Shown here piece after piece: positions 1-64,000 of a DNA stretch of 64,000 nucleotides. Every line of letters starts with the position of its first letter. Within the stretch, counting starts at the first letter, position 1. Under the pieces are notes generated by a model. It searched no databases, was not told the origin of the DNA, and worked only from the letters and a program-made list of their open reading frames with translations. The translations under genes were made by a program, and so were the position numbers. The stretch covers positions 4,771 to 68,770 of the forward strand of contig JACQAZ010000015.1 in assembly GCA_016194705.1 (NCBI GenBank), given 5' to 3'. The DNA is from Elusimicrobiota bacterium. GTDB lineage: Bacteria > Elusimicrobiota > Elusimicrobia > UBA1565 > UBA9628.

Positions 1-1862
1 TGCCACTGGTCGTAGCGCTTCATGCGCTCGCGCGCGGCGCGCTCGGACTCGGGGTTCATGTAGGCCACGAAGCCGCGGTAGAGCAGCTGCGCTCCGTAGT
101 CGGTCTCTTTCATGACCCGCGGCACGGCCCGGCGCTCGGATTGCGACATCCCTCGGCCGATCTCCTGCAGGGCCCAGGCGGTCTCCTTGAGGCGCGTCAT
201 CTCGGACTCGGTCAGCACGCTGTAGGAGAGAGCCGCGAAGAGCAGGTCCGCGTGTTCCGCCGGCACGAAGAGGAAGATCCGGAACAGGGGATCCTGCTGC
301 GCCATGAGCAGCAGGCGTCCGGGACCGAAACAATTGCGCACGTCCTGCTGGGAGACCCCCCAGGTCTTCTGGACCTTGTCGATCACGGCTTGATCGTCGA
401 CCATGTCGGAGAGCAGGTAGAGCGGCACGCCCGCCTGGTGGTTGCGGCGGACGAACTCGGAGAACAGCCCGAGGGCTCGGAGCCGCGGGTAGCGGTCGAG
501 ATAATACTCGAGGACCTCGCGCGTGCGGTGGGCGAAGTAGGGCAGATAGACCTTCGCGTTCGGAAAGCCCAAGCCCGAGAGGATGATCCAGCTCGAGGCG
601 ACGGTGTGGTCCCGCACGAACAGGCTGCGCTGGTAGCCCACGTTGTTTTCGAGTTTGCTCTGCGGGAGGATCCCTTCGCCGAAATTCCAAGCTCCCAGGC
701 AGGCGACGGCGAGGGCGCCGGCGCAGAGAGTCGGGGGCCTCAGGCCCGGGCCCGATTCGAACGCCTCGCGGGCCGCCAGGGCCAGCACCGCGATTCCCGC
801 GGCGCACGGCACGGTCCAAAAATAGACGCCTCCATGCCAGAAGGCGTCGAGAACGACGAAGAGGCCTCCCCAGAGGGCGAGGATCACGAGTTGGGCGCGC
901 CTGGCGGGCCGCCGTCTCCAGAGCCAGACCGACGCGCCGAGCAGAGAGGCCGCCAGAGCCCCCCCGCCCGCCACGGCCGGAAGGCGCGCGGCCCAAGGAC
1001 AGGCCGCGACGGCGAGCAGGGAGGCGGCGAGCACATCGGCGACCGGAAGCCCGCGCCCCGCGAAGAAGCCCAGCAGATGCGACCAGCCGCCGCCGGAGGT
1101 CGCGTGGACGTCGGCCGCCTCGGAGAAGAACGCGAACAGGCTGCGCGCGTCGCCCAGCCGAAAGGCGAGCGCGTAGGGCGCGGCGACGCCCAAAGCGAGC
1201 GCCGGCGCCAGCCACCAGGCCGGGCGCCCTCGTCGGCCGCGCCAGGCCGCCCAGACCGCCGCCGCCGCCATGGGCACCAGAGCCGCGTCGGCGGCGTGGA
1301 ACAGCACGCCGGTCACGAGGCTGCCGCCGAGCAGGCCGGCCGCCGTCGGCGTGCCCTCCTCGGCCAGGCTCAGAGCGCAAGCCCCCGCGGCCAGGGCCCA
1401 AAAGGTCATCATCATGTAGACCTGGCCCTCGGTCGCCCGGCTCCAATAGCTGAACGAGACCGCCAGCGCCGCGGCGCCCAAGGCCGCCAGCGCGCGATCG
1501 CGCGTGAGCCGAAAGAGGAGACGGAAATAGACCGCCGCGCCGAAGAGCCCGAATACGGCGTTGATCCTCTGGATCAGGACATAGGCGCGCGTCGGCAGCC
1601 CGACGAGGGCCAAAGCGTCGCGCAGGCCCATCACGAAGGGGTTGAAGAGCAGATGGCGTCTGTTGAAGACCTCCCGGCGCCATTCGTCGACGGCGCGCTC
1701 GATGACGCCGGAGAACATGATGCCGTCGAAGACGTACACCTTGTCGGGAAATCCGAGGTAGAGAGCCAGAAGGACGAACACGGCCGCTCCCGCGGCGCGC
1801 AGGAGCCACGCGTCCGGGGCTGCCGCGGGAGCCTGCCGTGCGTTGGGCGCAGCGACCTTCAC
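1..1862 (-). CDS. Polytopic membrane protein, GT-C fold glycosyltransferase-like (ArnT/PMT-like); partial, C-terminus beyond the window start
   Basis: Minus-strand reading frame open from a GTG at 1860-1862 to the window edge, so the ORF track did not report it. My hand translation gives many hydrophobic helices (for example AGLLGGSLVTGVLF, LAVSFSYWSRATEGQVYMMMTFWALAAG) and a C-terminal soluble region. The nearest in-frame upstream stop is at 1941-1943. The plus-strand 1530-aa ORF covering this region is its antisense artefact. Confidence 0.6.
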   Translation of the reverse strand, partial: MKVAAPNARQAPAAAPDAWLLRAAGAAVFVLLALYLGFPDKVYVFDGIMFSGVIERAVDEWRREVFNRRHLLFNPFVMGLRDALALVGLPTRAYVLIQRINAVFGLFGAAVYFRLLFRLTRDRALAALGAAALAVSFSYWSRATEGQVYMMMTFWALAAGACALSLAEEGTPTAAGLLGGSLVTGVLFHAADAALVPMAAAAVWAAWRGRRGRPAWWLAPALALGVAAPYALAFRLGDARSLFAFFSEAADVHATSGGGWSHLLGFFAGRGLPVADVLAASLLAVAACPWAARLPAVAGGGALAASLLGASVWLWRRRPARRAQLVILALWGGLFVVLDAFWHGGVYFWTVPCAAGIAVLALAAREAFESGPGLRPPTLCAGALAVACLGAWNFGEGILPQSKLENNVGYQRSLFVRDHTVASSWIILSGLGFPNAKVYLPYFAHRTREVLEYYLDRYPRLRALGLFSEFVRRNHQAGVPLYLLSDMVDDQAVIDKVQKTWGVSQQDVRNCFGPGRLLLMAQQDPLFRIFLFVPAEHADLLFAALSYSVLTESEMTRLKETAWALQEIGRGMSQSERRAVPRVMKETDYGAQLLYRGFVAYMNPESERAARERMKRYDQW

Positions 1863-2174
1863 CCTATCGTGATAGCAATTCGAGCAGGGTCTTCGCCAGG
1901 CGGCGCCGCTCGACCTCGTCGCGCAGGCGCACCTCCGCGCTCACGAAGCCGTCGCCGTCGCTCTCGACCCAGACCACCTCGGCGGGCAGATCCCGGAAGC
2001 GCTCGTCGGCCAGCACGAAGCTCAGCAAGACCCGCTCGTGGCGCGAGAGCCGGGTCTGCGTCGAGACGACCGCGCTCGCGGCGCAAAGCTCCTCGAGCCG
2101 CCCCCAGCCCTCGACGCGCCCCGACTCGGGCGGGAAGCGCAGCAGGACGGGCGCCTGGGCGCCGCGCGCGCGCC

Positions 2175-3329
2175 TCATTTGAGCCCGAGAATCGAGTGGC
2201 GGTAGACGCGCGCCGGTCCGGACTCCTTCGGGATGGTCTCGCCCACGCTCCAGAAGCGCTCTCCGTCCCAGGCCAGGCCGACGGGACGGTGACGGCCATC
2301 CTGGTATTCGGCCAAAGATATCTTTTCGACGGCCTCGTCGGGCCGCTCGAGGTTGTGGCGCACCAGCTCGCGGTTGCCCGCGTCGAGCGACCACAGGGAG
2401 CGCCCGTCCCAGACCAAAGCGGCTGGAGAGCTTCCCGGATACTTGTAGGAGGCCACGGTGGAGAGATCGGCATCCAGGAGATGCTTGTGGATCTTGTGCT
2501 GGCGCGAGTCGCAGGTCCAAACGTAGAGACCGTCGAAGGCCATGCCCAAAGTGTTGGGAGCGGCATCCAGATAGGTCTGAACGGGGGTGAGCTTGTCGTC
2601 CTTCATGCGGCGGTCGATGCGGCCCGAGGCCGAGACCGTCCAGACCGCGTCGGCCCCGAAGGCGAGCGCGACGGGCGTCTCGTCGGTGAAATGGACGATC
2701 CGGTCGAGGACCAAAGTGGCGGGGTCGTGCGAGTAGAGCGACTGGGTGTACCAGTCCGCGACCCACAGCCGTCCCGCGTCGAAGGCCATCCCCGCGGGAT
2801 GTCTTGTCGGCAGGTCCCAATGGTCCTTGCGCGCGAGCGCCTCCTGGCGCTGCCGCTGCTGGCGCTGCAGCGACAGCGTCCCGAAGGCCGCCGCGAAAAA
2901 GGCCAGCACCGCGAAGAAGTAGACGGCCGCGCTCGGCCGGCGCGGCATCCGCGCGACCGAGTACGCCGTCCCCGGCAGACGCGAGGCCTTCGCAAGGCAG
3001 GCCGAGAGCGCCTCCCGCGTCCACGGCGGCGCGACCACCTCGGCGGCGCCCGTGCGCATCAGGCGCACCGCGCGCGTCGCGTCGCGCTCGGTCAGCGCGA
3101 CGACGACCGGCATGAGCGGGGCGACCCTCAGGATCTCGCGCAGGAGGGCCTCGGCGTCGCTCTGCGGGGAATCGACGATCAGCATGAGCCGCGGCCGGCT
3201 TTCCCGCAGCAGCTCGACGGCCTCGGGCAGCCGGGCGACCCCGCGGACCTGGTGGCCGGCCTCTCCCGAGATGAGGGCGAGCGTCTCGCGGTCCGAGGCG
3301 TCGCCGCAGAGCAAGCCGATGGCGGCCAT
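2175..3329 (-). CDS. Response-regulator receiver-like domain + TM segment + β-propeller (glutamine-cyclotransferase-like repeats) protein
   Basis: 384 aa. N-terminal REC-like segment, a hydrophobic stretch (AAVYFFAVLAFFAAAFGTL), then a C-terminal region with repeated G.A.DG..LW blade-like motifs. Three nt separate it from the next minus-strand gene. Confidence 0.6.
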   Translation of the reverse strand: MAAIGLLCGDASDRETLALISGEAGHQVRGVARLPEAVELLRESRPRLMLIVDSPQSDAEALLREILRVAPLMPVVVALTERDATRAVRLMRTGAAEVVAPPWTREALSACLAKASRLPGTAYSVARMPRRPSAAVYFFAVLAFFAAAFGTLSLQRQQRQRQEALARKDHWDLPTRHPAGMAFDAGRLWVADWYTQSLYSHDPATLVLDRIVHFTDETPVALAFGADAVWTVSASGRIDRRMKDDKLTPVQTYLDAAPNTLGMAFDGLYVWTCDSRQHKIHKHLLDADLSTVASYKYPGSSPAALVWDGRSLWSLDAGNRELVRHNLERPDEAVEKISLAEYQDGRHRPVGLAWDGERFWSVGETIPKESGPARVYRHSILGLK

Positions 3330-3332
3330 GGC

Positions 3333-4709
3333 CTAGGGCTTCGGGGGCTTCGGGATCACGAACTCCGAGCCCTCCTGGGGGAGTCCGCGCTCGACCTTGT
3401 CGCGGTTGGCGTCATAGATGAGCTCCCAGAGGTTGCCGTCGCCGTAGAAGGTCTTGGCCATCGAGCGCAGTGTCTCTCCGGGCTTGACCACGTGGCGCTG
3501 CGGCCACGACGGCTTCTTGGGCGGCGGAGGAGGGCGGATGATCGGCGGCGCGCGCTTGGGCGCCTTGCGCGCCGCTTCGTCGAGCTCGGACTCCTTGAGG
3601 CCGAACTCCGCCTCCTCCTTCTTTCTCTGCAGCCCGCGGTATTCCTCGCCGACCTCTTTGACCCTTTGCTCGAGCACGCCGAGCTCGGCCTCCGAAATCT
3701 GGCGGTGGGTCTCCGCGGTCGCGGCCTCCTCGTCGGCCGCCTTCTTGCGCTCGGCGAGCTTCTCGATCTCGGACTGCAGCGACTGGGCCGAGCTCGCCGC
3801 CGAGCCCACGAAGTTGCCCGTAAACGACGGCGCTCCGAAGCGCCAGCTGGCGCTCATCTGGAAGCCGCCCCCGGGCCGGTGGATTCCTCCCGAAGGCAAG
3901 GTCATCGCGAAATCCAGGACCAAGGGGGAGAGGTTGAAGCCGAGCCCCCAGGCGAACTGGCTGACCCCGTCGAGCTGGAAGCCGCGCCCGGCGCGGACCT
4001 TGAGCATGCCCTCGTAGAACGACGCCTCGACGCCCGGGTAGAAATCCGTCAAGTTCTGGCGGATCTTGGTGTCGGCCGCGATGGTGAGCCACTTGTGCCA
4101 GACATAGGCGAGGCCGAAATTGAACTTGGGGCGCGGCTGCCCGACGTTGGTGACGAGGTCGCTCATGACGGCCGAGCCGCTCAGCCCGAAATTGCTGCGC
4201 GCCAGCACGCCGAAGTCGAGCCCCATGCCGAACAGGCTCGAGCTCCCCGGATGGCCTTCGTTGATGTTGAGGAATTTCCAGTCTCCGCCGACCTTGAGCG
4301 GCTTGGTCAGCAGGAGCTGGGGGACCTTGATCTCCTGAGAATAGTTGAACCTCAGCTCGTCCTTGTCGCCCCCGTTGAGCTGGCGGATCGACATGTAGGC
4401 GCCGCCGACCGTGGCCGTGTTGATCAGCTCGAAGGGGCGCATGTAGGCCATCGCGGCGTAGGACATCGTCCCGACCGGCGAGAGCTGCCGCCCGACGCTG
4501 GCGCTGGCCTGCGCGTAAGGGGTGTTGGCGGGCCCCCCCGGGTTGAAGAACAAGGCGTAGGCGTCGTCGGCCACGGCCGAATAGGCCATGCCCATGCCCA
4601 TGGCCTTGGCGCCCGGCGCGAAGTCGTCGAAATCGGCGGCCGAACAGGGCCAAGCCGCGGCCAGCGGCAGGAAAGCGGCAAGCAGGCGCGCGAATCCTCT
4701 GAGGGTCAT
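3333..4709 (-). CDS. Outer-membrane β-barrel-like protein with a coiled-coil segment and C-terminal LysM domain
   Basis: Signal peptide MTLRGFARLLAAFLPLAAAWPCSAA (start chosen at the internal Met; the ORF track start is 4757). Gly/aromatic-rich β-strand region, then a charged coiled coil (EIEKLAERKKAADEEA...), then a C-terminal LysM-like segment VVKPGETLRSMAKTFYGDGNLWELIYDANRDKV. Confidence 0.6.
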   Translation of the reverse strand: MTLRGFARLLAAFLPLAAAWPCSAADFDDFAPGAKAMGMGMAYSAVADDAYALFFNPGGPANTPYAQASASVGRQLSPVGTMSYAAMAYMRPFELINTATVGGAYMSIRQLNGGDKDELRFNYSQEIKVPQLLLTKPLKVGGDWKFLNINEGHPGSSSLFGMGLDFGVLARSNFGLSGSAVMSDLVTNVGQPRPKFNFGLAYVWHKWLTIAADTKIRQNLTDFYPGVEASFYEGMLKVRAGRGFQLDGVSQFAWGLGFNLSPLVLDFAMTLPSGGIHRPGGGFQMSASWRFGAPSFTGNFVGSAASSAQSLQSEIEKLAERKKAADEEAATAETHRQISEAELGVLEQRVKEVGEEYRGLQRKKEEAEFGLKESELDEAARKAPKRAPPIIRPPPPPKKPSWPQRHVVKPGETLRSMAKTFYGDGNLWELIYDANRDKVERGLPQEGSEFVIPKPPKP

Positions 4710-4760
4710 TCCGTGCGGATTATAGCTAAATAACATTACGCGAATATTACCAAGCAATAC

Positions 4761-4789
4761 TTGACTTATCCAACATCTCCTGCAATAAT
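4761..4789 (+). promoter_or_regulatory. Candidate σ70 promoter, probable leaderless transcript for the gene starting at 4796
   Basis: TTGACT (4761-4766), a 17-nt spacer, AATAAT (4784-4789), and the ATG at 4796 only 6 nt downstream. No Shine-Dalgarno sequence is present. The region is AT-rich and intergenic, between divergent genes. Confidence 0.45.
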
Positions 4790-4795
4790 CAAAGT

Positions 4796-5680
4796 ATGGA
4801 CGAGGCGCAGCCCCCCCCGCAGCGACGCAGCTGGCTCGCAGCCCTCCTGGTGGTCCTGGCGATCGGAGGCTCCGCGGTCGGGGTCTTCATCTATCAGCTC
4901 CTGCAGGGCAACCGCAAGTCGAGCCTCGACGCCTCGGGGTTCGACATCGCCCAAACGACCGACAATACGCCTCGCCCGACCTCGACGCCGGTCGCGCAGC
5001 CCCAGTCCAGCCTGGGAGTCATCAGCACCGGACTTTCGGGCATCCACTTCGGCAGGACCGCGGGCCCCGGAGGCACCCCGGCGCAGCAGGCCGAAGACGC
5101 GGCCTCGAAGGCCGCCGAGACCTTCTCGCAGCTCTGCGTCAGGAACGAGGCCAAGGTTCGGTCCTTCGCTGAGAAATACACCAAGCAAAGCCCGACTCTC
5201 CAGAAGTACGGAAGAGAGTGGATGAGCTACCCGGACCTCAAGAAGCTCAACGACGACTACATGCGCAACCACGACCCCATCGCCTTCCTGCGCGGCTTGA
5301 CCCAATCCGCGAACTTCCCGAAGCTGGTCAAGAAGTACGCGGGAGATTCCTCGATGCAGGGGTTCGTCCGCGACGGGATGAAGCAGACCCCTCCCGAGCT
5401 TCTGAACTCGGGGATCAGCTACATGAACAAGGACAACGTCGTCAAGCAGCTCGTCACCAAGGTCATGGAAAGTCTCGGGATCCCCGCGATGGCGCTGGGC
5501 GCGGCCCCGGGAGCGGGGCAGCTCGACCCGGCCAAGATCATGGGCTCCGTCCTGGGGAACAATCCCCAGCTCCAAAAGGCGATGGAGAGCAACCCCGAGA
5601 TCCAGAAGAAGCTGCAGAACAACCCGGGACTCAAGCAAAACCTTCAGGAAGCCAACCAACTGCAGCAGCAGAGCCGCTGA
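4796..5680 (+). CDS. Membrane-anchored hypothetical protein (N-terminal TM, Gln/Asn-rich C-terminal tail)
   Basis: 294 aa, with a TM anchor WLAALLVVLAIGGSAVGVFIY. No recognisable catalytic motifs. Followed by a hairpin at 5698-5719. Confidence 0.55.
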   Translation: MDEAQPPPQRRSWLAALLVVLAIGGSAVGVFIYQLLQGNRKSSLDASGFDIAQTTDNTPRPTSTPVAQPQSSLGVISTGLSGIHFGRTAGPGGTPAQQAEDAASKAAETFSQLCVRNEAKVRSFAEKYTKQSPTLQKYGREWMSYPDLKKLNDDYMRNHDPIAFLRGLTQSANFPKLVKKYAGDSSMQGFVRDGMKQTPPELLNSGISYMNKDNVVKQLVTKVMESLGIPAMALGAAPGAGQLDPAKIMGSVLGNNPQLQKAMESNPEIQKKLQNNPGLKQNLQEANQLQQQSR

Positions 5681-5697
5681 GCCGCCGGAAAAGCCAG

Positions 5698-5719
5698 AGC
5701 CCCGCCGCTTGGCGGGGCT
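5698..5719. terminator. Candidate bidirectional intrinsic terminator hairpin
   Basis: AGCCCCGCC-GCTT-GGCGGGGCT perfect 9-bp stem between convergent genes (4796..5680 + and 5759..6025 -). The T-tract is weak. Confidence 0.4.
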
Positions 5720-5758
5720 CTCCTCTCGAGTGAAGAAAGGTCTTTGGCTGTTTGCGGC

Positions 5759-6025
5759 CTATTTCGAGATGCTCAACGGCGGAGCCTGGCTGGTCGAGGC
5801 CGTCCCTGAACCGCCGCCCCCGCCGCCCCCCGTATTCGAGTTGGCGACGCACGTGTTGCCCACCTGGTGCGTGCCTTGTCCGCAAGTCAAGGTCGAAGTG
5901 TTCGTGCCGGGAGCAGGCTGGCTTCCGCCGCCGCAGCCGCCGCCGCTGCCGCCCCCGCAAGCCAACGTCCCCGCCAGGGCGAACGCGAACCACACGGCCG
6001 TCGCCTTAAGAATATTCTTTTTCAT
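5759..6025 (-). CDS. Small secreted Gly/Cys-rich protein, paralog A (C-x9-C GTHQ motif)
   Basis: Start taken at MKKNILK, preceded by a strong SD (AGGAGGAGG). Signal/lipoprotein-like N-terminus ending LAGTLAC. Contains the motif CGQGTHQVGNTCVAN. Its upstream region is homologous to that of paralog B. Confidence 0.6.
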   Translation of the reverse strand: MKKNILKATAVWFAFALAGTLACGGGSGGGCGGGSQPAPGTNTSTLTCGQGTHQVGNTCVANSNTGGGGGGGSGTASTSQAPPLSISK

Positions 6026-6146
6026 TGCCTCCTCCTCACTCGACATAGTTTACGGCCGTGGACCCATCCTGTCAATAGGAAACTCTGAATTTTATTGAAG
6101 TTTTACCAAAAGCGGCAAATCCACGAATTCCCCAGTAAAATACTTG

Positions 6147-6386
6147 CTATTTCGGCGCCGCGGCCTTTCCCGGCTTCGCTGGGTTGCTGACGCAGCGCTG
6201 TCCCTCTTGGTGAGTCCCCGGCTCGCACTGCATCAGGTCCTTCTCGGTGTACTCCTGCTGGGGCGCGCCGAGACTGGTCAGACGATCCCAGTTCATGCTG
6301 ACGACGCCCGCGTAGCCGAGGCCGGCCAGTATCGTCGCGGCCAGCATGCGCCACCAGAACGCCGCGGCCGATCGTTTTCTCGCCAT
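6147..6386 (-). CDS. Small membrane-anchored protein, paralog B (C-x9-C GTHQ motif)
   Basis: 79 aa with a TM anchor FWWRMLAATILAGLGYAGVV. Contains the motif CEPGTHQEGQRCVSN, which matches paralog A. SD GAGGAG. Its 5'UTR carries the GGNCCGTAAACTA..GTCGAG..GAGGAG element shared with paralog A. Confidence 0.6.
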   Translation of the reverse strand: MARKRSAAAFWWRMLAATILAGLGYAGVVSMNWDRLTSLGAPQQEYTEKDLMQCEPGTHQEGQRCVSNPAKPGKAAAPK

Positions 6387-6431
6387 GTCTCACTCTCCTC
6401 GACCGTAGTTTAGGTCCAGAACGCGCGGCTG

Positions 6432-7280
6432 TCAAGCCTCAGCGGCGCACAGCCGGCGATGCGTCGCCTCCGCGGCGAGCAGGCTCGCGGCGCACAGCAG
6501 CGCGCTGGCGGCGATGTCGACGAGGAAGTGCCAGCCCAGCAGCAGGGTCGACAACACGACGAGTCCGTTGAGCAGCGCGACGGGAACGAAGAGCCGCCGG
6601 TCGGCCGCGGCGGCGTAGGTCAACAGGATGGCCCATACGGCGTGGAATGAGGGCAGCGCCACCATCCCCCCCATGAGAGTCGTGACCTCCTGGAAGTGGT
6701 GGACCTGATGGAATTTCAAGGACGTCAACCGCTGCTCGGGTGAGAAGAGTTCGCCGGGGAGTATGCTCGCCGGCCCCGAACTCGGGAAAAGATAGTAGAA
6801 CAACCCTCCCACGATGTAGGAATACGCGACGGCGTAGAGGAACACCCGCGTGCGGCGGCGATCGAGGAAGAGATCGGCCGCCAGCGGCACGAGGAAGAGC
6901 TCGAGGTTCAAGGCCGGATAGCTGGCGCGCATCAGCGACCACAGCCAGGGGCGCGCGAAGCTCCAGGACATCGCGCCCGTGACGGAGACGCCAAGGCGCG
7001 AGTCCCACGCCGCGATGCGCGCGTCGATCGGCGAAAACGGCGTGAACTGGATCGCGCTCGTCATGACCGACACGGCCGAGGCGAGCAGCAGGAAGCCTGA
7101 GTAGTTGCGCAAGACGAAGGCCGCGCGGGCGTCGAGCCCGCGCGCGTACGCGGCGAACGCGGCCACCTCGAGCAGCGGCGCGATCAGGGCGATCGCGGGC
7201 CGCGGAAAATAGGAGATCCCCGTGAAGTGGAACCACAGCGCGTTGATCCCGATGAGCGCCGCCGAGACCGCGAGCATCAT
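6432..7280 (-). CDS. PAP2-superfamily integral membrane phosphatase-like protein
   Basis: 282 aa, polytopic. PAP2-like motifs LPSFHAVWA and GWHFLVDI. Confidence 0.7.
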   Translation of the reverse strand: MMLAVSAALIGINALWFHFTGISYFPRPAIALIAPLLEVAAFAAYARGLDARAAFVLRNYSGFLLLASAVSVMTSAIQFTPFSPIDARIAAWDSRLGVSVTGAMSWSFARPWLWSLMRASYPALNLELFLVPLAADLFLDRRRTRVFLYAVAYSYIVGGLFYYLFPSSGPASILPGELFSPEQRLTSLKFHQVHHFQEVTTLMGGMVALPSFHAVWAILLTYAAAADRRLFVPVALLNGLVVLSTLLLGWHFLVDIAASALLCAASLLAAEATHRRLCAAEA

Positions 7281-7316
7281 CAGCAGCAGGGCCCCCCAGC
7301 CAGCGGTCTTCGGGCT

Positions 7317-8225
7317 TCACAGGTGCGCTTGGAAGTCCCGGGAGATCATTCCCGGGACCCAGAATAGGTGCAGGATCGCCGTGTAGTGGCCCAACGGCAG
7401 CCAGACCTGGCGGCTGAGCGGAAAGGCCGCCTTGAGCTTCAGGGCGTTGGCCCTGGGCACGACGGTGTCCCAGCGCACGTTGACGAGCAGCGCCGGCTTG
7501 CCCGCGTTGGCCGCCGCGTAATCCGTCGGGTCGAGCCCCGCCATGGCGGGCCGAAGCGCTGCGGGATCGATGCGGGACCTGCGCAGGAACGGCTCGGTCA
7601 TCGAGCTGTGGCCGATGAGATCGGGAAAATCCGCGCCGCCGAGCATGAAGACGGCGTACTTCGGAGCCGGGTCGACCGAGTAGGCGGCGGCCGCGACCAT
7701 CGCCCCGAGGCTCACGCCGAAGAGCCCGATGCGGCCGCGGTCGACCTCGGGGCGGCTCGAGAGCCATGCCAGGGCGCGCCTGGCGTCGAGCGCCGATTGG
7801 CGGAAGTTGAAGGCGAGCCTCTTGGCCGTGCGCGCGAGGAAGACTTGGCCGCTCGGCTGGGAGGAATCGGGACGGCGGTGGAACTGGTAGGGCATCTCGA
7901 GCCAAAGGACCCCGAAGCCGTCGCGCCGGAAGCGCTTCATGAAGCGCTCCTCGATCCAGATGTTGGGCGCGGCCATGACCGGCAGCACGAGAATGCACGG
8001 ATGGACGCCGGAGGAGTCAGGTACAGAGTAATGGGCCCAGACGGTATCGTTGGCCGCAAAAGGGCTCTTGAGAGGGGATGGGAACTTGACCTCGTACTCG
8101 ACGCGTCCATCGCGGCGAGAGACCTCGCGCAGCTCGGCCCGGACCGGGGCCTTGGCGTCGTAGTCGAGCGGCGAGGACGGCGCCGCGCCGGCGGCCGTCG
8201 CGAGCAGGAGCGCCGCCGCGAGCAT
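7317..8225 (-). CDS. α/β-hydrolase (dienelactone-hydrolase-like), secreted
   Basis: Signal peptide. Nucleophile elbow GVSLGA (G-x-S-x-G). Abuts the upstream OMP gene (8225/8226). Confidence 0.75.
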   Translation of the reverse strand: MLAAALLLATAAGAAPSSPLDYDAKAPVRAELREVSRRDGRVEYEVKFPSPLKSPFAANDTVWAHYSVPDSSGVHPCILVLPVMAAPNIWIEERFMKRFRRDGFGVLWLEMPYQFHRRPDSSQPSGQVFLARTAKRLAFNFRQSALDARRALAWLSSRPEVDRGRIGLFGVSLGAMVAAAAYSVDPAPKYAVFMLGGADFPDLIGHSSMTEPFLRRSRIDPAALRPAMAGLDPTDYAAANAGKPALLVNVRWDTVVPRANALKLKAAFPLSRQVWLPLGHYTAILHLFWVPGMISRDFQAHL

Positions 8226-9662
8226 CTAGAAGCCCATGGCCATCGCAAACGCGATCTGGTAGATGTCGACCAAGCCGATCGAGGTCAGCGAACGCGTGGA
8301 GGCGTCTCCCATGGTCCAATAGGAATATTCGGTCTTGAAGTTGAAATGGTCGGTCAGCTGGTAGTTGAGGGCCGCCGTGAACTTGTTGATGTGCGTGCTC
8401 CCGCGGTACGCGCCCGCCCCTTCCGCCTGGATCGAGGGGAAGGTCGTGCCGGAGATGACCTGATTGAGGAACAGGTCCAGCAGCGGGCCGCGCCGGAACA
8501 TCTGGTTGAACACGAGGACCCCCGTGACGCGCTCCCCCCAGGGCGGCTTGCGGATCAGCGGGAAGGAGGTCTGGATGAAGTAGCCTTGGTTGGTCTCGAA
8601 GTCCTTGACCATGCTGACCGGCAGGGCGATGGCGCCGAAATTTTCGAGCGGGGAGAGGAACTGGTTGAAGCCGTAGACGTACTCGGCGGAGACGTTGAAG
8701 CCGCGGTAATCGAAGGTCAGGTCCGCCGCGTAGGTCTGGTAATTGAGATGGCCTTCCAGATCGTACTGTCCCCCCATCCCCGCGAGGCCCAAATTCATGC
8801 CGGTGACGTCGAGGATGCCCTCGGGCACCGGCCAGGGGAACCGCACGTCCCCGAGCGAGAACACGGCGCGCCCGCCGAAGGACTTGTAGTTGTTGTTGTC
8901 GGCGAGGTTGTTGTTCTGGTGGCCGAAATCGATGTTGGAGCCGTTGCCCGGCACGCCCGGGATGCCGAGGAAGTCCGTGTTCGGGAAGGTGCGCTGGCGG
9001 TTGTTGTTCTCTCCGAGGCCGTTGACCACGAAAAACGTGATTTCGGAGGGAAGGTAGGGATTCTTGCTCGGGGGATACCAGGTGGCGCGCGCGCCGAGGT
9101 CCGTGTAGCCCACGCTGACCGGCGGGCGCGGCGAGTTGACGCGCACGACGAGGTCGAGGCTGTCTGGCGAGGCGTACAGAAGCGGGCGCGTCACGGTCAA
9201 GAAATCGTTGGCGCGGTAGAGCTCGTTGTAGCGGCTGAAGGGGACGAGGAACTGCCCGAACTGAAACGTGAAATCCTCGATGCGGTTGTAGGAGAAGTTG
9301 AGCTGATAGAGCTGCAGCGAGCCCTGTCCCGCGGTCGGCATGTGCCATTCGACTTGGAGCGGGACCCCGTCGATGAACGGTCCTTCGAGCCCGAAATACA
9401 TGTCCGCGAGGTAGATCTCGTTCTGGATCTGGGTCTCGAAGCCGGGCCGGCGCGGGCCCACGTTGCGCCAGTTGAGCGAGAGGCTGCCCCGCACGTGCAT
9501 CCGTGAGAGCCTTTGCAGGAACTCGTTGGTGTAGACGGCCGCCGGAGACGGCGCCGCGAGGTGCTCGGCCGAGCCCGGAGAAGCCAGCGCGGCCAAAGTC
9601 CAGAGGGCAAGCGCCGCGCGTTGACAGCATTTCGCAAATGAGTTATGATGACGGTGGCGCAA
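8226..9662 (-). CDS. Outer-membrane β-barrel (porin-like) protein
   Basis: 478 aa with a signal-like N-terminus (TTG start in the ORF track, so the exact start is uncertain). Aromatic/Gly-rich alternating pattern and a terminal Phe (…AMAMGF) typical of an OMP C-terminus. Confidence 0.6.
   Translation of the reverse strand: MRHRHHNSFAKCCQRAALALWTLAALASPGSAEHLAAPSPAAVYTNEFLQRLSRMHVRGSLSLNWRNVGPRRPGFETQIQNEIYLADMYFGLEGPFIDGVPLQVEWHMPTAGQGSLQLYQLNFSYNRIEDFTFQFGQFLVPFSRYNELYRANDFLTVTRPLLYASPDSLDLVVRVNSPRPPVSVGYTDLGARATWYPPSKNPYLPSEITFFVVNGLGENNNRQRTFPNTDFLGIPGVPGNGSNIDFGHQNNNLADNNNYKSFGGRAVFSLGDVRFPWPVPEGILDVTGMNLGLAGMGGQYDLEGHLNYQTYAADLTFDYRGFNVSAEYVYGFNQFLSPLENFGAIALPVSMVKDFETNQGYFIQTSFPLIRKPPWGERVTGVLVFNQMFRRGPLLDLFLNQVISGTTFPSIQAEGAGAYRGSTHINKFTAALNYQLTDHFNFKTEYSYWTMGDASTRSLTSIGLVDIYQIAFAMAMGF
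9621..9649 (+). promoter_or_regulatory. Canonical σ70 promoter upstream of the ferredoxin gene
   Basis: TTGACA (9621-9626), a 17-nt spacer, TATGAT (9644-9649). Implies a ~55-nt leader with an RBS GAAGGGGGAA before the ATG at 9711. Lies inside the 5' end of the minus-strand OMP ORF. Confidence 0.5.
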
Positions 9663-9710
9663 GATTTCGCAGTATAGTATTTTTCATCCTGAAGGGGGAA
9701 TTCCAACACA

Positions 9711-10025
9711 ATGGCTCACGTGATCGGCGAAGCGTGTCTCGGCGAGGTCTACGCGGCCTGCGTCGACGTCTGCCCGGTGGAGTGCATCCATCCCGGCGAC
9801 TATCAGAATGCAAAGATGATGATCATCGATCCGGAGGTGTGCATCGATTGCGGCGTGTGCCTGCCGGAATGCCCGATCGGAGCCATCGTGGGCTCGGTCG
9901 ACGAGAACCCCGAGTGGGCCAAGATCAACGCGGAGCTGACCCCGACTTTCAAGGGCAACCCGAAGCTCACGCCCCGGCCGCCGAACGATCCTCCGCACAA
10001 GCCGACCAACAAGCTCGTCAAGTAA
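9711..10025 (+). CDS. fdxA: 7Fe-type ferredoxin (two Cys clusters)
   Basis: 104 aa with CxxxxxxCxxxCP and CIDCGVCLPECP cluster motifs. Promoter, RBS and terminator are all present. Confidence 0.85.
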   Translation: MAHVIGEACLGEVYAACVDVCPVECIHPGDYQNAKMMIIDPEVCIDCGVCLPECPIGAIVGSVDENPEWAKINAELTPTFKGNPKLTPRPPNDPPHKPTNKLVK

Positions 10026-10043
10026 TTGGCTGTTGCGCGGCCT

Positions 10044-10095
10044 GAAGAAGCCGGTCCCGCGCGCTGTACGCGCGGGGCCGGCTTCTTTCTTGCTA
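10044..10095 (+). terminator. Rho-independent terminator after the ferredoxin gene
   Basis: 20-bp stem GAAGAAGCCGGTCCCGCGCG / CGCGCGGGGCCGGCTTCTTT with a 5-nt loop, followed by a T-rich tract (TTCTTTCTT). Confidence 0.75.
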
Positions 10096-10097
10096 TC

Positions 10098-12005
10098 ATG
10101 GCCTTGTCCCCCCCCGTGCGCGCGATGAGCTACACCGTGGTCCACCGCACCCGCCTCGACACCGCCTCCTGCGAGACGCAGGGGCTCGTGCGCGTGCCCT
10201 TCGAGCAGGGCCTCTTCAAGACCACGGCGGCCTCGGCGACGCTCCAGTCGGGCGTCATCGAGACGCCGGCCCCGTTCGACGACCTCGTCGGCTCGTGGAA
10301 CGCGAAGATCCCCCCGCTGGCCGGGCTCAAGATGCAGGCCCGCGTGCTCGTGGGCTCCGAATGGTCGGGATGGTTCGACTTGGCCGCGGTGGGCAAGGAC
10401 GGCTTCGAGTCGGTCGAGAAGCAGGAGAACGATTTCGGCTTCGTCGACGTCGACACCCTCAAGCTCAAGAAGCCCGCCAAGGCCTTCCGCTATCGCTTCC
10501 TGCTCTCGGCGCCCTCCCGGGCCGTCGTGCTCCGCCTGGCCGCCATGACGGTCTCCAACGCCGAGGTCCCGGACTTGGCCCCTTTCCAGCCGGGGCCGTG
10601 GGTGACCGAGCTCAAGGCGCGCCCGCGCTCGCAGACTGTCGAGCAGGAGAAATACAAGCACGACATCTGCAGCCCGACCTCGCTGTCGATGGTCCTCGAG
10701 TTCTGGGGCGACCGCCTGCCGACCGTCGAGGTCGCGGAAAGAGTCCGCGATCAGAAGACCGCCATCTTCGGGCATTGGCCCTTCAACGCGGCCGTCGCGG
10801 GCGACCTCGGCCTCGAGTCCTACGTCGCCCGGCTCGACGGCATGGAGGACCTTCAGGAAGAAATCGCCCAAGGCCGCCCCGTCGTGGTGAGCCTGACCTA
10901 CGGCGAGGGCGAACTCAAGGGCTCGCCGATCAAGAAGACCAAGGGCCATCTCCTCGTGGTCGCCGGCTTCGACTTCAAGGGCGACGTCATCGCGCTCGAC
11001 CCGGCCGCGCCGCCCGACTCCGTGCGCCGCGTCTACGACCGCAAGGAGTTCTGGAGCGCCTGGCGTCTCAAGAAGCGGGGCCTGGCTTATCTGGTCGGCC
11101 CCTTGAAGGGGCGCAAGCTGACCGTCGGCGTGCCGGTCATGGACTTGATGGCCAAGGCCCGCCAGCGCAAGAAGGTCGAGCTCGACGACCCGGAGCACCT
11201 CTCGCAGCTGCTCTACGGCGAACGCGTGACCGTGACCGCGGTCAAGGCCGGCTGGGTCCACGTTCTCGCCGACGAGCAGCTCGACTTCTTCGAGGACGAC
11301 AAGTGGGAGGGCTACCCCGGCTGGATCGACGCCGACTCCTTGATGTTCGATCCCCCGCCCAAGCCCAACGTGCTCGTGCGCACCAAGCAGGCCCTCGTCC
11401 AGCGCGGCAGCGACATGATGCTGCTCTCGGTCGGCACCCGCCTGCTGCGCGTCTCGCAGGACAAGGACGTCTCCACCCTGCGCCTCCTCGACGGCACGAC
11501 CGCCGAGATCGCCTCCGACGCGCTCACGAGCCCGCCCGAGCAGGTCAGCGACGAGAGCCGCGCGATGATCATCAAGACCTCCGAGCTCTTCCTGGGGACC
11601 TCGTACTACTGGGGCGGACGCTCGGGCGTCGAGCCCGACCTCTCGGTGGGCGTCGACTGCTCGGGCCTGGTCAGCCTCTCCTACCGCATGCACGGCATGG
11701 ACATCCCGCGCGACTCGCACGAGCAGAAGCTCAAGGCCAAGCCCATCGACAGCAAGGACATGAAGCCCGCCGACCTCGTGTTCCTGACGGAGCCCGGCGA
11801 CAACAAGCGCATCACGCATGTGATGATCTTCACGGGCGGCGACGGCGTCATCGAGAGCCGCAAGTCCTCGGGGCGCGTGCTGCGCTCGTCCTTCAAGGAA
11901 CGCTTCGGCAAGACGCTCCTCGAGATCAAGTCCGGCGACGAGGTTACCGACCTCTCCTTCTCCCGCCCCAAGAAGCGGCTGATCTACTTCGGCAGCTACT
12001 TCTAA
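10098..12005 (+). CDS. Multidomain peptidoglycan hydrolase: peptidase C39-like + SH3-like + C-terminal NlpC/P60
   Basis: C39-like segment KHDICSPTSLSMVLEFWGD. C-terminal NlpC/P60 signature GVDCSGLVSLSYRMHGMDIPRDSHEQ…ITHVMIF (Cys and His). Start taken at the ATG at 10098, after the upstream terminator. Confidence 0.8.
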   Translation: MALSPPVRAMSYTVVHRTRLDTASCETQGLVRVPFEQGLFKTTAASATLQSGVIETPAPFDDLVGSWNAKIPPLAGLKMQARVLVGSEWSGWFDLAAVGKDGFESVEKQENDFGFVDVDTLKLKKPAKAFRYRFLLSAPSRAVVLRLAAMTVSNAEVPDLAPFQPGPWVTELKARPRSQTVEQEKYKHDICSPTSLSMVLEFWGDRLPTVEVAERVRDQKTAIFGHWPFNAAVAGDLGLESYVARLDGMEDLQEEIAQGRPVVVSLTYGEGELKGSPIKKTKGHLLVVAGFDFKGDVIALDPAAPPDSVRRVYDRKEFWSAWRLKKRGLAYLVGPLKGRKLTVGVPVMDLMAKARQRKKVELDDPEHLSQLLYGERVTVTAVKAGWVHVLADEQLDFFEDDKWEGYPGWIDADSLMFDPPPKPNVLVRTKQALVQRGSDMMLLSVGTRLLRVSQDKDVSTLRLLDGTTAEIASDALTSPPEQVSDESRAMIIKTSELFLGTSYYWGGRSGVEPDLSVGVDCSGLVSLSYRMHGMDIPRDSHEQKLKAKPIDSKDMKPADLVFLTEPGDNKRITHVMIFTGGDGVIESRKSSGRVLRSSFKERFGKTLLEIKSGDEVTDLSFSRPKKRLIYFGSYF

Positions 12006-12667
12006 AGCGCCGAGCCGCGTCCAGCCGGGAGAGGTTTGCCGAATCCTCGGAATATCCAGCCTCGCGCCAACATCTTGGCTCCCGCGTTCTCCCGCGTGAC
12101 ATACCATTCGTCGCGCGAGGCTTCCACGACATCGTAGCTCCCATCCACGGCGACGGCACTGACGAGAGCGATGTGCGTGACCCAGCCGTTCTGGCTGTGG
12201 CTCATGAAGACGACATCCCCCGGCTCCGGCGGGCCTTTCATGTCGAGGCAGCCGTTGAACTTGCAATATGAGTAGAGATTGCGCGCGCGCCGATCAAAGA
12301 ACGGATCCCCGGGCCGGCCATCGCGCTTCCCATAGTGTTCGGGGTGCTTCTTGTAGTCAGCCTCCAGCAGACGTCTGATGGATGTTCCCGAATTGCGATA
12401 GGCAATGGTCGGTACATCCATGCAAACGATTAAGCCCATCCGACCGCCGATGTTGTTCAAGTAACCCTGAAAAGGGTCGTACCATAGGCCGATGAGCTTC
12501 CGCGCTTCGACCACGACGCGGCCGCGGTCCACGGAGCCGTCCCAGCTCGCTGGCTCCTCTGTGGGGCCATGGTAGGAATGAGCCCGCGCGGTCAGGACAA
12601 GTGCAAACCCAGTGCCGACGAGGATCAGCGATAGGACCGCGATCGAAATGGCGATGAATCGTTTCAT
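12002..12667 (-). CDS. DUF1287-family (NlpC/P60-like) secreted protein
   Basis: Signal peptide MKRFIAISIAVLSLILVGTGFALVLTARA. Conserved CMDVP…AYRN and HIALV segments. GC content is lower than in neighbouring genes. Confidence 0.6.
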   Translation of the reverse strand: MKRFIAISIAVLSLILVGTGFALVLTARAHSYHGPTEEPASWDGSVDRGRVVVEARKLIGLWYDPFQGYLNNIGGRMGLIVCMDVPTIAYRNSGTSIRRLLEADYKKHPEHYGKRDGRPGDPFFDRRARNLYSYCKFNGCLDMKGPPEPGDVVFMSHSQNGWVTHIALVSAVAVDGSYDVVEASRDEWYVTRENAGAKMLARGWIFRGFGKPLPAGRGSAL

Positions 12668-12690
12668 TCTATGTCTCTATCTTGATCGCC

Positions 12691-13035
12691 TCAAGTTCTT
12701 ACTTCCTTGACGGCCCTTTGAATCCGAGGCAGCTGGCTCTTGCGCGCGAGAATTGGAACGAACTCGAGCTTCAGGGCGTATGCGATCTTCACGAGCGTCT
12801 CGACCGTCAGGTTTTGGTTGGCCGTCTCGATGCGCGAGATGACGGTCTGCGTCGTCCCAATTCTTCGAGCGAGCTGGCCCTGGGTCAGACGCGCGCGCGC
12901 GCGCGCACGATTTATCTGCAATGAAAGGTTGATCGCCACGTCGGCCTCTGCGGCCAACAGTTTCCCCCGTGCGGTCTTGGGCGGCGGGAAGACCACATCG
13001 AGAGGGACTCCACCCTTGATCCATTTCATGCTCAT
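12691..13035 (-). CDS. XRE-family HTH antitoxin (HigA-like)
   Basis: HTH segment LTQGQLARRIGTTQTVISRIE. Start MSMKW overlaps the toxin stop by 4 nt (ATGA). Confidence 0.8.
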   Translation of the reverse strand: MSMKWIKGGVPLDVVFPPPKTARGKLLAAEADVAINLSLQINRARARARLTQGQLARRIGTTQTVISRIETANQNLTVETLVKIAYALKLEFVPILARKSQLPRIQRAVKEVRT

Positions 13036-13364
13036 ATTTCCTCCCACCCCTGTCGACGGATGAACTCGGCCATATTCTTGCGCGACCGTTCGATCTCTTG
13101 ATCCGGGACCTCTCGCGATTTCTTCAAGAACGAGAACAGGAAGCGGTGCTGGTGATGCTCTATCGCCACTCGAAGCTCCCACACCCCGTCACGCAGATAC
13201 TTCCCATAATTCACCGGCAGTCTCGGTCCCATTCGGGCCAGAAGCCGGAACCAGTCTCCCGCTTTGTCGCGATGATCCTGCTTCATCGCTTTGGAATAAT
13301 CACATGGCTGGCATCTCCCGTGAGCCGTGCGGTAGAAATGGATCCTGAACCTATAGCCGCTCAT
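13032..13364 (-). CDS. Gp49-like (DUF891) RelE/HigB-superfamily toxin
   Basis: 110 aa. N-terminal YRFRIHFY and the DGVWELRV…HQHRFLFSF core are typical of Gp49-like toxins, which usually pair with an XRE antitoxin. A palindromic operator lies immediately upstream. Confidence 0.7.
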   Translation of the reverse strand: MSGYRFRIHFYRTAHGRCQPCDYSKAMKQDHRDKAGDWFRLLARMGPRLPVNYGKYLRDGVWELRVAIEHHQHRFLFSFLKKSREVPDQEIERSRKNMAEFIRRQGWEEI

Positions 13365-13392
13365 AGTATAGCCTATACGCTATGTTTGTCAA
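13362..13392 (-). promoter_or_regulatory. Toxin-antitoxin operator/promoter
   Basis: Imperfect palindrome CATAGTATAGCCTATACGCTATG (13362-13384) overlapping a -10-like TATACT. TTGACA sits 16 nt upstream on the minus strand. The exact TSS and start-codon relationship is unclear. Confidence 0.5.
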
Positions 13393-13501
13393 GACCCCTC
13401 CGTGAAACCCCATAAAGAGTATACGAGCGAGCCCCCCAAAAAGTTCCCTTTCCCCAATACGGCTGTAACCAGGCGCGGGCAAAATAAGTAGAATAAGGCC
13501 G

Positions 13502-15373
13502 ATGCTCACCGCTCTTCTGGTCATCGCGCTCTCACCCGCCCACGCGGCCTTCCCGGCCGTGGAGCGCTCGACGGCGGCCATCGCGGTCGTCTACCCGACC
13601 GAAGGCGAGGTCCTGCCGATGATGGAGGGCGAGTTCGTCCTGGGCTCGGTCTCCGACCCGAAGGCCCCCTTCAGCATCAACGGCGCCAGCGTGACGGTGC
13701 ACCCGGACGGAGCTTATCTCGCCTGGCTCGCCCTCAAGCCCGGGACCTTCACGATCCACTGCGAGCTGGCCCTGAAGGAAGGCGCGGTCGGCTACACCCG
13801 CACGATCGTCATCACCCCGCCGCCGGCGCCGCTGCCCGACAAGCCGCTGGCCATCGACAAGGACTCCATTTTTCCCAAAGCCGACCTGGAGCTGCGCGCC
13901 GGCGACTGGCTCATCGCGAAGCTCAAGTCCTCGCCGGGCGCCAAGGTCAAATACCGCCTCCCGAAGAAATCTTGGCAGCCCATGGCCGAGGTCAATCCGG
14001 CGCTGGGGCTCTACGAGGGCGTCTACCAGGTCCAGCCCGGCGACGAGATGTCTCCAGCGCAGATCGAGTTCCAAGCGGGATCCGGCTGGTCGGCCATCTC
14101 GGCCAAGAGCCAGGGCAAGGCCGCCTTTCTCTCGGGAGCCCCTCCGATCGCTGTGGTCAAGGGCAACGGCGCAGCCCGCCTCAAGACCGGTCCGGGGGAG
14201 GGCGAGCTCTTCCCCGGCGCCAACGGCATGCGCTTCATCGTCGCCGGCCGCTTGGGCTCGGAGGTCAAGCTCCAGCTCCCTAACGGCGAGGCCGCCTGGC
14301 TCGAGGCGAAATACCTCGAGTTCCAGCCTCAGGGGACGGCGCCGCCGCGGGCGGCCACCGACGTCATCTCCGTCAAGGCGGGCGACAACTCGACCGTCGT
14401 GCACATCGGGCTGACCGATCGCGTGCCCTTCCGCGTCGACGAGGCCGAGGACGGCCGCTCGCTGACGGTGAGGATCTACTACGCCTGGGCGCACACCAAC
14501 TGGGTCGTCTACGCCGACGAGGACCCGCTCGTGCAGGAGGTGCGCTTCAAGCAGGAGAACGCCGACACCGTGGCGGTCACGGTCCGCCTGAAGCCCGACC
14601 AGAATCTCTGGGGCTACCACGCCTCTTATGAAGGAAGCGCCGTCCGCCTCGAGCTGCGCCGCGCCCCGCGCCTGGCTCCGGCCCCGGCGTCCGCGCTCGA
14701 GGGCGTCGCGATCTTCGTCGACCCCGGCCACATGCCCTCCGCTCCGGGCGCGATCGGACCGCTGGGCACTCGCGAGATGGACGTCAATTACGCCATCGCC
14801 AAGGCGCTCGAGGAGAAGCTGACCAAGCAGGGCGCCAAGGTCTTCATGAGCCGCAAGAACCCCGAGGACGAGGTCGGCCTGCCGGAGAGGCCGCGACAAG
14901 CCTGGGAGAAGCGAGCGGACCTCTTCATCAGCGTGCACAACAACTTCATGGGCGACGGCTCCAATCCCTTCAAGGGACCGCCCCACGGCTCTTCGGTCTT
15001 CTACTATCATCCGCACAGCCTCGCTTTGGCCCGCGCTGTCTACCAGGCCTACGACGGCCGCGTGCCCCTGCCCGGCGAGGCCCTGCGCTTCGGCGACCTC
15101 TTGGTAGCGCGCATGACCGAGATGCCCGCGATCCTCACCGAGTCGGCTTATCTGCTCTTCCCGGAGCAGGAGGCCCTGCTGCTCGACGCCCGGTTCCGCG
15201 ACAAGATCGCCTCTGCGATCGCCGTCGGAACGAGGAGATTCCTCGAGACCGAACGCCAGCACCAGGGAGTCAAGCCCGCCAAGAGGGCGGCGCCCCCGGC
15301 GGCGACGGCGCCCGCTCCGGCGCCGCCCAAGCCGCGCAAGGGCAAACGCAGGAAGAAGGAAATCCCGGCGTGA
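13502..15373 (+). CDS. N-acetylmuramoyl-L-alanine amidase (Amidase_3, AmiC-like) with N-terminal accessory domains
   Basis: Signal peptide. Catalytic-domain motifs IFVDPGHMPSAPGA, DLFISVHNN and AILTESAYL. Confidence 0.85.
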   Translation: MLTALLVIALSPAHAAFPAVERSTAAIAVVYPTEGEVLPMMEGEFVLGSVSDPKAPFSINGASVTVHPDGAYLAWLALKPGTFTIHCELALKEGAVGYTRTIVITPPPAPLPDKPLAIDKDSIFPKADLELRAGDWLIAKLKSSPGAKVKYRLPKKSWQPMAEVNPALGLYEGVYQVQPGDEMSPAQIEFQAGSGWSAISAKSQGKAAFLSGAPPIAVVKGNGAARLKTGPGEGELFPGANGMRFIVAGRLGSEVKLQLPNGEAAWLEAKYLEFQPQGTAPPRAATDVISVKAGDNSTVVHIGLTDRVPFRVDEAEDGRSLTVRIYYAWAHTNWVVYADEDPLVQEVRFKQENADTVAVTVRLKPDQNLWGYHASYEGSAVRLELRRAPRLAPAPASALEGVAIFVDPGHMPSAPGAIGPLGTREMDVNYAIAKALEEKLTKQGAKVFMSRKNPEDEVGLPERPRQAWEKRADLFISVHNNFMGDGSNPFKGPPHGSSVFYYHPHSLALARAVYQAYDGRVPLPGEALRFGDLLVARMTEMPAILTESAYLLFPEQEALLLDARFRDKIASAIAVGTRRFLETERQHQGVKPAKRAAPPAATAPAPAPPKPRKGKRRKKEIPA

Positions 15374-16248
15374 AGAGCCACGCCGACGTCTACCTCGCCT
15401 CCCTCTACGACGTCATCGAGCTGCACGCGCAGGCCAAGGAGCCCGACGAGGACAAGGTCTGGAGCCGCGTGACCGACAAGCTCAGCGCCGCTCTGGGGGC
15501 CGAGGCGGCGACCTACTACGTCTATCTGGCCAGCAAGCGCCAGCTCCTCCCGACCTACGCGATGGGTCCGCGCGCCGCGGACCTCAAGGGGACCCCCGTC
15601 GACATCCGCACCGGGCTGTGCGGCTGGGTGGCGAGCTACCGCGAGCCGCTGCTCGTCGACGACGCCTATCAGGACGAGCGCTTTCTCCAGGAAGTCGACA
15701 AGGTCACGGGGTTCCACACCAAGACCGTGCTGGCCATCCCGCTCTTCGACCGCCTCGAGCTGACCGGGGTCATCCAGCTCATCAACAAGCGCTCGGGAGT
15801 CTTCACGCGCGATGATCTGCGCTTCGTGAGCTCGGTCAGCACGCTCACCGCCGTCGCCCTGCGCGCCCTCGCGCTCGAGACCACGGTCGACAAGGTCACG
15901 GCCCGCAACGCCTCGATCCTCGAGAACCTCGGCGGCGGCTTCATGGCCATCGACGCGCACGGCCGCGTCATGCTCTGCAACCCGGCGGCCAAGCGCATCT
16001 TGTCGCTGGCCGTCGAGGTGCCCCACAACATCCCGGTCGACCAGGCTCTGGCGCACATCCCCCGCCTGTCCGACATCCTTCTCGACACGCTGTCCACGCA
16101 CAAGATCGCCAAGCGCCAGGAGCTGACCTGGACTCATCAGGGCGAGACCAAGATCATCGGCTACGGGACCCTGCTGATCCAAGACACGCAAGGCTCGGTC
16201 ACGGGCGCCGGGATCACTTTCCAAGACATCACTCACGTCAAGAAGTAG
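15370..16248 (+). CDS. GAF + PAS domain sensor protein
   Basis: 292 aa. 4-nt overlap (GTGA) with the amidase stop. GAF-like N-terminal half and PAS-like C-terminal half. Confidence 0.7.
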   Translation: MKSHADVYLASLYDVIELHAQAKEPDEDKVWSRVTDKLSAALGAEAATYYVYLASKRQLLPTYAMGPRAADLKGTPVDIRTGLCGWVASYREPLLVDDAYQDERFLQEVDKVTGFHTKTVLAIPLFDRLELTGVIQLINKRSGVFTRDDLRFVSSVSTLTAVALRALALETTVDKVTARNASILENLGGGFMAIDAHGRVMLCNPAAKRILSLAVEVPHNIPVDQALAHIPRLSDILLDTLSTHKIAKRQELTWTHQGETKIIGYGTLLIQDTQGSVTGAGITFQDITHVKK

Positions 16249-16263
16249 CCCCAGGAGGCCCCC

Positions 16264-16791
16264 ATGGAACTCAACACACCGGCTCCCGACTTCTCGCTCA
16301 AGGCGACCGACGGCAAGACCTACGCCCTCAAGGATTTCTCGCCGGCCAAGGCCCTGGTCGTGATCTTCTCCTGCAACCACTGCCCCTACGTGGTCGCTTA
16401 CGAGGACCGCATGATCGCGATCCAGAAGGACTACGCGGCCAAGGGCGCGCGCTTTGCCGTCATCAACTCGAACGACGCCGTCAATTACCCCGACGATTCA
16501 TTCCCGGAGATGGTCAAACGCGCAAAAGCGAAGGGCTTCAATTTCCCCTACTTGTTCGACGAATCCCAGTCCGTCGCAAAGGCCTACGGCGCGACGAACA
16601 CGCCGCACCTGTTCGTCTTCGATGCGCAAAGGAAGCTCGCCTACACGGGCAAGATCGACGACAACTGGGAAAACGCCAACGCTGCGAAGCAGCAGTATCT
16701 GCGCGACGCCCTCGACGACCTGTCTGCCGGCAAGGCGCCGCGAGTCGCGCAAACGCACGCGATCGGCTGCACGATCAAGTGGAAGAAATAG
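16264..16791 (+). CDS. Thioredoxin-fold thiol-disulfide oxidoreductase (AhpC/TSA-like)
   Basis: CxxC motif CNHCPYV in the context of a thioredoxin-like fold. Confidence 0.8.
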
Positions 16792-16792
16792 A

Positions 16793-17203
16793 ATGCGGTC
16801 TCTGACCGAATACCTCTGGTTCGAGACGCCGAAACGCGAGGAGCTCGTCAACATCACCGGGAAGATCTCCGAGCTCGTGGCCAAGAGCAAGGTTCAGGAG
16901 GGCTTCTGCCTGGTCTCGGCTATGCACATTACAGCCGGGATCTGGGTCAACGACGAGGAGCAGGGCTTGAAGGCCGACGTCATGGAGCTGCTCGAGCGCC
17001 TGGCCCCAGTCGCCGACTACCGGCACCACCGAACCGGCGAGGACAACGGCGACGCGCATCTCAAGCGCACCTTGACCGGCTACCAGGCGATGCTGCCGGT
17101 CACGAAGGGCCAGCTCGACCTCGGGCCGTGGGAACAGGTTTTCTACGCGGAATTCGACGGCCGGCGCAAGAAGCGCGTGATCGTCAAGATCATCGGAGAA
17201 TGA
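16793..17203 (+). CDS. yjbQ: YjbQ/UPF0047 family protein
   Basis: Start MRSLTEYLW at the ATG at 16793, directly after the preceding stop. [11 protein letters not shown] motif. The ORF-track N-terminal extension is an off-frame artefact overlapping the thioredoxin-like gene. Confidence 0.75.
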
Positions 17204-18021
17204 GCGCTTCCCCGGGGGCTCACCCTCATCCCGTCGTCTACTGGCTGGCTGGTTTTTTCCTTTTGCTCATCGGCCTGCGCTGGTTCGAGCGCGTTAATCT
17301 TTACATCCCCGACCGGGTCCTGACGGCCCATCCCGGCTCGTTCGGGCTCAAATATGAGGAGCTTCATCTGCGCGCCGTCGATGGGCCGCTGATCCACGGC
17401 TGGTTCGTCGAGAACGAGCCGGGAAGCCCGGTCATCCTCATGTGCCACGGCAACGCCGGCAACATCAGCTACCGCCTCGACAAGCTGAGGATCTTCCGCC
17501 GGCTCGGCGCCTCTGTGCTCCTGTTCGACTACCGGGGCTACGGACGAAGCACCGGCAGCCCGACGGAGGCCGGCACCTACCGCGACGCCGAAGCCGCCTA
17601 CGACTGGCTCGCTTCCGTCAAGAAGGTGCCGCCGGGCCGGATCATCCTGTGCGGCGAATCGCTGGGCAACGCGGTCGCCATCGAAATGGCGCTGCGCCAC
17701 AAGCCCCGCGGGCTCATCGTGGAGAGCGCGTTTACCTCGACGGTCGACATGGGAAAGCTCGTCTTCCCCTGGCTGCCGGTGGAGTGGATGGTCAAGTACC
17801 GCTACGACAACCTCGCCAAGCTCCCGCGCGTCGGCTGTCCCGTGCTGGTCATGCACAGCCGCCAGGACGACATCATCCCCTTCACGATGGGGCGGCGGCT
17901 CTTCGAGGCGGCAAGGGAGCCGAAGACCTTTTTCGAGATGCGGGGCAACCACAATGAAGGCTTTCTGGAGACCGGCGCGGCCTACGTCGAAGCCCTGAGG
18001 GATTTCCTGCACGGACTCTGA
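17200..18021 (+). CDS. α/β-hydrolase (S9/BAAT-like) with N-terminal TM anchor
   Basis: ATGA overlap with the yjbQ stop. Nucleophile elbow GESLGNA. Confidence 0.75.
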
Positions 18022-18083
18022 GGCGCGACGCTGCCGCCCGCGCCTTGACAAAACAGATTCCCGGCATTATCCTTGAAATAGCC

Positions 18084-27842: not shown

Positions 27843-28504
27843 ATGACCGAAGGGAAATGCGCCTCCAAGTGCCGTCTGACCTCCTTCATGACCTCGTCGC
27901 TCGGCAAGAAATTCACGGTCGGAGCGGCCGGCTTCCTTCTCGGAGGCTTCCTAGTCGTGCACCTGGCCGGAAACCTCTTCCTCTTCGTCGGCGAGGGCGC
28001 CTTCAACCATTACGCGGAGACCCTCTCGAACAATCCGCTTCTGCCCGCCGCCGAGATCGCCTTGGCCGCGCTCTTCCTGGCGCACATCGTCTTCGCGCTG
28101 AAGGTCCGCTTCGAGAACGCCAAGGCCCGCCCCGTCGCTTACGAGGTCTACGAGGCGAAGGGCGGCCGAACGATCGGCTCCAAGAGCATGGCCGTCTCGG
28201 GAGTCCTCGTGCTTGCGTTCCTGATCATCCATCTCAAGACCTTCCGTTTCGGCGACGACAAGGACGGACTCTACAAGCTCGTAATGGAATGGTTCAAGAA
28301 TCCCTTCTATTCGGGGTTCTACGTCCTGGCCCTGGCCGGCCTCGGCCTCCATCTCTCCCACGGCTTTCAGAGCGGCTTCCAGACCTTCGGGCTCAACCAC
28401 CCGAGGTACACGCCGCTGATCAAGAAGGCCGGCCTGGTCTTCGCGGCCCTGATCTTCCTCGGCTTCGCGAGCATGCCGATCTACTTCGGCTTCCTGAGGG
28501 CTCC

Positions 28505-28508
<4 letters not shown>
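27843..28508 (+). CDS. sdhC: Succinate dehydrogenase/fumarate reductase cytochrome b subunit
   Basis: 221 aa with 5 TM helices and conserved His residues (b558 type, as in Bacillus SdhC). 4-nt overlap with sdhA. Confidence 0.8.
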
Positions 28509-30414
<1,906 letters not shown>

Positions 30415-30418
<4 letters not shown>

Positions 30419-31164
30419 ACCTGACTCTGAAGGTCTGGCGGCAGAAAGGCCCCAACGACGCGGGCAAGCTCGTCGAGTACTCCGCCCAGGGCGTCTCTCC
30501 GGACATGTCCTTTCTCGAGATGCTCGACGTGGTCAACGAGGGGCTCATCAAGAAAGGCGAGGATGCGATCGCCTTCGACTCCGACTGCCGCGAGGGCATC
30601 TGCGGCATGTGCTCCTTGGTCATCAACGGACAGCCCCACGGCCCGGAACTCGGCACCGCGACCTGCCAGCTCCACATGCGCACCTTTTCGGACGGCGACA
30701 CGATCGTCGTCGAGCCCTTCCGCGCGCGCGCCTTCCCCCCCGTCAAGGACTTGGCCGTCGACCGCTCGGCCTTCGACCGCATCATGCAGGCCGGAGGCTA
30801 CGTCTCGGTCAATACGGGCAACGCGCCGGAGGCCAACGCGAACCTCATCTCGCACCACGTCGCCGAGAAGGCGATGGACGCCGCGGCCTGCATCGGCTGC
30901 GGGGCCTGCGTCGCGGCCTGCCCCAACGCGTCTGCGATGCTCTTCGTCGCGGCCAAGGTCTCGCAGTATGCGCTGCTGCCGCAGGGCCAGCCCGAGCGCA
31001 CGCGCCGCGCTCTCAAGATGCGCGAAGCGATGGACGACGAGGGCTTCGGGAACTGCTCGAATGAGTACGCCTGCGAGGCCGCCTGCCCCAAGGAAATCAA
31101 GGTCTCGAACATCGCGCGCTTCAACCGGGAGCACCTCAAAGCCAGCGTCTGCTCCGAAGAATGA
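30415..31164 (+). CDS. sdhB: Succinate dehydrogenase iron-sulfur subunit
   Basis: 2Fe-2S motif [10 protein letters not shown], and 4Fe-4S/3Fe-4S motifs [12 protein letters not shown] and CEAACP. Confidence 0.9.
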
Positions 31165-32468
31165 CTCGGTTCCTCGCGGGCTTGCTCGCCGTCGCCTTCG
31201 CGGGCTTGATCGGCTGCGCGACGCCCCTTCAGCGCGCGGCCCAAAGGGGCGACCAGAACCGGGTCAGAGCTCTGCTCGCCGCGGGAGCCCGCAGCGACGG
31301 CGTCGCCACGAGCTCGGATTTGACCCCGCTCATGCTCGCGGCCATGCGCGGCCATATCGAGCCCATTCGCCTGCTGCTCGACAATGAAGCCAATGTCAAC
31401 GCGCAAAGCCCCGCCGGGCATACGGCGCTCTACTTTGCCGCGGTGACGGGCAGGACCGAGGTCGTCAAACTGCTGCTCGAGCGCGGCGCCGACGCGCGGG
31501 CCGTCGACCGCCGCGGCAAAGACGCCGAAGCCGCGGCGCTGAGCCGGCGTCATACCGACACGGCCGAGGTCCTCCGCAAATGGAAGGCCGAGCGCGGCGG
31601 TTCGATGAGCCCTCCCCCGGCGCGAGACTTGGCGACGGGAAGACGGACTTTCGCGGAGTCCGCGTCCTCCACGCAACGGCTCGAATCGGACATCGATTCT
31701 CCACGGCACGTCTCGCCCGAAAACCCGGACGACTTCGCCGTTGTCGTCGGCGTCGAGTCTTACGCTCATGAGCTGCCCAAGGCCGATTTCGCGGAGCGCG
31801 ACGCCGAGGCGGTCCGCCGCAACCTGATCTCCCTTGGGTATCCGTCGCGCCACGTCAAGGTGCTTACAAACGCGCTGGCCTCAAAAAGCGCGCTCCAGGC
31901 CGTCCTTGAGGATTGGCTCAAGCGCAACGTCAAGGAGGACAGCCGGGTCTTCTTTTATTTCTCCGGCCATGGCGCTCCGGACCCGACCAGCGGCAAGGCT
32001 TATCTGGTCCCGTTCGACGGCGATCCCGAATACCTCACCCGCACGGCTCTGCCTCTGGCCGAGCTTTACGCGGACCTGGACAAGCTTCCCGCCAAGCAGG
32101 TCGTCGTCGCCCTGGACTCGTGCTTCTCGGGAGCGGGCGGGCGCTCCGTTCTCGCGCACGGGGCTCGTCCTCTCGTCAACAAGATCGATGCGGCTCCGGC
32201 GGAAGCCCGAAATACCGTCGTGTTCTCGGCGGCCTCCGGCGACGAGATCACCGGCACGCTGGACGACCAGGGCCACGGCCTTTTCACCTACTATTTCCTC
32301 AAGGGCCTCGCGGGAGCGGCCGCCGACAAATCCGGACAAGTCACGGCCTCCGGGCTCAACGACTACCTCAAGCCGAAAGTGCGCGACGAAGCCAGCCTGC
32401 ACAACCGCGACCAGACGCCCCAGCTCTTCGGCGCGGCCGAAGGCCAAGTCCTTTCTACGGCCAAATGA
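31161..32468 (+). CDS. Lipoprotein with N-terminal ankyrin repeats and C-terminal caspase-like (peptidase C14) domain
   Basis: Lipobox LIGC. Ankyrin-repeat segments ([39 protein letters not shown]). Caspase His/Cys dyad contexts [10 protein letters not shown] and [13 protein letters not shown]. 4-nt overlap with sdhB. Confidence 0.75.
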
Positions 32469-32833
32469 ACCTCAACGAGCGCTTCGACGTCAGTCCCGGC
32501 AAGGTCGAAGCGCTTCTGGAACGGATCAAAAGGCTCAAGATCGACCCTGCCGTCATCGAAGAAGGCTTCACGCGCGGCTCAGGGCACGGCGGCCAGAAGA
32601 TCAACAAGACCTCCAACTGCGTCCAGCTCCATTACCCTCCGCTCGACATCTCGGTGCGCTGCCAGCGCGAGCGCAAACGCACGATCAACCGCTTCTTGGC
32701 CCTGCGCGAGCTCGTCGACAGGATCGAGATGGCGGTCTCGCCGGACACCTCCCAGCGTCTCAAGGAGATCGAGCGGCTGCGCAAGAGAAAGTCCCGCCGG
32801 CATGAGCGTTCCGTGGTAAAATACGCCCAGTGA
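32465..32833 (+). CDS. arfB: ArfB-like GGQ peptidyl-tRNA hydrolase (RF-1 domain protein)
   Basis: 122 aa. GSGHGGQKINKTSNCVQL (GGQ motif) and a basic C-terminal tail RLRKRKSRRHERSVVKYAQ. ATGA overlap with the upstream gene. Confidence 0.75.
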   Translation: MNLNERFDVSPGKVEALLERIKRLKIDPAVIEEGFTRGSGHGGQKINKTSNCVQLHYPPLDISVRCQRERKRTINRFLALRELVDRIEMAVSPDTSQRLKEIERLRKRKSRRHERSVVKYAQ

Positions 32834-33231
32834 AATATTTTTCCGTCGCGGAAGCCGAAGCCTTGATCCCCGAGCTCGAGAAGGTCTTCGACGCCATCAT
32901 GGAGCTCGCGGCCAAGGCCGAGGCGCGGGCCGAGGATATCCGGCGCCTCTCTCAGGACGAGCAGCGCAACATCTCCGAACTCGCCATCGAAAAATCCCAG
33001 CTCCAGTTCCTCGCCAACGGCATGAACGAGCGGTTCCAGAAGATCGCGGACCTGGGCGCCTTCCCCAAGGGTCTCGACCCCGCTTTGGTGGACTTCCCCC
33101 ACCGCTTGGAGGGCAAGGACGTGGTGCTCTGCTGGAAGCTCGGGGAGAGGAAGATCACGCACTACCACGGCGCCGACGAGGGCTTCTCCGGCCGCAAGGC
33201 CCTGCCGCGCAGCCAGCGCTCGGCCTCCTGA
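32830..33231 (+). CDS. DUF2203-like small protein
   Basis: 133 aa. N-terminal MKYFSVAEAEALIPELE resembles DUF2203 proteins. GTGA overlap with arfB. Confidence 0.5.
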   Translation: MKYFSVAEAEALIPELEKVFDAIMELAAKAEARAEDIRRLSQDEQRNISELAIEKSQLQFLANGMNERFQKIADLGAFPKGLDPALVDFPHRLEGKDVVLCWKLGERKITHYHGADEGFSGRKALPRSQRSAS

Positions 33232-33241
33232 GAGCGGAGCT

Positions 33242-33315
33242 TCGGGGCGCCCGGGCTTGAACCGGGAACCTCCTGGTCCCAAACCAGGCGCTCTAGCCAA
33301 TTGAGCTACGCCCCG
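33242..33315 (-). tRNA. tRNA-Pro (anticodon TGG)
   Basis: Reverse complement folds as a cloverleaf: acceptor CGGGGCG/CGCCCCG, D-arm GCTCAATTGGCTAGAGC, anticodon arm CCTGG-TTTGGGA-CCAGG (anticodon TGG), T-arm CCCGG-TTCAAGC-CCGGG. CCA is not encoded. Confidence 0.85.
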
Positions 33316-33371
33316 ACCGAGGCTCCGTCGAGGATTATACCATTCGCGGGCGGAAATGATATCGTGAGCGC

Positions 33372-34046
33372 ATGTGCGGACGCTATACGCAGGCCCAGAG
33401 CGTTCAAGAGCTCGCCAAGCGCTTCGGGCTGAAGCTTCCCTCTCTCGCGCTTGCGCCGCGCTACAACATAGCGCCGAACCAGGAGGCCCCGGTCGTGCTC
33501 CGGGCCGGAGCGGGCAAGGAGCTCGCCCTGCTGCGGTGGGGCCTTGTGCCCTCTTGGGCCGCGGACGCATCCATCGGAGCCAAGCTCATCAACGCTCGCG
33601 CCGAGTCCGTCATGGAGAAACCCAGCTTCAAGGGTTCCTTCAAGAGCCGCCGCTGCCTGGTGCCGGCGGACGGCTTTTACGAGTGGGCCAAGGACAAGAC
33701 TCCCTACCGGTTCTGTCTCGACTCGCAGGAGCTTTTCTCCTTCGCCGGACTCTGGGACTCCTGGGAGGCTCCCGACGGCAAGCAGCGGCGGACCTTCACG
33801 ATCATCACGACCGACGCCAGCGCCGTCGTCAAGCCCGTGCACGGGCGCATGCCCGTCATCCTCCCGACGGAAAAGGAGGATTGCTGGCTCGAGCCGAAGA
33901 CCGAGGCCGAGGTCCTCAAGGACCTTCTCGTCCCTTTCACCGCGCTCAAAGCCTTCCCCGTCTCGACGCTCGTCAATTCCGCCGCCGCGGAGGGACCCGA
34001 CTGCGCCAAGCCGGTCCCCCTTGCGCAGCCGGACTTTTGGGGATAA
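33372..34046 (+). CDS. yedK: SOS-response-associated peptidase (SRAP/YedK, DUF159)
   Basis: N-terminal MCGRY (catalytic Cys2) and conserved LVPADGFYEW. Confidence 0.85.
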   Translation: MCGRYTQAQSVQELAKRFGLKLPSLALAPRYNIAPNQEAPVVLRAGAGKELALLRWGLVPSWAADASIGAKLINARAESVMEKPSFKGSFKSRRCLVPADGFYEWAKDKTPYRFCLDSQELFSFAGLWDSWEAPDGKQRRTFTIITTDASAVVKPVHGRMPVILPTEKEDCWLEPKTEAEVLKDLLVPFTALKAFPVSTLVNSAAAEGPDCAKPVPLAQPDFWG

Positions 34047-34056
34047 CCTCTCCGCG

Positions 34057-34566
34057 ATGAGCCTAGGCCGAGCCCTCCCCGTCCTCTTGCTTCTTTCGGC
34101 CTGCGCCGAGCGCAAGGAAGACCCGATCGATTACAAGCATCCGGCGCCGCTGGCGGTCGGCCTCAGGGATCCCCAGGAGGAGGTCGACGCCGTCGTCAAA
34201 AAGGTCGAGCGCGGCGAGCTGCCCAAGATCCAGTTCGACTTCGACTCCGACGCCATCCGCATGAACTCATCCCCCACCTTGGACGCCGTCGTCGACATAC
34301 TGCTCGCCAATCCCAAGATCAAGGTCATGGTCCTCGCCCACACCTGCACGATGGGGACCGAGGTCTACAACCTCGACCTCTCGCGCCGGCGCGCCCGCTC
34401 GGTCAAGGAGTACCTCGTCAAACACGGCGTCCCGCCCCCGTCGATTCGGTACCACGGGATGGGCTACTCGGTCCCGATCGCCGACAATTCGACCAAGGAG
34501 GGCCGCGAGAAGAACCGCCGCGTCGAGTTCCGGGTGACCTTCCGCGAGTGGCCGTCGGTCTGGTAA
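34057..34566 (+). CDS. OmpA-family lipoprotein (OmpA_C-like peptidoglycan-binding domain)
   Basis: Lipobox LLLSAC. OmpA_C motifs NLDLSRRRARSVKEYL and NRRVEF. The ORF-track N-terminal extension is off-frame over yedK. Confidence 0.8.
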   Translation: MSLGRALPVLLLLSACAERKEDPIDYKHPAPLAVGLRDPQEEVDAVVKKVERGELPKIQFDFDSDAIRMNSSPTLDAVVDILLANPKIKVMVLAHTCTMGTEVYNLDLSRRRARSVKEYLVKHGVPPPSIRYHGMGYSVPIADNSTKEGREKNRRVEFRVTFREWPSVW

Positions 34567-34573
34567 AAGGAAA

Positions 34574-34600
34574 GGCCCCGGCAGGGGGGCTGCCGGGGCC
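34574..34600. terminator. Bidirectional intrinsic terminator hairpin
   Basis: GGCCCCGGCAG-GGGG-CTGCCGGGGCC perfect 11-bp stem between convergent genes (OmpA-like + and Lon-like -). Confidence 0.6.
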
Positions 34601-34618
34601 TGTGGTTACGGCAATCTT

Positions 34619-37600
34619 TTAGTTCTTCGGCGCCAAAGCCGCGGTCCTGTAGGCCTCGCCTTCCGCCTTCATCTGAGCGCGCCACTGCTGGTCGGCTTGG
34701 TCGAGCTTCTCGAGCTCGCCCAAGAGCTTCTCCGTGTCGCCGGCGTATTTCTTCTCGAGGGCTTCCTTGGCGAGCTCGACGCCGCGCTCATGCCGGGCGT
34801 AGGCCTTGACCCTCCGATTGATCTCGGCGTAGGGAACGTAGCTGAAGATCTCCTGGGCCTGGCGGACGTTGTCGACCGCGAAGATCACGAAGCGCTTCTC
34901 TCGGATCGCCTGGATGATCTCGGGCTTGAGGGTCAGCTGCGAGACGTTCGAACGCGGAATGATGACGAAGGCGCGCTCGCGGATGTTCTCCTTGACCACG
35001 AGCTGCCCGTTGTGGTTGAGCAGGTCGAAAAGGCCCTCGATCTTGTAGTTGACGCCGCCGATGGCCTGGACGTTCTCGCCGAGCTGGTCGTCGGAGCCCG
35101 TCATGGCGCCGTCCTGGCGCAGGGCCAGGCCCGCCATGCTGAGTTCGCCCAGCGAGATCTTGACGCCCGTGGCCGAATCCCCGTCGAGCCCGCCGTAGGT
35201 CTGCTCGAAGGAGTACCGCTTGAGGATGTTCTCCACGAGCTTGCCGTAGGTCTTCTCGAAGTAGCCCTGGACGTTGGCGAAGGCCTTGTCCATGCTGTGG
35301 CCGGTCGATTTCGCCGCCTGATCGTTGGAGACGACGCCGCCGCCTTTCGAGGACTGCGATTCGACGAAGGTCACGCGCGCGGGAGCCCCGAAATCGCCCA
35401 TGACGACGAGGCCGTTGACCTCGTTGTACTTCATCCCCTTCGTGTTGATCACGAAGGTCCTCTTCTCGAGAAGCTCCATGTAGCGCTTTTGGCGCTGGCT
35501 CGTGCTGTCCTTGCGGTCGTCGAGCGCGGTCTGGACGTCCTCGCGCCTGACGTCCTTGCGGCCCGCGTTCTTGGCGACGCGGCTGGCCTCGCGCATGAGG
35601 TTGTAGATGCTGCCGAATTGGGCCGTGAACTTCTCGTTGCTCTCGGCCTCCGATGAGGCGTACTCGAGCACGGCGCCCATGGCGTCGCGGTTGAAGTCCA
35701 TCACCAGGCCCGCGCCCTTGACCGCCATCTTCTTCATGAACTGGACGTAGGCGGAGACGGTGTCGGGGTTGATGTCGAGCTCGTGGACGAACTCGGCCGC
35801 GGCGTTGAAGCCGCGCTGGAAGTCCTCTTCGTAGTGCAAGAGGAGCATCTTGATGTAGGGCGAGCCGATCAGCACGATCTTGGGCCGGTGAGCGACATGA
35901 TAGTTGCCGGTCATCGCGGCGAAGCCGAACATCCCCTGCACCTCGGGAATCTCGGCCTGGCCGGTGCGCACGAGCTCCATGACGGCGTGCCAGGCTCCGG
36001 GCTGGCGCAGGAGATCCATGACGTTCATCACGATCACGTCGGCCTCGAGGATCGAGCCGGTCTTGATCGTGGGACCCCCGGGACTCAGGGTCTTGAGCGC
36101 CACGCCGTTGATGATGCGCGTGTCGCGATTGGGCTCGACGAGACCGAAGAGCTTCTCCAAGGTCGGCTTGTCCTCGAAGACGACGCGCCAGCCCTTCGCG
36201 CCGTTGCTGGCGCGCAGGAGGTTGATGCGGTAGTGATCCAGCGGATCCTGCCTGCCGATCGTGCCCTCGTCGCGGGCTCCGGGCAGGAAAGACTCGAAGT
36301 CGGCGACCGCGTGCTTGAGCAGAGCCTGGGCGTAGCCCATGGCCTTCTTCTCTTCGTCGGTCGGGGCCGGGTCGTTGGCGTGCAGGGCCTTGTGCTCCTT
36401 GTCGAGCTCTTGAGACAAGACGCCGAATTTCTTGATCAACGGGGTGGCGGCCTTGATGACGTCCTTGATGAGGTCCTGCGAGAGCGCGCCCGACTGCTGC
36501 GCGGCCGCGAGTTCCTCGGGGGTCATGGGGACCATTTTGCCGTCGACTTCGTGCGAGATGCCGATGCTGCCGGTCTGCAGCGATCTCTCGTCGATCAGGA
36601 TGCCGTAGCCCCGGACCTTGACCGCCGCGATCTCGGCGAGGACGGCCTGTTGGCGCTGAGCCGCGCTCTTCTCCCAGGCCCTGTGCTCCAGGGTGTCGTG
36701 GCGGTTGGGCATCACGGAGGCGGCGACCTTGCGGCCGATTTGGGAGACCAGCATGCCTGCGATCTCCTGGTACATCTTCTGGTAGGCCACCATCTTCTCG
36801 GCGCGGTTCTCCGAGACCATCGCGCGGAAATCGTCCATGTAGGGCTCGGCCGCGGCCTTCGCCGCGCCCAGCGCCGCGTTCCACTCCTCCATCGTGAAGA
36901 CGCCCTTCTTGACGAGCTCCGCGAGTTCTTCCTCGGAGGCGGCCGTCTTCATAACGAGCTCTTTGCGGATCGCGCCGAATTTCTGGGCCAAGGGGGTGGC
37001 GGCCTTGACGAGCTCGGTGAGGACCTCCTCGGTCAGCTCGCCGGCCGCCTGCTTCTCGGCCATGACCTCCGGGGTCATCGGCACCGCCTTCCCGTCGACC
37101 TCGTGGGTCAGGGCGACGTTGCCCGCCTCATCGATCGAGATGCCGAAGCCTTTGACTTTGACGGCGGCGATCTCGGCGCGGACGGCGTCCAGCCGCGCTT
37201 TGAGCTCGGGGGACGCCTCCGAATAGGTCAAGGCCACTCCGAAATTGAAGTGCTCTCCGTCGCCGGCGTCCTCGGGACGAATCTTGATCCCGAACTTGCC
37301 GACGCGCTGCTGCGAGACCTCCGCCTCGAACTTGGCCTGGCGTTCCGCCGCCGATTTGGCGAGCTCCGCGTTGACGCCGCGCTTGAGCTCCTTGGCTTGG
37401 TCCGAATTGAGGGCCTGGGGGAACGCGGCCTGGTAGGTGCGCACGAATTCCTTGACCGCGCCGGCAAGCCTCGCCGCCGAGCCCGGGTTGAGCTTGAGGA
37501 AGATCGTCTTCTCCGGATCGTTGAAGTTGGTCGCCGCGACGAGGTCGGGCGACGACGGCATCTTCGGGGCGATTTCCGCGAGGATGGCCCTCAGCGCGGT

Positions 37601-38458
37601 CTCGCGCCCGGAGCCGTCCGCTCCCGAAATGTAAAGGTTGTAGTAGGGTCCCGCCATCTCGAGGCCCGCGCGGATCGACTTGAGGGCCTTGTCCTGGCCC
37701 ACGATGTCGACTCCTGAGAGTTCGACCTTGCGCGTGCTGTCGGGCAGCTGGTTGAGGTCGGGGGTGTAGCGGGCCTTGTCCACCGGCACGGCCAAGGACT
37801 CGACGTCCATCAGGGTTGTCTTGGACGCGGGCGGCGAGGCCTTGCCGTTGAGCCGCTTGCGCAGGAAATTGGGGATCAACTTGGAGCCCGAGAGCCGTTC
37901 CCAGACCGTCGCCGCCGCCGCCGGACCGGCGGCGTCGCCGCCGTCGTAGGTCTTTTCGAGAGCCGGTCCCATGCCGTTTCCGGCGGGTCCAGCGGCGACC
38001 GCGGCCGCCATGTTGAGGATGTTTTGCTTGGCCGTACCTTCCGGCAGCACCTCAGCCGCCGCGATCCACTGGGCGGCGTCCTGCTGTCCCGAGAGGGTCG
38101 TGGGCATGGTGATGCCCTTGGCCTGCATTTGGTTGAGGATCTCGATGACGGGGCGGGAGACCAGAGCCTGGCGTCCGGGTGCGTCGGCGCCCTGCGCGGG
38201 AACGGCCTGCGCGGCGGGATCGATCTGGACCAGCGTTCCGGCGTTGTTGAAGGCCGACGGGGCCGGCTCCATCGGGATGGTGATCGTGCCGAGATGCATG
38301 ACTCCCGGTTGGGCGATGTTGAAGACCGGCTGGGCTATCTTGATCCCCGCGGAGGTCTCGTTGAGGTTCGCCGCTAGCGCGGGACTCGGAAGGAAAATCG
38401 AAAGGGAGACGGCGGCGGCGAGAAATCGAGTTGCGGCGGCGCGCATGGAGGGGGTCAT
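34619..38458 (-). CDS. Secreted Lon-like S16-family peptidase (LonC-like, degenerate Walker A) with an internal tandem-duplicated ~85-aa module
   Basis: Start at MTPSM, preceded by AAGGAG with an 8-nt spacer. Signal peptide AATRFLAAAVSLSIFLPSPALA. Degenerate P-loop YISGADGSGRET. Lon protease-domain entry NEVNGLVVMGDFGAPARVTFVE, catalytic-Ser context DGDSATG and Lys context YKIEG. Duplicated segment AEIAAVKV(K/R)G(F/Y)GI…HEVDGK.VPMTPE…KAATPL..KFG. Confidence 0.75.
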   Translation of the reverse strand: MTPSMRAAATRFLAAAVSLSIFLPSPALAANLNETSAGIKIAQPVFNIAQPGVMHLGTITIPMEPAPSAFNNAGTLVQIDPAAQAVPAQGADAPGRQALVSRPVIEILNQMQAKGITMPTTLSGQQDAAQWIAAAEVLPEGTAKQNILNMAAAVAAGPAGNGMGPALEKTYDGGDAAGPAAAATVWERLSGSKLIPNFLRKRLNGKASPPASKTTLMDVESLAVPVDKARYTPDLNQLPDSTRKVELSGVDIVGQDKALKSIRAGLEMAGPYYNLYISGADGSGRETALRAILAEIAPKMPSSPDLVAATNFNDPEKTIFLKLNPGSAARLAGAVKEFVRTYQAAFPQALNSDQAKELKRGVNAELAKSAAERQAKFEAEVSQQRVGKFGIKIRPEDAGDGEHFNFGVALTYSEASPELKARLDAVRAEIAAVKVKGFGISIDEAGNVALTHEVDGKAVPMTPEVMAEKQAAGELTEEVLTELVKAATPLAQKFGAIRKELVMKTAASEEELAELVKKGVFTMEEWNAALGAAKAAAEPYMDDFRAMVSENRAEKMVAYQKMYQEIAGMLVSQIGRKVAASVMPNRHDTLEHRAWEKSAAQRQQAVLAEIAAVKVRGYGILIDERSLQTGSIGISHEVDGKMVPMTPEELAAAQQSGALSQDLIKDVIKAATPLIKKFGVLSQELDKEHKALHANDPAPTDEEKKAMGYAQALLKHAVADFESFLPGARDEGTIGRQDPLDHYRINLLRASNGAKGWRVVFEDKPTLEKLFGLVEPNRDTRIINGVALKTLSPGGPTIKTGSILEADVIVMNVMDLLRQPGAWHAVMELVRTGQAEIPEVQGMFGFAAMTGNYHVAHRPKIVLIGSPYIKMLLLHYEEDFQRGFNAAAEFVHELDINPDTVSAYVQFMKKMAVKGAGLVMDFNRDAMGAVLEYASSEAESNEKFTAQFGSIYNLMREASRVAKNAGRKDVRREDVQTALDDRKDSTSQRQKRYMELLEKRTFVINTKGMKYNEVNGLVVMGDFGAPARVTFVESQSSKGGGVVSNDQAAKSTGHSMDKAFANVQGYFEKTYGKLVENILKRYSFEQTYGGLDGDSATGVKISLGELSMAGLALRQDGAMTGSDDQLGENVQAIGGVNYKIEGLFDLLNHNGQLVVKENIRERAFVIIPRSNVSQLTLKPEIIQAIREKRFVIFAVDNVRQAQEIFSYVPYAEINRRVKAYARHERGVELAKEALEKKYAGDTEKLLGELEKLDQADQQWRAQMKAEGEAYRTAALAPKN
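36421..37200. repeat. Intragenic tandem duplication (two ~230-bp copies at 36421-36650 and 36973-37192)
   Basis: Copy alignment: cgccgaatttct.gg…ggtggcggccttga.gagct… / …ccgtcgac.tcgtg…atgccg.agcc…ttgac.gc.gcgatctcggcg.ggacggc. Encodes the repeated protein module of the Lon-like gene. Confidence 0.6.
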
Positions 38459-38619
38459 GCTCTGTCTCCTTAGATATCGATCGATGTCGTACAAGCTGAG
38501 GGTCCCATTATAAAGGAATGGGGCCTAGCACAAGAGGGCCATATGGGACCGCGATAGGAAGTAAAACGCCCTAGGTCCGGTTAGGACCTAGGGCCTATGA
38601 AAGGGCTGGGAAGTCCGGT

Positions 38620-39192
38620 TTAGTTGCTGCGGAAGACCACGGCAAGAGCGGTCGGATCCTCGTTGTTTGCGGCGTAAGCGTTGAGCTCGGAGGACTCGAT
38701 CTGGCCGCCGGGGATGAAGTAGAGCCCCCGCTGCGCGCCGACCTTGACCTCGCCGTCCTGGATCATCGCCTGGAACACGAGGCTGGGAAGCCCCACGTCC
38801 TGCGGGTCCAGGCCGACGGCCTTGGCGAAATCCTTCTCGGGGATGCGGCACTCGGCGACGACCGAGATGCCCTTGTTGTAGAGGAAGTTGACGTTGGCCA
38901 TCAGGGGCTGGCTGCCCTTGGCCTTGCAGGTGTAGCTCCAAGTCTTGCCGTCGCGCTTGACGATGTGCACGGTGAGCTTGGATTCCCGGGAGAGGGTCCG
39001 CCCGCCCTGGTCGAGGCCGAAATCGAAGTCGACCGAGTAGTTTCGCCAACCGTACTTATCGGCGAACTCGATGCGGTTCTGGGAGCCCAAAGGGGGCATG
39101 AAGTCCCCCGCGTCCTTGAGCTCGTACTTCTCCGCGAAGCTCGAGGCCGGCAGGAGCAAAAGCATGGCAAGCATGGACAGTCTCATGATCAT
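38620..39192 (-). CDS. Secreted hypothetical protein
   Basis: Start at MIMRLSMLAMLLLLPASSFA (signal peptide). 191 aa with no recognised domain. Confidence 0.55.
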   Translation of the reverse strand: MIMRLSMLAMLLLLPASSFAEKYELKDAGDFMPPLGSQNRIEFADKYGWRNYSVDFDFGLDQGGRTLSRESKLTVHIVKRDGKTWSYTCKAKGSQPLMANVNFLYNKGISVVAECRIPEKDFAKAVGLDPQDVGLPSLVFQAMIQDGEVKVGAQRGLYFIPGGQIESSELNAYAANNEDPTALAVVFRSN

Positions 39193-39316
39193 ACCCTCCA
39201 GACTCACATTGTACGCCGAATCCGGCTGCGCCGCAGGGGTCGTTGGGGTCCAGCGAAGCTGGGTCATAAGGCCTATGTCTCTCACACCCCCAGTTTAACC
39301 GGAGCGTGTTACAGGG

Positions 39317-39784
39317 TTATTGCAGGCTGCGCAGGGCCGCGTAGAGTGCTATCCCGGCGGCGGTCGAGAGGTTCAATGAACGCGCCTGCGCCTCCATCGG
39401 GATGCGGTACAAACGGTCCTGATGGCGGCTCAGCAGGGCCTCGGGCAGACCCCCGGATTCCTTGCCGAAAACCAGGTAGCTGTTCTGGCGGTACGGGGCG
39501 TCCCAGAAGCACTTCTTCGCCGCGCCGGAAAAGAACAGCAGCGAGGCGCGCGGGGGGAGGCCCCTCTCGAAGGCCGCGAAGTCCTCGTGCCGGACGAGCT
39601 TGAGCTGCGGCCAATAATCCAGCCCCGAGCGCTTGAGCCGACGCTCGCTCAAAGAGAAGCCGAGCCGGCCGACCAGGTGTAGAGCGGCTCCCGCCGCGAC
39701 GCAGGTCCGGCCGATGTTGCCCGTGTTCCACGGGATCTCCGGCTCGACCAGCACGACGCTTAAGGGCACGCCTCTGTTTACCAT
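39317..39784 (-). CDS. trmL: tRNA (cytidine/uridine-2'-O)-methyltransferase, SpoU family
   Basis: 155 aa. SPOUT motifs EPEIPWNTGNIGRTC and LVFGKESGGLP. Confidence 0.85.
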   Translation of the reverse strand: MVNRGVPLSVVLVEPEIPWNTGNIGRTCVAAGAALHLVGRLGFSLSERRLKRSGLDYWPQLKLVRHEDFAAFERGLPPRASLLFFSGAAKKCFWDAPYRQNSYLVFGKESGGLPEALLSRHQDRLYRIPMEAQARSLNLSTAAGIALYAALRSLQ

Positions 39785-39815
39785 AAATCGGGGAAACTGT
39801 TAAACTTTCCCTGCC

Positions 39816-41285
39816 GTGACAGACAAGAGACAACGCCAGCTCGAGGCCGACGCCAAGGACCTGCACCAGTTCGGCTACGCCCAGCAGCTCCTGCGCGACA
39901 TGGGAGGCTTCGCCAACTTCGCGGTCTCCTTCACGATCATCTCGATCCTCACGGGCGCGATCACGCTCTACGGCACGGGCCTCACCATGGGCGGGCCCTT
40001 GGTCAACGGACTGGGCTGGCCGCTCGTGACGGTCTTCACGATGCTCGTGGCCGCGTCTATGGCCGAGATCGCCTCGAAGATCCCGACGGCCGGCGCGATG
40101 TACCACTGGTCCTCTTTGCTCGGCGGGCCCGGCTGGGGCTGGTTCACGGCCTGGTTCAACCTCGTCGGCCAGGTCGCGACGACCGCCGGCATCGACTACG
40201 CGATCGCGCTCTTCATGGCCGACCTGGTGGGCCTGCAGGGCCAGACCGCGCTGCTGACGATCTACGCCTTGCTGCTGGTCAGCCACGGTCTGATCAACCA
40301 CTTCGGCGTCCGCCTCGTGGCCGCCTTCAACGATTTGAGCGTCTGGTACCACATCGCCGTCACCTTGGCTGTGGCTGTCGCCTTCTGGTTCTTCGCGCCG
40401 CGCCGGCCCTTGTCCTTCGCGTTCAAATCCGGCTTCACGACCACGCCGTATCCATACCCCTGGGCGTTTCTGCTGGGCCTTCTCCAGGCGCAATGGACTC
40501 TGACCGGCTACGACGCCTCGGCCCATATCACCGAGGAGACCATGGACCCGCGGCGCAACGCCTCGTGGGGCATGTTCAACGCCGTCTGGATCTCGGGCGT
40601 CTTCGGCTACCTCCTGGTCCTGGCCGTGACCTTGGCCATCCAGGACCTACCGGCCGCGGCCGCCGCGCCCAACCCCTTCATCTTTATCGCGCAGACGGCC
40701 CTGGGTCCCGCCTTCGGCAAGGGCCTGACCTGGGCCATCCTGCCCGCGATGTGGTTCTGCGGCCTGTCCTCGGTCACGACCAACGCGCGGATGATCTTCG
40801 CCTTCTCGCGCGACAAGGGCCTGCCCGGGCACGCGCGATGGGCGACCGTGGACCCGAAGCACCGCTCTCCGGTGGCGGCGGTGTGGCTCGCCGTGGCGCT
40901 GGCCTTCGGCGTCGCCGTCTACGCCAAGGGCTTCACCGTGATCACCTCGCTCTCGGTGATCGGGCTCTACGTCTCCTACGCGATCCCGATCGGGCTCGTC
41001 CTGCGCGCGCGCGCGCGCAAGGGCTGGAGAGACCTCGGGCCCTGGAACCTCGGCTCGTGGGGCGGCCTCGTCAACGGCGTTGCGGTGGCCTGGATCGCCT
41101 TCATCACCGTGCTCTTCGTCGCCCCGCCCAACGAGCTCACGGGCTACACCTTCGCCGGGCTTCTCGTCTTCCTGGCGGTCTATTACTTCGCCCGCGTACG
41201 CGGCAAGTTCAAGGGACCAAAGAAGATCGGCACCGAGGAAGAGCTCATGCGCATGGAGAAGGCCCTCGATAAGTCGTCCGCCTGA
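39816..41285 (+). CDS. Amino-acid/polyamine/organocation (APC) family permease
   Basis: 489 aa with ~12 TM helices and an APC-like layout. Confidence 0.8.
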   Translation: MTDKRQRQLEADAKDLHQFGYAQQLLRDMGGFANFAVSFTIISILTGAITLYGTGLTMGGPLVNGLGWPLVTVFTMLVAASMAEIASKIPTAGAMYHWSSLLGGPGWGWFTAWFNLVGQVATTAGIDYAIALFMADLVGLQGQTALLTIYALLLVSHGLINHFGVRLVAAFNDLSVWYHIAVTLAVAVAFWFFAPRRPLSFAFKSGFTTTPYPYPWAFLLGLLQAQWTLTGYDASAHITEETMDPRRNASWGMFNAVWISGVFGYLLVLAVTLAIQDLPAAAAAPNPFIFIAQTALGPAFGKGLTWAILPAMWFCGLSSVTTNARMIFAFSRDKGLPGHARWATVDPKHRSPVAAVWLAVALAFGVAVYAKGFTVITSLSVIGLYVSYAIPIGLVLRARARKGWRDLGPWNLGSWGGLVNGVAVAWIAFITVLFVAPPNELTGYTFAGLLVFLAVYYFARVRGKFKGPKKIGTEEELMRMEKALDKSSA

Positions 41286-41286
41286 C

Positions 41287-42063
41287 ATGAGCCTCGAACC
41301 GACGTTTCCGGAGCGGCGCGTCCTGCTGCGCTGCGCCCTTTCGTTTGTCGGCAAGTCCAGCCGCCTGATCCGCAGCAAGCTCGCCGCGGGCCCGCGCGTG
41401 CGCCTCAAGGACGACGGCAGCCCGGTCACCGACGCGGACTTGGCCGCGGAGCGCCTCCTGCGCCGTCTGATCGTTAGGCGCTTCCCTGATCACGGCATCC
41501 AGGGCGAGGAATTCCCCCCGGTCAGACCCCGGGCCGAATTCCAATGGTTCGTCGACCCGATCGACGGGACAATGAGCTTCACGCGCGAGATCCCGCTCTT
41601 CGGCACGATCGTCGCCCTGCATCATCTGGGAAGACCGCTCCTCGGCGTCATCGACCATCCCGCTCTGCAAGAGACAACGAGCGCGGCCGCGGGCCTGGGG
41701 GCCTTCCGCAACGGACGCAGGATCACCGTCTCCTCGGGTAACGCCTTGAAGAACGAGCTCGTCGCCGTCTGCTATCGCGACCAATTCCTGCGCTGCCGCA
41801 GGCAGGCCGCTTTCGACCGCCTGATGAGGTCGCACCCGAACGTGCGGACCTACGGAGACTGCTTCGGCCACATTTTGGCCGCCCGAGGCGCGGTCGGCGC
41901 GATGGTCGACGTCGACATCAATCCCTGGGACCTCGCCGCGACTCAAGTGATCATCGAAGAGGCCGGCGGCAAGTACGTAGTCCTCGCGCGGCGCGGCAAG
42001 CGCCGCGACATCCTCTTCGGCAAGCCCAAGGTCGTCGATCGGCTGCTGCCGATCCTCAAATGA
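41287..42063 (+). CDS. Inositol-monophosphatase-family phosphatase
   Basis: IMPase motif WFVDPIDGT plus downstream Asp motifs. Start MSLEPT is 2 nt after the permease stop. Confidence 0.75.
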   Translation: MSLEPTFPERRVLLRCALSFVGKSSRLIRSKLAAGPRVRLKDDGSPVTDADLAAERLLRRLIVRRFPDHGIQGEEFPPVRPRAEFQWFVDPIDGTMSFTREIPLFGTIVALHHLGRPLLGVIDHPALQETTSAAAGLGAFRNGRRITVSSGNALKNELVAVCYRDQFLRCRRQAAFDRLMRSHPNVRTYGDCFGHILAARGAVGAMVDVDINPWDLAATQVIIEEAGGKYVVLARRGKRRDILFGKPKVVDRLLPILK

Positions 42064-42959
42064 GGAACCCTCGGCTCGACGCCGCCATCGCCGATGTGCC
42101 CGGCTGGAGCAAGGAGCGGCTGAGGATCAACGTTCTCAAGGGCGGGCTCACGAACCGTAATTTCAAGATCGAGGCCGAGGACGGCGCATTCGTCCTCAAG
42201 CTGGACGGCAAGGAGACCGCGGTGCTGGGCATCGATCGGAAGAACGAGAACACCTGCGCCTCGATCGCCGCCGGCCTCGGCGTGGGTCCCCAGGTCTACC
42301 ATTACTTGCCGGCGGAACGCTCATTCGTCACCCGCTTCATCGAGGGCGAGCCCGTCTCGCCCCAGGCGGCCTCTCAGCCGGCCATGCTCAAGCGGATCGT
42401 GGCGTCTATCAAACGCGTGCACGAGGGCCCGGCCTTCCCGGGCCGGTTTTCGCCCTTCGAGACGGTCCGGCACTACCGCCGCGCCGCGTGGCTAAGGCGT
42501 GCGACTCCTCCCGAGGCGATCGACCTTGGGCTCATCGCGATGGGACGCATCGAGCAGATCCTGGGGCGGCGTCAAAACCCCAAGCCCTGCCACAACGACC
42601 TATTGGCGAGCAACTTCATCGACGACGGAAAGACCATCCGCATCGTCGACTGGGAGTACGCGGCGATGGGCGACCCCCTCTTCGATCTTGGGAATTTCGC
42701 CGTCAACCAGCAGCTCTCGGAGGACCGCTGCCGCCTGCTGCTGAAAGCCTATTTCGCCGAAGTCCGACCCGATGCCTTGGCGCGCCTTCAGCTTTATCGT
42801 CTCATGTCGGACCTGCGCGAAGCCCTCTGGGGTTTTCTCCAGTCGAGACTCTCCGACATAAAGTTCGATTTCGAGGACTACGGGATCAATCACCTCGACC
42901 GGTTCCTGCGCGGAGCGTCCGGCCCGCGCTTCGAGCGCTGGCTCAAGGAGGCGGCGTGA
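42060..42959 (+). CDS. Choline/ethanolamine-kinase / APH-family phosphotransferase
   Basis: Brenner-like motif HNDLLASNFI and the D-x-E motif IVDWEYA. 4-nt overlaps on both sides. Confidence 0.75.
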   Translation: MRNPRLDAAIADVPGWSKERLRINVLKGGLTNRNFKIEAEDGAFVLKLDGKETAVLGIDRKNENTCASIAAGLGVGPQVYHYLPAERSFVTRFIEGEPVSPQAASQPAMLKRIVASIKRVHEGPAFPGRFSPFETVRHYRRAAWLRRATPPEAIDLGLIAMGRIEQILGRRQNPKPCHNDLLASNFIDDGKTIRIVDWEYAAMGDPLFDLGNFAVNQQLSEDRCRLLLKAYFAEVRPDALARLQLYRLMSDLREALWGFLQSRLSDIKFDFEDYGINHLDRFLRGASGPRFERWLKEAA

Positions 42960-45394
42960 GCCGCAAGGCCCGCGTCGTCATCATCGGCTCCGGCATCGCG
43001 GGCTCGTCCATCGCCTATCACCTGGCCGAGCTCGGCTGGAAGGACATACTCGTGCTCGAGCAGGGCGAGCCGGTCTCGGGCACGACCTCGCACGCGCCGG
43101 GCCTGGTCGGGCAGCTGCGCTCATCCGCGTCGCTGACCAAGATGCTCATGTACAGCGTCGCGCTCTACAAGAAGCTGCGCTACAGAAGCGAGCCCGGCTT
43201 CTTCCCGGTCGGCAGCCTGAGGCTCGCCTCCTCGCACGAGCGCCTCTTGGAGCTCAAGCGCCAGGAGAGCTTCGCCAAGACCGTCGGTCTCGAGGCGCGG
43301 CTGCTGAGCGCCGCGGAGGCGGCGAAGATGTTCCCGTTGATGGAATCCGAAGGCGTTCACGGGGCGCTCTACCTGCCCGGCGACGGCTCGGCGCGCGCGG
43401 TCATACTCGCCCAAGCGCTCGCGCAGGCGGCCAAGGACAAGGGCGTCGAGTTCCTCCCCTACGCCAAAGTCGTTTCGTTCGATATTCGCGACGGCCGCGT
43501 CGTGGGACTCAGCACGCCGCAGGAGGACATCCTCTGCGACCTGGTCGTCGCGGCCTCGGGGATCTGGTCCGCGCAGCTCGGCCGCCTGGCGGGCGTGCGC
43601 ATTCCCTTGATCCCGATGCAGCACCAGTACGCCGCCACGGCCCCCCTGCCCGAGCTCAAGGCCTTGGGCGCCCACACCCTGCCGAACCTCCGCGATCCCG
43701 ACAACTTGGTCTATTTCCGCCAGGACGGCGAGGGCCTGGTGCTCGGCGGCTACGAGCGGGACCCCGCCCCGTTCTATCACGAACGCGTCCCGGAAGGAGC
43801 CAACCCCACGGTCCTCGACTATACGCCCGCGCGCTTCGAGAGCCTCTGGGAGGGCTGCCTCAAGAGAGTGCCGCTGCTCAAGGGCGCCTCGCTCGTCAAA
43901 AAGGTCAACGGTCTCGAGTCCTTCACGCCCGACGGGGAGTTCATCCTCGGCCCGGCGCCGGAGCTCAAGGGCTTCTGGGCCGCCTGCGGGTTCTGCGCCC
44001 ACGGCGTCTCGGGCTCCGGCGGGGTGGGCAAGATGCTCGCCGAATGGATCGTCGAGGGCGAGCCGACTCTCGATCTGTGGCATATGGACATCAGACGCTT
44101 CGGAGGCTACGTCTCCAAGACGGGCTACATCGCCGCCCGCGCCTGCGAGGTCTACGCGACGTATTACGACATCGCCTATCCCAACCGCGAGAAAGAGAGC
44201 CAGCGCAAGCTGCGCTTGAGCCCCATGTACGGCCAGCTGTCCGCGCTGGACTGCGTCTTCGGCGAGAAGTCGGGCTGGGAGCGGCCCAACTGGTTCGCCT
44301 CGAACGAGGCGCGCGCCGACGAGGGGACCTCTCCGGTGCCGCGCGGCTGGGCGGCGAAGAACTGGTCGCCCGCCATCGGCGCGGAGCACAAGGCCTGCCG
44401 CGAGGCCGTCGCCCTGTTCGACGAGTCCTCGTTCTCGAAGCTCGAGGTCTCCGGAGCGGGCGCGCTGGCCTTCCTCCAGCGCCTGACCGACAACCAGATG
44501 GACAAGCCCGAGGGCTCGGTCACCTACACCCAGATGCTCAACGAGCGCGGCGGCATCGAGTGCGACCTGACCGTGACGAGGCTGGGGAAGAATCGGTTCC
44601 GGCTGATTACGGGCACGGCCTTCGGCGTGCACGACACGGCGTGGCTGCTCAAGCACAAGCCGGCCGACGGCTCGGTCGGCGTCAAGGACCTGACCGACGA
44701 GCTCTGCTGCCTTGGGGTCTGGGGACCGCGGGCGCGGGAACTCCTCCAAGGGGTGAGCCCCGACGACGTCTCGAACGAGGGCTTCCCTTATCTGAGCGCT
44801 CGCGAGATCAAGGCCGCGGGGCTCGCGGTGTTCGCCGTGCGCGTGACCTACGTCGGCGAGCTCGGCTGGGAGCTCTACGCGCCGGCCAAGGAAGGCGGAA
44901 AGCTCTGGCAAGCGCTTTGGGAGGCGGGCAATCCTTTGGGCGCCGCCGCGGCGGGCTACCGCGCGATCGATTCCCTGCGCCTCGAGAAAGGCTACCGCTA
45001 CTGGAGCGCCGACATCCACTCGGAGTATAACCCGTACGAGGCCGGTCTGGGCTTCTGCGTAAAGCTCGACAAGGGCGACTTCATCGGCAAGCCCGCATTG
45101 GAGACATTCAAGGCGCGGGGCCTGACGCGCAAGCTGTGCTGCCTGACCCTAGACGACCCCGCCGCCGTGGCCTTGGGCGGGGAGGCGATCGCGCATGCGG
45201 GCCGCGTCGTCGGGCGCGTGACGAGCGCCGGCTACGGCTACACGCTGGGCAAGAGCATCGCTTACGGCTATCTGCCGATCGCGCACACCGAGCCCGGAAC
45301 CAAGCTCGAAGTCGAGCTCTTCGGCGAGAGGATTCCGGCCGTCGTGTGCAAAGAGCCGCTTTACGACCCGCGCAACGCGCGCATCAAGTCCTGA
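42956..45394 (+). CDS. Dimethylglycine oxidase/dehydrogenase-like FAD oxidoreductase fused to a GcvT (aminomethyltransferase) folate-binding domain
   Basis: GTG start. FAD motif VVIIGSGIAGSSIAYHL. C-terminal GcvT-like region (…VTYVGELGWELY…). 813 aa. Confidence 0.8.
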   Translation: MSRKARVVIIGSGIAGSSIAYHLAELGWKDILVLEQGEPVSGTTSHAPGLVGQLRSSASLTKMLMYSVALYKKLRYRSEPGFFPVGSLRLASSHERLLELKRQESFAKTVGLEARLLSAAEAAKMFPLMESEGVHGALYLPGDGSARAVILAQALAQAAKDKGVEFLPYAKVVSFDIRDGRVVGLSTPQEDILCDLVVAASGIWSAQLGRLAGVRIPLIPMQHQYAATAPLPELKALGAHTLPNLRDPDNLVYFRQDGEGLVLGGYERDPAPFYHERVPEGANPTVLDYTPARFESLWEGCLKRVPLLKGASLVKKVNGLESFTPDGEFILGPAPELKGFWAACGFCAHGVSGSGGVGKMLAEWIVEGEPTLDLWHMDIRRFGGYVSKTGYIAARACEVYATYYDIAYPNREKESQRKLRLSPMYGQLSALDCVFGEKSGWERPNWFASNEARADEGTSPVPRGWAAKNWSPAIGAEHKACREAVALFDESSFSKLEVSGAGALAFLQRLTDNQMDKPEGSVTYTQMLNERGGIECDLTVTRLGKNRFRLITGTAFGVHDTAWLLKHKPADGSVGVKDLTDELCCLGVWGPRARELLQGVSPDDVSNEGFPYLSAREIKAAGLAVFAVRVTYVGELGWELYAPAKEGGKLWQALWEAGNPLGAAAAGYRAIDSLRLEKGYRYWSADIHSEYNPYEAGLGFCVKLDKGDFIGKPALETFKARGLTRKLCCLTLDDPAAVALGGEAIAHAGRVVGRVTSAGYGYTLGKSIAYGYLPIAHTEPGTKLEVELFGERIPAVVCKEPLYDPRNARIKS

Positions 45395-45695
45395 GAACCG
45401 TCCGTCCCTTGAGCACCGCCGCGGTCCCCTTCTCGATCGTCTTGAGCCGCTTCTCCAGCTCCTGAAGCCGTTTCCCCTTTCCCCTATTTGCCTCAAACGC
45501 GAGGAGGATGTCCGCCGTCGCTTCCAGAGCGTCCTGCATGGCCGAGAATCGCCCTGGCTCGACGAGGACGGCCACCGGTCTTCCGTGCTTCTCGAGGTTG
45601 ACCGGGGTCTCGCGCAGCTGCGCGATGATCTGGTCCATGCGCGTGCGCAGCTCCGAGACGGCGGCGAAGGCCGCGGGGTGACGGACGATCTTCAT
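45384..45695 (-). CDS. Phd/YefM-family antitoxin (no cognate toxin adjacent)
   Basis: 103 aa. N-terminus MKIVRH…VSELRTRMDQIIAQL…HGRPVAVLVEP is typical of YefM/Phd. The 3' end overlaps the convergent oxidase gene by 11 nt. Confidence 0.65.
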   Translation of the reverse strand: MKIVRHPAAFAAVSELRTRMDQIIAQLRETPVNLEKHGRPVAVLVEPGRFSAMQDALEATADILLAFEANRGKGKRLQELEKRLKTIEKGTAAVLKGRTVLRT

Positions 45696-45723
45696 GCCGA
45701 GAGTGTAGCAGGTCCGGCTTATT

Positions 45724-45754
45724 TTGTCAATAATTTAGTCAATATAATTGACAA
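45724..45754. promoter_or_regulatory. Inverted-repeat operator TTGTCAAT-N14-ATTGACAA upstream of the Phd/YefM gene
   Basis: Perfect 8-bp arms, with an additional direct copy TAGTCAAT in the spacer. AT-rich, 29 nt upstream of the antitoxin start. Confidence 0.5.
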
Positions 45755-46117
45755 ATTATATCCCCACGAGACGGTCCCTCAAGATGAGAGGTAAAATAGA
45801 GGAAAATGAGACCAAAAAAAGACCATCGCAAGGCGGAGAGGAGAAATGGAAAAGGACCGGAGAATCCCGGTCCGTATTCCGCCGGAAAAAAGACCCAGTC
45901 CGGCTTCCGGAACGGCCGGCCGGGATTCAGCGGACGAAGAGATCGAAACTCCGGCCGCGCTGGAGACGAAAGCCGGATCAAACAAGGGATCGGCAAAAAG
46001 ACCATGAAAGAGCCCCCGCGCGCCGGAAGGCCCGGCTGCGCCCGGGACGGGACCGCTGTCAGGGCTGCGAGGCCCTGAATTCATCCGGAGCAGCCCGCTT
46101 TCCGGGTCTCCGCGAGG

Positions 46118-48346
46118 CTAGCGCCGCTTCTTGCCGCCGGAGCCGATCTTCAACTTGAAGGTGAAGGTCGAGCCCATCGGCTGGGCCGTGGCCAGCGAAT
46201 GCAGGAGGTCCAGCGCGACGCCTTGGCCGATCCAGGCCAGGAACAGGTAAAAATCCGGGCTGATGCCCGCGAAGGCCCCGTAGAAATGGTAAGCCGTCAT
46301 GGTCAGCGCCGCGGAGAGTCCCGCTCCGATGGTCTGCAGCCAATACCCCGTCTTGCCGTTGGAATTCATCCCGCGGAAGAAGTTGAAATGGTGCGCCAGG
46401 AAGAAGAAGGTCGCCACCGGAAAGTTCAGCGCGAATCCCGCGTAGGCGATGCCCGCTCCGACGAGACCCGGCACGAAATACGCCGTCGAGGCCGCCGTGC
46501 CCCCGGCCGTGTCCGCGAAGTAGGCGGCCATCAAGAGCCCAGCGAAGATCATCGCGACCGGGTGCGCCGTGAGCAGGCCCGCGGCGATCACGGCCGCGAT
46601 CGAACCTAGAGCCGCGAGCATTCCCAACGGACTGATCCCGCGCGCCTTCTTGGTCTTGAGGAACAGCCCCGCGACCCAGCCCACGCCGTAGAGCGCCGAG
46701 GCCAAAATGAAAGAACCTGTCAAGACTGCCAAGACAGGATGCGCCTGGGCATAAGGCGTCGCCTGGTCGACGAAGGACGCCAGGGACGCAGTCGAGGGCA
46801 GCGCAAACACGGCCAATGCAGGAGCCCTCGACCTCGCCGCAGACGGCGTCCTTCCCTCGAGCCGCTTGAGCGAGTCGATCGCGGCCGCGTTGGGGCCCTT
46901 GAGCCCCGCGAGCAGGTCCGCCGCGAACTTGTTGTGCATCCAGACGCTCAACTGGTCGAGGTGGGTGTCCATGCCGTGGAAGTCCGCGCCGTTGCCGACG
47001 AGGAGGTTGTACTTCTCTGCCCAGACCAGATACTTGGCCGCCCGCTCGTCGGCGGCCCGCTTGCCGTTGCCGGAGGTCGCGTGGCTCGGGCGGTAGACCT
47101 CGATGCCGTCCATGCCCGATTCAAGCATGGCCTCTACATTCTCGTCCTTCTGCGCGTCGGTCTTACCGCGCACGGTGTACGGGTGGTTGAGGAAGGCCTT
47201 GCCGCCGGCCGCGTGGATGGCCTCGACGACTTCGTCGGGCGTCGGGTCGGAGGGCACGCCGGGCGTGTTGAGGATGTCGCCTTGCAGGTAAGTCTTGAAG
47301 GCCTCGTCGACCTCGCTGATCAGGCCGCGTTTGAGCAAGGCGCGGGCGATGTGGGGAATCTCGATGGTCCCCCCCGCATCATGCTGGGAGAAGGCCTTGA
47401 CCTCGTCGATGGTCATCGAGATGCCCTTCTCTTTGAACTCGTCGAGCGCGTTGAGGTTGTCGATGATGCCTTGAGCCTTCTGGTGGCGCATGATGCGCAC
47501 GCGCTCCAAGAGGGCGACGAGCTTGGCGTTGGTGACGTCGACGTCGATGGCGTTGATGTGCGCGCCGCCCTTGGCGGTCATCTCGACGCCGGTGTGGAAC
47601 TCGATGGGGTCGGCCGGGTTGGCCGCGTTGAGCTCTTGAACCTTCTTCCAGGCGCGCAGGACGCCGGCGGAGGTGTCGTGGTCGGTCAGAGCGATCACGC
47701 GCGCGCCCTTCTTGTAGGCCGCCTCGATGACTGCCTCCGGGGTCATCGTCCCGTCGGAGTAGATGCTGTGCAGATGCAAAGTGATCCGCTCGGTCCAATC
47801 CCGTGGATTGCCTTCCCGCGCGGAGGGCACGTACTGCGCCAGCCGTCCCGGGATGCGGAAGGGAGCCAGGGCCAGCGGGGCCGGGATGCCGTCATGATGG
47901 TAGCTCTCGAAATGGGCGTAGGCCTGGTCCTCGTCGTCGTGATGGATGTGGACCACCGAGAGCTTCGGCGTCCCGTCGTAGATCTCGCTGACGGCCTCGC
48001 TGCCCAGGATGGAATCCTCGATCCCGATCGCGGGCAGGTTCAGCTCATCGGCCTGCTCGAGCCCCGCGCGCGCCTGAGGGCCTTGCCGACGCGGCGCTGG
48101 AGGCGCGAGGGCGCCTTCCCCCGGCGTCAAAGACGCTTCGGGCGCGGCGGGAACGGCTGGGATCGCGGCTTCAACGAGAGGGCTCAGCCCGGGCTGGACG
48201 GGGACCTGGGGCAGACCCTTGCCGGCTTCGACGGGCGCGACGAGAGGCTTGACTTCGCCCAGAGGCTTGACGACGTCTCCGCCGAGGGCGGGAACGCTCA
48301 GGAGGATCGAAAGCCAGAGGAAGGGGAGGCCAGATCTGTTTATCAT
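46118..48346 (-). CDS. PHP-domain phosphoesterase with signal peptide and C-terminal polytopic membrane domain
   Basis: Signal peptide MINRSGLPFLWLSILLSVPALG. PHP motifs HLHSIYSDG and ALTDHDTSAG. The C-terminal ~260 aa contains multiple TM helices. Confidence 0.7.
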   Translation of the reverse strand: MINRSGLPFLWLSILLSVPALGGDVVKPLGEVKPLVAPVEAGKGLPQVPVQPGLSPLVEAAIPAVPAAPEASLTPGEGALAPPAPRRQGPQARAGLEQADELNLPAIGIEDSILGSEAVSEIYDGTPKLSVVHIHHDDEDQAYAHFESYHHDGIPAPLALAPFRIPGRLAQYVPSAREGNPRDWTERITLHLHSIYSDGTMTPEAVIEAAYKKGARVIALTDHDTSAGVLRAWKKVQELNAANPADPIEFHTGVEMTAKGGAHINAIDVDVTNAKLVALLERVRIMRHQKAQGIIDNLNALDEFKEKGISMTIDEVKAFSQHDAGGTIEIPHIARALLKRGLISEVDEAFKTYLQGDILNTPGVPSDPTPDEVVEAIHAAGGKAFLNHPYTVRGKTDAQKDENVEAMLESGMDGIEVYRPSHATSGNGKRAADERAAKYLVWAEKYNLLVGNGADFHGMDTHLDQLSVWMHNKFAADLLAGLKGPNAAAIDSLKRLEGRTPSAARSRAPALAVFALPSTASLASFVDQATPYAQAHPVLAVLTGSFILASALYGVGWVAGLFLKTKKARGISPLGMLAALGSIAAVIAAGLLTAHPVAMIFAGLLMAAYFADTAGGTAASTAYFVPGLVGAGIAYAGFALNFPVATFFFLAHHFNFFRGMNSNGKTGYWLQTIGAGLSAALTMTAYHFYGAFAGISPDFYLFLAWIGQGVALDLLHSLATAQPMGSTFTFKLKIGSGGKKRR

Positions 48347-48711
48347 TGCAGAGATCGTACTCCCATTCGGAACGGCGACATAGGGTCAAAGGGCGCAATC
48401 GGGCGCGAGCATGAGGCCCATCGTTTTTGGGCCCTTCGGTTCCGCCGCTGACGCGCGCTGACAGAGGCGGGCTTGCCCGCACGGCTCCCGCGCGCCATCA
48501 TAGTAATGACTCCCGCCGAGGAGTCGGAGGTCCTGTGCACCATCACATCTTCTGGCGGCTGGTGATCGCGGTCTTCCTCGCCCTCAACGCGATCCTCGCG
48601 TTGCGCTCGCACGACTCGAGCAAGCCGGGCACGATCCTTGCCGGCGCGGTCTCGTTCTCTTCGAGCCGTTGAAAGCGGCCGGCGCCGCTATGGTATACTC
48701 GCATCAGTTCC

Positions 48712-50385
48712 ATGCCCGCGCTCCTCTGCTCCCTGCTGGCCGCCTCGCTCCTCGCGGCTGAACCCGAACTCATCCTCGCTCACGGTCGCGTCTTCATCGC
48801 CCCGGGACGCTACGCCCAGGCCGTGGCGGTCGTCTCCAATCGCATCGAGTCGGTCGGCAGCGACGCGGCGGTGCTGGCGCTCAAAGGGCCGGCGACCCGC
48901 GTCGTCGATCTCAGGGGCCGCGCCGTGACGCCGGGTTTTCACGACAGCCACACCCATTTCCTCCGAGGCGCGCTCTCACTGACCCAGGTCGACCTCACCG
49001 GCGCCTCGGACATCCAGGAGATTCAGCGCAGGCTCGCCGATTACGCCGTCAAGAATGCGACGGCCGTCTGGATCATCGGGCGCGGCTGGGACCAGACCTC
49101 GTGGGCGCCTGGCGCCTATCCGACCCGCGCCGACATCGACGCCGTGGTTTCGACGAGGCCGGTCGCGCTGGCCGACGCGGACGGGCGCGCGCTGTGGCTC
49201 AATACCGAGGGGCTCAAGCGCGCAAGAATCACCTCGCGCACGCCCAGGTTCAACAGCGGGCAGTTCATCAAGGACGACAAGGGCGAACTCACGGGCCTCC
49301 TGCTGGACGAGGCCACCTCCCCGGCCATCGCCGCCATACCGGCCCCGTCGCGCGCCCAAAAGCTCGACGCCCTGCGCAGGGCACTGGCCTTGGCGCGAGA
49401 ATCCGGCGTAACGGCCGTCGAGTCTCTGCAGGGCCCGTTCGACGCTTTGCCATCCGAGCAGCTCGACCTGTGGAAAGAGCTCTACAAGAACGGCGACGCC
49501 ACGCTGCGCTATTTCCTCTACGGACGCCTCGAGGATCCCGGCGGGTTCTCCAAGCTCAGGAAAACGGTGCGCGACATCCCGAGGGATCGGCTCGATCTCA
49601 TCGGGGTCAAGGGCCTCGTCGACGGGACCTTCAAAGACCGCACGGCGGCGCTGCTGCAGCCCTACTTCGACGCCAATGCCAGCGGCGCGCTCAAGCACCA
49701 GACCTTCTCGCTCAACTCGATGATCCGCCGCGCCCACCAGGACGGCCTCCAAGTGGCGCTGCACTGCGTCGGCGACCGCGCGGTGCGGGCCGCGCTCGAC
49801 GCCTGCCAGAAATCTCAGGAGAGGGCGCGCCAGGAGGAACTGGTCCTGCCGCCCTACCCGTGCAAGCTCGAGCACGTCGAAGACGTCGACGCGAAGGACC
49901 TGCCGCGTTTCGCCGGCCTCCACGCTGTCGCCTCGATGCAGCCGAGCCGCATGATCTTCGATGATGAAGAACGAAACTACTACCCCAATAGGCTCGGCTC
50001 CCGCGTGCAGCGCAGCTTCGCCTGGAAGAGCCTGGAGGACGCCGGGGCGCTGGTGAGCTTCGGCACGGACTGGCCCGCGCTGCCGCTGGCGCCGCGCGTC
50101 GGGCTGTTCGCCGCCGCGACGAGGCGGCACCGCAACGGCAAGCCGGAGGGCGGCTGGATTCCCGCGGAAAAAATCTCGCTCGAGTCGGCCGTCGCGCACT
50201 ACACGGCCGACCCGGCCCGGGCCATCGGCCGAGACGATGCGATGGGCCGGGTCAAGCCGGGACAGCTTGCCGATCTCGTCGTCTTCGACCGGGATCTCTT
50301 CTCGACCGCGGGCTTGGATTTGCTCAAGGTGCAGGTCGACATGACGATCTTCGACGGCAAGATCGTCTACGAGCGAAAGCCCTAA
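48712..50385 (+). CDS. Amidohydrolase-family metal-dependent hydrolase (Amidohydro_3-like)
   Basis: Signal peptide. Metal-binding motifs GFHDSHTHF and …ALHCVGD…. Confidence 0.75.
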   Translation: MPALLCSLLAASLLAAEPELILAHGRVFIAPGRYAQAVAVVSNRIESVGSDAAVLALKGPATRVVDLRGRAVTPGFHDSHTHFLRGALSLTQVDLTGASDIQEIQRRLADYAVKNATAVWIIGRGWDQTSWAPGAYPTRADIDAVVSTRPVALADADGRALWLNTEGLKRARITSRTPRFNSGQFIKDDKGELTGLLLDEATSPAIAAIPAPSRAQKLDALRRALALARESGVTAVESLQGPFDALPSEQLDLWKELYKNGDATLRYFLYGRLEDPGGFSKLRKTVRDIPRDRLDLIGVKGLVDGTFKDRTAALLQPYFDANASGALKHQTFSLNSMIRRAHQDGLQVALHCVGDRAVRAALDACQKSQERARQEELVLPPYPCKLEHVEDVDAKDLPRFAGLHAVASMQPSRMIFDDEERNYYPNRLGSRVQRSFAWKSLEDAGALVSFGTDWPALPLAPRVGLFAAATRRHRNGKPEGGWIPAEKISLESAVAHYTADPARAIGRDDAMGRVKPGQLADLVVFDRDLFSTAGLDLLKVQVDMTIFDGKIVYERKP

Positions 50386-51449
50386 CGGCGTCTCTGGCGC
50401 CGTTCGTCTCTCGGCTGCTGACGCTGCTGCTGCTGTTGGCGCCGCTGTCCTTGCTGCTCCTCTCGCTGACGCTGTCTCTCCCGCCCAAATTCTTCGCGCC
50501 GCTTCGCTTTCTCCTGTTGACGCTGCTGACGCCCCTCGCTCTCACCTTGCTCCTGCGGGGGCCGCAGATGCTGGCGGCGCTTCGGGGCCGGGCCCCCCTC
50601 TTGGTTCTGAAGGCGCTTTTGGCGGCCGCGCCGCAGGAGGTTTTGCCTCGCCCGCAAATGCCCGTATTTTCTGCCCTGCATCTGCCGCCTCACGCCCTTG
50701 AGGTGGCCGCCTCGCACCGTCTGTTTGCTCCGCAAGCGCTGCCGCCATTCTCGGCGCAGCTTCGCGTCGCGCCGAGTCCAGTTCTTCGAGACCTCGCCCG
50801 CCCGATGCCGGACGAACTCGAACCTCCGCCGGCTTCCCGCGAAATGGCGCAGAGTCGCGGGCTGCCCCAGCGCCTTGTCCTTGTGCACCTCGAGCTCCTG
50901 GCCTGGCCCCAGCTGCGCGGACTCCTTTCCCCCGACGGCCGTGACGGCGACCTGGCCCTCGTCGAAGACGCCGACGCGGGCCGGCTGGTCGTCGCCCTCC
51001 TGGGAGACCGCCAGTTCCGTGCCGCGCACGGCGGCCACGGCTGTGGGGGTGTGGAACTCCATGCTCTGTCCGTCGAGCAAATGCTTGATCTTGGCCAGGA
51101 TCGAGCCGATGCCCACATGAAACTCGGTATGCTCCGGGGCCAGCGAATTGACGATGAAATCCGAGTTGGGCGAGATCGAGATCACGGATTCGCCGTCGAG
51201 CGTGAACTCCGCCGTGCCGTCCTCGCCGGTGCGGATCATGTCGCCGTCCTCGATGGTCGCGTCCGCCTCGGCCGGGATGAACTCGCCCTCCTGATGGTCG
51301 TGCAGGTGCAGGTAGACCGTACCCTCGACCGAGGTGAGGCGCGCCTCGCGGTCCGCGTCTTCGGGCTGGTCCTGCGTAGAGGCCGACAGAGAACCCGCCG
51401 CGATGAGCGCGGACACGGCGGCGGCCGTCCAACGGCGTTTGGTTCCCAT
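50382..51449 (-). CDS. FecR-domain protein with extreme Arg/Gln-rich C-terminal tail
   Basis: Start at MGTKRRWTAAAVSALIAAGSL (signal anchor). FecR-like β-rich region. The last ~150 aa are R/Q/E low complexity encoded by CAG/CGS repeats. Confidence 0.6.
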   Translation of the reverse strand: MGTKRRWTAAAVSALIAAGSLSASTQDQPEDADREARLTSVEGTVYLHLHDHQEGEFIPAEADATIEDGDMIRTGEDGTAEFTLDGESVISISPNSDFIVNSLAPEHTEFHVGIGSILAKIKHLLDGQSMEFHTPTAVAAVRGTELAVSQEGDDQPARVGVFDEGQVAVTAVGGKESAQLGPGQELEVHKDKALGQPATLRHFAGSRRRFEFVRHRAGEVSKNWTRRDAKLRREWRQRLRSKQTVRGGHLKGVRRQMQGRKYGHLRARQNLLRRGRQKRLQNQEGGPAPKRRQHLRPPQEQGESEGRQQRQQEKAKRREEFGRERQRQREEQQGQRRQQQQQRQQPRDERRQRRR

Positions 51450-51603
51450 GGCGAGCTTCCCGGAGTATAACAAGTCTTTGTTACATTCACAAGTAGGCGG
51501 CCGTCGGTCCCATGGTCCCACTGCGGAGTAGTCCCAATGTGTCCCCCTTGTGGCCCTATGGACCTATAGGGTCTAGACCCAGCGGACGCTATAATGGAAC
51601 GCA

Positions 51604-53316
51604 ATGGAAAATATCACGCGCGACATCAGAAGCATCGCCGCTGTCTTGTTCTTCTTTTCACCGGCCGTCCCGTCCCGGGCCGTGGATTTCAACGCCGCAC
51701 CCAAGGGAGAGACCCGCGCGCTGCCGGCGCCCGCGCCGATCCCCCGCACGCTCGCCGGTTCGCTGGAGCTCAAGACCCAGGACCTCGCCGCGGGACTGCC
51801 GGCCGGGATCACTCTCGAGGACGGACAAAGGCTCGTGTCCCCCGGGACCGTGCCCCAAGCCGCGCCGGGCTCTGCGTCCGCGAGTCCGAGCGTGCCGCAA
51901 GCGCCCTCTCTCGGTGAGCCGATCGCGCCCGCACAAGCCGGCGCTCCCATCGCCGACGCCGACGTGCGCGGCAAGACGCTCCTGCTCGTCGGCACGCGCG
52001 GCTCGCGTCCCTTCATCATCGAGGAGGCCGTGCGCGTGGCCAACGAGCTCGGCTTGAACCTCGTGCTGCTCGACAAGGAGGAGAACCGGAAGAACTCCGA
52101 GTCCCTGGTCCCCGAGACCGATTTCTTCTCCGCGCCCATCGACCGCCGCGACGACAGGTCGATGAAGTCGATCGTCGCGCAGGTCCAGCAGCTCGCCTCC
52201 GAGCGCAAGATCGACTACGTCATGGCCTTCCGCAGCCACCACGCCAAGCTCGTCGGCAAGATCGTCGACGCGACCGGCATCTCGGGAGTCCCAGGGAAGG
52301 TGGCGCTCACCGCCGAGGACAAGGCCCGCACGCGCAAGGCCCTCAACGCCGCGCCCGACCAGTTCGTCCCCTACCGGGAGGTCAAGACCGCCGACGAGGT
52401 CCGCGAGTTCTACAGGCAATACGGCGGCTCGGGCAAGTTCGTCATGAAGTCCAAGCTCGGCGAGAACAGCCGCTTCGTGGAGCTCGACATCGATTCTGAG
52501 GAGAAGCTCGTTTCCGCATTCACCAAGATGGACGCGGCCCTGCGCGCCGAGGCGCGCAAGAAGGAGTCGAGCGACACGATCTTCAACCGCTTCCCCGGGA
52601 TCATGGTCGAGAAGATGCTGCAGAAGGCGCCGGGCACCGTCGAGGCCTCGGTCGAGATGGTCGTCCAGAACGGCAAGGTCAAGTTCGCCATGGTCTCCGA
52701 CACGCACGGCATCGGCCCCAAGGGCGAGCTCGCGGGCGGCAGCATGACCTTCCCCTCTCAGATGAGCGAGCCCGTCAGCCAGGCCCTGATCGCGGCCTCG
52801 GCCCGGGCCCTGGAGATCATCGGGCTGCGCAACGGCAACGCGCGCATCGACATCATGATGACGCCCGACGGCCCCAAAGTCATCGAGATCAACCCGTTCC
52901 TCGGGGGCGCGGCCATCTACACCGCGATCAAGCTCGTGACCGGGATCAGCCTCGTGGAATGGGGGATTCGCGCGACGCTCGGCCTGTCCCTGCCCGGCGG
53001 TCCCGCGCACAAGACGGTCGTCGACTACCGCTTCGCGGCCTCGCAGCACACGGGCTCCATCATCGCGCTCGAGGGCGTCGAGCAGGCCAAGGCCCTGCCG
53101 GGCGTGGCGCACGTCCAGCTGCTCGCCGGACGCGGCGATTCGGTCGCCGCCCCCATCGAGAACGGCTTCGAGGAGTGGGCCGAGGTCATGGGCACCGGAC
53201 CGACCTTCGAGGCGGCCCGGCGCGCGAGCATCGCGGCGCTGGCGAAGATCAAGGCGGTGGTCGTCGTCGACCAGACCGCCGATTACCTGCAGCCCAAGCC
53301 CGAGGAAAGGAAGTAG
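51604..53316 (+). CDS. ATP-grasp-fold enzyme with predicted signal peptide and Pro/Ala-rich linker
   Basis: Signal-like N-terminus MENITRDIRSIAAVLFFFSPAVPSRA. Pre-ATP-grasp plus ATP-grasp core (…IEINPFLGGA…). Confidence 0.7.
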   Translation: MENITRDIRSIAAVLFFFSPAVPSRAVDFNAAPKGETRALPAPAPIPRTLAGSLELKTQDLAAGLPAGITLEDGQRLVSPGTVPQAAPGSASASPSVPQAPSLGEPIAPAQAGAPIADADVRGKTLLLVGTRGSRPFIIEEAVRVANELGLNLVLLDKEENRKNSESLVPETDFFSAPIDRRDDRSMKSIVAQVQQLASERKIDYVMAFRSHHAKLVGKIVDATGISGVPGKVALTAEDKARTRKALNAAPDQFVPYREVKTADEVREFYRQYGGSGKFVMKSKLGENSRFVELDIDSEEKLVSAFTKMDAALRAEARKKESSDTIFNRFPGIMVEKMLQKAPGTVEASVEMVVQNGKVKFAMVSDTHGIGPKGELAGGSMTFPSQMSEPVSQALIAASARALEIIGLRNGNARIDIMMTPDGPKVIEINPFLGGAAIYTAIKLVTGISLVEWGIRATLGLSLPGGPAHKTVVDYRFAASQHTGSIIALEGVEQAKALPGVAHVQLLAGRGDSVAAPIENGFEEWAEVMGTGPTFEAARRASIAALAKIKAVVVVDQTADYLQPKPEERK

Positions 53317-53336
53317 GCTAACCGGCCCCATCGTCC

Positions 53337-54665
53337 GTGGCCTCCATGCTGCCCTTTCTCCTCTGCGCCGCCGCAGCGCTCGCGGGCCCTGTCGTCGAAC
53401 GACCCGAGGACCCTCGGCCCGTCGCGGAGCTTCGGGCCGCGCCGACCCTACCCGCGAACTTTGAGGCGGGCAGGACTCTCACGCCGGATTCCGCGTTTCT
53501 CAAACTGGGGCTCATCGTTCCCGTCATCGTCGAGACCGGCCCGCTTCCCGCACCCTCGACGCTCCCCGGCGGGACCCCTCAGGCGAAGGGCCATGACGCG
53601 GATCCCGCCGTTCCCGCTTCGCGCCGCGAGGCCGCGTTGGCTCTTGAGGAGCCCGCGGTCTCGTTCGACGGCGCGCGGCATATCGCCGCCCGCGCGGCTC
53701 TGCTGACGCAGCGCGCCGCGACCTTGCCGGCGCACCTGTGGCCCTTCTCGAATTTGGCCAAGAAGCTCTCGCACGGCGAGGGGCTCGCGGGCCTGACCCC
53801 CTCCGGCGCGGTCGCGGCCGCGCGAAAAATCCGATCCGATCATCGCGCCCCCGCCGTGATCGGCCGGCTGTCCTGGGAACTGCACGACGTCTGGTCGGTG
53901 CGCGGCGCCGTGAGATCGTACGCGAGGCTCATCGACGCCGTGGCCGAGGCGAAGTCCAAGGATCCGAAGGTCGACGTCTCCATCTCGCTCGACGTCGAGT
54001 CCCTGGGGGCCCAGCTCGACGGGCTGAGCTTCCCTGAGAAGACCCGCATCGCCATCGCCAACGCCACCGCGCTAGCGCGTCGGGCCCGCGACCGCGGCAT
54101 TGCCATCGAGTTCGACATGGGGGCCTCGGCTGTGATGCCTCTGCTGCTCGACGTCGCGCGTTCCGTGGTCCGGAAGCTGGGCACGCCCGCGCGCCTGGCC
54201 CTCTCGGCGCGTTATTTGGCCTCCGAGGAAGCGCTTCGGAATTGGTCCGCGCTGGCGCGCGAGACGGGGCTCAGGCTCGGCGTGCGGCTGGTCAAGGGCT
54301 CGTTCATCGAAGGCGATAAGCCCGGAACCCTCTATTTTCGGCGTGCGCTCCTGGAGCAATACAAGAAGCTGATCACGCAGGCGCTGGAACAGGGCGACGC
54401 GCTCGACGTCGCGGTCGCCACCCACAACGAGGAGATCTGGGAACACGCTGAGGCCCAATCAAGACGGCTCGGCGCGCCTTATTCTCTCCAGGTCATCCGC
54501 GGGGTCAATCGCAAGCTGCAAAGGAGGATGCGCGCTTCCGGGAACATCCCCCGGGAGTACGTCTCGTACGGCGTCGACACTCCCGTGATGGCGCTGATGG
54601 AATGGTGGACCAACTGGCGGCAAAAGCGCGCTCTGCGAAGACGCGTCGACGGCGAACTCGACTAG
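53337..54665 (+). CDS. Proline-dehydrogenase-family (PRODH-like) protein with predicted signal peptide
   Basis: Motifs RLGVRLVKGSFIEGD, VATHNEE and EYVSYGVD resemble the PRODH β8α8 domain. Signal-like N-terminus MASMLPFLLCAAAALAGP. Confidence 0.6.
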   Translation: MASMLPFLLCAAAALAGPVVERPEDPRPVAELRAAPTLPANFEAGRTLTPDSAFLKLGLIVPVIVETGPLPAPSTLPGGTPQAKGHDADPAVPASRREAALALEEPAVSFDGARHIAARAALLTQRAATLPAHLWPFSNLAKKLSHGEGLAGLTPSGAVAAARKIRSDHRAPAVIGRLSWELHDVWSVRGAVRSYARLIDAVAEAKSKDPKVDVSISLDVESLGAQLDGLSFPEKTRIAIANATALARRARDRGIAIEFDMGASAVMPLLLDVARSVVRKLGTPARLALSARYLASEEALRNWSALARETGLRLGVRLVKGSFIEGDKPGTLYFRRALLEQYKKLITQALEQGDALDVAVATHNEEIWEHAEAQSRRLGAPYSLQVIRGVNRKLQRRMRASGNIPREYVSYGVDTPVMALMEWWTNWRQKRALRRRVDGELD

Positions 54666-54704
54666 GCTTGCGCGGGGGCGGCCGGGCTGTTATAATCACG
54701 GCTG

Positions 54705-55526
54705 ATGAAGGCCGCCAAGCTCACCCAAGAGAACCTCGATGACATCGACCAGCACACCCGCGACAGGATCGGGATCAGCACGCTCGAGCGCTACACGGGC
54801 AGTTCGGCTTCCGAGTTCCAGCCGTACGTCCTGCTGACCAATTTCAAGCTCTACGTCCGAGCCTTCGCCGAAATCCAGAAAACGCCCGTCCACAAAGGCT
54901 CCGTCATGCGGGCATGCCATTCCCCCAAGGACGGCATCTCCATCATCGATTTCAGCGTCGGGTCTCCGACCGCGGCGCTGGTCGTCGACCTGCTGTCCTT
55001 CATCAAGCCCAAGGCCGTGATCATGCTCGGCCTTTGCGGAGGCTTGCGGGAGGAGTACGAGGTCGGCGACTTCTTCAATCCGGTGGCGGCCATCCGCAAC
55101 GAGGGAACTTCGGCGAGCTACATGCCGCCGCAATGCCCCGCGCTGAGCTCGTTCGTGCTCCAGCGCATAGCCTGCGAGGAGCTCGAGAAGCGCAGACTCA
55201 AGTACCATACCGGGGTCATCCACACCACCAACGTCCGCTTCTGGGAGTTCAACGAGGAGTTCAAGGCCAGCCTGGCCGCCGAGCGCGCTCAAGCCATCGA
55301 CATGGAATGCGCCACTCTCTTCATCGTCGGCTACGCGCGGCGCGTGCCGATGGGGGCCTTGATGCTGATCTCGGACGTGCCCCTAAAGAAAGGCGGCATC
55401 AAGACGGCCGACTCGGCGAAGAAGCTATTCGAGAAATACACCGGACTGCACATCGACATCGGCATCGCCGCGCTCAAGACCGCCCAGGCCCGGGAGAAGG
55501 CCGGGGGCCTCGACTTCCGCTTCTAG
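54705..55526 (+). CDS. Nucleoside phosphorylase/nucleosidase, PNP_UDP_1 family
   Basis: Conserved AIDMECATLF and phosphate-binding loop region (GLCGG). Confidence 0.7.
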   Translation: MKAAKLTQENLDDIDQHTRDRIGISTLERYTGSSASEFQPYVLLTNFKLYVRAFAEIQKTPVHKGSVMRACHSPKDGISIIDFSVGSPTAALVVDLLSFIKPKAVIMLGLCGGLREEYEVGDFFNPVAAIRNEGTSASYMPPQCPALSSFVLQRIACEELEKRRLKYHTGVIHTTNVRFWEFNEEFKASLAAERAQAIDMECATLFIVGYARRVPMGALMLISDVPLKKGGIKTADSAKKLFEKYTGLHIDIGIAALKTAQAREKAGGLDFRF

Positions 55527-55527
55527 G

Positions 55528-56655
55528 TCACCTCTCGAGGTCGACCGGCGCGGCGGGGTCCTTGCGGTCGGGCTGGCCCACCACCCAATAGGGGAGGACC
55601 GGATCGTAGTAGGTGCAGCGGCGGCAGACGTCGGGATGGTCTCCCCGCGCCTGACGGTCCAAGAGTTCCCGCAAGGCCGGACCGCTCAGGATTTCGCTCA
55701 AGCTCTGCTTGCCGAGGTCTCCGATGATCAAAGTCGCCTCGACGTCGCGCGCCGCGCAGGCGTTGACGCGCCCGTCGGCCAGGACCACGGGGCCCGTCAG
55801 GGGCCAATGGCAGGGGCCCTTCTTGACGGGCATGGGCCGGGCCACGAGGCCCGCGTCGGTGAGCTCGCGTTCCTTAATATGCCCCGCCCAAGAGTCGAAG
55901 GCCCCCATCCAGGTCATCTCGATGACTCCGTCCTTCTTGGCCGCCAAGAAATAGTCCCAGAGCTCGCCCTTGTTGTTGTCGCGGGGCGTGCGCAGGTTGA
56001 TCTGCAGCCCGAGCGTCGAGCCCGAAGCGCGCTTGGCCTCGATGGCGGCCTTGATGTTGGGCGCCGCGGCGTCGAATTTGTCGACCCCGAAGACCTTGAG
56101 GTAGGTCTGCCGGTCGAAGCCGCCGAAGGAGATGTAGACGCGCAGCTTGGCGCCGTACTTGAGCAGCTTCTGCGAGAGCTCGGGCTTCATGCCGATGGCG
56201 TTCGTGAAAAAGTGAAAGCGCCGAAGCTCGGGTTTGGAAGCCAGGTAGTCCAACCTCTCGAAGATCTTGCCGTCGACGAACGGATCGCCGACGATCGGCG
56301 TGAGGTCGACCTCGGTGCCGCCCATCGCCGCGTACTGGTCGATGACCGACTTGAAGAGCTCCATGGGCATGACTTTCTTGGGCCGCTGCATCTCCGGGTA
56401 GGCGCAGAACACGCACTCGGCGTTGCAGATGTTGGTGCCCTCGATGTAGAGGGAATGCGGCCAGGCGCCGATCCTCACGATGCGGTCCAGGCCCGGCACC
56501 CTCATGAGGGCGTAATTGAGCAAGGTCGTCCCCCACGAATATTTGGCCGCGACCCATGAATAGGCTCGGGGCCCGGCGACCGCGCGGACGGTTTTCTTAG
56601 CCGCGTCGCGGATCGGGTGCCACCAGGAGGCGCTCGGGATGGTGCGGGTCGGCAT
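55528..56655 (-). CDS. Radical SAM protein with C-terminal Cys-rich (SPASM-like) region
   Basis: rSAM motif TNICNAECVFC (CxxxCxxC) and C-terminal Cys residues (CHWP…C…CRRC). Confidence 0.75.
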   Translation of the reverse strand: MPTRTIPSASWWHPIRDAAKKTVRAVAGPRAYSWVAAKYSWGTTLLNYALMRVPGLDRIVRIGAWPHSLYIEGTNICNAECVFCAYPEMQRPKKVMPMELFKSVIDQYAAMGGTEVDLTPIVGDPFVDGKIFERLDYLASKPELRRFHFFTNAIGMKPELSQKLLKYGAKLRVYISFGGFDRQTYLKVFGVDKFDAAAPNIKAAIEAKRASGSTLGLQINLRTPRDNNKGELWDYFLAAKKDGVIEMTWMGAFDSWAGHIKERELTDAGLVARPMPVKKGPCHWPLTGPVVLADGRVNACAARDVEATLIIGDLGKQSLSEILSGPALRELLDRQARGDHPDVCRRCTYYDPVLPYWVVGQPDRKDPAAPVDLER

Positions 56656-56694
56656 GAGGTCTCGCGTGTAGGATACCAGCGGCGGCGGGGCCTG

Positions 56695-57705
56695 TCAAGT
56701 ATCGGGAAGGATGCGCCCGCGCAGCGAGACGAGCCAGCGCTTGGTACGGTAGAGCTCGTGGCTCCGGATGTAGACCGCGGGAGAGACCAGCGCCAAGAGC
56801 AAGGTCGAGCAGCGGAAAAAGCCGAGGCTCGTGAGGCCGTGCCGCCTGAAGAGCTGCCGCCAGAGCGCGAAGGCCTCGCCGCGGCGCCCTTCGTGCATCG
56901 CGACCAGAATCTCGCGGCGGTTGACGTCGAGATCCTCCAGAAACTTGTACATGGGCGAGAACTCGAGCCCCCGAGCCTTCAATTTGGGAACGAGATAGCC
57001 GTCGAAAGTCCTTTGCAGCTCCAGGCCCATGCGCAGCTTCTTGGGGCTCAGGTAGCCCTCGGCCCAATTGTTCTGGCCGTGAATGCGGTGATAGCCCTTC
57101 GCGACGGAAAGATTCACGGCATCGCTGACAAATAGCCCGTGGACGGTCACGTAGATGTCGGCGGTGTAGAAGACGTCGAGCGGCAGAGGACCGACCTCGG
57201 CGAGCACCGAGCGCCGCAGGGCCACGCCGCTGGCCGCCGCCAGGGCCGCGCCGCCGGCCAGGAAGTCCTTGAGCGTGTAGCGGGGCGGCCAGCCCGGAAG
57301 GACGGTGTCCAGCGCCCGCCCCTGGGCGTCGACGTCGATGAGCGGGTGCTGGACGATGCCGACGGAAGGATCTTCGAAGCAGGCCGCCGCGACCTTCATC
57401 TTGTCGCGGTCCCAATAATCGTCGGAGTCGAGAAACATCACGATCTCGCCCCGGGCCGCCTGTATGCCCGCGTTGAAGGCCCCGGCTTGGCCCGTGTTTT
57501 TCTGGGCGATGAGCTTGATGCGGTCCCCGAATCCCTGCGCGACCTTGAGCGAGTCGTCGGTCGAGCCGTCGTCGACCAGGATGACCTCCTTCTTTGAGTC
57601 CGGGTAGTCCTGGCCGAGCGCGCTGTCGAGGCACTGCTTGAGAAAGCGGCCGTAGTTGTAGTTGTCGATGACGACCGAGACCAGCGGCAAGAACGCCTCG
57701 TTCAC
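56695..57705 (-). CDS. Family-2 glycosyltransferase
   Basis: VSVVIDNYNYGRFL and the DxD context FLDSDD. Confidence 0.8.
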   Translation of the reverse strand: MNEAFLPLVSVVIDNYNYGRFLKQCLDSALGQDYPDSKKEVILVDDGSTDDSLKVAQGFGDRIKLIAQKNTGQAGAFNAGIQAARGEIVMFLDSDDYWDRDKMKVAAACFEDPSVGIVQHPLIDVDAQGRALDTVLPGWPPRYTLKDFLAGGAALAAASGVALRRSVLAEVGPLPLDVFYTADIYVTVHGLFVSDAVNLSVAKGYHRIHGQNNWAEGYLSPKKLRMGLELQRTFDGYLVPKLKARGLEFSPMYKFLEDLDVNRREILVAMHEGRRGEAFALWRQLFRRHGLTSLGFFRCSTLLLALVSPAVYIRSHELYRTKRWLVSLRGRILPDT

Positions 57706-57732
57706 GAATCCATTCTATAACATCGGCCCCGG

Positions 57733-58233
57733 CTAGGGCGCCGGCGCGTAGCCGTAGCGCAGCCAGTGCAGACGGGCGCTCGCGCTGGCGAGGTCGACGA
57801 CGAAGAGGTTGTCGTACTCCCGGTCCCCGAGTTCCTCTTTCGGACCGTCCGAGACGCCCAACGACTTCAGAAGATCGGGGATCGTGTCCGAGTGCGCCAC
57901 CACGAGCACGTCGTCGCCCGCGTGGTCGGCTCGCAGAGTCTTGGCCAGCGCCGCCGTTTCCTCGGCTTTGACCTGGATCGGCTTTAGCTTGTGCCCCGCG
58001 GCGGCGGGCTCGGCGGTCTGGCGGGTGCGCTGGAACTGCGTCACATAGACCGACTGCAAGGGGACCCGGCTCAAATATCTGGCCAAATCCGCCGCTCGTT
58101 TGCGGCCCGCGGCGGTCAGCGGCGGGTCGTCGGTCTTCTTCGTCGCGACTTTCTCCGCGTGGCGCACGACATAGATCGCGGCATCCGACGGCAGCGAAGA
58201 CAATGCCGCGGCCAGAACCAGGATCAGTCTCAT
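57733..58233 (-). CDS. Histidine-phosphatase-superfamily (SixA/PGAM-like) secreted protein
   Basis: Signal peptide. Catalytic RHAEK motif and VAHSD. Confidence 0.7.
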   Translation of the reverse strand: MRLILVLAAALSSLPSDAAIYVVRHAEKVATKKTDDPPLTAAGRKRAADLARYLSRVPLQSVYVTQFQRTRQTAEPAAAGHKLKPIQVKAEETAALAKTLRADHAGDDVLVVAHSDTIPDLLKSLGVSDGPKEELGDREYDNLFVVDLASASARLHWLRYGYAPAP

Positions 58234-58234
58234 G

Positions 58235-60337
58235 CTATTTGTTCTGTGGAGGAGCGACGCGGCGCGAGAGCAGGAAATACCCGGCCGCGGTCAAGGTGCA
58301 GTAGATCCCGAGGCCGATAAAGGCCGCGGAGCCGAAGAGCTGGAACAGGATGCCCCAGACCATGAAGTTGACGACATAGGAAAGGTTGGTCAAGGTCCGG
58401 TCGGCGCCCACGACATAGGCCTTGGTCCTCTTGGGCATGCGGTCGAGCAGCAAGGTGTCGAGCTGGGTCAGCGCGACCTGGCCCGTGTAGCCGATCAGGA
58501 TCAAAGCAGGGGACACCGCGAAAAGCGGCCAGATCAGCCACGAGGCGACATGGGCCTTGGCGAGCAGCACTCCCCCGCCGATGGCGGCCAGCGCGATCCA
58601 TTTCAGCGACTTCAGAAGAGTCGTCTTGGACGCGAACTGGCCCTTGCGCCAAGCCCATATCCCGAGGGCGGCCAGTCCGACGAGTCCCGCGATGCCGATG
58701 AAGGGCGCGGCCGCCATGACGGGCCCGGCCACCGTGCCGATCGAGACCTGCGAGACGAACAGCCAGCCGCTCAGCATGGTGAGCGCCGCCCAGCGCAGGG
58801 CCTTGGCGGCGCTGGCCGACATGAGCTTGGACTGCGCCGCGGGCCGCTCCTTCTCGGGCAGGCTCTCGGTGCTCTCCTCGATGCTGCGCGAGACCGCCGC
58901 GTTGGTCAGCGCCGCCCCGTTGGCGCCCATCCCCAGCAAGCCGATCAATGCCGAGGCCGCGGCGGCCGCCATCCCCATGTTCCCGTGCGCGAAGAAGACG
59001 CCGAAGGCCGTGCCCGTGACGTAATAAAGCAGATAGACGAAGTTGTTGATCAGCAGGCGCGCGAGGAACAGAGGCCTCATCTCCGGCCGGAACAAGCGCT
59101 TGAAGCCGGCGAACAACGGAACCTTGCGCATGCGCCCCGAAAGCATCTGCGGCAGGCTGCGCAGGGCGAACGCGAGAGCCGCGGCCCCGGCGAACAAGAA
59201 GGGTGCGGCGTAGATCACGGCGCCGAAGCCCTTGGTCGCGATGAGCAGGCCCGTGATCATCGTCGTGAACACGGTGCCGTACTCGACGAAGTCGCGCAGC
59301 GTGCCGAAGCGGTTCGAGGCGACCGGGGAATCCTTGAACCACTCTCCCTGCAAAGTCCGTTCGGCCACGCGGCCCATCGAATGCACGAAATAGTCGAGGC
59401 TGAAAAGCGCGATCAGGGGCGCGATCGGCATCACGCCGTGGTGGGAGTGGAAGATGTAAGCGACGCCGGCCCAGATGAACGCGCGAGAGGCCAGCACGGT
59501 CCGGTAGACCCGGGCCAGCCCGACGCGCTGCACGAGCCGCCCGCCGAGGAAGCTGCCGATCGCGTAGGCGAGGTAGCTCGTCGAGGCCAGGCCCGCCAGC
59601 GCGATGAAGCCGTTCTTGAGCGGGTCCGTCATTTGAGGGACCGCAAGGGCCAGCGATTCGACGGCGAGTTGGATCAACAGGAAGGTCGAGAAGAAGCCCA
59701 AGACCTTGCCGGACAGGACCGAGAGCTGCTCTTTCTTCGAGGGAGCGGGAGGCCCCTTCGGGTCCTCGGCTGGAGCCCGGCTTGCCTTCTCAAGCGACGG
59801 CGCCGCGGCGACGCCGCCGGTAATCTCGGCCGGCCCGGATTTGCGCACGAACCCGCGCTCTTCGGCGTGCTCCCAGACGCGCTCCTCGAGTCCGCCCTTG
59901 TTCTCGCGTCCCAACCCGCCGAATTCGCCTTTCCCGGCGGGTAGAGCCTCTGTCAGGCCCGCGGCTCCGGGAGTCTCAAGGCCCGGAGCGATGCCCTCCG
60001 GAGAGGCTCCCGGGACGACGGGGGCTCCGATCTGGACCCCCGCGGGATTGACGAGCGCGGTCGGAAGGGGCGTCTGCTGCGACGCTGGACCGCTCGTCGG
60101 CGCTTCGCTCCCGGGCACCGCGAGGGTCCCGCCGACCCCGGCCGTCGCGAGAGGATCGAGGTTCGTCGCGCCGAGCTCGACGCGCGGGAGCCCTCCGGCG
60201 GGATTGGCGGGCGCGGGGCGTGGCGCCGCCGAAGGGGCTGGGGCCGGCTTCTCGACGAGGCCCCCGCCGGCGAGCGCGGGCTCAGCGGCCAAAGCCAGGC
60301 TCAGCAGAGCTGCCAGCGCGCGGCTAAGAATCCTCAC
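58235..60337 (-). CDS. MFS transporter with ~230-aa Pro/Ala-rich N-terminal extension
   Basis: Twelve TM helices in the C-terminal 470 aa. N-terminus carries a signal-like segment and a PA-rich low-complexity region. Confidence 0.7.
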   Translation of the reverse strand: MRILSRALAALLSLALAAEPALAGGGLVEKPAPAPSAAPRPAPANPAGGLPRVELGATNLDPLATAGVGGTLAVPGSEAPTSGPASQQTPLPTALVNPAGVQIGAPVVPGASPEGIAPGLETPGAAGLTEALPAGKGEFGGLGRENKGGLEERVWEHAEERGFVRKSGPAEITGGVAAAPSLEKASRAPAEDPKGPPAPSKKEQLSVLSGKVLGFFSTFLLIQLAVESLALAVPQMTDPLKNGFIALAGLASTSYLAYAIGSFLGGRLVQRVGLARVYRTVLASRAFIWAGVAYIFHSHHGVMPIAPLIALFSLDYFVHSMGRVAERTLQGEWFKDSPVASNRFGTLRDFVEYGTVFTTMITGLLIATKGFGAVIYAAPFLFAGAAALAFALRSLPQMLSGRMRKVPLFAGFKRLFRPEMRPLFLARLLINNFVYLLYYVTGTAFGVFFAHGNMGMAAAAASALIGLLGMGANGAALTNAAVSRSIEESTESLPEKERPAAQSKLMSASAAKALRWAALTMLSGWLFVSQVSIGTVAGPVMAAAPFIGIAGLVGLAALGIWAWRKGQFASKTTLLKSLKWIALAAIGGGVLLAKAHVASWLIWPLFAVSPALILIGYTGQVALTQLDTLLLDRMPKRTKAYVVGADRTLTNLSYVVNFMVWGILFQLFGSAAFIGLGIYCTLTAAGYFLLSRRVAPPQNK

Positions 60338-60434
60338 GAATAGATTCTATCGCACCGGGAGACGGCCGAAGTGGGTCCTTCGACTGCACAGGAGGGAGTC
60401 AATGGGCCCGCGCCGACGGTCCCCTTCGTCCTAC

Positions 60435-61373
60435 CTAGCGCCGGCCGATCTTGGCGCCCGGATTGACGGCCTTGCCGTCCTTATTGCGGACCTCGAAATG
60501 CAGGTGCGGGCCCGTCGAGAGGCCCGTCGAGCCGACCTTCCCGATCAAGGTCCCGCGGTTGACCTTCTGGCCGGGCTTGACGAGGATCTTCGAGAGGTGG
60601 CCGTAGCGCGTGGTCCAGCCGTCGACGTGGCGGATTGTGATGAGCTGCCCGTAGCCCTCGACCCAGCCGGCGTCGACGACCACGCCGCTCTTGGCCGCGT
60701 AGACCGGGCTGCCGTAGGGCTTGGCCATGTCGTAGCCGTCGTGCATCCTCTTGCGCTTGAGGATGGGGTGGTAGCGCGAGCCGAAGCCGGAGCTGATGCG
60801 GTACGAGCCCGTGATCGGAAGATGGTAGGTGTCGAAGTTCGGCACGGCGAACTTCGTGATCAGGATGCGGCTGCCTCGGGGAAACTCGTACTCGTTGACC
60901 AGAAGGCTGCCGGGCAGCCGGTTGGCGAGCACGATGCCCTCCTCGCAGGCCTGGCGGCGCCTCTTGTCGCCCTCCCGGCAGAATCGGGCGGCGACGCGCT
61001 CGAAGGTCTCGCTGTCCTTCTTGACTTCGTAGAGCTGGCCGACCCGGTTATAGACCGTCAGCTTGCGGCCGACGCCGAGGATGTAGAGCTCGTCGTTGTT
61101 GGTCGCCTGCAGGCTGGCCGTCGTCGTGCCGTATTTCTTGGCGATGGTGAACGCGCTCTGTTCCCCGCGGACGATCTTGTGCTCGGTCCAGACCACGCGG
61201 TGCAGGGTGCGAAAGACCTCGGGAGAGGGCTCGTCGGGACCCGCCGGCGTCATCACGGAGTAGCGCGACCAATCGTACGGGGCCACCGCGGGAGAGGCCC
61301 GTGTGGCCACGGCGAGCACGAAGGCACCGAGTGCCAGCTCGACGGCGACGGCCGCTTTCTTGCCCCCCCTCAT
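60435..61373 (-). CDS. M23-family (LytM-like) peptidase with LysM domain
   Basis: Start MRGGKK directly after the rho stop. LysM-like segment [19 protein letters not shown]23 motifs [15 protein letters not shown] and HLHFE. Confidence 0.8.
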
Positions 61374-62731
61374 CCGTTGGCGAGGTTGGAGACTTCCATC
61401 GACCTGAGGAAGTCCTTGTTGGACTTGGTGGAGAGCAGCTTGTCGCGCATGAGCTCCATCGACTCGATGGACGGCAGGGGTGCGAGCACTTTGCGCAGAA
61501 TCCACATCTTGTTGATCTCGTCCTCGGAGAGAAGCAATTCCTCCTTGCGGGTGCCGGAGCGGTTGATCTCGTAGGACGGGAACATGCGGCGGTCGGCGAG
61601 CTTGCGGTCGAGGTATATCTCCATGTTGCCCGTGCCCTTGAACTCCTCGAAGATGACCTCGTCCATGCGGCTGCCGGTGTCGACGAGCGCGGTGCCGATG
61701 ATGGTCAACGACCCGCCTTCTTCGATGTTGCGCGCGGCCCCCAAGAAGCGCTTGGGGCGCTGCAGGGAGGTCGCCTCGAGGCCGCCGGAAAGAACGCGGC
61801 CCGATGACGGGGTGCAGGTGTTGTAGGCGCGCGCCAGACGCGTGATCGAGTCGAGCAGGATCACGACGTCCTTGCCGAGCTCGACTTGGCGCTTGGCCTT
61901 CTCGAGGACCATCTCGGCCACCTGGACGTGACGTTCGGCGGGCTCGTCGAAAGTCGAGGCCACGACCTCGCCTTTGACGCCGCGCTGCATCTCGGTGACC
62001 TCTTCGGGGCGCTCGTCGATCAGGAGCACCATGACGACCACGCCCGGATGGTTGGCGATGATCGCGTTGGCGATCTTCTGCAAGATCACGGTCTTGCCGG
62101 TCTTGGGAGCGGCGACGATCAGGCCGCGCTGGCCCTTGCCGATGGGCGCGATGAGGTCCAGCAGCCTTGTGGTCAGCTCGGTGCGGTCGGTCTCGAGGGT
62201 GAAGCGCTTCTCGGGATGTAAAGGCGTGAGGTTGTCGAAGAAGGGACGGTCCTTCATCGTGTCGGCCTCGATGCCGTTGACCTTCTTGACCTGCAGCAGC
62301 GCGAAGAAGCGTTCTCCCTCCTTCGGAGGGCGAACGAAGCCGGCGACCAGGTCGCCCTTGCGCAGGCCGAACTTCTTGATCTGGGACGGCGAGATGTAGA
62401 TGTCGTCGGGACCCGGCAGGTAGTTGTAGTCCTGCGAGCGCAGGAAGCCGAAGCCGTCGGGCAGGATCTCGAGCACGCCCTCGTCGTAGATCATCCCGTT
62501 GGCCTTGAGCTGGCCCTCGAGGATCTTGGCGATGAGCTCCTGCTTGCGCAGTCCCGAAAGGGCCTCGAGCTTGAGGTCCTTGGCGATGTCGCCGAGCTGC
62601 GCCATCGTCAGCTTCGAGAGCTGAGTGACGTCGAGCGATTTCACGGGCGTCGCGGGCGCGGGAGCGGGCGCGGCCGCCTGCGGGGGCTGCGGGGTCTTGG
62701 TCGTGCTTTCCATTCGGCGTTCCTCCGTCAT
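61370..62731 (-). CDS. rho: Transcription termination factor Rho
   Basis: Walker [13 protein letters not shown], plus the RNA-binding OB-fold and Q/R loops. N-terminal Pro/Ala-rich extension. Confidence 0.95.
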
Positions 62732-63345
62732 GTCGGGCTCTGCTGCAAAAGCGTCAAGGCTGCGTGGTACTGGCCGACTCGGCGCAAAAATTCGGTCTTG
62801 GACCCGGCGTTGGGGACCACGACGTCCGCTCTCCTGGCTTTCACGGCGTCGCTCAGCTGCGCCTTCATGCGGCGCAGCGCCTCGGCGGCGGCCAAGCCGC
62901 GCCGCTTGAGGCGCGCAAGGCGCGCCGCGCGCGGGGCCGTCACGAGAATGGTGAAATCGAATTCGTTCGCGAGCCGCTTCTCGAACAGCAGCGGGACGTC
63001 CGCCACCACGACGCCTCGCGCCCGGCCGATAAGGCGGCGCAGCTCGCGCATGATGATCGGATGGGTCGCGGCCTCCAAGCGGCGCCGGGCCGCGGGCTTC
63101 ACGAACACCTCGGCCGAGAGCTTGGCCCTGTCGAGGCGTCCATCGGAGTCGAGCACGCGCCCACCGAATGCCCGCACGATCGCGCGGTAGCCCGAAGCGC
63201 GGGTACGGGCCTGTTCATGCGCGATCTCGTCCGATGATATCGTAGTCGCGCCCCGCCGCCGGAAGGCGGACAACGCCAAGCTCTTGCCTGAACCGATCCC
63301 TCCGGTCAAGCCTACGAGAAGCCGTCTGCGATCTCTTATCTTCAT
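62728..63345 (-). CDS. coaE: Dephospho-CoA kinase
   Basis: P-loop [11 protein letters not shown]. Confidence 0.85.
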
Positions 63346-63385
63346 CGTCTTCGCAAAGAGTGAAAAGGGTGAAGGCCTGGCACCA

Positions 63386-64000
63386 TTAGTGTTTCATCCT
63401 GTCGGAGTAGCGCCGCATGATGGCGCGCTCCTCCTCCGTCAGAGAATCGAGCCCGCTGACCAGGATCTTGTCCAGGATGCGGTCGATCTCGGCCATGGAG
63501 GACTCGGGCTCGGCGTCCTGCGCGCGGGCGCGCACCGCCGTCGGCCGCCGAGAGACGCGCGGAGCTTGGGGCTGGCCCGCGATGCGAGCCCAGAGCCCCT
63601 TGGCTTGAATCTTCGCGATCCACCACCAGCGGATGTAGAGGTAGCCCGTCACCATGCCGCCGAGATGGGCGAAGCGGGCGATGCCCGGCGTCGAGCCCGA
63701 AGTGCCGGCGAAGAGCTCCATGAGCCCGTACAGGATCGCGAAATGCGAGGCCTTCAAGGGGATGACGAACCAGAAGAGCACCACGGCGTCGGGGAAGAGC
63801 ATCGCGTACGCGGTCAGCAGGCCGAAGATCGCGCCCGAAGCTCCGATGACGGCCATCGAGGAATGCGGCAGCAGCGCGACCTGCGCGATGGCCCCGCCGA
63901 GACCGCAGAGAAAATAATACTTGAGGAAATCCCACTGGCCCCATTGCCCCTCGACCGGCATTCCGAACATCCACAGGCCGAAGAGGTTGAAGAGCAGGTG
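63386..64000 (-). CDS. Rhomboid-family intramembrane serine protease (N-terminus beyond window end)
   Basis: Catalytic GASGAIFGL (GxSG) and His in AHLGGMVTGY. The N-terminal TM helices are missing, so the gene continues past position 64000. Confidence 0.7.
   Translation of the reverse strand, partial: HLLFNLFGLWMFGMPVEGQWGQWDFLKYYFLCGLGGAIAQVALLPHSSMAVIGASGAIFGLLTAYAMLFPDAVVLFWFVIPLKASHFAILYGLMELFAGTSGSTPGIARFAHLGGMVTGYLYIRWWWIAKIQAKGLWARIAGQPQAPRVSRRPTAVRARAQDAEPESSMAEIDRILDKILVSGLDSLTEEERAIMRRYSDRMKH

Follow-up and report, generated by a model that had tools for sequence, protein, structure and literature searches.

An exported, membrane-anchored variant of RNase AM/TrpH-type PHP phosphoesterases predicted in Elusimicrobiota

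Gene and predicted protein

By examining a window of 64,000 nucleotides from an Elusimicrobiota bacterium (contig JACQAZ010000015.1), we found a gene whose product is an RNase AM/TrpH-type metal-dependent phosphoesterase with a signal for export and an anchor in the membrane; as judged from its sequence, it probably works outside the cytoplasm. We class it as a rare, uncharacterised form of a known enzyme and not as a new kind of system. In our preferred reading, to which we give a probability of roughly 60%, a three-metal phosphoesterase of this type has been relocated to the outer face of the cytoplasmic membrane, where it would act on a nucleotide-type substrate in a scavenging role, with its C-terminal helices serving as an enlarged anchor.

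The open reading frame (46118..48346, minus strand) comprises 742 codons plus a stop, and its ATG is the first start codon after a stop, which makes a longer in-frame start impossible. Third-position GC content (GC3) lies between 0.77 and 1.00 in every segment of the frame, including 0.86 in the membrane part, and this coding-range composition fits a genuine coding sequence throughout. The encoded protein is identical to P0001, deposited as 'MAG: PHP domain-containing protein [Elusimicrobia bacterium]' and given no fuller name. It is laid out as a signal peptide, a Pro/Ala linker, a His-rich hairpin, the PHP domain, about seven C-terminal transmembrane (TM) helices and a basic tail, with the following features:

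46118..48346, minus strand: whole gene, for a predicted exported, membrane-anchored TrpH/RNase AM-like PHP phosphoesterase (open reading frame and identity to P0001)
48278..48346, minus strand: Sec-type signal peptide, aa 1-23 (MINRSGLPFLWLSILLSVPALGG), with a hydrophobic peak at aa 8-26 and cleavage predicted after ALG or ALGG
48017..48277, minus strand: Pro/Ala-rich linker, aa 24-110, poorly conserved, of varying length across the alignment, pLDDT 30-40
47879..48016, minus strand: (F/Y)DG motif (aa 122-124) and His-rich beta-hairpin (aa 131-152, VVHIHHDDEDQAYAHFESYHHD), from the alignment and the AF2 model
47789..47878, minus strand: clade-specific N-terminal extension of the catalytic domain, aa 157-186 (IPxRLxxxxPSA..NPxDWT), from the alignment and the model
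46937..47788, minus strand: TrpH/RNase AM-type PHP domain, aa 187-470 (Pfam, NCBIfam and PDB sequence matches; Foldseek)
47249..47539, minus strand: insertion (nucleotide-binding) lobe within the PHP domain, aa 270-366 (alignment to 7ug9 and 2yb1)
46847..46936, minus strand: long helix after the PHP domain, aa 471-500 (LKxANxxAIxxLERL motif), conserved in the clade and the intermediates
46652..46846, minus strand: juxtamembrane segment (aa 501-536) and TM1 (aa 537-565), the latter aligning with the single helix of P0003 (AQAHPVLAWLSGAFALALALYGLAWVVG)
46187..46651, minus strand: block of about six further TM helices (TM2-TM7), aa 566-720, absent from P0003
46121..46186, minus strand: basic tail, predicted to be cytoplasmic, aa 721-742, ending KLKIGSGGKKRR, with six K/R and no acidic residue
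45854..45873, minus strand: terminator-like hairpin downstream of the gene (GGACCGGGATTCTCCGGTCC, then a T-run), from a pattern scan and a consensus match only

The protein belongs to a small clade, for which a set of 1.84 billion representative proteins contains 11 close cluster representatives, with five intermediate ones beside them, and all members named by any source are Elusimicrobiota. The first-pass annotation did not recognise the architecture as a characterised family, and our searches agree: the curated cut-offs for RNase Rnm and pAp phosphatase are missed widely, and a literature search found no paper on exported TrpH-type enzymes.

The catalytic domain and its active site

The Pfam PHP model (PF02811) passed its gathering score at aa 190-263 (43.2 bits against a cut-off of 26.4), and NCBIfam and PDB sequence matches cover a complete TrpH-type domain (aa 187-463). 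The HLHSIYSDG and TDHD motifs on which the domain had first been recognised are present at aa 191-199 and aa 221-224. In the AF2 model, residues ~160-500 have pLDDT >90 and adopt a two-lobed fold, in which a helical nucleotide-binding lobe is inserted into the PHP barrel. The top Foldseek matches to this fold are 3o0f/3e0f, 9etk (V. cholerae RNase AM) and 2yb1 (Cv1693), with target TM-scores of 0.76-0.81 and E-values of 4e-18 to 8e-16. The helix after the domain spans model residues 471-497 (pLDDT >86). Because confidence exceeds 90 from about aa 160, the extension at aa 157-186, in which P174, S175 and W184 are nearly invariant in the clade alignment, belongs to the folded domain in the model.

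The three-metal site has its complete set of nine ligands (HxH, D, H, E, H, H, DxH): H191, H193, D198, H223, E255, H263, H388, D455 and H457. They are invariant in 35 aligned sequences (25 from the clade, five intermediate and five classical); their roles come from the structure and mutants of RNase AM, onto which the residues of our protein were mapped (PMC9410882). The insertion lobe contains R287, K290, E329, I330, R335 and F350, and the three-arginine pocket that binds the 5'-phosphate in characterised enzymes (E. coli R107, R110 and R141; Cv1693 R99, R102 and R134) is incomplete. Alignment to 7ug9 and 2yb1 places R107/R99 on R287, R110/R102 on K290, R141/R134 on I330 and F161/F154 on F350. 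Within the clade, R287 is invariant, position 290 is K, R or H in 23 of 25 members, and 24 of 25 have a hydrophobic residue at the R141 equivalent, where the intermediate and classical sequences have Arg. Position 350 is F or Y in all 25, and its Phe equivalent is strictly conserved and stacks on AMP (PMC11528712). Five further residues, E329, R335, Y390, T391 and R419, are both invariant in and specific to the clade. The loss of one arginine from the 5'-phosphate pocket makes it probable that substrate specificity is not that of RNase AM; the retained nucleotide lobe, two of three basic phosphate-binding residues and the base-stacking aromatic nevertheless point to a nucleotide-type substrate.

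Compared with RNase AM/YciV/TrpH and Cv1693 (COG0613; PDB 7ug9, 9etk, 2yb1 and 3e0f), the protein therefore keeps the PHP (beta/alpha)7 barrel with its insertion lobe, the nine metal ligands, two of the three basic 5'-phosphate residues and the stacking Phe/Tyr. Unlike those enzymes, which are cytoplasmic, single-domain proteins of ~280-300 aa with no signal peptide, it is 742 aa long and predicted to be exported, is extended by ~160 residues at the N-terminus and anchored at the C-terminus, and differs in its hydrophobic third phosphate-binding position and in the invariant residues of its own clade. Identity to this group is 25-28%, and curated NCBIfam cut-offs were not reached for either RNase Rnm (NF047791, 114.8 bits against 375) or 3',5'-nucleoside bisphosphate phosphatase (NF041577, 113.4 against 400). 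With the CehA/McbA metallohydrolase model (NF038032), which is related to the secreted PHP enzyme Sb-PDE discussed below, our protein reached 48.2 bits where the cut-off is 80, and the match covered only the N-terminal motif at aa 190-272.

The hydrophobic residue at the R141 position in 24 of 25 clade members would also allow a non-nucleotide substrate, which we consider less likely. At the same site, the periplasmic face of the inner membrane, the enzyme might hydrolyse a phosphoester from the cell envelope or the environment (candidates being phospholipid or lipid A head groups, phosphorylated glycans, glycerophosphodiesters or organophosphate diesters), with the tether keeping the active site near a membrane-bound substrate. 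Besides the lost third arginine, this possibility draws on the five clade-invariant residues, which line the insertion lobe and the barrel rim, on the membrane anchor present in most clade members, and on the position of the P0015 gene after a CUT1-type ABC transporter operon that resembles ugpBAEC (a putative assignment). A precedent exists in Sb-PDE of Sphingobium sp. TCM1, a secreted PHP enzyme that acts on non-nucleotide diesters (PMC5460133). What speaks for nucleotides instead is that the lobe still has its base-stacking aromatic and two of its three basic phosphate ligands, that four homologs lack any membrane anchor, and that every characterised TrpH-type enzyme uses ribose-phosphate substrates (PMC9410882, PMC11528712).

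Predicted export and topology

We assessed topology by sequence rules and by comparison with homologs. The N-terminus, MINRSGLPFLWLSILLSVPALG/GD (the slash marking the predicted cleavage position), has a basic n-region, a hydrophobic core of 15 residues and small residues at -3/-1, and homologs have AFA/AD, ALA/VD, LRA/AD and ARA/VE at the aligned position, all of which bears out the Sec signal predicted earlier ahead of the PHP domain. Signal-peptide-like N-termini occur in 25/25 clade members and 4/5 intermediates, most with A-x-A-type sites, whereas in 130/130 classical ~280-aa TrpH representatives the HxH motif begins within the first 40 residues, leaving no room for a signal peptide. Tat export was rejected as a family feature, with RR found in few homologs (P0003, P0009 and P0014) and absent from our protein and most others. 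A lipoprotein was rejected for our protein, which has no lipobox Cys.

Downstream of the signal, the first ~12 mature residues (DVVKPLGEVKPL) are conserved among the closest homologs, and a Pfam search of aa 24-186 gave no match. The Pro/Ala-rich character noted earlier for the linker between signal and PHP domain is real, with 31 of the 87 residues at aa 24-110 being Pro or Ala (16 P and 15 A). The (F/Y)DG motif has its D and G invariant or almost so in the clade alignment. The His-rich hairpin that follows, modelled as two short predicted strands (residues 131-134 and 144-147), is a candidate metal-binding element; other homologs have CAHCxHxDDDH at this site, and P0021 and P0022 have no hairpin.

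Charge distribution points the same way as the signal peptide. Under a seven-helix model, the 12 K/R of the loops and tail all lie inside and the outside loops are free of them, which would place the PHP domain outside the cytoplasm. Across the family, K+R residues flanking the first helix number 18 on the ectodomain side versus 44 on the far side, the exception being the intermediate P0033, with basic residues on the ectodomain side. Four homologs (P0009, P0011, P0014 and P0024) have no C-terminal helix and would thus be soluble exported proteins, and others have one helix and then a basic tail, the classic type I arrangement. Taken together, the clade-wide signal peptides, the helix-free and type I homologs and the charge bias support the original proposal of an extracytoplasmic, membrane-tethered PHP phosphoesterase. 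We infer the actual export and cleavage of this protein, as well as the metals that it uses, its substrate and its biological role.

We consider it improbable that the PHP domain is cytoplasmic and RNase AM-like (performing 5'-3' RNA trimming or pAp hydrolysis), with the N-terminal stretch as an N-out anchor or untranslated and aa 508-526 as an extra helix. This weakly hydrophobic segment is indeed preceded by R499, R505 and R507, a TrmL-like tRNA methyltransferase is a conserved downstream neighbour in several genomes, and all characterised relatives are cytoplasmic (PMC9410882, PMC11528712), but aa 508-526 are poorly conserved with pLDDT <50. Moreover, the basic n-region and small -3/-1 residues predict N-in insertion and cleavage, the next ATG downstream of the start is M201, already within the PHP domain, and in P0003, a type I homolog, the basic tail follows the single helix. 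Homologs with a signal peptide and no further hydrophobic segment cannot retain the domain in the cytoplasm.

The first-pass annotation had also stated that PHP domains are normally cytoplasmic, which holds for the classical TrpH type but not always, since Sb-PDE is secreted and cleavage of its signal peptide was confirmed by N-terminal protein sequencing (PMC5460133). Our protein resembles Sb-PDE in being a PHP phosphoesterase with a Sec signal peptide, hence extracytoplasmic by prediction. By its description, Sb-PDE stands apart as a soluble 441-aa protein of another PHP subgroup with no membrane anchor, and unlike the substrates proposed here, its own are haloalkyl phosphate diesters.

The C-terminal membrane region

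The hydrophobic C-terminal region spans aa 537-719 and contains about seven helices by hydropathy and the AF2 model. A multi-helix membrane domain had been proposed at this end, and the helices are there, but the ~260 aa then given for it was somewhat too long, the region being ~183 aa plus a 23-aa tail. TM1 is directly followed by KTKKAR. P0003 has TM1 and a KLK.GSGGKKRR tail only, and its ending (KLKFGSGGKKRR) is nearly identical to the tail of our protein. With TM1 and the same tail present in P0003 and TM2-TM7 missing between them, the six-helix in-frame block is specific to the lineage of our protein, and TM1 is, on this alignment, the ancestral anchor. In the AF2 model, pLDDT across TM2-TM7 is mostly <60. 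C-terminal helices number none, one, two or several across homologs (range 0 to about 7). P0005 and P0020 also have several, and theirs are not alignable with those of our protein.

Searches with the membrane part found little. For aa 531-742, Pfam returned only PsbJ (E = 0.071) and a PDB sequence search had no match up to E = 10; the only NCBIfam match to the membrane part was ProP (E = 0.35), and a metagenome pattern scan found no relative of the six-helix block. Local phmmer with the membrane part recovered its own entry at 1e-152 and, among homologs, matched only TM1 of P0003. Large-database searches with aa 501-742 and aa 560-742 returned nothing and carry little weight, since the protein's own entry was also missed and the word index is apparently blind to this membrane stretch. 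Internal duplication of the helices was rejected, as TM1 against the rest scored 32 (from a shared AHPV motif) with a shuffle mean of 29.4 and sd of 5.1. No NCBIfam model for PEP-CTERM, LPXTG, GlyGly-CTERM or similar sorting signals matched our protein, and single-helix homologs have no common motif ahead of the helix.

By these sequence comparisons, the polytopic region is a variable anchor enlarged in one lineage and not a conserved domain or functional module. It is also not transporter-like, a question raised earlier: Pfam and NCBIfam gave nothing beyond PsbJ and ProP, PDB gave no match, and helix number varies among homologs. It is doubtful that the region is instead a channel or permease for the hydrolysis product, or a sensor, with the fusion as the point of the gene: its length, open frame, coding-like GC3, abundant small-xxx-small helix-packing motifs and the several-helix P0005 and P0020 would suit such a module, and the lack of database or metagenome relatives, the phmmer match to TM1 alone, the unalignable P0005/P0020 helices, the variable helix number and the low AF2 confidence all argue against it.

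Gene neighbourhood

We compared neighbourhoods across relatives and found no functional partner conserved clade-wide, so that genomic context, listed earlier as a check, offers no guide to function here. The recurrent neighbours (a TrmL-like methyltransferase, a Lon-like protease, an Amidohydro_3 gene and a Phd/YefM antitoxin) look like lineage synteny, with close relatives sharing only Amidohydro_3/PHP/Phd-YefM and more distant ones PHP/TrmL/hypothetical/Lon-like. In Elusimicrobia GWA2_66_18, and in this one lineage only, the P0014 gene lies tail-to-tail with a tandem staphylococcal-nuclease gene that bears a signal peptide. In the window itself, promoter-like sites for the next gene lie at 45782-45702, after the terminator-like hairpin, and an Rfam scan of the window found one tRNA only, far from the gene.

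Discussion

Periplasmic hydrolysis of nucleotide-type phosphoesters is the most likely function of this protein, judging from the residues that it keeps. Elusimicrobiota are diderm. In the mechanism that we propose, the Sec signal peptide would export the N-terminal part, the folded catalytic domain (~aa 157-500) would sit in the periplasm, and the C-terminal helices would hold the protein on the inner membrane with the basic tail in the cytoplasm, the six extra helices being a lineage-specific enlargement of a simple anchor. The intact metal centre would then hydrolyse a phosphoester, for which short oligonucleotides, nucleoside 3'-phosphates or bisphosphates, and cyclic phosphates from secreted nucleases are candidates, and the biological role may be nucleoside or phosphate scavenging. 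With the third arginine exchanged for a hydrophobic residue and E329, R335, Y390, T391 and R419 gained, end-group specificity is probably unlike the 5'-phosphate requirement of RNase AM.

In model bacteria, such a scavenging role is filled by the unrelated CpdB, UshA and PhoA; CpdB and UshA, both calcineurin-like, are periplasmic nucleotide-scavenging enzymes that act downstream of secreted nucleases. The proposed role of our protein, nucleotide phosphoester hydrolysis outside the cytoplasm, may be analogous to theirs. In fold and metal site they are unrelated to it, and both are soluble periplasmic proteins.

A bolder version of the preferred reading, which we regard as speculative, would make the clade a new extracytoplasmic class of nano-oligonuclease/3'-phosphatase derived from RNase AM. 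Extracellular nucleic acid would be scavenged in two steps, the first by secreted staphylococcal-type nucleases and the second by enzymes of the clade, whose end-binding pocket, remodelled by the exchange of Arg for a hydrophobic residue and by the invariant Glu329, would admit the 5'-OH/3'-phosphate products of the first step. In the lineage of our protein, the in-frame insertion of six orphan helices would have turned the anchor into a newly arisen membrane domain.

To our knowledge, every RNase AM/TrpH enzyme described so far is cytoplasmic and serves in RNA-end processing or pAp clearance. If our preferred reading is true, an exported, tethered clade adds the scavenging of nucleotides or phosphate in the periplasm to the roles of this fold. 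Where automatic annotation calls proteins of the clade '3',5'-nucleoside bisphosphate phosphatase' or 'TrpH', the name is likely to mislead as to both location and substrate. An anchor that ranges from none to about seven helices, including an in-frame six-helix block free of relatives, is a small natural example of the gain and loss of membrane segments. Should the exported clade be real, it would also provide a testable enzyme for a poorly studied and mostly uncultured phylum.

Gene structure and segments

The PHP gene (46118..48346, minus strand) is a real open reading frame of 742 codons with ATG at the first possible start, and the motifs quoted for it in the first-pass annotation, HLHSIYSDG and TDHD, were found at aa 191-199 and aa 221-224. 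GC3 ranges from 0.77 to 1.00 across all segments of the gene (0.86 in the membrane part). The public-database entry for the exact protein reads only 'MAG: PHP domain-containing protein [Elusimicrobia bacterium]'. Downstream, at 45873-45854, is a terminator-like hairpin, and promoter-like sites for the next gene come after it; these features, which are pattern matches only, suggest that the PHP gene is monocistronic.

Segments of the PHP protein
aa 1-23, signal-peptide-like N-terminus, MINRSGLPFLWLSILLSVPALG / GD
aa 24-110, Pro/Ala-rich linker (P or A at 31/87 residues; pLDDT 30-40)
aa 111-156 (window 47879-48016, minus strand), (F/Y)DG motif and His-rich hairpin, VVHIHHDDEDQAYAHFESYHHD
aa 157-186, clade-specific extension, IPxRL..PSA..NPxDW
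aa 187-470, PHP domain of the TrpH/RNase AM type
aa 471-500, conserved helix with the motif LKxANxxAIxxLERL
aa 501-536, poorly conserved juxtamembrane stretch
aa 537-719, about seven hydrophobic helices
aa 720-742, basic tail, ending in KLKIGSGGKKRR

The His-rich hairpin before the PHP domain looks like a swappable metal-binding element, for which it is a candidate. In other homologs a Cys/His motif, CAHCxHxDDDH, takes its place; two homologs lack it.

Catalytic domain

The protein matches the Pfam PHP model above cut-off. Among NCBIfam models, RNase Rnm (score 114.8) and 3',5'-nucleoside bisphosphate phosphatase (113.4) fit best over aa 187-463, with the curated cut-offs of 375 and 400, respectively, far from reached. 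The best solved structures by sequence were 3e0f, 9etk, 7ug9 and 2yb1. An AF2 model computed from a family alignment of 23 sequences has pLDDT >90 over about aa 160-500, and a Foldseek search against the PDB again returned these four structures (target TM-scores 0.76-0.81).

When active-site residues were assigned by mapping onto RNase AM (PMC9410882), we found all nine metal ligands (H191, H193, D198, H223, E255, H263, H388, D455 and H457), and these do not vary among 25 clade members, 5 intermediates and 5 classical sequences. Of the pocket that holds the 5'-phosphate in RNase AM and Cv1693, only part is kept: R287 is invariant and position 290 (K290 here) is K, R or H in 23 of the 25 clade members, but the third pocket arginine (R141 in E. 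coli, R134 in Cv1693) corresponds to I330, a position that is hydrophobic in 24/25 clade members and has stayed Arg among intermediates and classical sequences alike. The base-stacking residue, a Phe described for RNase AM as strictly conserved (PMC11528712), is retained as F/Y350, and the invariance of E329, R335, Y390, T391 and R419 is restricted to the clade. The nine retained ligands and the partly altered pocket point to enzyme machinery that is intact and a substrate pocket that has diverged.

Distribution and export signal

A phmmer search, run exhaustively on 1.84 billion cluster representatives with aa 112-500 as the query, gave 8,805 proteins at E ≤ 0.001, counting in the close clade and the intermediates.

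Groups of homologs in the phmmer search
Close clade, 11 representatives, E below 1e-84, 302-742 aa
Intermediate relatives P0033-P0037, 5 representatives, E 1e-53 to 1e-46, 383-642 aa
Classical TrpH, several thousand representatives, E from about 1e-32, about 280 aa

All source-named clade and intermediate members are Elusimicrobiota. A scan by sequence pattern covered 185,579 species, each represented by one genome, and stopped at 600 pattern matches; of the 80 loci that it listed, just two are clade members, both again from Elusimicrobiota.

The Sec-type export signal proposed in the first-pass annotation gains from this wider sampling: a basic-then-hydrophobic, signal-like N-terminal segment occurs in 25/25 clade members, with A-x-A-type sites after most, and in 4/5 intermediates. 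One clade homolog, P0008, is apparently N-terminally truncated. The HxH motif of 130 classical representatives begins within the first 40 residues, too early for a signal peptide to precede it.

Membrane topology and anchor

If seven helices are modelled and the ectodomain is placed outside, 12 K/R fall in the tail and the loops on the inside (K564 and R658 at helix ends included) and 0 in the outside loops. Summed over the family, K/R number 18 in the 15 residues preceding the first helix and 44 in the 15 that follow it. Anchorless exported homologs and type I homologs are compatible only with a PHP domain outside. A PHP domain inside the cytoplasm is unlikely, since it demands an N-out orientation of the positively charged N-terminus and the use of the weak, poorly conserved segment aa 508-526 as a helix. 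From the clade-wide signal-like N-termini and the charge bias we infer export of the PHP domain, in keeping with the original proposal of an extracytoplasmic, membrane-tethered phosphoesterase. The intermediate relative P0033 (aa 470-505), also with a signal-like N-terminus, has one C-terminal helix, whose basic flank (RRARPWGR) is on the ectodomain side, opposite to the clade pattern.

C-terminal helices among homologs
None: P0009, P0011, P0014, P0024
One: P0002-P0004, P0012, P0013, P0015, P0016, P0021-P0023, P0031
Two: P0006-P0008, P0010, P0017-P0019
Several: P0005, P0020, this protein

With helix number varying from none to several, the polytopic region does not hold up as a conserved fused domain. 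The homolog P0003 shares TM1 (AQAHPVLA...) and a near-identical tail (KLKFGSGGKKRR in P0003; KLK.GSGGKKRR) with nothing between, so that relative to P0003 this protein has an extra in-frame block of ~155 codons and six hydrophobic helices (window 46187-46651, minus strand). This difference reflects either an insertion here or a deletion in P0003. The block has low AF2 model confidence; we found no significant internal repeat in it, no match in Pfam and PDB sequence searches and, when metagenome contigs were scanned by pattern, no relative. Two large-database searches with the membrane part returned no match, and are weak negatives because the query's own entry (P0001) was likewise missed. Judged from these sequence comparisons, the membrane part is a variable anchor, and the polytopic region probably a lineage-specific expansion of it.

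Gene neighbourhood

Genes in the window
34619-38494, minus strand, LonB-like AAA protease, 1291 aa
41080-42063, plus strand, inositol-monophosphatase family
42488-45394, plus strand, dimethylglycine/sarcosine-dehydrogenase-like fusion (DAO + FAO_M + GCV_T + GCV_T_C)
45384-45695, minus strand, Phd/YefM-family antitoxin, 103 aa, neighbour of the PHP gene
48712-50385, plus strand, Amidohydro_3, 557 aa, hydrophobic, signal-like N-terminus, divergent from the PHP gene
50382-51521, minus strand, FecR-domain protein whose C-terminal tail is long, extremely charged and rich in Arg/Gln/Glu (…RQQRQQEKAKRREEFGRERQRQREEQQGQRRQQQQQRQQ…)

The Amidohydro_3, PHP and Phd/YefM arrangement recurs in the two closest genomes. 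At loci L002 and L088 the antitoxin gene, an orphan with no recognisable toxin partner, adjoins the PHP gene; the Amidohydro_3-PHP pairing recurs in L088, and in L002 with an MFS gene inserted between. In more distant homologs the PHP gene is followed by genes for a TrmL-like methyltransferase, a hypothetical protein and a Lon-like protease, from which inserted genes separate it in this lineage; the Lon-like gene is closer downstream in locus L006 and farther in L002. We found nothing pointing to function in the gene context of the window and its relatives.

The Phd/YefM gene and the convergent FAD-oxidoreductase/GcvT gene overlap at their 3' ends. In the dehydrogenase-like fusion the first Pfam domain starts only at aa 162 of the frame as listed, so translation probably begins some 160 codons after 42488. 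The inositol-monophosphatase family includes CysQ, the usual cytoplasmic pAp phosphatase.

Two associations each occur in one lineage only. In Elusimicrobia bacterium GWA2_66_18, P0014 lies tail-to-tail with a signal-peptide-bearing gene encoding two staphylococcal-nuclease domains in tandem (L003 9553-10683, minus strand, = L008 7037-8221, minus strand), which could be a functional pairing; the P0010 gene cluster contains a signal-peptide-bearing EEP-family gene.

Proposed activity

Our literature search turned up no exported enzyme of the TrpH type. Export of the PHP fold has precedent, since Sb-PDE, of another PHP subgroup, is secreted (PMC5460133). The protein falls outside the RNase AM/Cv1693 equivalogs on three counts: its score against the curated cut-offs, one residue of the pocket, and its location together with its architecture. 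Its catalysis would be like that of RNase AM or Cv1693. On the best reading, the protein would be an RNase AM-like three-metal phosphoesterase acting at the periplasmic face of the inner membrane, with nucleotide-type phosphoesters as its most likely substrates and a probably altered end-group specificity.

Follow-up and report, generated by a model that had tools for sequence, protein, structure and literature searches.

A possible membrane-coupled ligase/exporter, split between two genes, at a tightly packed locus of an Elusimicrobiota bacterium

Why should a putative ATP-dependent ligase begin like an exported protein, and do the genes packed around it serve a common pathway? Both questions are raised by positions 51450-57705 of the window, the 64,000-nucleotide stretch of an Elusimicrobiota contig (JACQAZ010000015.1) analysed here. 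On the forward strand, genes for an ATP-grasp protein (51604-53316; 570 aa), a proline-dehydrogenase-like (PRODH-like) protein (53337-54665; 442 aa) and an AMP-nucleosidase-like (AMN-like) protein (54705-55526; 273 aa) are separated by gaps of 20 and 39 nt, and converge with reverse-strand genes for a radical SAM/SPASM enzyme (rSAM; 55528-56655; 375 aa) and a GT2 glycosyltransferase (56695-57705; 336 aa). These coordinates agree with an earlier, sequence-only reading of the locus, whose domain calls were borne out by Pfam (ATP-grasp, Pro_dh, PNP_UDP_1, Radical_SAM with SPASM and Glycos_transf_2, with FecR divergent). The hydrophobic, signal-like N-termini that it found odd on the ATP-grasp and PRODH-like proteins (MENITRDIRSIAAVLFFFSPAVPSRA and MASMLPFLLCAAAALAG) are real and are conserved in homologues.

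Several flanking genes encode proteins with signal peptides. Upstream on the forward strand lies an Amidohydro_3 protein with a signal peptide (48712..50385; Pfam 303 bits), a homologue of which also precedes ATP-grasp in the closest relatives (64% identity in L001/L004, 49% in L005). The FecR-domain gene follows on the reverse strand (ORF 50382-51521, probable start ATG 51449, MGTKRRW...; Pfam FecR 38.7 bits), with a promoter-like site at 51492-51464 (minus strand) and a 62% identical orthologue at the same position in L001/L004. Its product had been called a regulator, which is at most a candidate role: the protein has an N-terminal signal peptide and a C-terminal tail rich in Arg/Gln/Glu, FecR is its sole Pfam match, and NCBIfam yields only sub-threshold matches of the Leptospira Lsa33/LipL45 type, the sole anti-sigma-family match falling far below cutoff. 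Beyond the GT2 gene, also on the reverse strand, are a branch 1 histidine phosphatase with a signal peptide (57733-58233; His_Phos_1, 68.5 bits) and an MFS-type transporter (58235-60337; MFS_1, 27.6 bits); these two genes (57733-60337) lie outside 51450-57705, though they are functionally linked to ATP-grasp.

The ATP-grasp protein comprises a signal-peptide-like segment (residues 1-26), a Pro/Ala-rich linker (27-118) and a catalytic domain (119-570), and contains no cysteine. Pfam identifies LAL_C2 and ATP-grasp_3, and a PDB profile search matched BacD, BL00235 and RizA. The same three enzymes were the top Foldseek matches (target TM-scores 0.71-0.82) to an AlphaFold model of a fused homologue (P0022), in which the catalytic domain mostly reaches pLDDT 80-95 and the linker, at about 30, is disordered. 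Invariant alignment columns include K240, K278, K282, E336, E428 and N430, with D416 nearly invariant. The domain is predicted to be of the L-amino-acid-ligase (LAL) type, closest to BacD, BL00235 and RizA, and it retains every ATP/Mg-binding residue. Opposite BacD Arg328 the family has an Arg (motif NARMGG) where the window clade has Phe (NPFLGG), a replacement that counts against a ligase/exporter role.

The transporter is the recurrent partner of this ligase. All 25 ATP-grasp loci in the searched genome contigs are from Elusimicrobiota, and in 21 of these 25 genomes ATP-grasp and MFS form one in-frame protein of about 1,040 aa; unfused genes stand side by side and convergent in L005 and L027, whereas 5 kb separates them in L004. 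Protein searches also recovered fusions (P0018-22, 24, 26 and P0190, 192, 194, 195, 203), while P0221 has the reverse domain order, giving three architectures: signal peptide-linker-ATP-grasp-MFS, signal peptide-linker-MFS-ATP-grasp and signal peptide-linker-MFS. Nearly every genome with both ligase and MFS has them either fused, in one order or the other, or next to each other, and the family appears confined to Elusimicrobiota as far as named records show. The window MFS starts with a signal-peptide-like segment, followed by about 200 aa of Pro/Ala/Gly linker and then by 14 TM segments (12 canonical and 2 inserted between TM9 and TM10), and it shares 36-66% identity with the MFS half of the fusions. 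That half showed no detectable sequence relation to any NCBIfam or PDB entry; MFS_1 scores above its cutoff in the fused orthologue L024 (43.8 bits). Motif A (GGRWVDKFGxxRxYR) in loop 2-3, together with a mean Lys+Arg of 33.6 for the N-terminal face and 0.3 for the opposite one (18 fusions), indicates a canonical N-in topology. Because of this topology the ligase would lie at the cytoplasmic face, and its fusion to the cytoplasmic terminus of the MFS in most genomes favours a cytoplasmic ATP-grasp domain.

We give an even chance to the reading that the locus is a juxtaposition of genes whose core, a split ligase and MFS transporter, is a membrane-coupled ligase/exporter; that this core represents a two-part machine specific to Elusimicrobiota, split here but encoded in most relatives as one fused polypeptide; and that the PRODH-like, AMN-like, GT2 and rSAM/SPASM genes are lineage-specific passengers. 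The ligase would spend ATP on coupling an amino acid with another substrate, either amino or acid, and the resulting dipeptide-like amide would be handed directly to the MFS for export, as may be compared with the separate BacD and BacE of bacilysin producers; the opposite direction, import then ligation, seems less likely. The N-terminal module would act as a putative membrane-targeting or tethering device. The transporter gene often has a gene for a predicted secreted histidine phosphatase attached to it: in the window the phosphatase gene begins 1 nt past the MFS stop codon, and a homologue directly follows the fused gene in L008, L011, L025 and L028. Common descent, rather than function, may explain why the neighbourhood is conserved in the fused clade.

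Upstream DNA also connects the two genes. The ATP-grasp regulatory region (51500..51603) contains the boxes GGTCCCAC (51514-51521) and AGTCCCAATG (51530-51539) and the palindrome GGACCTATAGGGTC (51560-51573), followed, at 8 nt from the ATG, by a TATAAT -10 box (51590-51595). A 70%-identical relative (L001) has the same box order and -10-to-ATG distance, pointing to a leaderless transcript that begins with that ATG. Related upstream boxes also occur in L005, L006 and L002, and Rfam matched no family in the equivalent regions of six related loci. On the reverse strand, the MFS upstream region (60344..60380) carries the box AAGGACCCAC (60371-60380) and a -10-like TAGAAT (60344-60349) 6 nt before the GTG start, and the window, L001 and L002 all have a -10 box positioned 6-9 nt ahead of the start codon. 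Two of the four exact GGWCCCAC sites in a motif search of the window lie upstream of the ligase and MFS genes, the two halves of one candidate system, and the same GTCGAAGGWCCCAC box also precedes fused genes in other genomes.

The cytoplasmic placement conflicts with an export signature formed by signal peptides and the near-absence of cysteine. The N-terminal module consists of a Lys/Arg n-region, a hydrophobic segment of 11-17 aa, often an A-x-A|Q-x-x-R motif, and a disordered linker of 80-200 aa, with segment and motif conserved at the protein level among relatives 40-50% identical. N-terminally complete ATP-grasp homologues keep the segment and a non-conserved linker of about 100 aa, and segment and linker are present in 47 representatives from an exhaustive search too. 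By these features the N-termini are textbook Sec signal peptides of the cleavable kind, and the Gln after A-x-A fits the Q-rule pattern described for exported proteins (PMC10653852). The 47 signal-peptide-bearing members contain 5 Cys in 36,269 residues, compared with 39 in 3,510 (1.1%) in relatives without a signal peptide and 1.0% in the non-signal-peptide proteins of the same loci; in the MFS half, Cys is about 0.01-0.02% versus 0.4% in other membrane proteins of these loci. Exclusion of cysteine is recognised as a mark of exported proteins (PMC2823432), and a position inside the cell leaves it unexplained. LonC-like proteins carry the same N-terminal module and are cysteine-free, and since this holds for the PRODH-like family as well, the trait tracks the module rather than the chemistry. 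An earlier suggestion, of a signal-anchored protein with a cytoplasmic catalytic domain, stands in part: the MFS fusion in 21 of 25 genomes favours the cytoplasmic domain, but hydrophobic cores of 11-13 aa, too short for a TM anchor, and the cysteine-free family argue against a simple anchor.

Taken at face value, the export signature would mean that the signal peptide is cleaved and that ATP-grasp would be active in the periplasm or on the cell surface, as would the PRODH-like and LonC-like proteins, with ATP or activated substrate coming from inside, perhaps via the partner MFS. We consider this unlikely. It would account for canonical signal peptides with A-x-A|Q sites, for disordered Ala/Ser/Pro linkers of the kind seen on tethered exported proteins, for extreme cysteine exclusion that follows signal-peptide presence across the family, and for the neighbouring secreted-protein genes (His phosphatase, Amidohydro_3, CN_hydrolase and FecR-like); in addition, the LonC-like protease with the same module has degenerate Walker A/B motifs (GPDGSGRE, LVLDF) and could act ATP-free outside. 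However, in all three architectures the module is continuous with the MFS face bearing motif A and the positive charge (33.6/33.9 Lys+Arg), and an exported ligase would require the 12-TM MFS to be inverted and about 34 positive charges to cross the membrane. The ATP/Mg ligands are also invariant, the proteins lack a twin-arginine motif for folded-state export, and we know of no periplasmic ATP source.

A refinement of the ligase/exporter reading, which we regard as quite unlikely, explains the missing cysteines differently: a thiol-reactive 'Trojan-horse' dipeptide would be made and exported, as modelled on the LALs for anticapsin, tabtoxinine-beta-lactam and fumaramoyl-DAP, and cysteine absence would be self-protection rather than a location signal. 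Cysteine is also excluded from the membrane-embedded MFS half, where periplasmic oxidation is no explanation, the closest solved enzymes, BacD and RizA, are antibiotic LALs, and characterised LAL clusters carry MFS exporters. Yet warhead-biosynthesis genes are not conserved nearby, and the functionally unrelated PRODH-like and LonC-like families, which have the module, are also cysteine-free.

The remaining genes bear on the proposal, developed from the earlier reading, that everything from 51450 to 57705 is one small-molecule or RiPP-like biosynthetic locus with a common substrate, a reading that is very unlikely and that comparative context has already largely refuted. Tight packing speaks for it: the intergenic gaps measure 20 and 39 nt, the convergent stop codons are separated by 1 nt, the PRODH-like gene lies 20 nt downstream of the ligase and, in the window genome, GT2 lies 27 nt downstream of the histidine phosphatase; since no promoter-like site was called in the ligase/PRODH-like or the HisPhos/GT2 gap, co-transcription is plausible. 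However, linkage was tested both ways, asking whether PRODH-like, AMN-like, rSAM or GT2 genes adjoin ATP-grasp and the reverse, and none of the linkages is conserved in 28 ATP-grasp, 9 PRODH-like or rSAM loci. No homologues of these four were found in 7-10 kb of DNA flanking the related loci, and when all window proteins were compared by tblastn with 28 ATP-grasp and 8 PRODH-like loci, supplemented by the gene table of a ninth, no other locus showed the linkage. Of the outcomes named beforehand as speaking against the proposal, the lack of conserved linkage was observed, but the orthologues keep the hydrophobic N-termini that were expected to be lacking if the proposal failed. The precursor-peptide ORF that such a locus might contain is absent, 54666-54704 being only 39 nt and 51450-51603 being promoter/operator DNA without a free-standing small ORF.

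Individually, these genes also point in separate directions. The PRODH-like protein matches Pfam Pro_dh (66.5 bits) and Thermus PRODH 2EKG in a PDB profile search (E = 4e-30), with 50 bits versus a cutoff of 500 for the NCBIfam PRODH equivalog; opposite the TRRIAER segment the consensus of the family reads 'gltelytn', showing the proline-binding Arg-Arg pair to be absent, and the protein is unlikely to be a proline dehydrogenase. Its N-terminus is signal-peptide-like and leads into a linker of about 100 aa, all its Cys fall within positions 10-28, leaving the mature part without any, and homologues in Elusimicrobia and Myxococcota retain a signal-peptide-like or lipobox-like N-terminus; the family is cysteine-free, separately distributed and probably exported. 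The 'PNP-family' protein is refined by NCBIfam to a short AMP-nucleosidase family (NF005500, 347 bits, cutoff 264; TIGR01721, 333 bits, cutoff 307), and its 5 Cys and absent signal peptide are consistent with a cytoplasmic location. A -10-like TATAAT (54691..54696, forward strand) 8 nt upstream of its ATG suggests that it probably has its own, leaderless promoter, and the rSAM gene likewise has its own promoter-like site. For the rSAM enzyme (Radical_SAM and SPASM) 284 homologues were found, and among them are proteins in which GT2 and rSAM are fused (P0171 and P0186). In L033 it lies between GT2 and GT4 genes within a Wzx/methyltransferase/deacetylase cluster, and in L033/L034 an orthologue of the GT2 (Glycos_transf_2, 107 bits; 58% identical) is immediately upstream of the rSAM (62% identical). 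Adjacency in a polysaccharide cluster and the fusions indicate a glycan module, not a peptide maturase, and the two genes are best predicted to be a portable glycan-modification pair, independent of the ligase system.

That the N-terminal segments are annotation artefacts, with true starts at the catalytic domains, is barely credible and was rejected: GC3 is 0.79-0.80 in the extensions versus 0.85-0.96 in the rest of each gene, and some database entries (e.g. P0019, P0013) have later starts, but the segment and A-x-A|Q-x-x-R motif are conserved at 40-50% identity, the frame is open in all loci, a -10 box immediately precedes the annotated start in several genomes, and the window ATP-grasp has no in-frame ATG near the start of its catalytic domain.

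Among known systems, monofunctional PRODH and the PutA domain share with the PRODH-like protein the Pro_dh and Thermus structure matches and the RLVKG, DM and YV.YG motifs, but the latter lacks the proline-carboxylate-binding Arg-Arg pair and neighbouring Tyr, has replaced the Gln of the QxYL motif, and adds a signal peptide or lipobox, a linker and a Cys-free mature part. For the ligase, the closest are the LALs (BacD/YwfE, BL00235 and RizA), its best PDB sequence and structure matches, with the same fold, domain set including LAL_C2 and ATP/Mg ligands; those with a cluster-encoded MFS exporter, such as BacE in bacilysin synthesis, also resemble the ligase-MFS pairing. In contrast, ligase and MFS are here one polypeptide in most genomes, every member has a signal-peptide-like segment and long disordered linker, cysteine is essentially absent from the family, neither warhead genes nor others of a pathway are linked, and the window ligase is only about 16% identical to BacD, with Phe at the R328 equivalent. 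Covalent coupling of a transporter or flippase to a cytoplasmic enzyme acting on the transported molecule is known from LplT-Aas, a lysophospholipid transporter fused to an ATP-using acyltransferase/acyl-ACP synthetase, and from MprF, a synthase-flippase fusion; the enzyme half is ATP-dependent in LplT-Aas and aminoacyl-transferring in MprF, whereas here it is an ATP-grasp and a lipid substrate is not indicated. The N-terminus recalls, as a resemblance only, the monotopic anchor of PglC, a re-entrant membrane helix of a type that programs predict as membrane-spanning (PMC6133551). Both combine N-terminal Lys/Arg, a short hydrophobic helix broken by Ser-Pro or a branched residue and Pro (FFFSPAVP in the window, VLAPWPAW in the fused clade) and a cytoplasmic catalytic domain. 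However, the hydrophobic stretch of PglC is about 26 aa long and the one here about 12 aa, with almost no hydrophobic return arm before the long disordered linker, and the A-x-A|Q pattern and cysteine exclusion are features of the ligase family rather than of PglC.

In the window, where G+C content is approximately 66%, the ATP-grasp ligase gene (51604-53316, + strand) is followed after a 20-nt gap by a proline-dehydrogenase-like (PRODH-like) gene (53337-54665, +) and, after a further 39-nt gap, by a PNP-superfamily gene encoding an AMP-nucleosidase-like (AMN-like) protein (54705-55526, +). Convergent with the latter, with stop codons 1 nt apart, is a radical SAM (rSAM)/SPASM gene (55528-56655, - strand), which is preceded by a GT2 gene (56695-57705, -), and this pair is itself preceded by genes for a signal-peptide-bearing histidine phosphatase (57733-58233, -) and a 700-aa MFS-type protein (58235-60337, -). 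A sequence-only reading of 51450-57705, which stopped short of the last two genes, had described the ORFs and gaps exactly as they occur, and each of its domain calls was confirmed by Pfam and NCBIfam, but its interpretation of the region as one small-molecule or peptide-modification cluster was for the most part mistaken. What the region does contain is a ligase/transporter of the L-amino acid ligase (LAL)-MFS type that occurs across the phylum, split in this genome with each half heading one of the two convergent gene strings, and carrying a conserved, topologically paradoxical N-terminal module. Proteins of a groundwater Elusimicrobia MAG (P0001, P0028 and P0070) are 100% identical to window proteins.

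A scan of one genome per species recovered 25 ATP-grasp loci, all from Elusimicrobiota, and these loci and further homologue contigs, used because exact look-up of the window proteins gave no record, were searched with all nine window proteins by tblastn. The MFS was present in every ATP-grasp locus with enough sequence: in 21 loci it lies in frame downstream of the ATP-grasp domain, giving one protein of ~1,030-1,050 aa, while in loci L005 and L027 the two genes are neighbours in convergent orientation and in L004 they are 5 kb apart. In four loci the gene directly 3' of the fused gene encodes the histidine phosphatase. An exhaustive ATP-grasp profile search (E <= 1e-30) yielded 72 representatives, many of them 1,000-1,270 aa long, including one homologue (P0221) with the reversed order of signal peptide, linker, MFS and ATP-grasp; most of the distant family members were metagenome proteins, and those carrying a name were Elusimicrobiota. 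Because the two are fused or neighbouring across loci, and fused also in reversed order, ATP-grasp and MFS, with or without the phosphatase, therefore form a conserved functional unit. A literature search on Elusimicrobia ATP-grasp proteins, LAL-MFS fusions and periplasmic ATP-grasp enzymes found nothing relevant. Upstream of the fused gene, nine loci (L007, L014-L018, L020, L023 and L024; for example, L024 8715-9566, -) share a divergently transcribed gene for a signal-peptide-bearing CN_hydrolase (nitrilase-superfamily amidase), in place of which a secreted Amidohydro_3 protein is encoded nearby in the window and in its closest relatives; the position of a periplasmic amidase beside an amide-forming ligase/exporter may be meaningful.

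The catalytic domain belongs to the L-amino-acid-ligase branch of the ATP-grasp superfamily. The window protein matched Pfam LAL_C2 (39.1 bits, cutoff 29.4) and ATP-grasp_3 (24.8 bits, cutoff 23.2), and has the three-domain ATP-grasp fold with LAL C-terminal domain 2. PDB profile matches to the ligase domain were limited to the LALs BacD, BL00235 and RizA, and the same three headed a Foldseek search (target TM-scores 0.71-0.82) with the AlphaFold model of a fused homologue, P0022 (mean pLDDT 79.5; 80-95 over the greater part of the ligase domain). The ATP/Mg2+-binding residues of LALs (two Lys, a hinge Glu and Asp/Glu ... Glu-x-Asn) are in place, with K240, K278, K282, E336, E428 and N430 invariant, and D416 nearly so, across 15 diverse members. 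After the Mg-binding motif, the window protein and the fused clade read NPF(L/M)GG and lack the conserved Arg of LALs (Arg328 of BacD); more distant relatives (P0194, P0199, P0201 and P0204) keep NARMGG, with which BacD aligns ESAARFAG. In the window clade, the presence of Phe in place of BacD R328 hints at a non-standard acceptor substrate. LALs use ATP to form alpha-dipeptides from unprotected L-amino acids. The ligase would pass a dipeptide-like amide product to its own exporter, and the spread of this pairing through the phylum points to a phylum-typical exported amide or dipeptide, which might serve for signalling, as an antimetabolite or as a precursor of the envelope.

The transporter half is a canonical MFS: it has twelve TM helices in two six-helix halves, with TM helices also seen in the P0022 model, and after TM2, in cytoplasmic loop 2-3, it carries motif A (G-x-x-x-D-[RK]-x-G-[RK]-[RK]) as GGRWVDKFGxxRxYR. 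It scored 43.8 bits against MFS_1 (cutoff 33.4) in the fused orthologue at L024 and 27.6 bits in the window copy, while subfamily assignment gave no PDB sequence match at E <= 10 and no useful NCBIfam match. Across 18 fusions, Lys and Arg averaged 33.6 on the face bearing both termini versus 0.3 on the other, and the positive-inside rule thus predicts cytoplasmic termini. This orientation would place the ligase in the cytoplasm whichever domain comes first, with no more than a short segment between it and the first TM helix. Between canonical TM9 and TM10, the window MFS carries an insertion of two additional TM helices (residues ~545-610), joined by a Lys/Arg-rich loop (RKGQFASKTTLLKSLK), an arrangement that keeps the N-in/C-in topology.

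The N-terminal module points the other way, resembling a cleavable Sec signal in all its features. The window ligase starts MENITRDIRSIAAVLFFFSPAVPSRA, followed by ~90 Pro/Ala-rich residues before the catalytic domain begins at VRGKTLLLVG. The hydrophobic, signal-like N-termini reported from sequence alone are real, as N-terminally complete ATP-grasp homologues share this layout of signal peptide and linker, although the linker sequence itself is not conserved. The proposal that such N-termini reflect mispredicted starts was rejected because the layout is kept in homologues and the ATP-grasp ATG has a TATAAT box 8 nt ahead of it, retained with its surrounding boxes in the 70%-identical L001. 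GC3 in the N-terminal extensions is somewhat below that of the rest of each gene, yet fits the reading frame. The conserved pattern comprises a Lys/Arg start, a hydrophobic core of 11-17 aa, a Pro-containing c-region and A-x-A, which in the fused clade is followed by a conserved Gln-x-x-Arg (LAPWPAWA|QTARV) that recalls the Q-rule of exported proteins (PMC10653852). The linker that follows is disordered (pLDDT about 30) and often fully uncharged. The same module also occurs on stand-alone MFS proteins, PRODH-like proteins (SAQTARLSAVSAP) and a LonC-like protease.

Cysteine content agrees with the signal peptide. Across 47 family members with a signal peptide there are 5 Cys in 36,269 residues, an extreme exclusion, versus 39 in 3,510 residues for seven relatives without one, and the mature PRODH-like domain contains none in 16 of 16 members (a canonical PRODH, P0069, has three). 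For comparison, Cys makes up 1.0% of the proteins in these loci that lack a signal peptide, 0.28% of those that have one and 0.4% of membrane proteins. Scarcity of cysteine is accepted as a mark of export (PMC2823432), so that two independent predictors, the signal-peptide pattern and cysteine exclusion, call the ligase exported, whereas the MFS fusion and intact ATP site call it cytoplasmic.

Several explanations could reconcile these observations. The suggestion from sequence alone of signal-anchored proteins with cytoplasmic catalytic domains holds in part: the MFS fusion favours a cytoplasmic ligase, but the 11-17-aa core is too short for a transmembrane anchor. It is possible that the segment is a cleavable signal serving membrane targeting only, or that the cysteine-free design has chemical reasons, the product being thiol-reactive. 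The segment may also be a PglC-type anchor, re-entrant and shallow (PMC6133551), although the hydrophobic stretch is much shorter in the ligase family; placement of the N-terminal helix (residues 22-39) by AlphaFold was uninformative, with helix and linker at pLDDT below 50. That a whole clade of Elusimicrobiota ATP-grasp ligases is Sec-exported and acts outside the cytoplasm we consider improbable: the conserved n-, h- and c-regions with an A-x-A site and the cysteine exclusion fit such export, but secretion of the attached domain is contradicted by the MFS fusions. Were the ligases truly exported, ATP or an activated substrate would have to be delivered to the periplasm, or the MFS-fold domain inserted inverted. 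In a milder version, the conserved signal peptide, Q-x-x-R and uncharged linker would together be a new signal for sorting or tethering, by which enzymes that are otherwise cytoplasmic are brought to a particular site of the envelope. Hydropathy and a Hessa-type scale showed no convincing second TM segment hidden in the linker, which in the window is charged, and the ATP-grasp family has no conserved RR motif, lipobox Cys or G|FTLIE, which dismisses Tat, lipoprotein and prepilin signals.

Further proteins with such N-termini were observed nearby. The LonC-like protease (~1,170 aa; L024 4409-7963, -) has the same signal peptide (SAPMSAWS|QTQ) and uncharged linker, combines Lon_C with a LonB-type AAA domain with degenerate Walker A (GPDGSGRE) and Walker B (LVLDF) motifs, and contains 0-1 Cys; its gene precedes the fused gene by 1-2 kb in 10 loci (L006, L008, L010, L012, L014-L016, L018, L024 and L026). 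A PHP-domain protein of 742 aa (window 46118-48346, -) has a signal peptide and a Pro/Val-rich linker (MINRSGLPFLWLSILLSVPALGG...), and a PHP protein is also found near the ATP-grasp gene of L001. By eye, window 42060-45394 (+) holds two successive ORFs, the first choline/aminoglycoside-kinase-like and the second, a large one, sarcosine/dimethylglycine-oxidase-like; both appear unrelated to the finding.

The upstream regions suggest that the two halves are co-regulated. Boxes similar to the TATAAT lie 6-9 nt from the start codons of MFS genes and of the AMN-like gene, and the transcripts therefore look leaderless, beginning at the annotated starts. The sequence GGWCCCAC occurs upstream of both window halves, accounting for two of its four exact copies in 64 kb, a count that is not above chance for the whole window and is suggestive only by position; related boxes precede the fused genes in other genomes, and together these sites suggest co-regulation of ATP-grasp and MFS. 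The elements lie at window 51500-51603 and 60344-60400, at L001 9850-10000 and upstream of the fused genes of L007-L026, and comprise GGWCCCAC, G-N-CCCA(A/T)TG and GGGACC/GGTCCC inverted repeats in which some of the changes are compensatory (as in L008); they overlap palindromes that had been noted separately, and are probably the operator set of a regulator. An in-frame 'conserved peptide' upstream of the start had raised the idea of a riboswitch or leader RNA, but six loci gave no Rfam match and, because a -10-like box lies 7-8 nt from the ATG, the region is read as putative operator/promoter DNA of a leaderless gene rather than RNA.

The remaining genes do not support a single biosynthetic locus. 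No PRODH-like, AMN-like, rSAM or GT2 homologue was found by tblastn within <=10 kb on each side of the ATP-grasp gene in related loci, separate promoter-like elements are present for the AMN-like gene and for the rSAM gene, and the region in which a precursor peptide had been suggested contains no free-standing small ORF. The PRODH-like protein had 42 homologous matches in Elusimicrobia, Kofleriaceae and 'Proteobacteria', in unrelated contexts in all nine loci examined. It matched Pfam Pro_dh (66.5 bits, cutoff 27) and the 2EKG profile (E = 4e-30) and bears the beta8-alpha8 barrel signature, yet its score against the NCBIfam equivalog NF045947 (50.3 bits) is below the cutoff of 500. It lacks the Arg-Arg pair by which PRODH binds the proline carboxylate (Thermus R288/R289, E. 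coli PutA R555/R556): the window protein has YVSYGVDTPVMALMEWWTN where 2EKG has YVPYGRDWYPYLTRRIAER, and the family consensus is MGLxELxTN. Among PRODH-like proteins, only the Kofleriaceae members P0046 and P0050 have lipobox-like N-termini (LLLCG and LVMCG), suggesting lipoprotein versions of the family in Myxococcota. The PNP-family call for the third gene was refined to the short AMP-nucleosidase family, as the protein exceeds both curated cutoffs, with residues 16-265 of 273 covered (NF005500, 347 bits, cutoff 264; TIGR01721, 333 bits, cutoff 307).

For the divergent FecR-domain gene, 51449 is the most likely start; a promoter-like site lies ahead of it, and the protein opens with a signal peptide (MGTKRRWTAAAVSALIAAGSLSAS). 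Its sole Pfam match is the FecR domain (residues 95-187), and its best NCBIfam matches are Leptospira surface proteins, all below cutoff. Its earlier description as a regulator was not borne out: anti-sigma regulators of the FecR type have an N-terminal cytoplasmic anti-sigma domain and a TM segment ahead of the periplasmic FecR domain, which were not recognised in this protein, and its one anti-sigma-family match reached 26.7 bits against a cutoff of 200. The C-terminal third (window 50382-50800, -) includes a ~130-aa tail with hardly any residues other than Arg, Gln, Glu and Lys (...RQQRQQEKAKRREEFGRERQRQREEQQGQRRQQQQQRQQPRDERRQRRR), an uncommon feature among exported proteins.

The GT2 and rSAM genes are a glycan-modification pair rather than a peptide maturase, because their orthologues occur in a polysaccharide cluster and as fusion proteins. 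The rSAM/SPASM protein had 284 homologous matches in Elusimicrobia, cyanobacteria and Planctomycetes. In L033/L034, from Elusimicrobia, a GT2 orthologue (58% identity) immediately precedes an rSAM orthologue (62%), with a gap of 38 nt in L033 (6973-9131) versus 39 nt in the window, among genes for a Wzx-type flippase, methyltransferase, GT4, second GT2 and polysaccharide deacetylase; in P0171 and Calothrix P0186, GT2 and rSAM are joined in one polypeptide, and such fusions occur in cyanobacteria. A RiPP-type rSAM/SPASM maturase was rejected on these grounds and because the suggested precursor region has no small ORF, and all peptide-maturase NCBIfam models scored the window rSAM far below their cutoffs. 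With just four Cys in its C-terminal part (282, 300, 344 and 347), the window rSAM falls short of a full SPASM motif.

The locus should therefore not be read as a biosynthetic gene cluster, nor the PRODH-like family annotated as proline dehydrogenase. The fusion serves as a natural topology marker that brings the signal peptide, cysteine exclusion and the positive-inside rule, all normally reliable, into sharp contradiction. Resolving this conflict could reveal a new membrane-targeting or tethering module that signal-peptide predictors would misread across Elusimicrobiota proteomes or, less likely, show that ATP-dependent chemistry takes place beyond the cytoplasm, a remarkable outcome if true. 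L-amino-acid ligases are paired with MFS exporters in a few antibiotic pathways, and here the pairing takes the form of a single ~1,040-aa protein, without a described function, across a poorly studied phylum. While BacD and BacE are separate proteins, the LAL-MFS protein of the Elusimicrobiota would be their fused counterpart.

Follow-up and report, generated by a model that had tools for sequence, protein, structure and literature searches.

The locus lies in a 64,000-nt stretch of DNA from an Elusimicrobiota bacterium (hereafter, the window), where a 154-bp intergenic interval (51450–51603) with two back-to-back promoters separates a FecR-domain gene on the minus strand from an ATP-grasp gene on the plus strand. 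All sequence features listed in the original prediction were found where it had placed them, and both gene assignments held (Pfam FecR, 1.2e-9; ATP-grasp_3 plus LAL_C2). The ATP-grasp protein begins with a signal peptide and has a linker rich in Ala and Pro; the closest Protein Data Bank entries are 3vot (an L-amino acid ligase) and BacD, and its N terminus is kept in 20 homologues. Coordinates are collected in Table 1; throughout, box positions are counted from the first base of the −10 hexamer.

Table 1. Features of the divergent interval and copies of the upstream module elsewhere in the window.
Feature	Coordinates	Strand	Details
FecR-domain gene	50382–51449	−	355 aa from ATG 51449; 51450 is the first intergenic base
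FecR-gene promoter, conventional sigma-70 type	51464–51492	−	−35 TTGTGA 51492–51487; −10 TATACT 51469–51464
Inverted repeat TAACAA-N4-TTGTTA	51468–51483		Within the FecR-promoter spacer; absent from L001
Two tandem GGTCCCA boxes	51506–51521	+	GGTCCCAT starts 84 nt before −10; box A GGTCCCAC at −76 to −69
Box B GTAGTCCCAATGTG	51528–51541	+	Family consensus GTAGGnCCnTTGnC; starts 62 nt before −10
Proximal conserved box CTTGTGGCCC	51547–51556	+	Aligns with orthologue TTGTGGGACC / GTGGGACC
GGNCCTA-type box GGACCTATAGG	51560–51570	+	30 nt before −10; contains CCTATAGG
Perfect 12-bp palindrome GGGTCTAGACCC	51569–51580		Encloses GGTCTAGACC
−10 hexamer TATAAT, ATP-grasp promoter	51590–51595	+	Orthologues have TATAAT, TGnTAACAT, TACTAT, or TATACT there
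8-nt discriminator GGAACGCA, then ATG	51596–51606	+	ATG at 51604
ATP-grasp / L-amino-acid-ligase-like gene	51604–53316	+	570 aa; Pfam LAL_C2, ATP-grasp_3
Second clear module copy	38507–38596	−	Upstream of a 1279-aa signal-peptide LonB-like gene (ATG 38458)
Parts of the LonB-like copy	38588–38581; 38574–38561; 38512–38507	−	Box A GGTCCTAA; box B CTAGGGCGTTTTAC; TATAAT
Possible fourth module copy	48354–48434	−	Upstream of a PHP-domain gene (ATG 48346)
Parts of the PHP copy	48434–48427; 48421–48408; 48359–48354	−	Box A GGGCCCAA; box B ATGGGCCTCATGCT; TACGAT
Probable third module copy	60344–60425	−	Upstream of a 700-aa MFS gene (GTG 60337)
Parts of the MFS copy	60411–60398; 60349–60344	−	Box B GCGGGCCCATTGAC; TAGAAT, then 6 nt, GTG

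On the minus strand, a TTGTGA-17-TATACT promoter would drive expression of the exported FecR-domain protein from an mRNA whose leader is short. The 17-nt spacer contains TG, the −10 hexamer ends 14 nt before the ATG, and the inverted repeat within the spacer could be an operator of this promoter. When positions 51300–51750 were scanned with the consensus, this was the sole promoter-like match (9 of 12 matches, compared to 0.1 expected from shuffles). In the encoded protein, a signal peptide (MGTKRRWTAAAVSALIAAGSLSA) is directly followed by the FecR domain (residues 71 to 163) and an R/Q/E-rich tail. Pfam returned only FecR for this protein, with neither a cytoplasmic anti-sigma domain nor a transmembrane segment. 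The best NCBIfam matches, all far below their cut-offs, are exported Leptospira adhesins/lipoproteins Lsa33, Lsa19, and LipL45; the NCBIfam anti-sigma model reaches 26.9 bits versus a cut-off of 200. We thus predict an exported protein without an anti-sigma role, for which no ECF partner would be expected. A scan of 38 window proteins turned up no ECF sigma factor (Sigma70_r2/r4) and no sigma-54. Among relatives, only the closest has a FecR-domain gene divergent to the ATP-grasp gene; other genomes carry a CN-hydrolase-like gene or another gene there. The original prediction had linked the FecR-like gene to an ECF sigma factor and proposed a search for that partner. We rejected this link since a signal peptide replaces the anti-sigma domain, the scanned proteins include no sigma factor, and the gene pairing is confined to the closest relative.

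The ATP-grasp promoter is built differently. No TTGACA-like hexamer pairs with its TATAAT on the plus strand in the consensus scan of positions 51300–51750; the −35 slot reads TAGGGT, and no canonical −35 element is present 16 to 18 nt upstream of the −10. An upstream in-frame start codon is excluded because an in-frame TAA (51592–51594) lies inside the TATAAT. The GGAACGCA gap contains none of GGAG, GAGG, AGGA, or AAGG, i.e., no Shine-Dalgarno sequence. Since the TATAAT is located 8 nt before the ATG, transcription is expected to begin at the start codon or 1 to 2 nt before it, which gives a predicted start at 51602–51604 and a 5′ untranslated region of 0 to 2 nt without a Shine-Dalgarno sequence. 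The first T of the hexamer is 14 nt upstream of the ATG, in line with a published in silico criterion for leaderless genes that places a TANNNT about 10 to 14 nt before the start codon (PMC3160421). The 8-nt gap is 1 to 2 nt above the ideal of 6 to 7 nt. As a counterpoint, the GGA at 51596–51598 could serve as a vestigial Shine-Dalgarno sequence if transcription began upstream.

The arrangement from −10 to ATG is kept among orthologues with only 42 to 75% protein identity. A −10-like hexamer lies 6 to 13 nt ahead of the start codon, mostly without a Shine-Dalgarno sequence, at 20 of 24 ATP-grasp orthologue loci from Elusimicrobia metagenome-assembled genomes (MAGs). The hexamer-to-start gap is 6 nt at three of these 24 loci, 7 nt at two, 8 nt at eight, 9 nt at four, 10 to 11 nt at two, and 13 nt at two; it exceeds 13 nt at only three. 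Shine-Dalgarno sequences occur at only three loci, two of them with the longer gaps and one with a 13-nt gap. We take the TATAAT to be a genuine −10 element. On the plus strand, a −35-less promoter with this TATAAT would drive the ATP-grasp gene as a leaderless mRNA. The leaderless or near-leaderless reading that had been proposed for this gene is supported by the conservation in orthologues, by the published criterion, and by how common such starts are in the genome.

When the window genes were surveyed, a TANNNT located 6 to 12 nt before the first start codon, combined with no Shine-Dalgarno sequence, was found in about 17 of 41. With a TANNNT background of 0.1 to 0.5% per offset, only roughly 1 to 4% of genes would be expected to show it. 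Leaderless or near-leaderless starts are predicted to be normal for operon-first genes of this organism because about 17 of the 41 genes share the arrangement. Canonical TTGACA-17-TAnnnT promoters occur elsewhere in the window. In one MAG gene model, the called N terminus is translated from the TATAAT box itself. Our literature searches found no specific report on leaderless genes or promoters of Elusimicrobia.

Upstream of the ATP-grasp −10, a MAFFT alignment of 23 loci revealed conserved boxes amid diverged sequence. The tandem GGTCCCA columns are among the most conserved both in this alignment and in the −10-anchored one. In ungapped, −10-anchored comparisons of 40 unique promoters, box A was found at −76 in 22, box B at −62 or −61 in 33, and the TTGTGGGACC / GTGGGACC box (a GGNCC box in reverse orientation, located about 38 to 41 nt before the −10) at −38 in 11; the promoters come from one phylum of MAGs, and some are related by descent, so these counts are not independent events. 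This geometry leaves hardly any room for insertions or deletions.

A position weight matrix trained without any sequence from the window or from L001, the closest relative, scored 29.4 at position 51500 and 33.3 at 38602, the top score of the window, and predicted the ATP-grasp −10 at exactly 51590. Of 127,902 positions in the window, only 3 reached a score of 10 or more. When a profile was restricted to columns −82 to −43, it likewise placed a TATAAT-like hexamer at the correct offset, even in promoters left out of its training. The same-strand heptamer [GAT]GNCCY[ACT], picked after viewing the sequence and therefore post hoc, occurs eight times on the plus strand compared to 1.7 expected (P = 0.0005) and once on the minus strand. 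GTCCCA shows only a mild excess across the window (39 versus 28.5 expected) and is thus no genome-wide repeat. Boxes A and B would form an imperfect 8-6-8 dyad centered about 65 bp upstream of the −10. Their complementarity is 44% overall versus about 26% in shifted controls; by family, it is clear in the Lon-like promoters (66%) and weak in the ATP-grasp promoters (36%).

The module also precedes the LonB-like gene (Pfam AAA_32 and LonB_AAA-LID) and probably the MFS and PHP genes of the window. In the LonB-like copy, box B starts 62 nt before the −10, which is followed by a 48-nt leader with an AAGGAG Shine-Dalgarno sequence; the module is found ahead of LonB-like orthologues at 12 loci. The MFS copy has box B 62 nt before the −10 as well, with a matrix score of only −2.4 (z = 1.8), which is within noise by score alone. 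It is backed by the promoters of MFS orthologues in L036 (19.8), L037 (8.2), L034, L006, and L035, and when the prediction was carried forward to three additional loci, the MFS promoter ranked first or second among the matches in each. In the PHP copy, box B again starts 62 nt before the −10, and the TACGAT is followed by 7 nt and the ATG; its score of 2.9 (z = 2.4) is weak and within noise by score alone, and the PHP-gene promoter of L036 scores 11.0. The ATP-grasp protein is fused to an MFS protein in P0018-22 and P0033-35, and its gene adjoins a Lon-like gene in L010-L027. In relatives, the LonB-like, MFS, and PHP genes all neighbor the ATP-grasp gene or are fused to it, so the four would make up a small regulon.

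The conserved upstream module is a real regulatory element whose general kind is familiar. Our best reading is that it forms a regulon promoter served by a putative DNA binding activator. A sequence-specific protein would bind boxes A and B and, like a class I/II activator, recruit RNA polymerase to the −10 or stabilize it there. The missing −35 element would be replaced by the module, with box A at 76 nt, box B at 62 nt, and more GGNCC-type boxes nearer to the −10. The conservation, the fixed spacing, the recurrence ahead of linked genes, and the lack of a −35 and of RNA-structure signals are observed; where transcription starts, that a protein binds, and that it activates instead of repressing are what we infer. 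No candidate regulator adjoins any locus in the neighborhoods of seven loci or occurs among the 38 window proteins scanned. The L004 neighborhood encodes histidine kinases and receiver-only response regulators that are devoid of a DNA binding output domain. A bolder version, which we consider speculative and unlikely, holds that this is a hitherto unrecognized regulon of an uncultured Elusimicrobia clade for extracytoplasmic or exported ATP-dependent machinery, with promoters whose long, rigid upstream element is read by a lineage-specific factor or RNA polymerase appendage outside the known activator families. Such a regulon would co-express the Sec-signal-bearing ATP-grasp ligase and LonB-like AAA+ protein along with the PHP phosphoesterase and the MFS transporter. 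ATP-grasp ligases and LonB-like AAA+ enzymes normally need cytoplasmic ATP.

The original prediction had described the interval as packed with palindromes standing where a −35 element would be and had suggested repressor/activator control. The palindromes CCTATAGG (51563–51570) and GGTCTAGACC (51570–51579) do overlap the −35 slot but form no −35 element. A conserved cis-element does exist; however, it consists not of these palindromes but of the boxes at 51506–51556. As for their abundance, the 154 bp hold only two perfect palindromes of at least 8 bp, which is at chance level (P = 0.11 in 2000 dinucleotide-preserving shuffles). The 12-mer has P = 0.04 in the same shuffles, and the whole window contains 48 palindromes of at least 12 bp. 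GGGTCTAGACCC probably reflects either chance or a pair of degenerate boxes that face opposite ways; neither the closest orthologous promoter (L001) nor any other orthologue contains it. Palindromes as the key feature were therefore ruled out by the shuffle test and the lack of conservation. That CCTATAGG and GGGTCTAGACCC are operators, at which a dimeric repressor would occlude RNA polymerase at an otherwise constitutive promoter, is quite unlikely. Both palindromes exist, in the stretch from −39 to −10 counted from the expected start. CCTATAGG, which is conserved only in a few close relatives, has the same distance to the −10 (27 nt) in the window, L001, and L015; L006 has CCTATGG instead, at 26 nt. 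This reading is opposed by the chance-level density and the missing 12-mer just described, by the lack of a −35, which means that the promoter would not be constitutive unaided, and by the strongest conservation lying 50 to 85 nt ahead of the −10, a region from which repressors seldom act by themselves. It is improbable, too, that the boxes mark a tandem promoter for an alternative sigma factor, with boxes A and B as ECF-like −35 and −10 elements or with box B as a sigma-54–type GG-N10-GC element. In the ECF-like version, GGNCC of box A would be the −35 and CGATT/CGTTT of box B the −10; either version implies a second, upstream start with a leader of 50 to 60 nt or more, possibly tied to the FecR-domain protein. 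GGTCC-N14-16-CG(A/T)TT is indeed visible in L014, L025, and the Lon-like promoters, and GGTAGTGCGATTGC of the L010 clade fits GG-N10-GC. The window box B, GTAGTCCCAATGTG, contains neither CGT nor GG-N10-GC, and in searches for a sigma-54 element (GG-N10-GC; TGGCAC-N5-TTGC), only the L010-clade copies fit; readings that suit some clades and not the window copy were rejected. Furthermore, the best-conserved letters of box B (TAGG...TTG) would land in the spacer, nothing about an independent upstream promoter would account for the fixed distance to the −10 downstream, and the proteins that this reading calls for are missing as described above: no ECF or sigma-54 gene among the 38 scanned, and a FecR-domain protein that has no anti-sigma domain and is a neighbor only in the closest relative. 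A resemblance of CTATAGGG to T7-like promoters was also rejected, since the match is confined to the word of the initiation region, the sequence upstream shows no similarity, and a phage polymerase is not expected.

The boxes might instead be transcribed. If transcription began upstream of 51506, they would make up a structured 5′ leader, be it a riboswitch, a small RNA, or a leader bound by a protein, and the TATAAT would be incidental or secondary. The L010 clade lends this some color: GGTCCCAC and GTGGGACC are complementary there, and three one-sided changes (box A / TGGGACC) keep G-U pairs on the plus strand; in addition, L012, L014, and L026 have a −10-like TATCAT immediately ahead of the module. 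The pairing fails in the window, L006, L011, L018, and the entire Lon-like family, and no downstream change compensates for T/A swaps within the box A core GGWCC. An Rfam search of positions 51300–51800 returned only a chance snoRNA match (E = 3.7). RNAalifold predicted 0 pairs for 23 loci and, for 10 close loci, 8 pairs with 0 compensatory changes (−4.8 kcal/mol), while single-sequence folds of the two strands were no better than shuffles (z-scores of +0.68 and −0.42). An RNA element also leaves the exact 61- to 62-nt distance from box B to the −10 unexplained, whereas the spacing between −10 and start codon varies from 6 to more than 50 nt. RNA structure is thus unsupported for the interval, the RNA-stem reading of the L010 clade is weak, and we judge a transcribed element very improbable. 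A rigid −10 spacing is also to be expected from direct polymerase contacts or DNA wrapping, in which case no dedicated regulator is needed: the holoenzyme or a general architectural protein (UP element, Fis/IHF-like) would read the module. Alternatively, the module would be the relic of a duplicated promoter cassette, retained through descent and not for regulation. Box-B-like words adjoin the −10 hexamers of other genes at 19860–19885, at 38514–38528, and in L001 at 5824–5849. The full module is nevertheless rare, with two clear copies in 64 kb and about 40 genes; many other leaderless promoters of the window are free of it, and it tracks a specific linked gene set across genomes. Its boxes are GC-rich, unlike known UP elements, and the sequence between them has diverged to randomness, so a simple recent duplication cannot explain the pattern. 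Overall, we consider it unlikely that the module works with no regulator of its own.

The activator model as a whole, in which two back-to-back promoters share the interval and the ATP-grasp one is leaderless, with its −35 replaced by the module, has in our estimate a probability of about 60%. The regulatory principle itself is not new. What the module adds is that it ties four poorly understood genes into one unit, at which gene order alone merely hints, and its 50-nt motif can be used directly for genome scans to find the regulator and the regulon. More broadly, the results outline promoter rules for an uncultured phylum: leaderless operon-first starts, housekeeping TTGACA-17-TAnnnT promoters, and at least one small regulon with a rigid upstream module. 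The −10 rule also amends automatic start-codon calls in several MAG gene models.

The predicted ATP-grasp start resembles leaderless “TA-led” genes, which are described for Actinobacteria and Deinococcus-Thermus (Zheng et al. 2011, PMC3160421; Deinococcus deserti, PMC4007540). Shared features are a TANNNT that starts about 12 to 14 nt before the start codon, the lack of a Shine-Dalgarno sequence, a high G+C content, and a large share of genes, here about 40% of the sampled window genes. In contrast, the phylum is another one, Elusimicrobia not being among the phyla named in the passages of PMC3160421 consulted; the gap is 8 nt here versus the ideal 6 to 7 nt, and the start is read from sequence only.

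The likeness to FecI/FecR signaling is limited to the Pfam FecR domain (PF04773) of the divergent gene. Here, a signal peptide stands in place of the N-terminal anti-sigma domain, there is no transmembrane helix, no ECF sigma factor is among the 38 proteins scanned, the window copy contains no GGAAC-N16-17-CGT, and the gene pairing is not conserved. The FecR-domain protein of the window rather resembles the exported FecR-domain adhesins/lipoproteins of Leptospira.

Activator-dependent sigma-70 promoters include those of CRP/FNR class I/II, the NtcA type (GTA-N8-TAC plus TAN3T), and the site arrays of OmpR/PhoB. We know of no motif that matches the box sequences GGTCCCAC and GTAGGnCCnTTGnC. The putative dyad center, about 77 bp upstream of the presumed start, is off the phasing of CRP class I promoters. 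In architecture, the ATP-grasp promoter is similar to activator-dependent promoters in having a good −10, a missing −35, fixed upstream sites that are intolerant of insertions and deletions, a possible imperfect dyad of roughly 22 bp (8-6-8), and several sites between about −100 and −40, with the same sites placed ahead of functionally linked genes.

The window is part of a metagenome-assembled Elusimicrobia genome, and the ATP-grasp protein it encodes matches HY077_06900 with 100% identity. Among solved structures, the L-amino acid ligases 3vot and BacD come closest to it; the N-terminal signal peptide and Ala/Pro-rich linker are kept in 20 homologues. All elements quoted in the original prediction for the interval upstream of this gene were found at their coordinates, and in this respect the observation is real. 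Its emphasis on a region "packed with palindromes" is not justified. Only two perfect palindromes of at least 8 bp are present in the 154-bp interval; as many arise in 2000 dinucleotide-preserving shuffles with P = 0.11, and one of 12 bp with P = 0.04. Across the window there are 48 palindromes of at least 12 bp, and the 12-mer is absent from L001, the closest orthologous promoter (protein 70% identical). A same-strand GGNCCYA-type heptamer is found at eight plus-strand sites, where 1.7 were expected (P = 0.0005), and at a single minus-strand site. Since this pattern was picked after inspection of the sequence, we relied on comparative data instead, using 37 related loci, every one from Elusimicrobia metagenome-assembled genomes or metagenomes.

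In 24 of these loci, which contain ATP-grasp orthologues, the start codon was defined as the one preceding the conserved signal peptide. A -10-like hexamer (TATAAT, TGnTAACAT, TACTAT, TATACT, TTTAAT, and similar) is located 6 to 13 nt ahead of this codon in 20 of the 24. The gap is 6 nt in 3 loci, 7 nt in 2, 8 nt in 8, 9 nt in 4, 10 to 11 nt in 2, and 13 nt in 2. Shine-Dalgarno sequences are mostly missing; the GGAGG type was seen in three loci (L007, L008, and L030), and L019 has a 19-nt gap without a Shine-Dalgarno. In the window, an in-frame TAA within the TATAAT (51592-51594) excludes any upstream ATP-grasp start. For ATP-grasp orthologues, automatically called starts contradict the conserved -10 rule in L002 (3989 versus 4001), L004 (3980 versus 4001), L006 (2623 versus 2581; homologue P0009), and L017/L034 (2485 versus 2509; homologue P0020). 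The called N terminus of P0009 (MAEKSPDAIIKIVK) would derive from the translated TATAAT region of the promoter.

The pattern extends to other genes. Among 41 window genes chosen by third-position GC content, ~17 lack a Shine-Dalgarno and carry TANNNT, often with a TG extension, 6 to 12 nt ahead of their first start codon, and in 14 of these the distance is 6 to 9 nt; the background over all ATG/GTG codons is 0.1 to 0.5% per offset. Examples start at 4736(-), 21635(-), 27843(+), 33372(+), 45695(-), 54705(+), 57705(-), and 60337(-). In L001, five of six called genes show the leaderless-type pattern. A published in silico signature of leaderless genes is TANNNT ~12 nt before the start codon (PMC3160421), and both the window genes and the ATP-grasp orthologues match it. 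Conservation of the gap among orthologues and the window-wide pattern support the leaderless ATP-grasp mRNA originally predicted, and we infer that transcription of this gene starts at the leaderless position. Judged by these patterns, the leaderless start is the norm of this organism and no peculiarity of the ATP-grasp gene, and the first genes of operons in this Elusimicrobia lineage appear to be transcribed without a leader by default. No report of leaderless genes in Elusimicrobia was found in the literature searched.

Conventional housekeeping promoters (TTGACA-17-TAnnnT) precede the window genes starting at 18084, 56655, 45695, and 4796. In the promoter of the Phd/YefM antitoxin gene (ATG 45695, minus strand; promoter 45696-45760), canonical TTGACA-17-TACACT is followed by 6 nt and the ATG. 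Repeated ATTGAC(A/T) words upstream of it (tttgtcaattatattgactaaattattgacaaaataag) are likely an autoregulatory operator array for this putatively leaderless gene.

A consensus scan found no -35 element for the ATP-grasp promoter. MAFFT alignment of 23 orthologous upstream regions revealed islands of conservation amid diverged sequence, and 40 unique promoters were then stacked ungapped, with the first nucleotide of the -10 hexamer as anchor, which defined boxes at set offsets from it (see table). A profile built from columns -82 to -43 alone correctly predicts, to the base, where a TATAAT-like hexamer lies, and it works on promoters outside the training set (L007 at 755, L027 at 2404, and L018 at 2602). 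With a position weight matrix trained without window or L001 sequences, a score of at least 10 was reached at only 3 of 127,902 window positions; the two top matches, 29.4 at 51500 and 33.3 at 38602 (minus strand), both predict a perfect TATAAT at the correct base. Box-B-like words also lie directly against the -10 hexamers of other promoters (GTAGGTCTTTTGTAC, GCTAGGCCCCATTCC, and GCTAGGCCCAAAGTGC; window 19860-19885 and 38514-38528, both minus strand, and L001 5824-5849, plus strand), so the same word is used at a second, proximal position.

Features of the intergenic interval and of module promoters elsewhere in the window (offsets from the first base of the -10 hexamer)
Feature	Position	Strand	Remarks
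FecR-domain gene	ATG 51449	-	signal peptide, FecR domain (Pfam 1.2e-9, residues 71-163), long R/Q/E-rich tail
FecR-gene promoter TTGTGA-17-TATACT	51492-51464	-	TG extension
Inverted repeat TAACAA-N4-TTGTTA	51468-51483		inside spacer of FecR-gene promoter
Extra box A copy	51506-51513 (~-84)	+	some promoters, window included
Box A, GGTCCCAC	51514-51521 (-76 to -69)	+	22/40 unique promoters
Box B, GTAGGnCCnTTGnC	51528-51541 (start -62 or -61)	+	33/40 unique promoters
Reverse-orientation box TGGGACC	51547-51556 (~-38)		CTTGTGGCCC in window
CCTATAGG palindrome	51563-51570		within GGACCTATAGG at -30, closest relatives only
GGGTCTAGACCC palindrome	51569-51580
TATAAT	51590-51595	+	8 nt, then ATG 51604
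ATP-grasp/L-amino-acid-ligase-like gene	51604-53316	+	LAL_C2, ATP-grasp_3; module-bearing
Second module copy	38507-38596	-	precedes LonB-like gene
LonB-like gene	34619-38458	-	1279-aa signal-peptide protein with LonB-like AAA domains; module-bearing
PHP-domain gene	46118-48346 (ATG 48346)	-	TACGAT, 7 nt, ATG; ATGGGCCTCATGCT 62 nt before hexamer
MFS gene	58235-60337 (GTG 60337)	-	TAGAAT, 6 nt, GTG; box-B-like GCGGGCCCATTGAC exactly 62 nt before hexamer; module-bearing

The module recurs before linked genes. It is present in 12 loci with LonB-like orthologues (N terminus "MIIEKTAAKKSLAV..."), which in several genomes are one gene away from the ATP-grasp gene or back to back with it; in L027 (2450-2599), the two promoters are back to back, with modules ~80 bp apart in opposite orientation. 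The LonB-like gene of the window has, after TATAAT, a 48-nt leader with an AAGGAG Shine-Dalgarno. In several homologues, an MFS transporter is fused to the ATP-grasp domain, and one follows ATP-grasp in L002 and L003. The matrix score of the window MFS promoter is within noise (z = 1.8). When the prediction was tested on three newly fetched stand-alone MFS orthologues, their promoters were the best or second-best matrix match of each locus (19.8 in L036, 8.2 in L037, and -8.1 in L035), with box B at -61 or -62 and a leaderless-type start; the MFS promoters of L034 and L006 agree with the module. The PHP-domain gene promoter of L036 scores 11.0, and that of the window is a possible fourth copy. 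In L001, the gene of a 541-aa signal-peptide protein likewise carries the module. A FecR-domain gene is the divergent neighbor of ATP-grasp only in the window and L001/L005; elsewhere, a CN-hydrolase-like or some other gene takes this place. The module is thus a feature of the ATP-grasp gene, not of the FecR-domain gene.

The window (46118-60337) shares with L036 and L037 a neighborhood of PHP(-), Amidohydro_3(+), [FecR-domain, ATP-grasp ...], and MFS with His_Phos_1. The MFS-His_Phos_1 pair immediately follows Amidohydro_3 in L036, and a FecR-domain gene immediately precedes the MFS gene in L037; by this comparison, the window has a rearranged form of a single gene cluster. In the products of all module-bearing genes, among which the PHP-domain gene is counted, a Sec-type signal peptide comes first, together with an Ala/Pro-rich linker. 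These precede normally cytoplasmic domains in three cases (ATP-grasp ligase, LonB-like AAA+ protein, and PHP domain), and the fourth product, likewise with a signal peptide of its own, is an MFS transporter. An extracytoplasmic location would be odd for ATP-dependent enzymes. Elsewhere in the window, a 1809-aa open reading frame (22275-27701, minus strand) has no Pfam match at all, and near it lies an ankyrin-repeat protein with a caspase-like (Peptidase_C14/CHAT) domain (31161-32465, plus strand).

An imperfect 8-6-8 dyad, GGNCCYAC-N6-GTAGGNCC, may be formed by box A with the left half of box B. Its complementarity is 44%, compared to ~26% in shifted controls, and rises to 66% in the Lon-like family; the window Lon copy has perfect 10-bp arms. 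Further GGNCC boxes continue down to ~-30 in module promoters. Several observations speak against the boxes being an RNA element. The most telling point is that box B keeps a fixed distance to the -10, whereas the spacing between the -10 and the start codon varies from 6 to >50 nt, which is the behavior of a promoter element and not of a leader. Neither the window nor L006 nor any of the Lon-like family keeps the box A/TGGGACC complementarity; the GGWCC core reads the same on both strands, and where box A has T/A swaps (L011 and L018), no matching change follows downstream. An Rfam search returned nothing, RNAalifold found 0 pairs over 23 loci and, with the 10 promoters most alike, 8 pairs in a weak structure (-4.8 kcal/mol) without compensatory change, and on neither strand does the window sequence fold more stably than its shuffles (z = +0.68 and -0.42). 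In the L010 clade, three one-sided changes in the box A/TGGGACC pairing are wobble-compatible on the plus strand, and for this reason we assign the RNA element a low, but non-zero, probability.

Reading the boxes as ECF-like or sigma-54-like elements works in some clades only, fails for the window copy, and leaves the rigid distance to the -10 unexplained. The possible dyad, the missing -35, the good -10, the further GGNCC boxes, and the recurrence before linked genes together suggest that a sequence-specific DNA-binding activator would bind the module and recruit RNA polymerase; activation from the module is the best explanation of these sequence features. No regulator gene was seen near any locus examined or among 38 window proteins scanned. 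The repressor/activator control proposed earlier is probably real in that the promoter is regulated, through elements different from the palindromes.

The sole sigma-70-like promoter found in the region by the consensus scan (0.1 such matches in shuffles) is that of the FecR-domain gene on the minus strand, 14 nt from -10 end to start codon. The inverted repeat in its spacer, which is not conserved in L001, is a possible operator. The suggested link of this gene to an ECF sigma factor does not hold. FecR-type anti-sigma factors have a cytoplasmic anti-sigma domain and a transmembrane helix, while the window protein has neither. Its best NCBIfam matches, all below cut-offs, are the exported FecR-domain proteins Lsa33, Lsa19, and LipL45 of Leptospira; the anti-sigma model reaches 26.9 bits, with its cut-off at 200. 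No ECF sigma gene was seen among the window proteins scanned, and such a partner is not to be expected. The C terminus contains ~150 low-complexity R/Q/E-rich residues (window 50385-50850 and L001 2675-3100, both minus strand), with long (QQQRQQQ)n runs in the L001 orthologue.

Overall, the sequence of the ATP-grasp promoter points to one more example of a familiar kind, namely a leaderless regulon promoter of the activator type, here from an uncultured phylum. The upstream module is unusually rigid and long and is linked to a set of signal-peptide-bearing ATP-dependent enzymes. Module promoters presumably work like class-I/II CRP/FNR-type or NtcA-type promoters, or like OmpR/PhoB site arrays.
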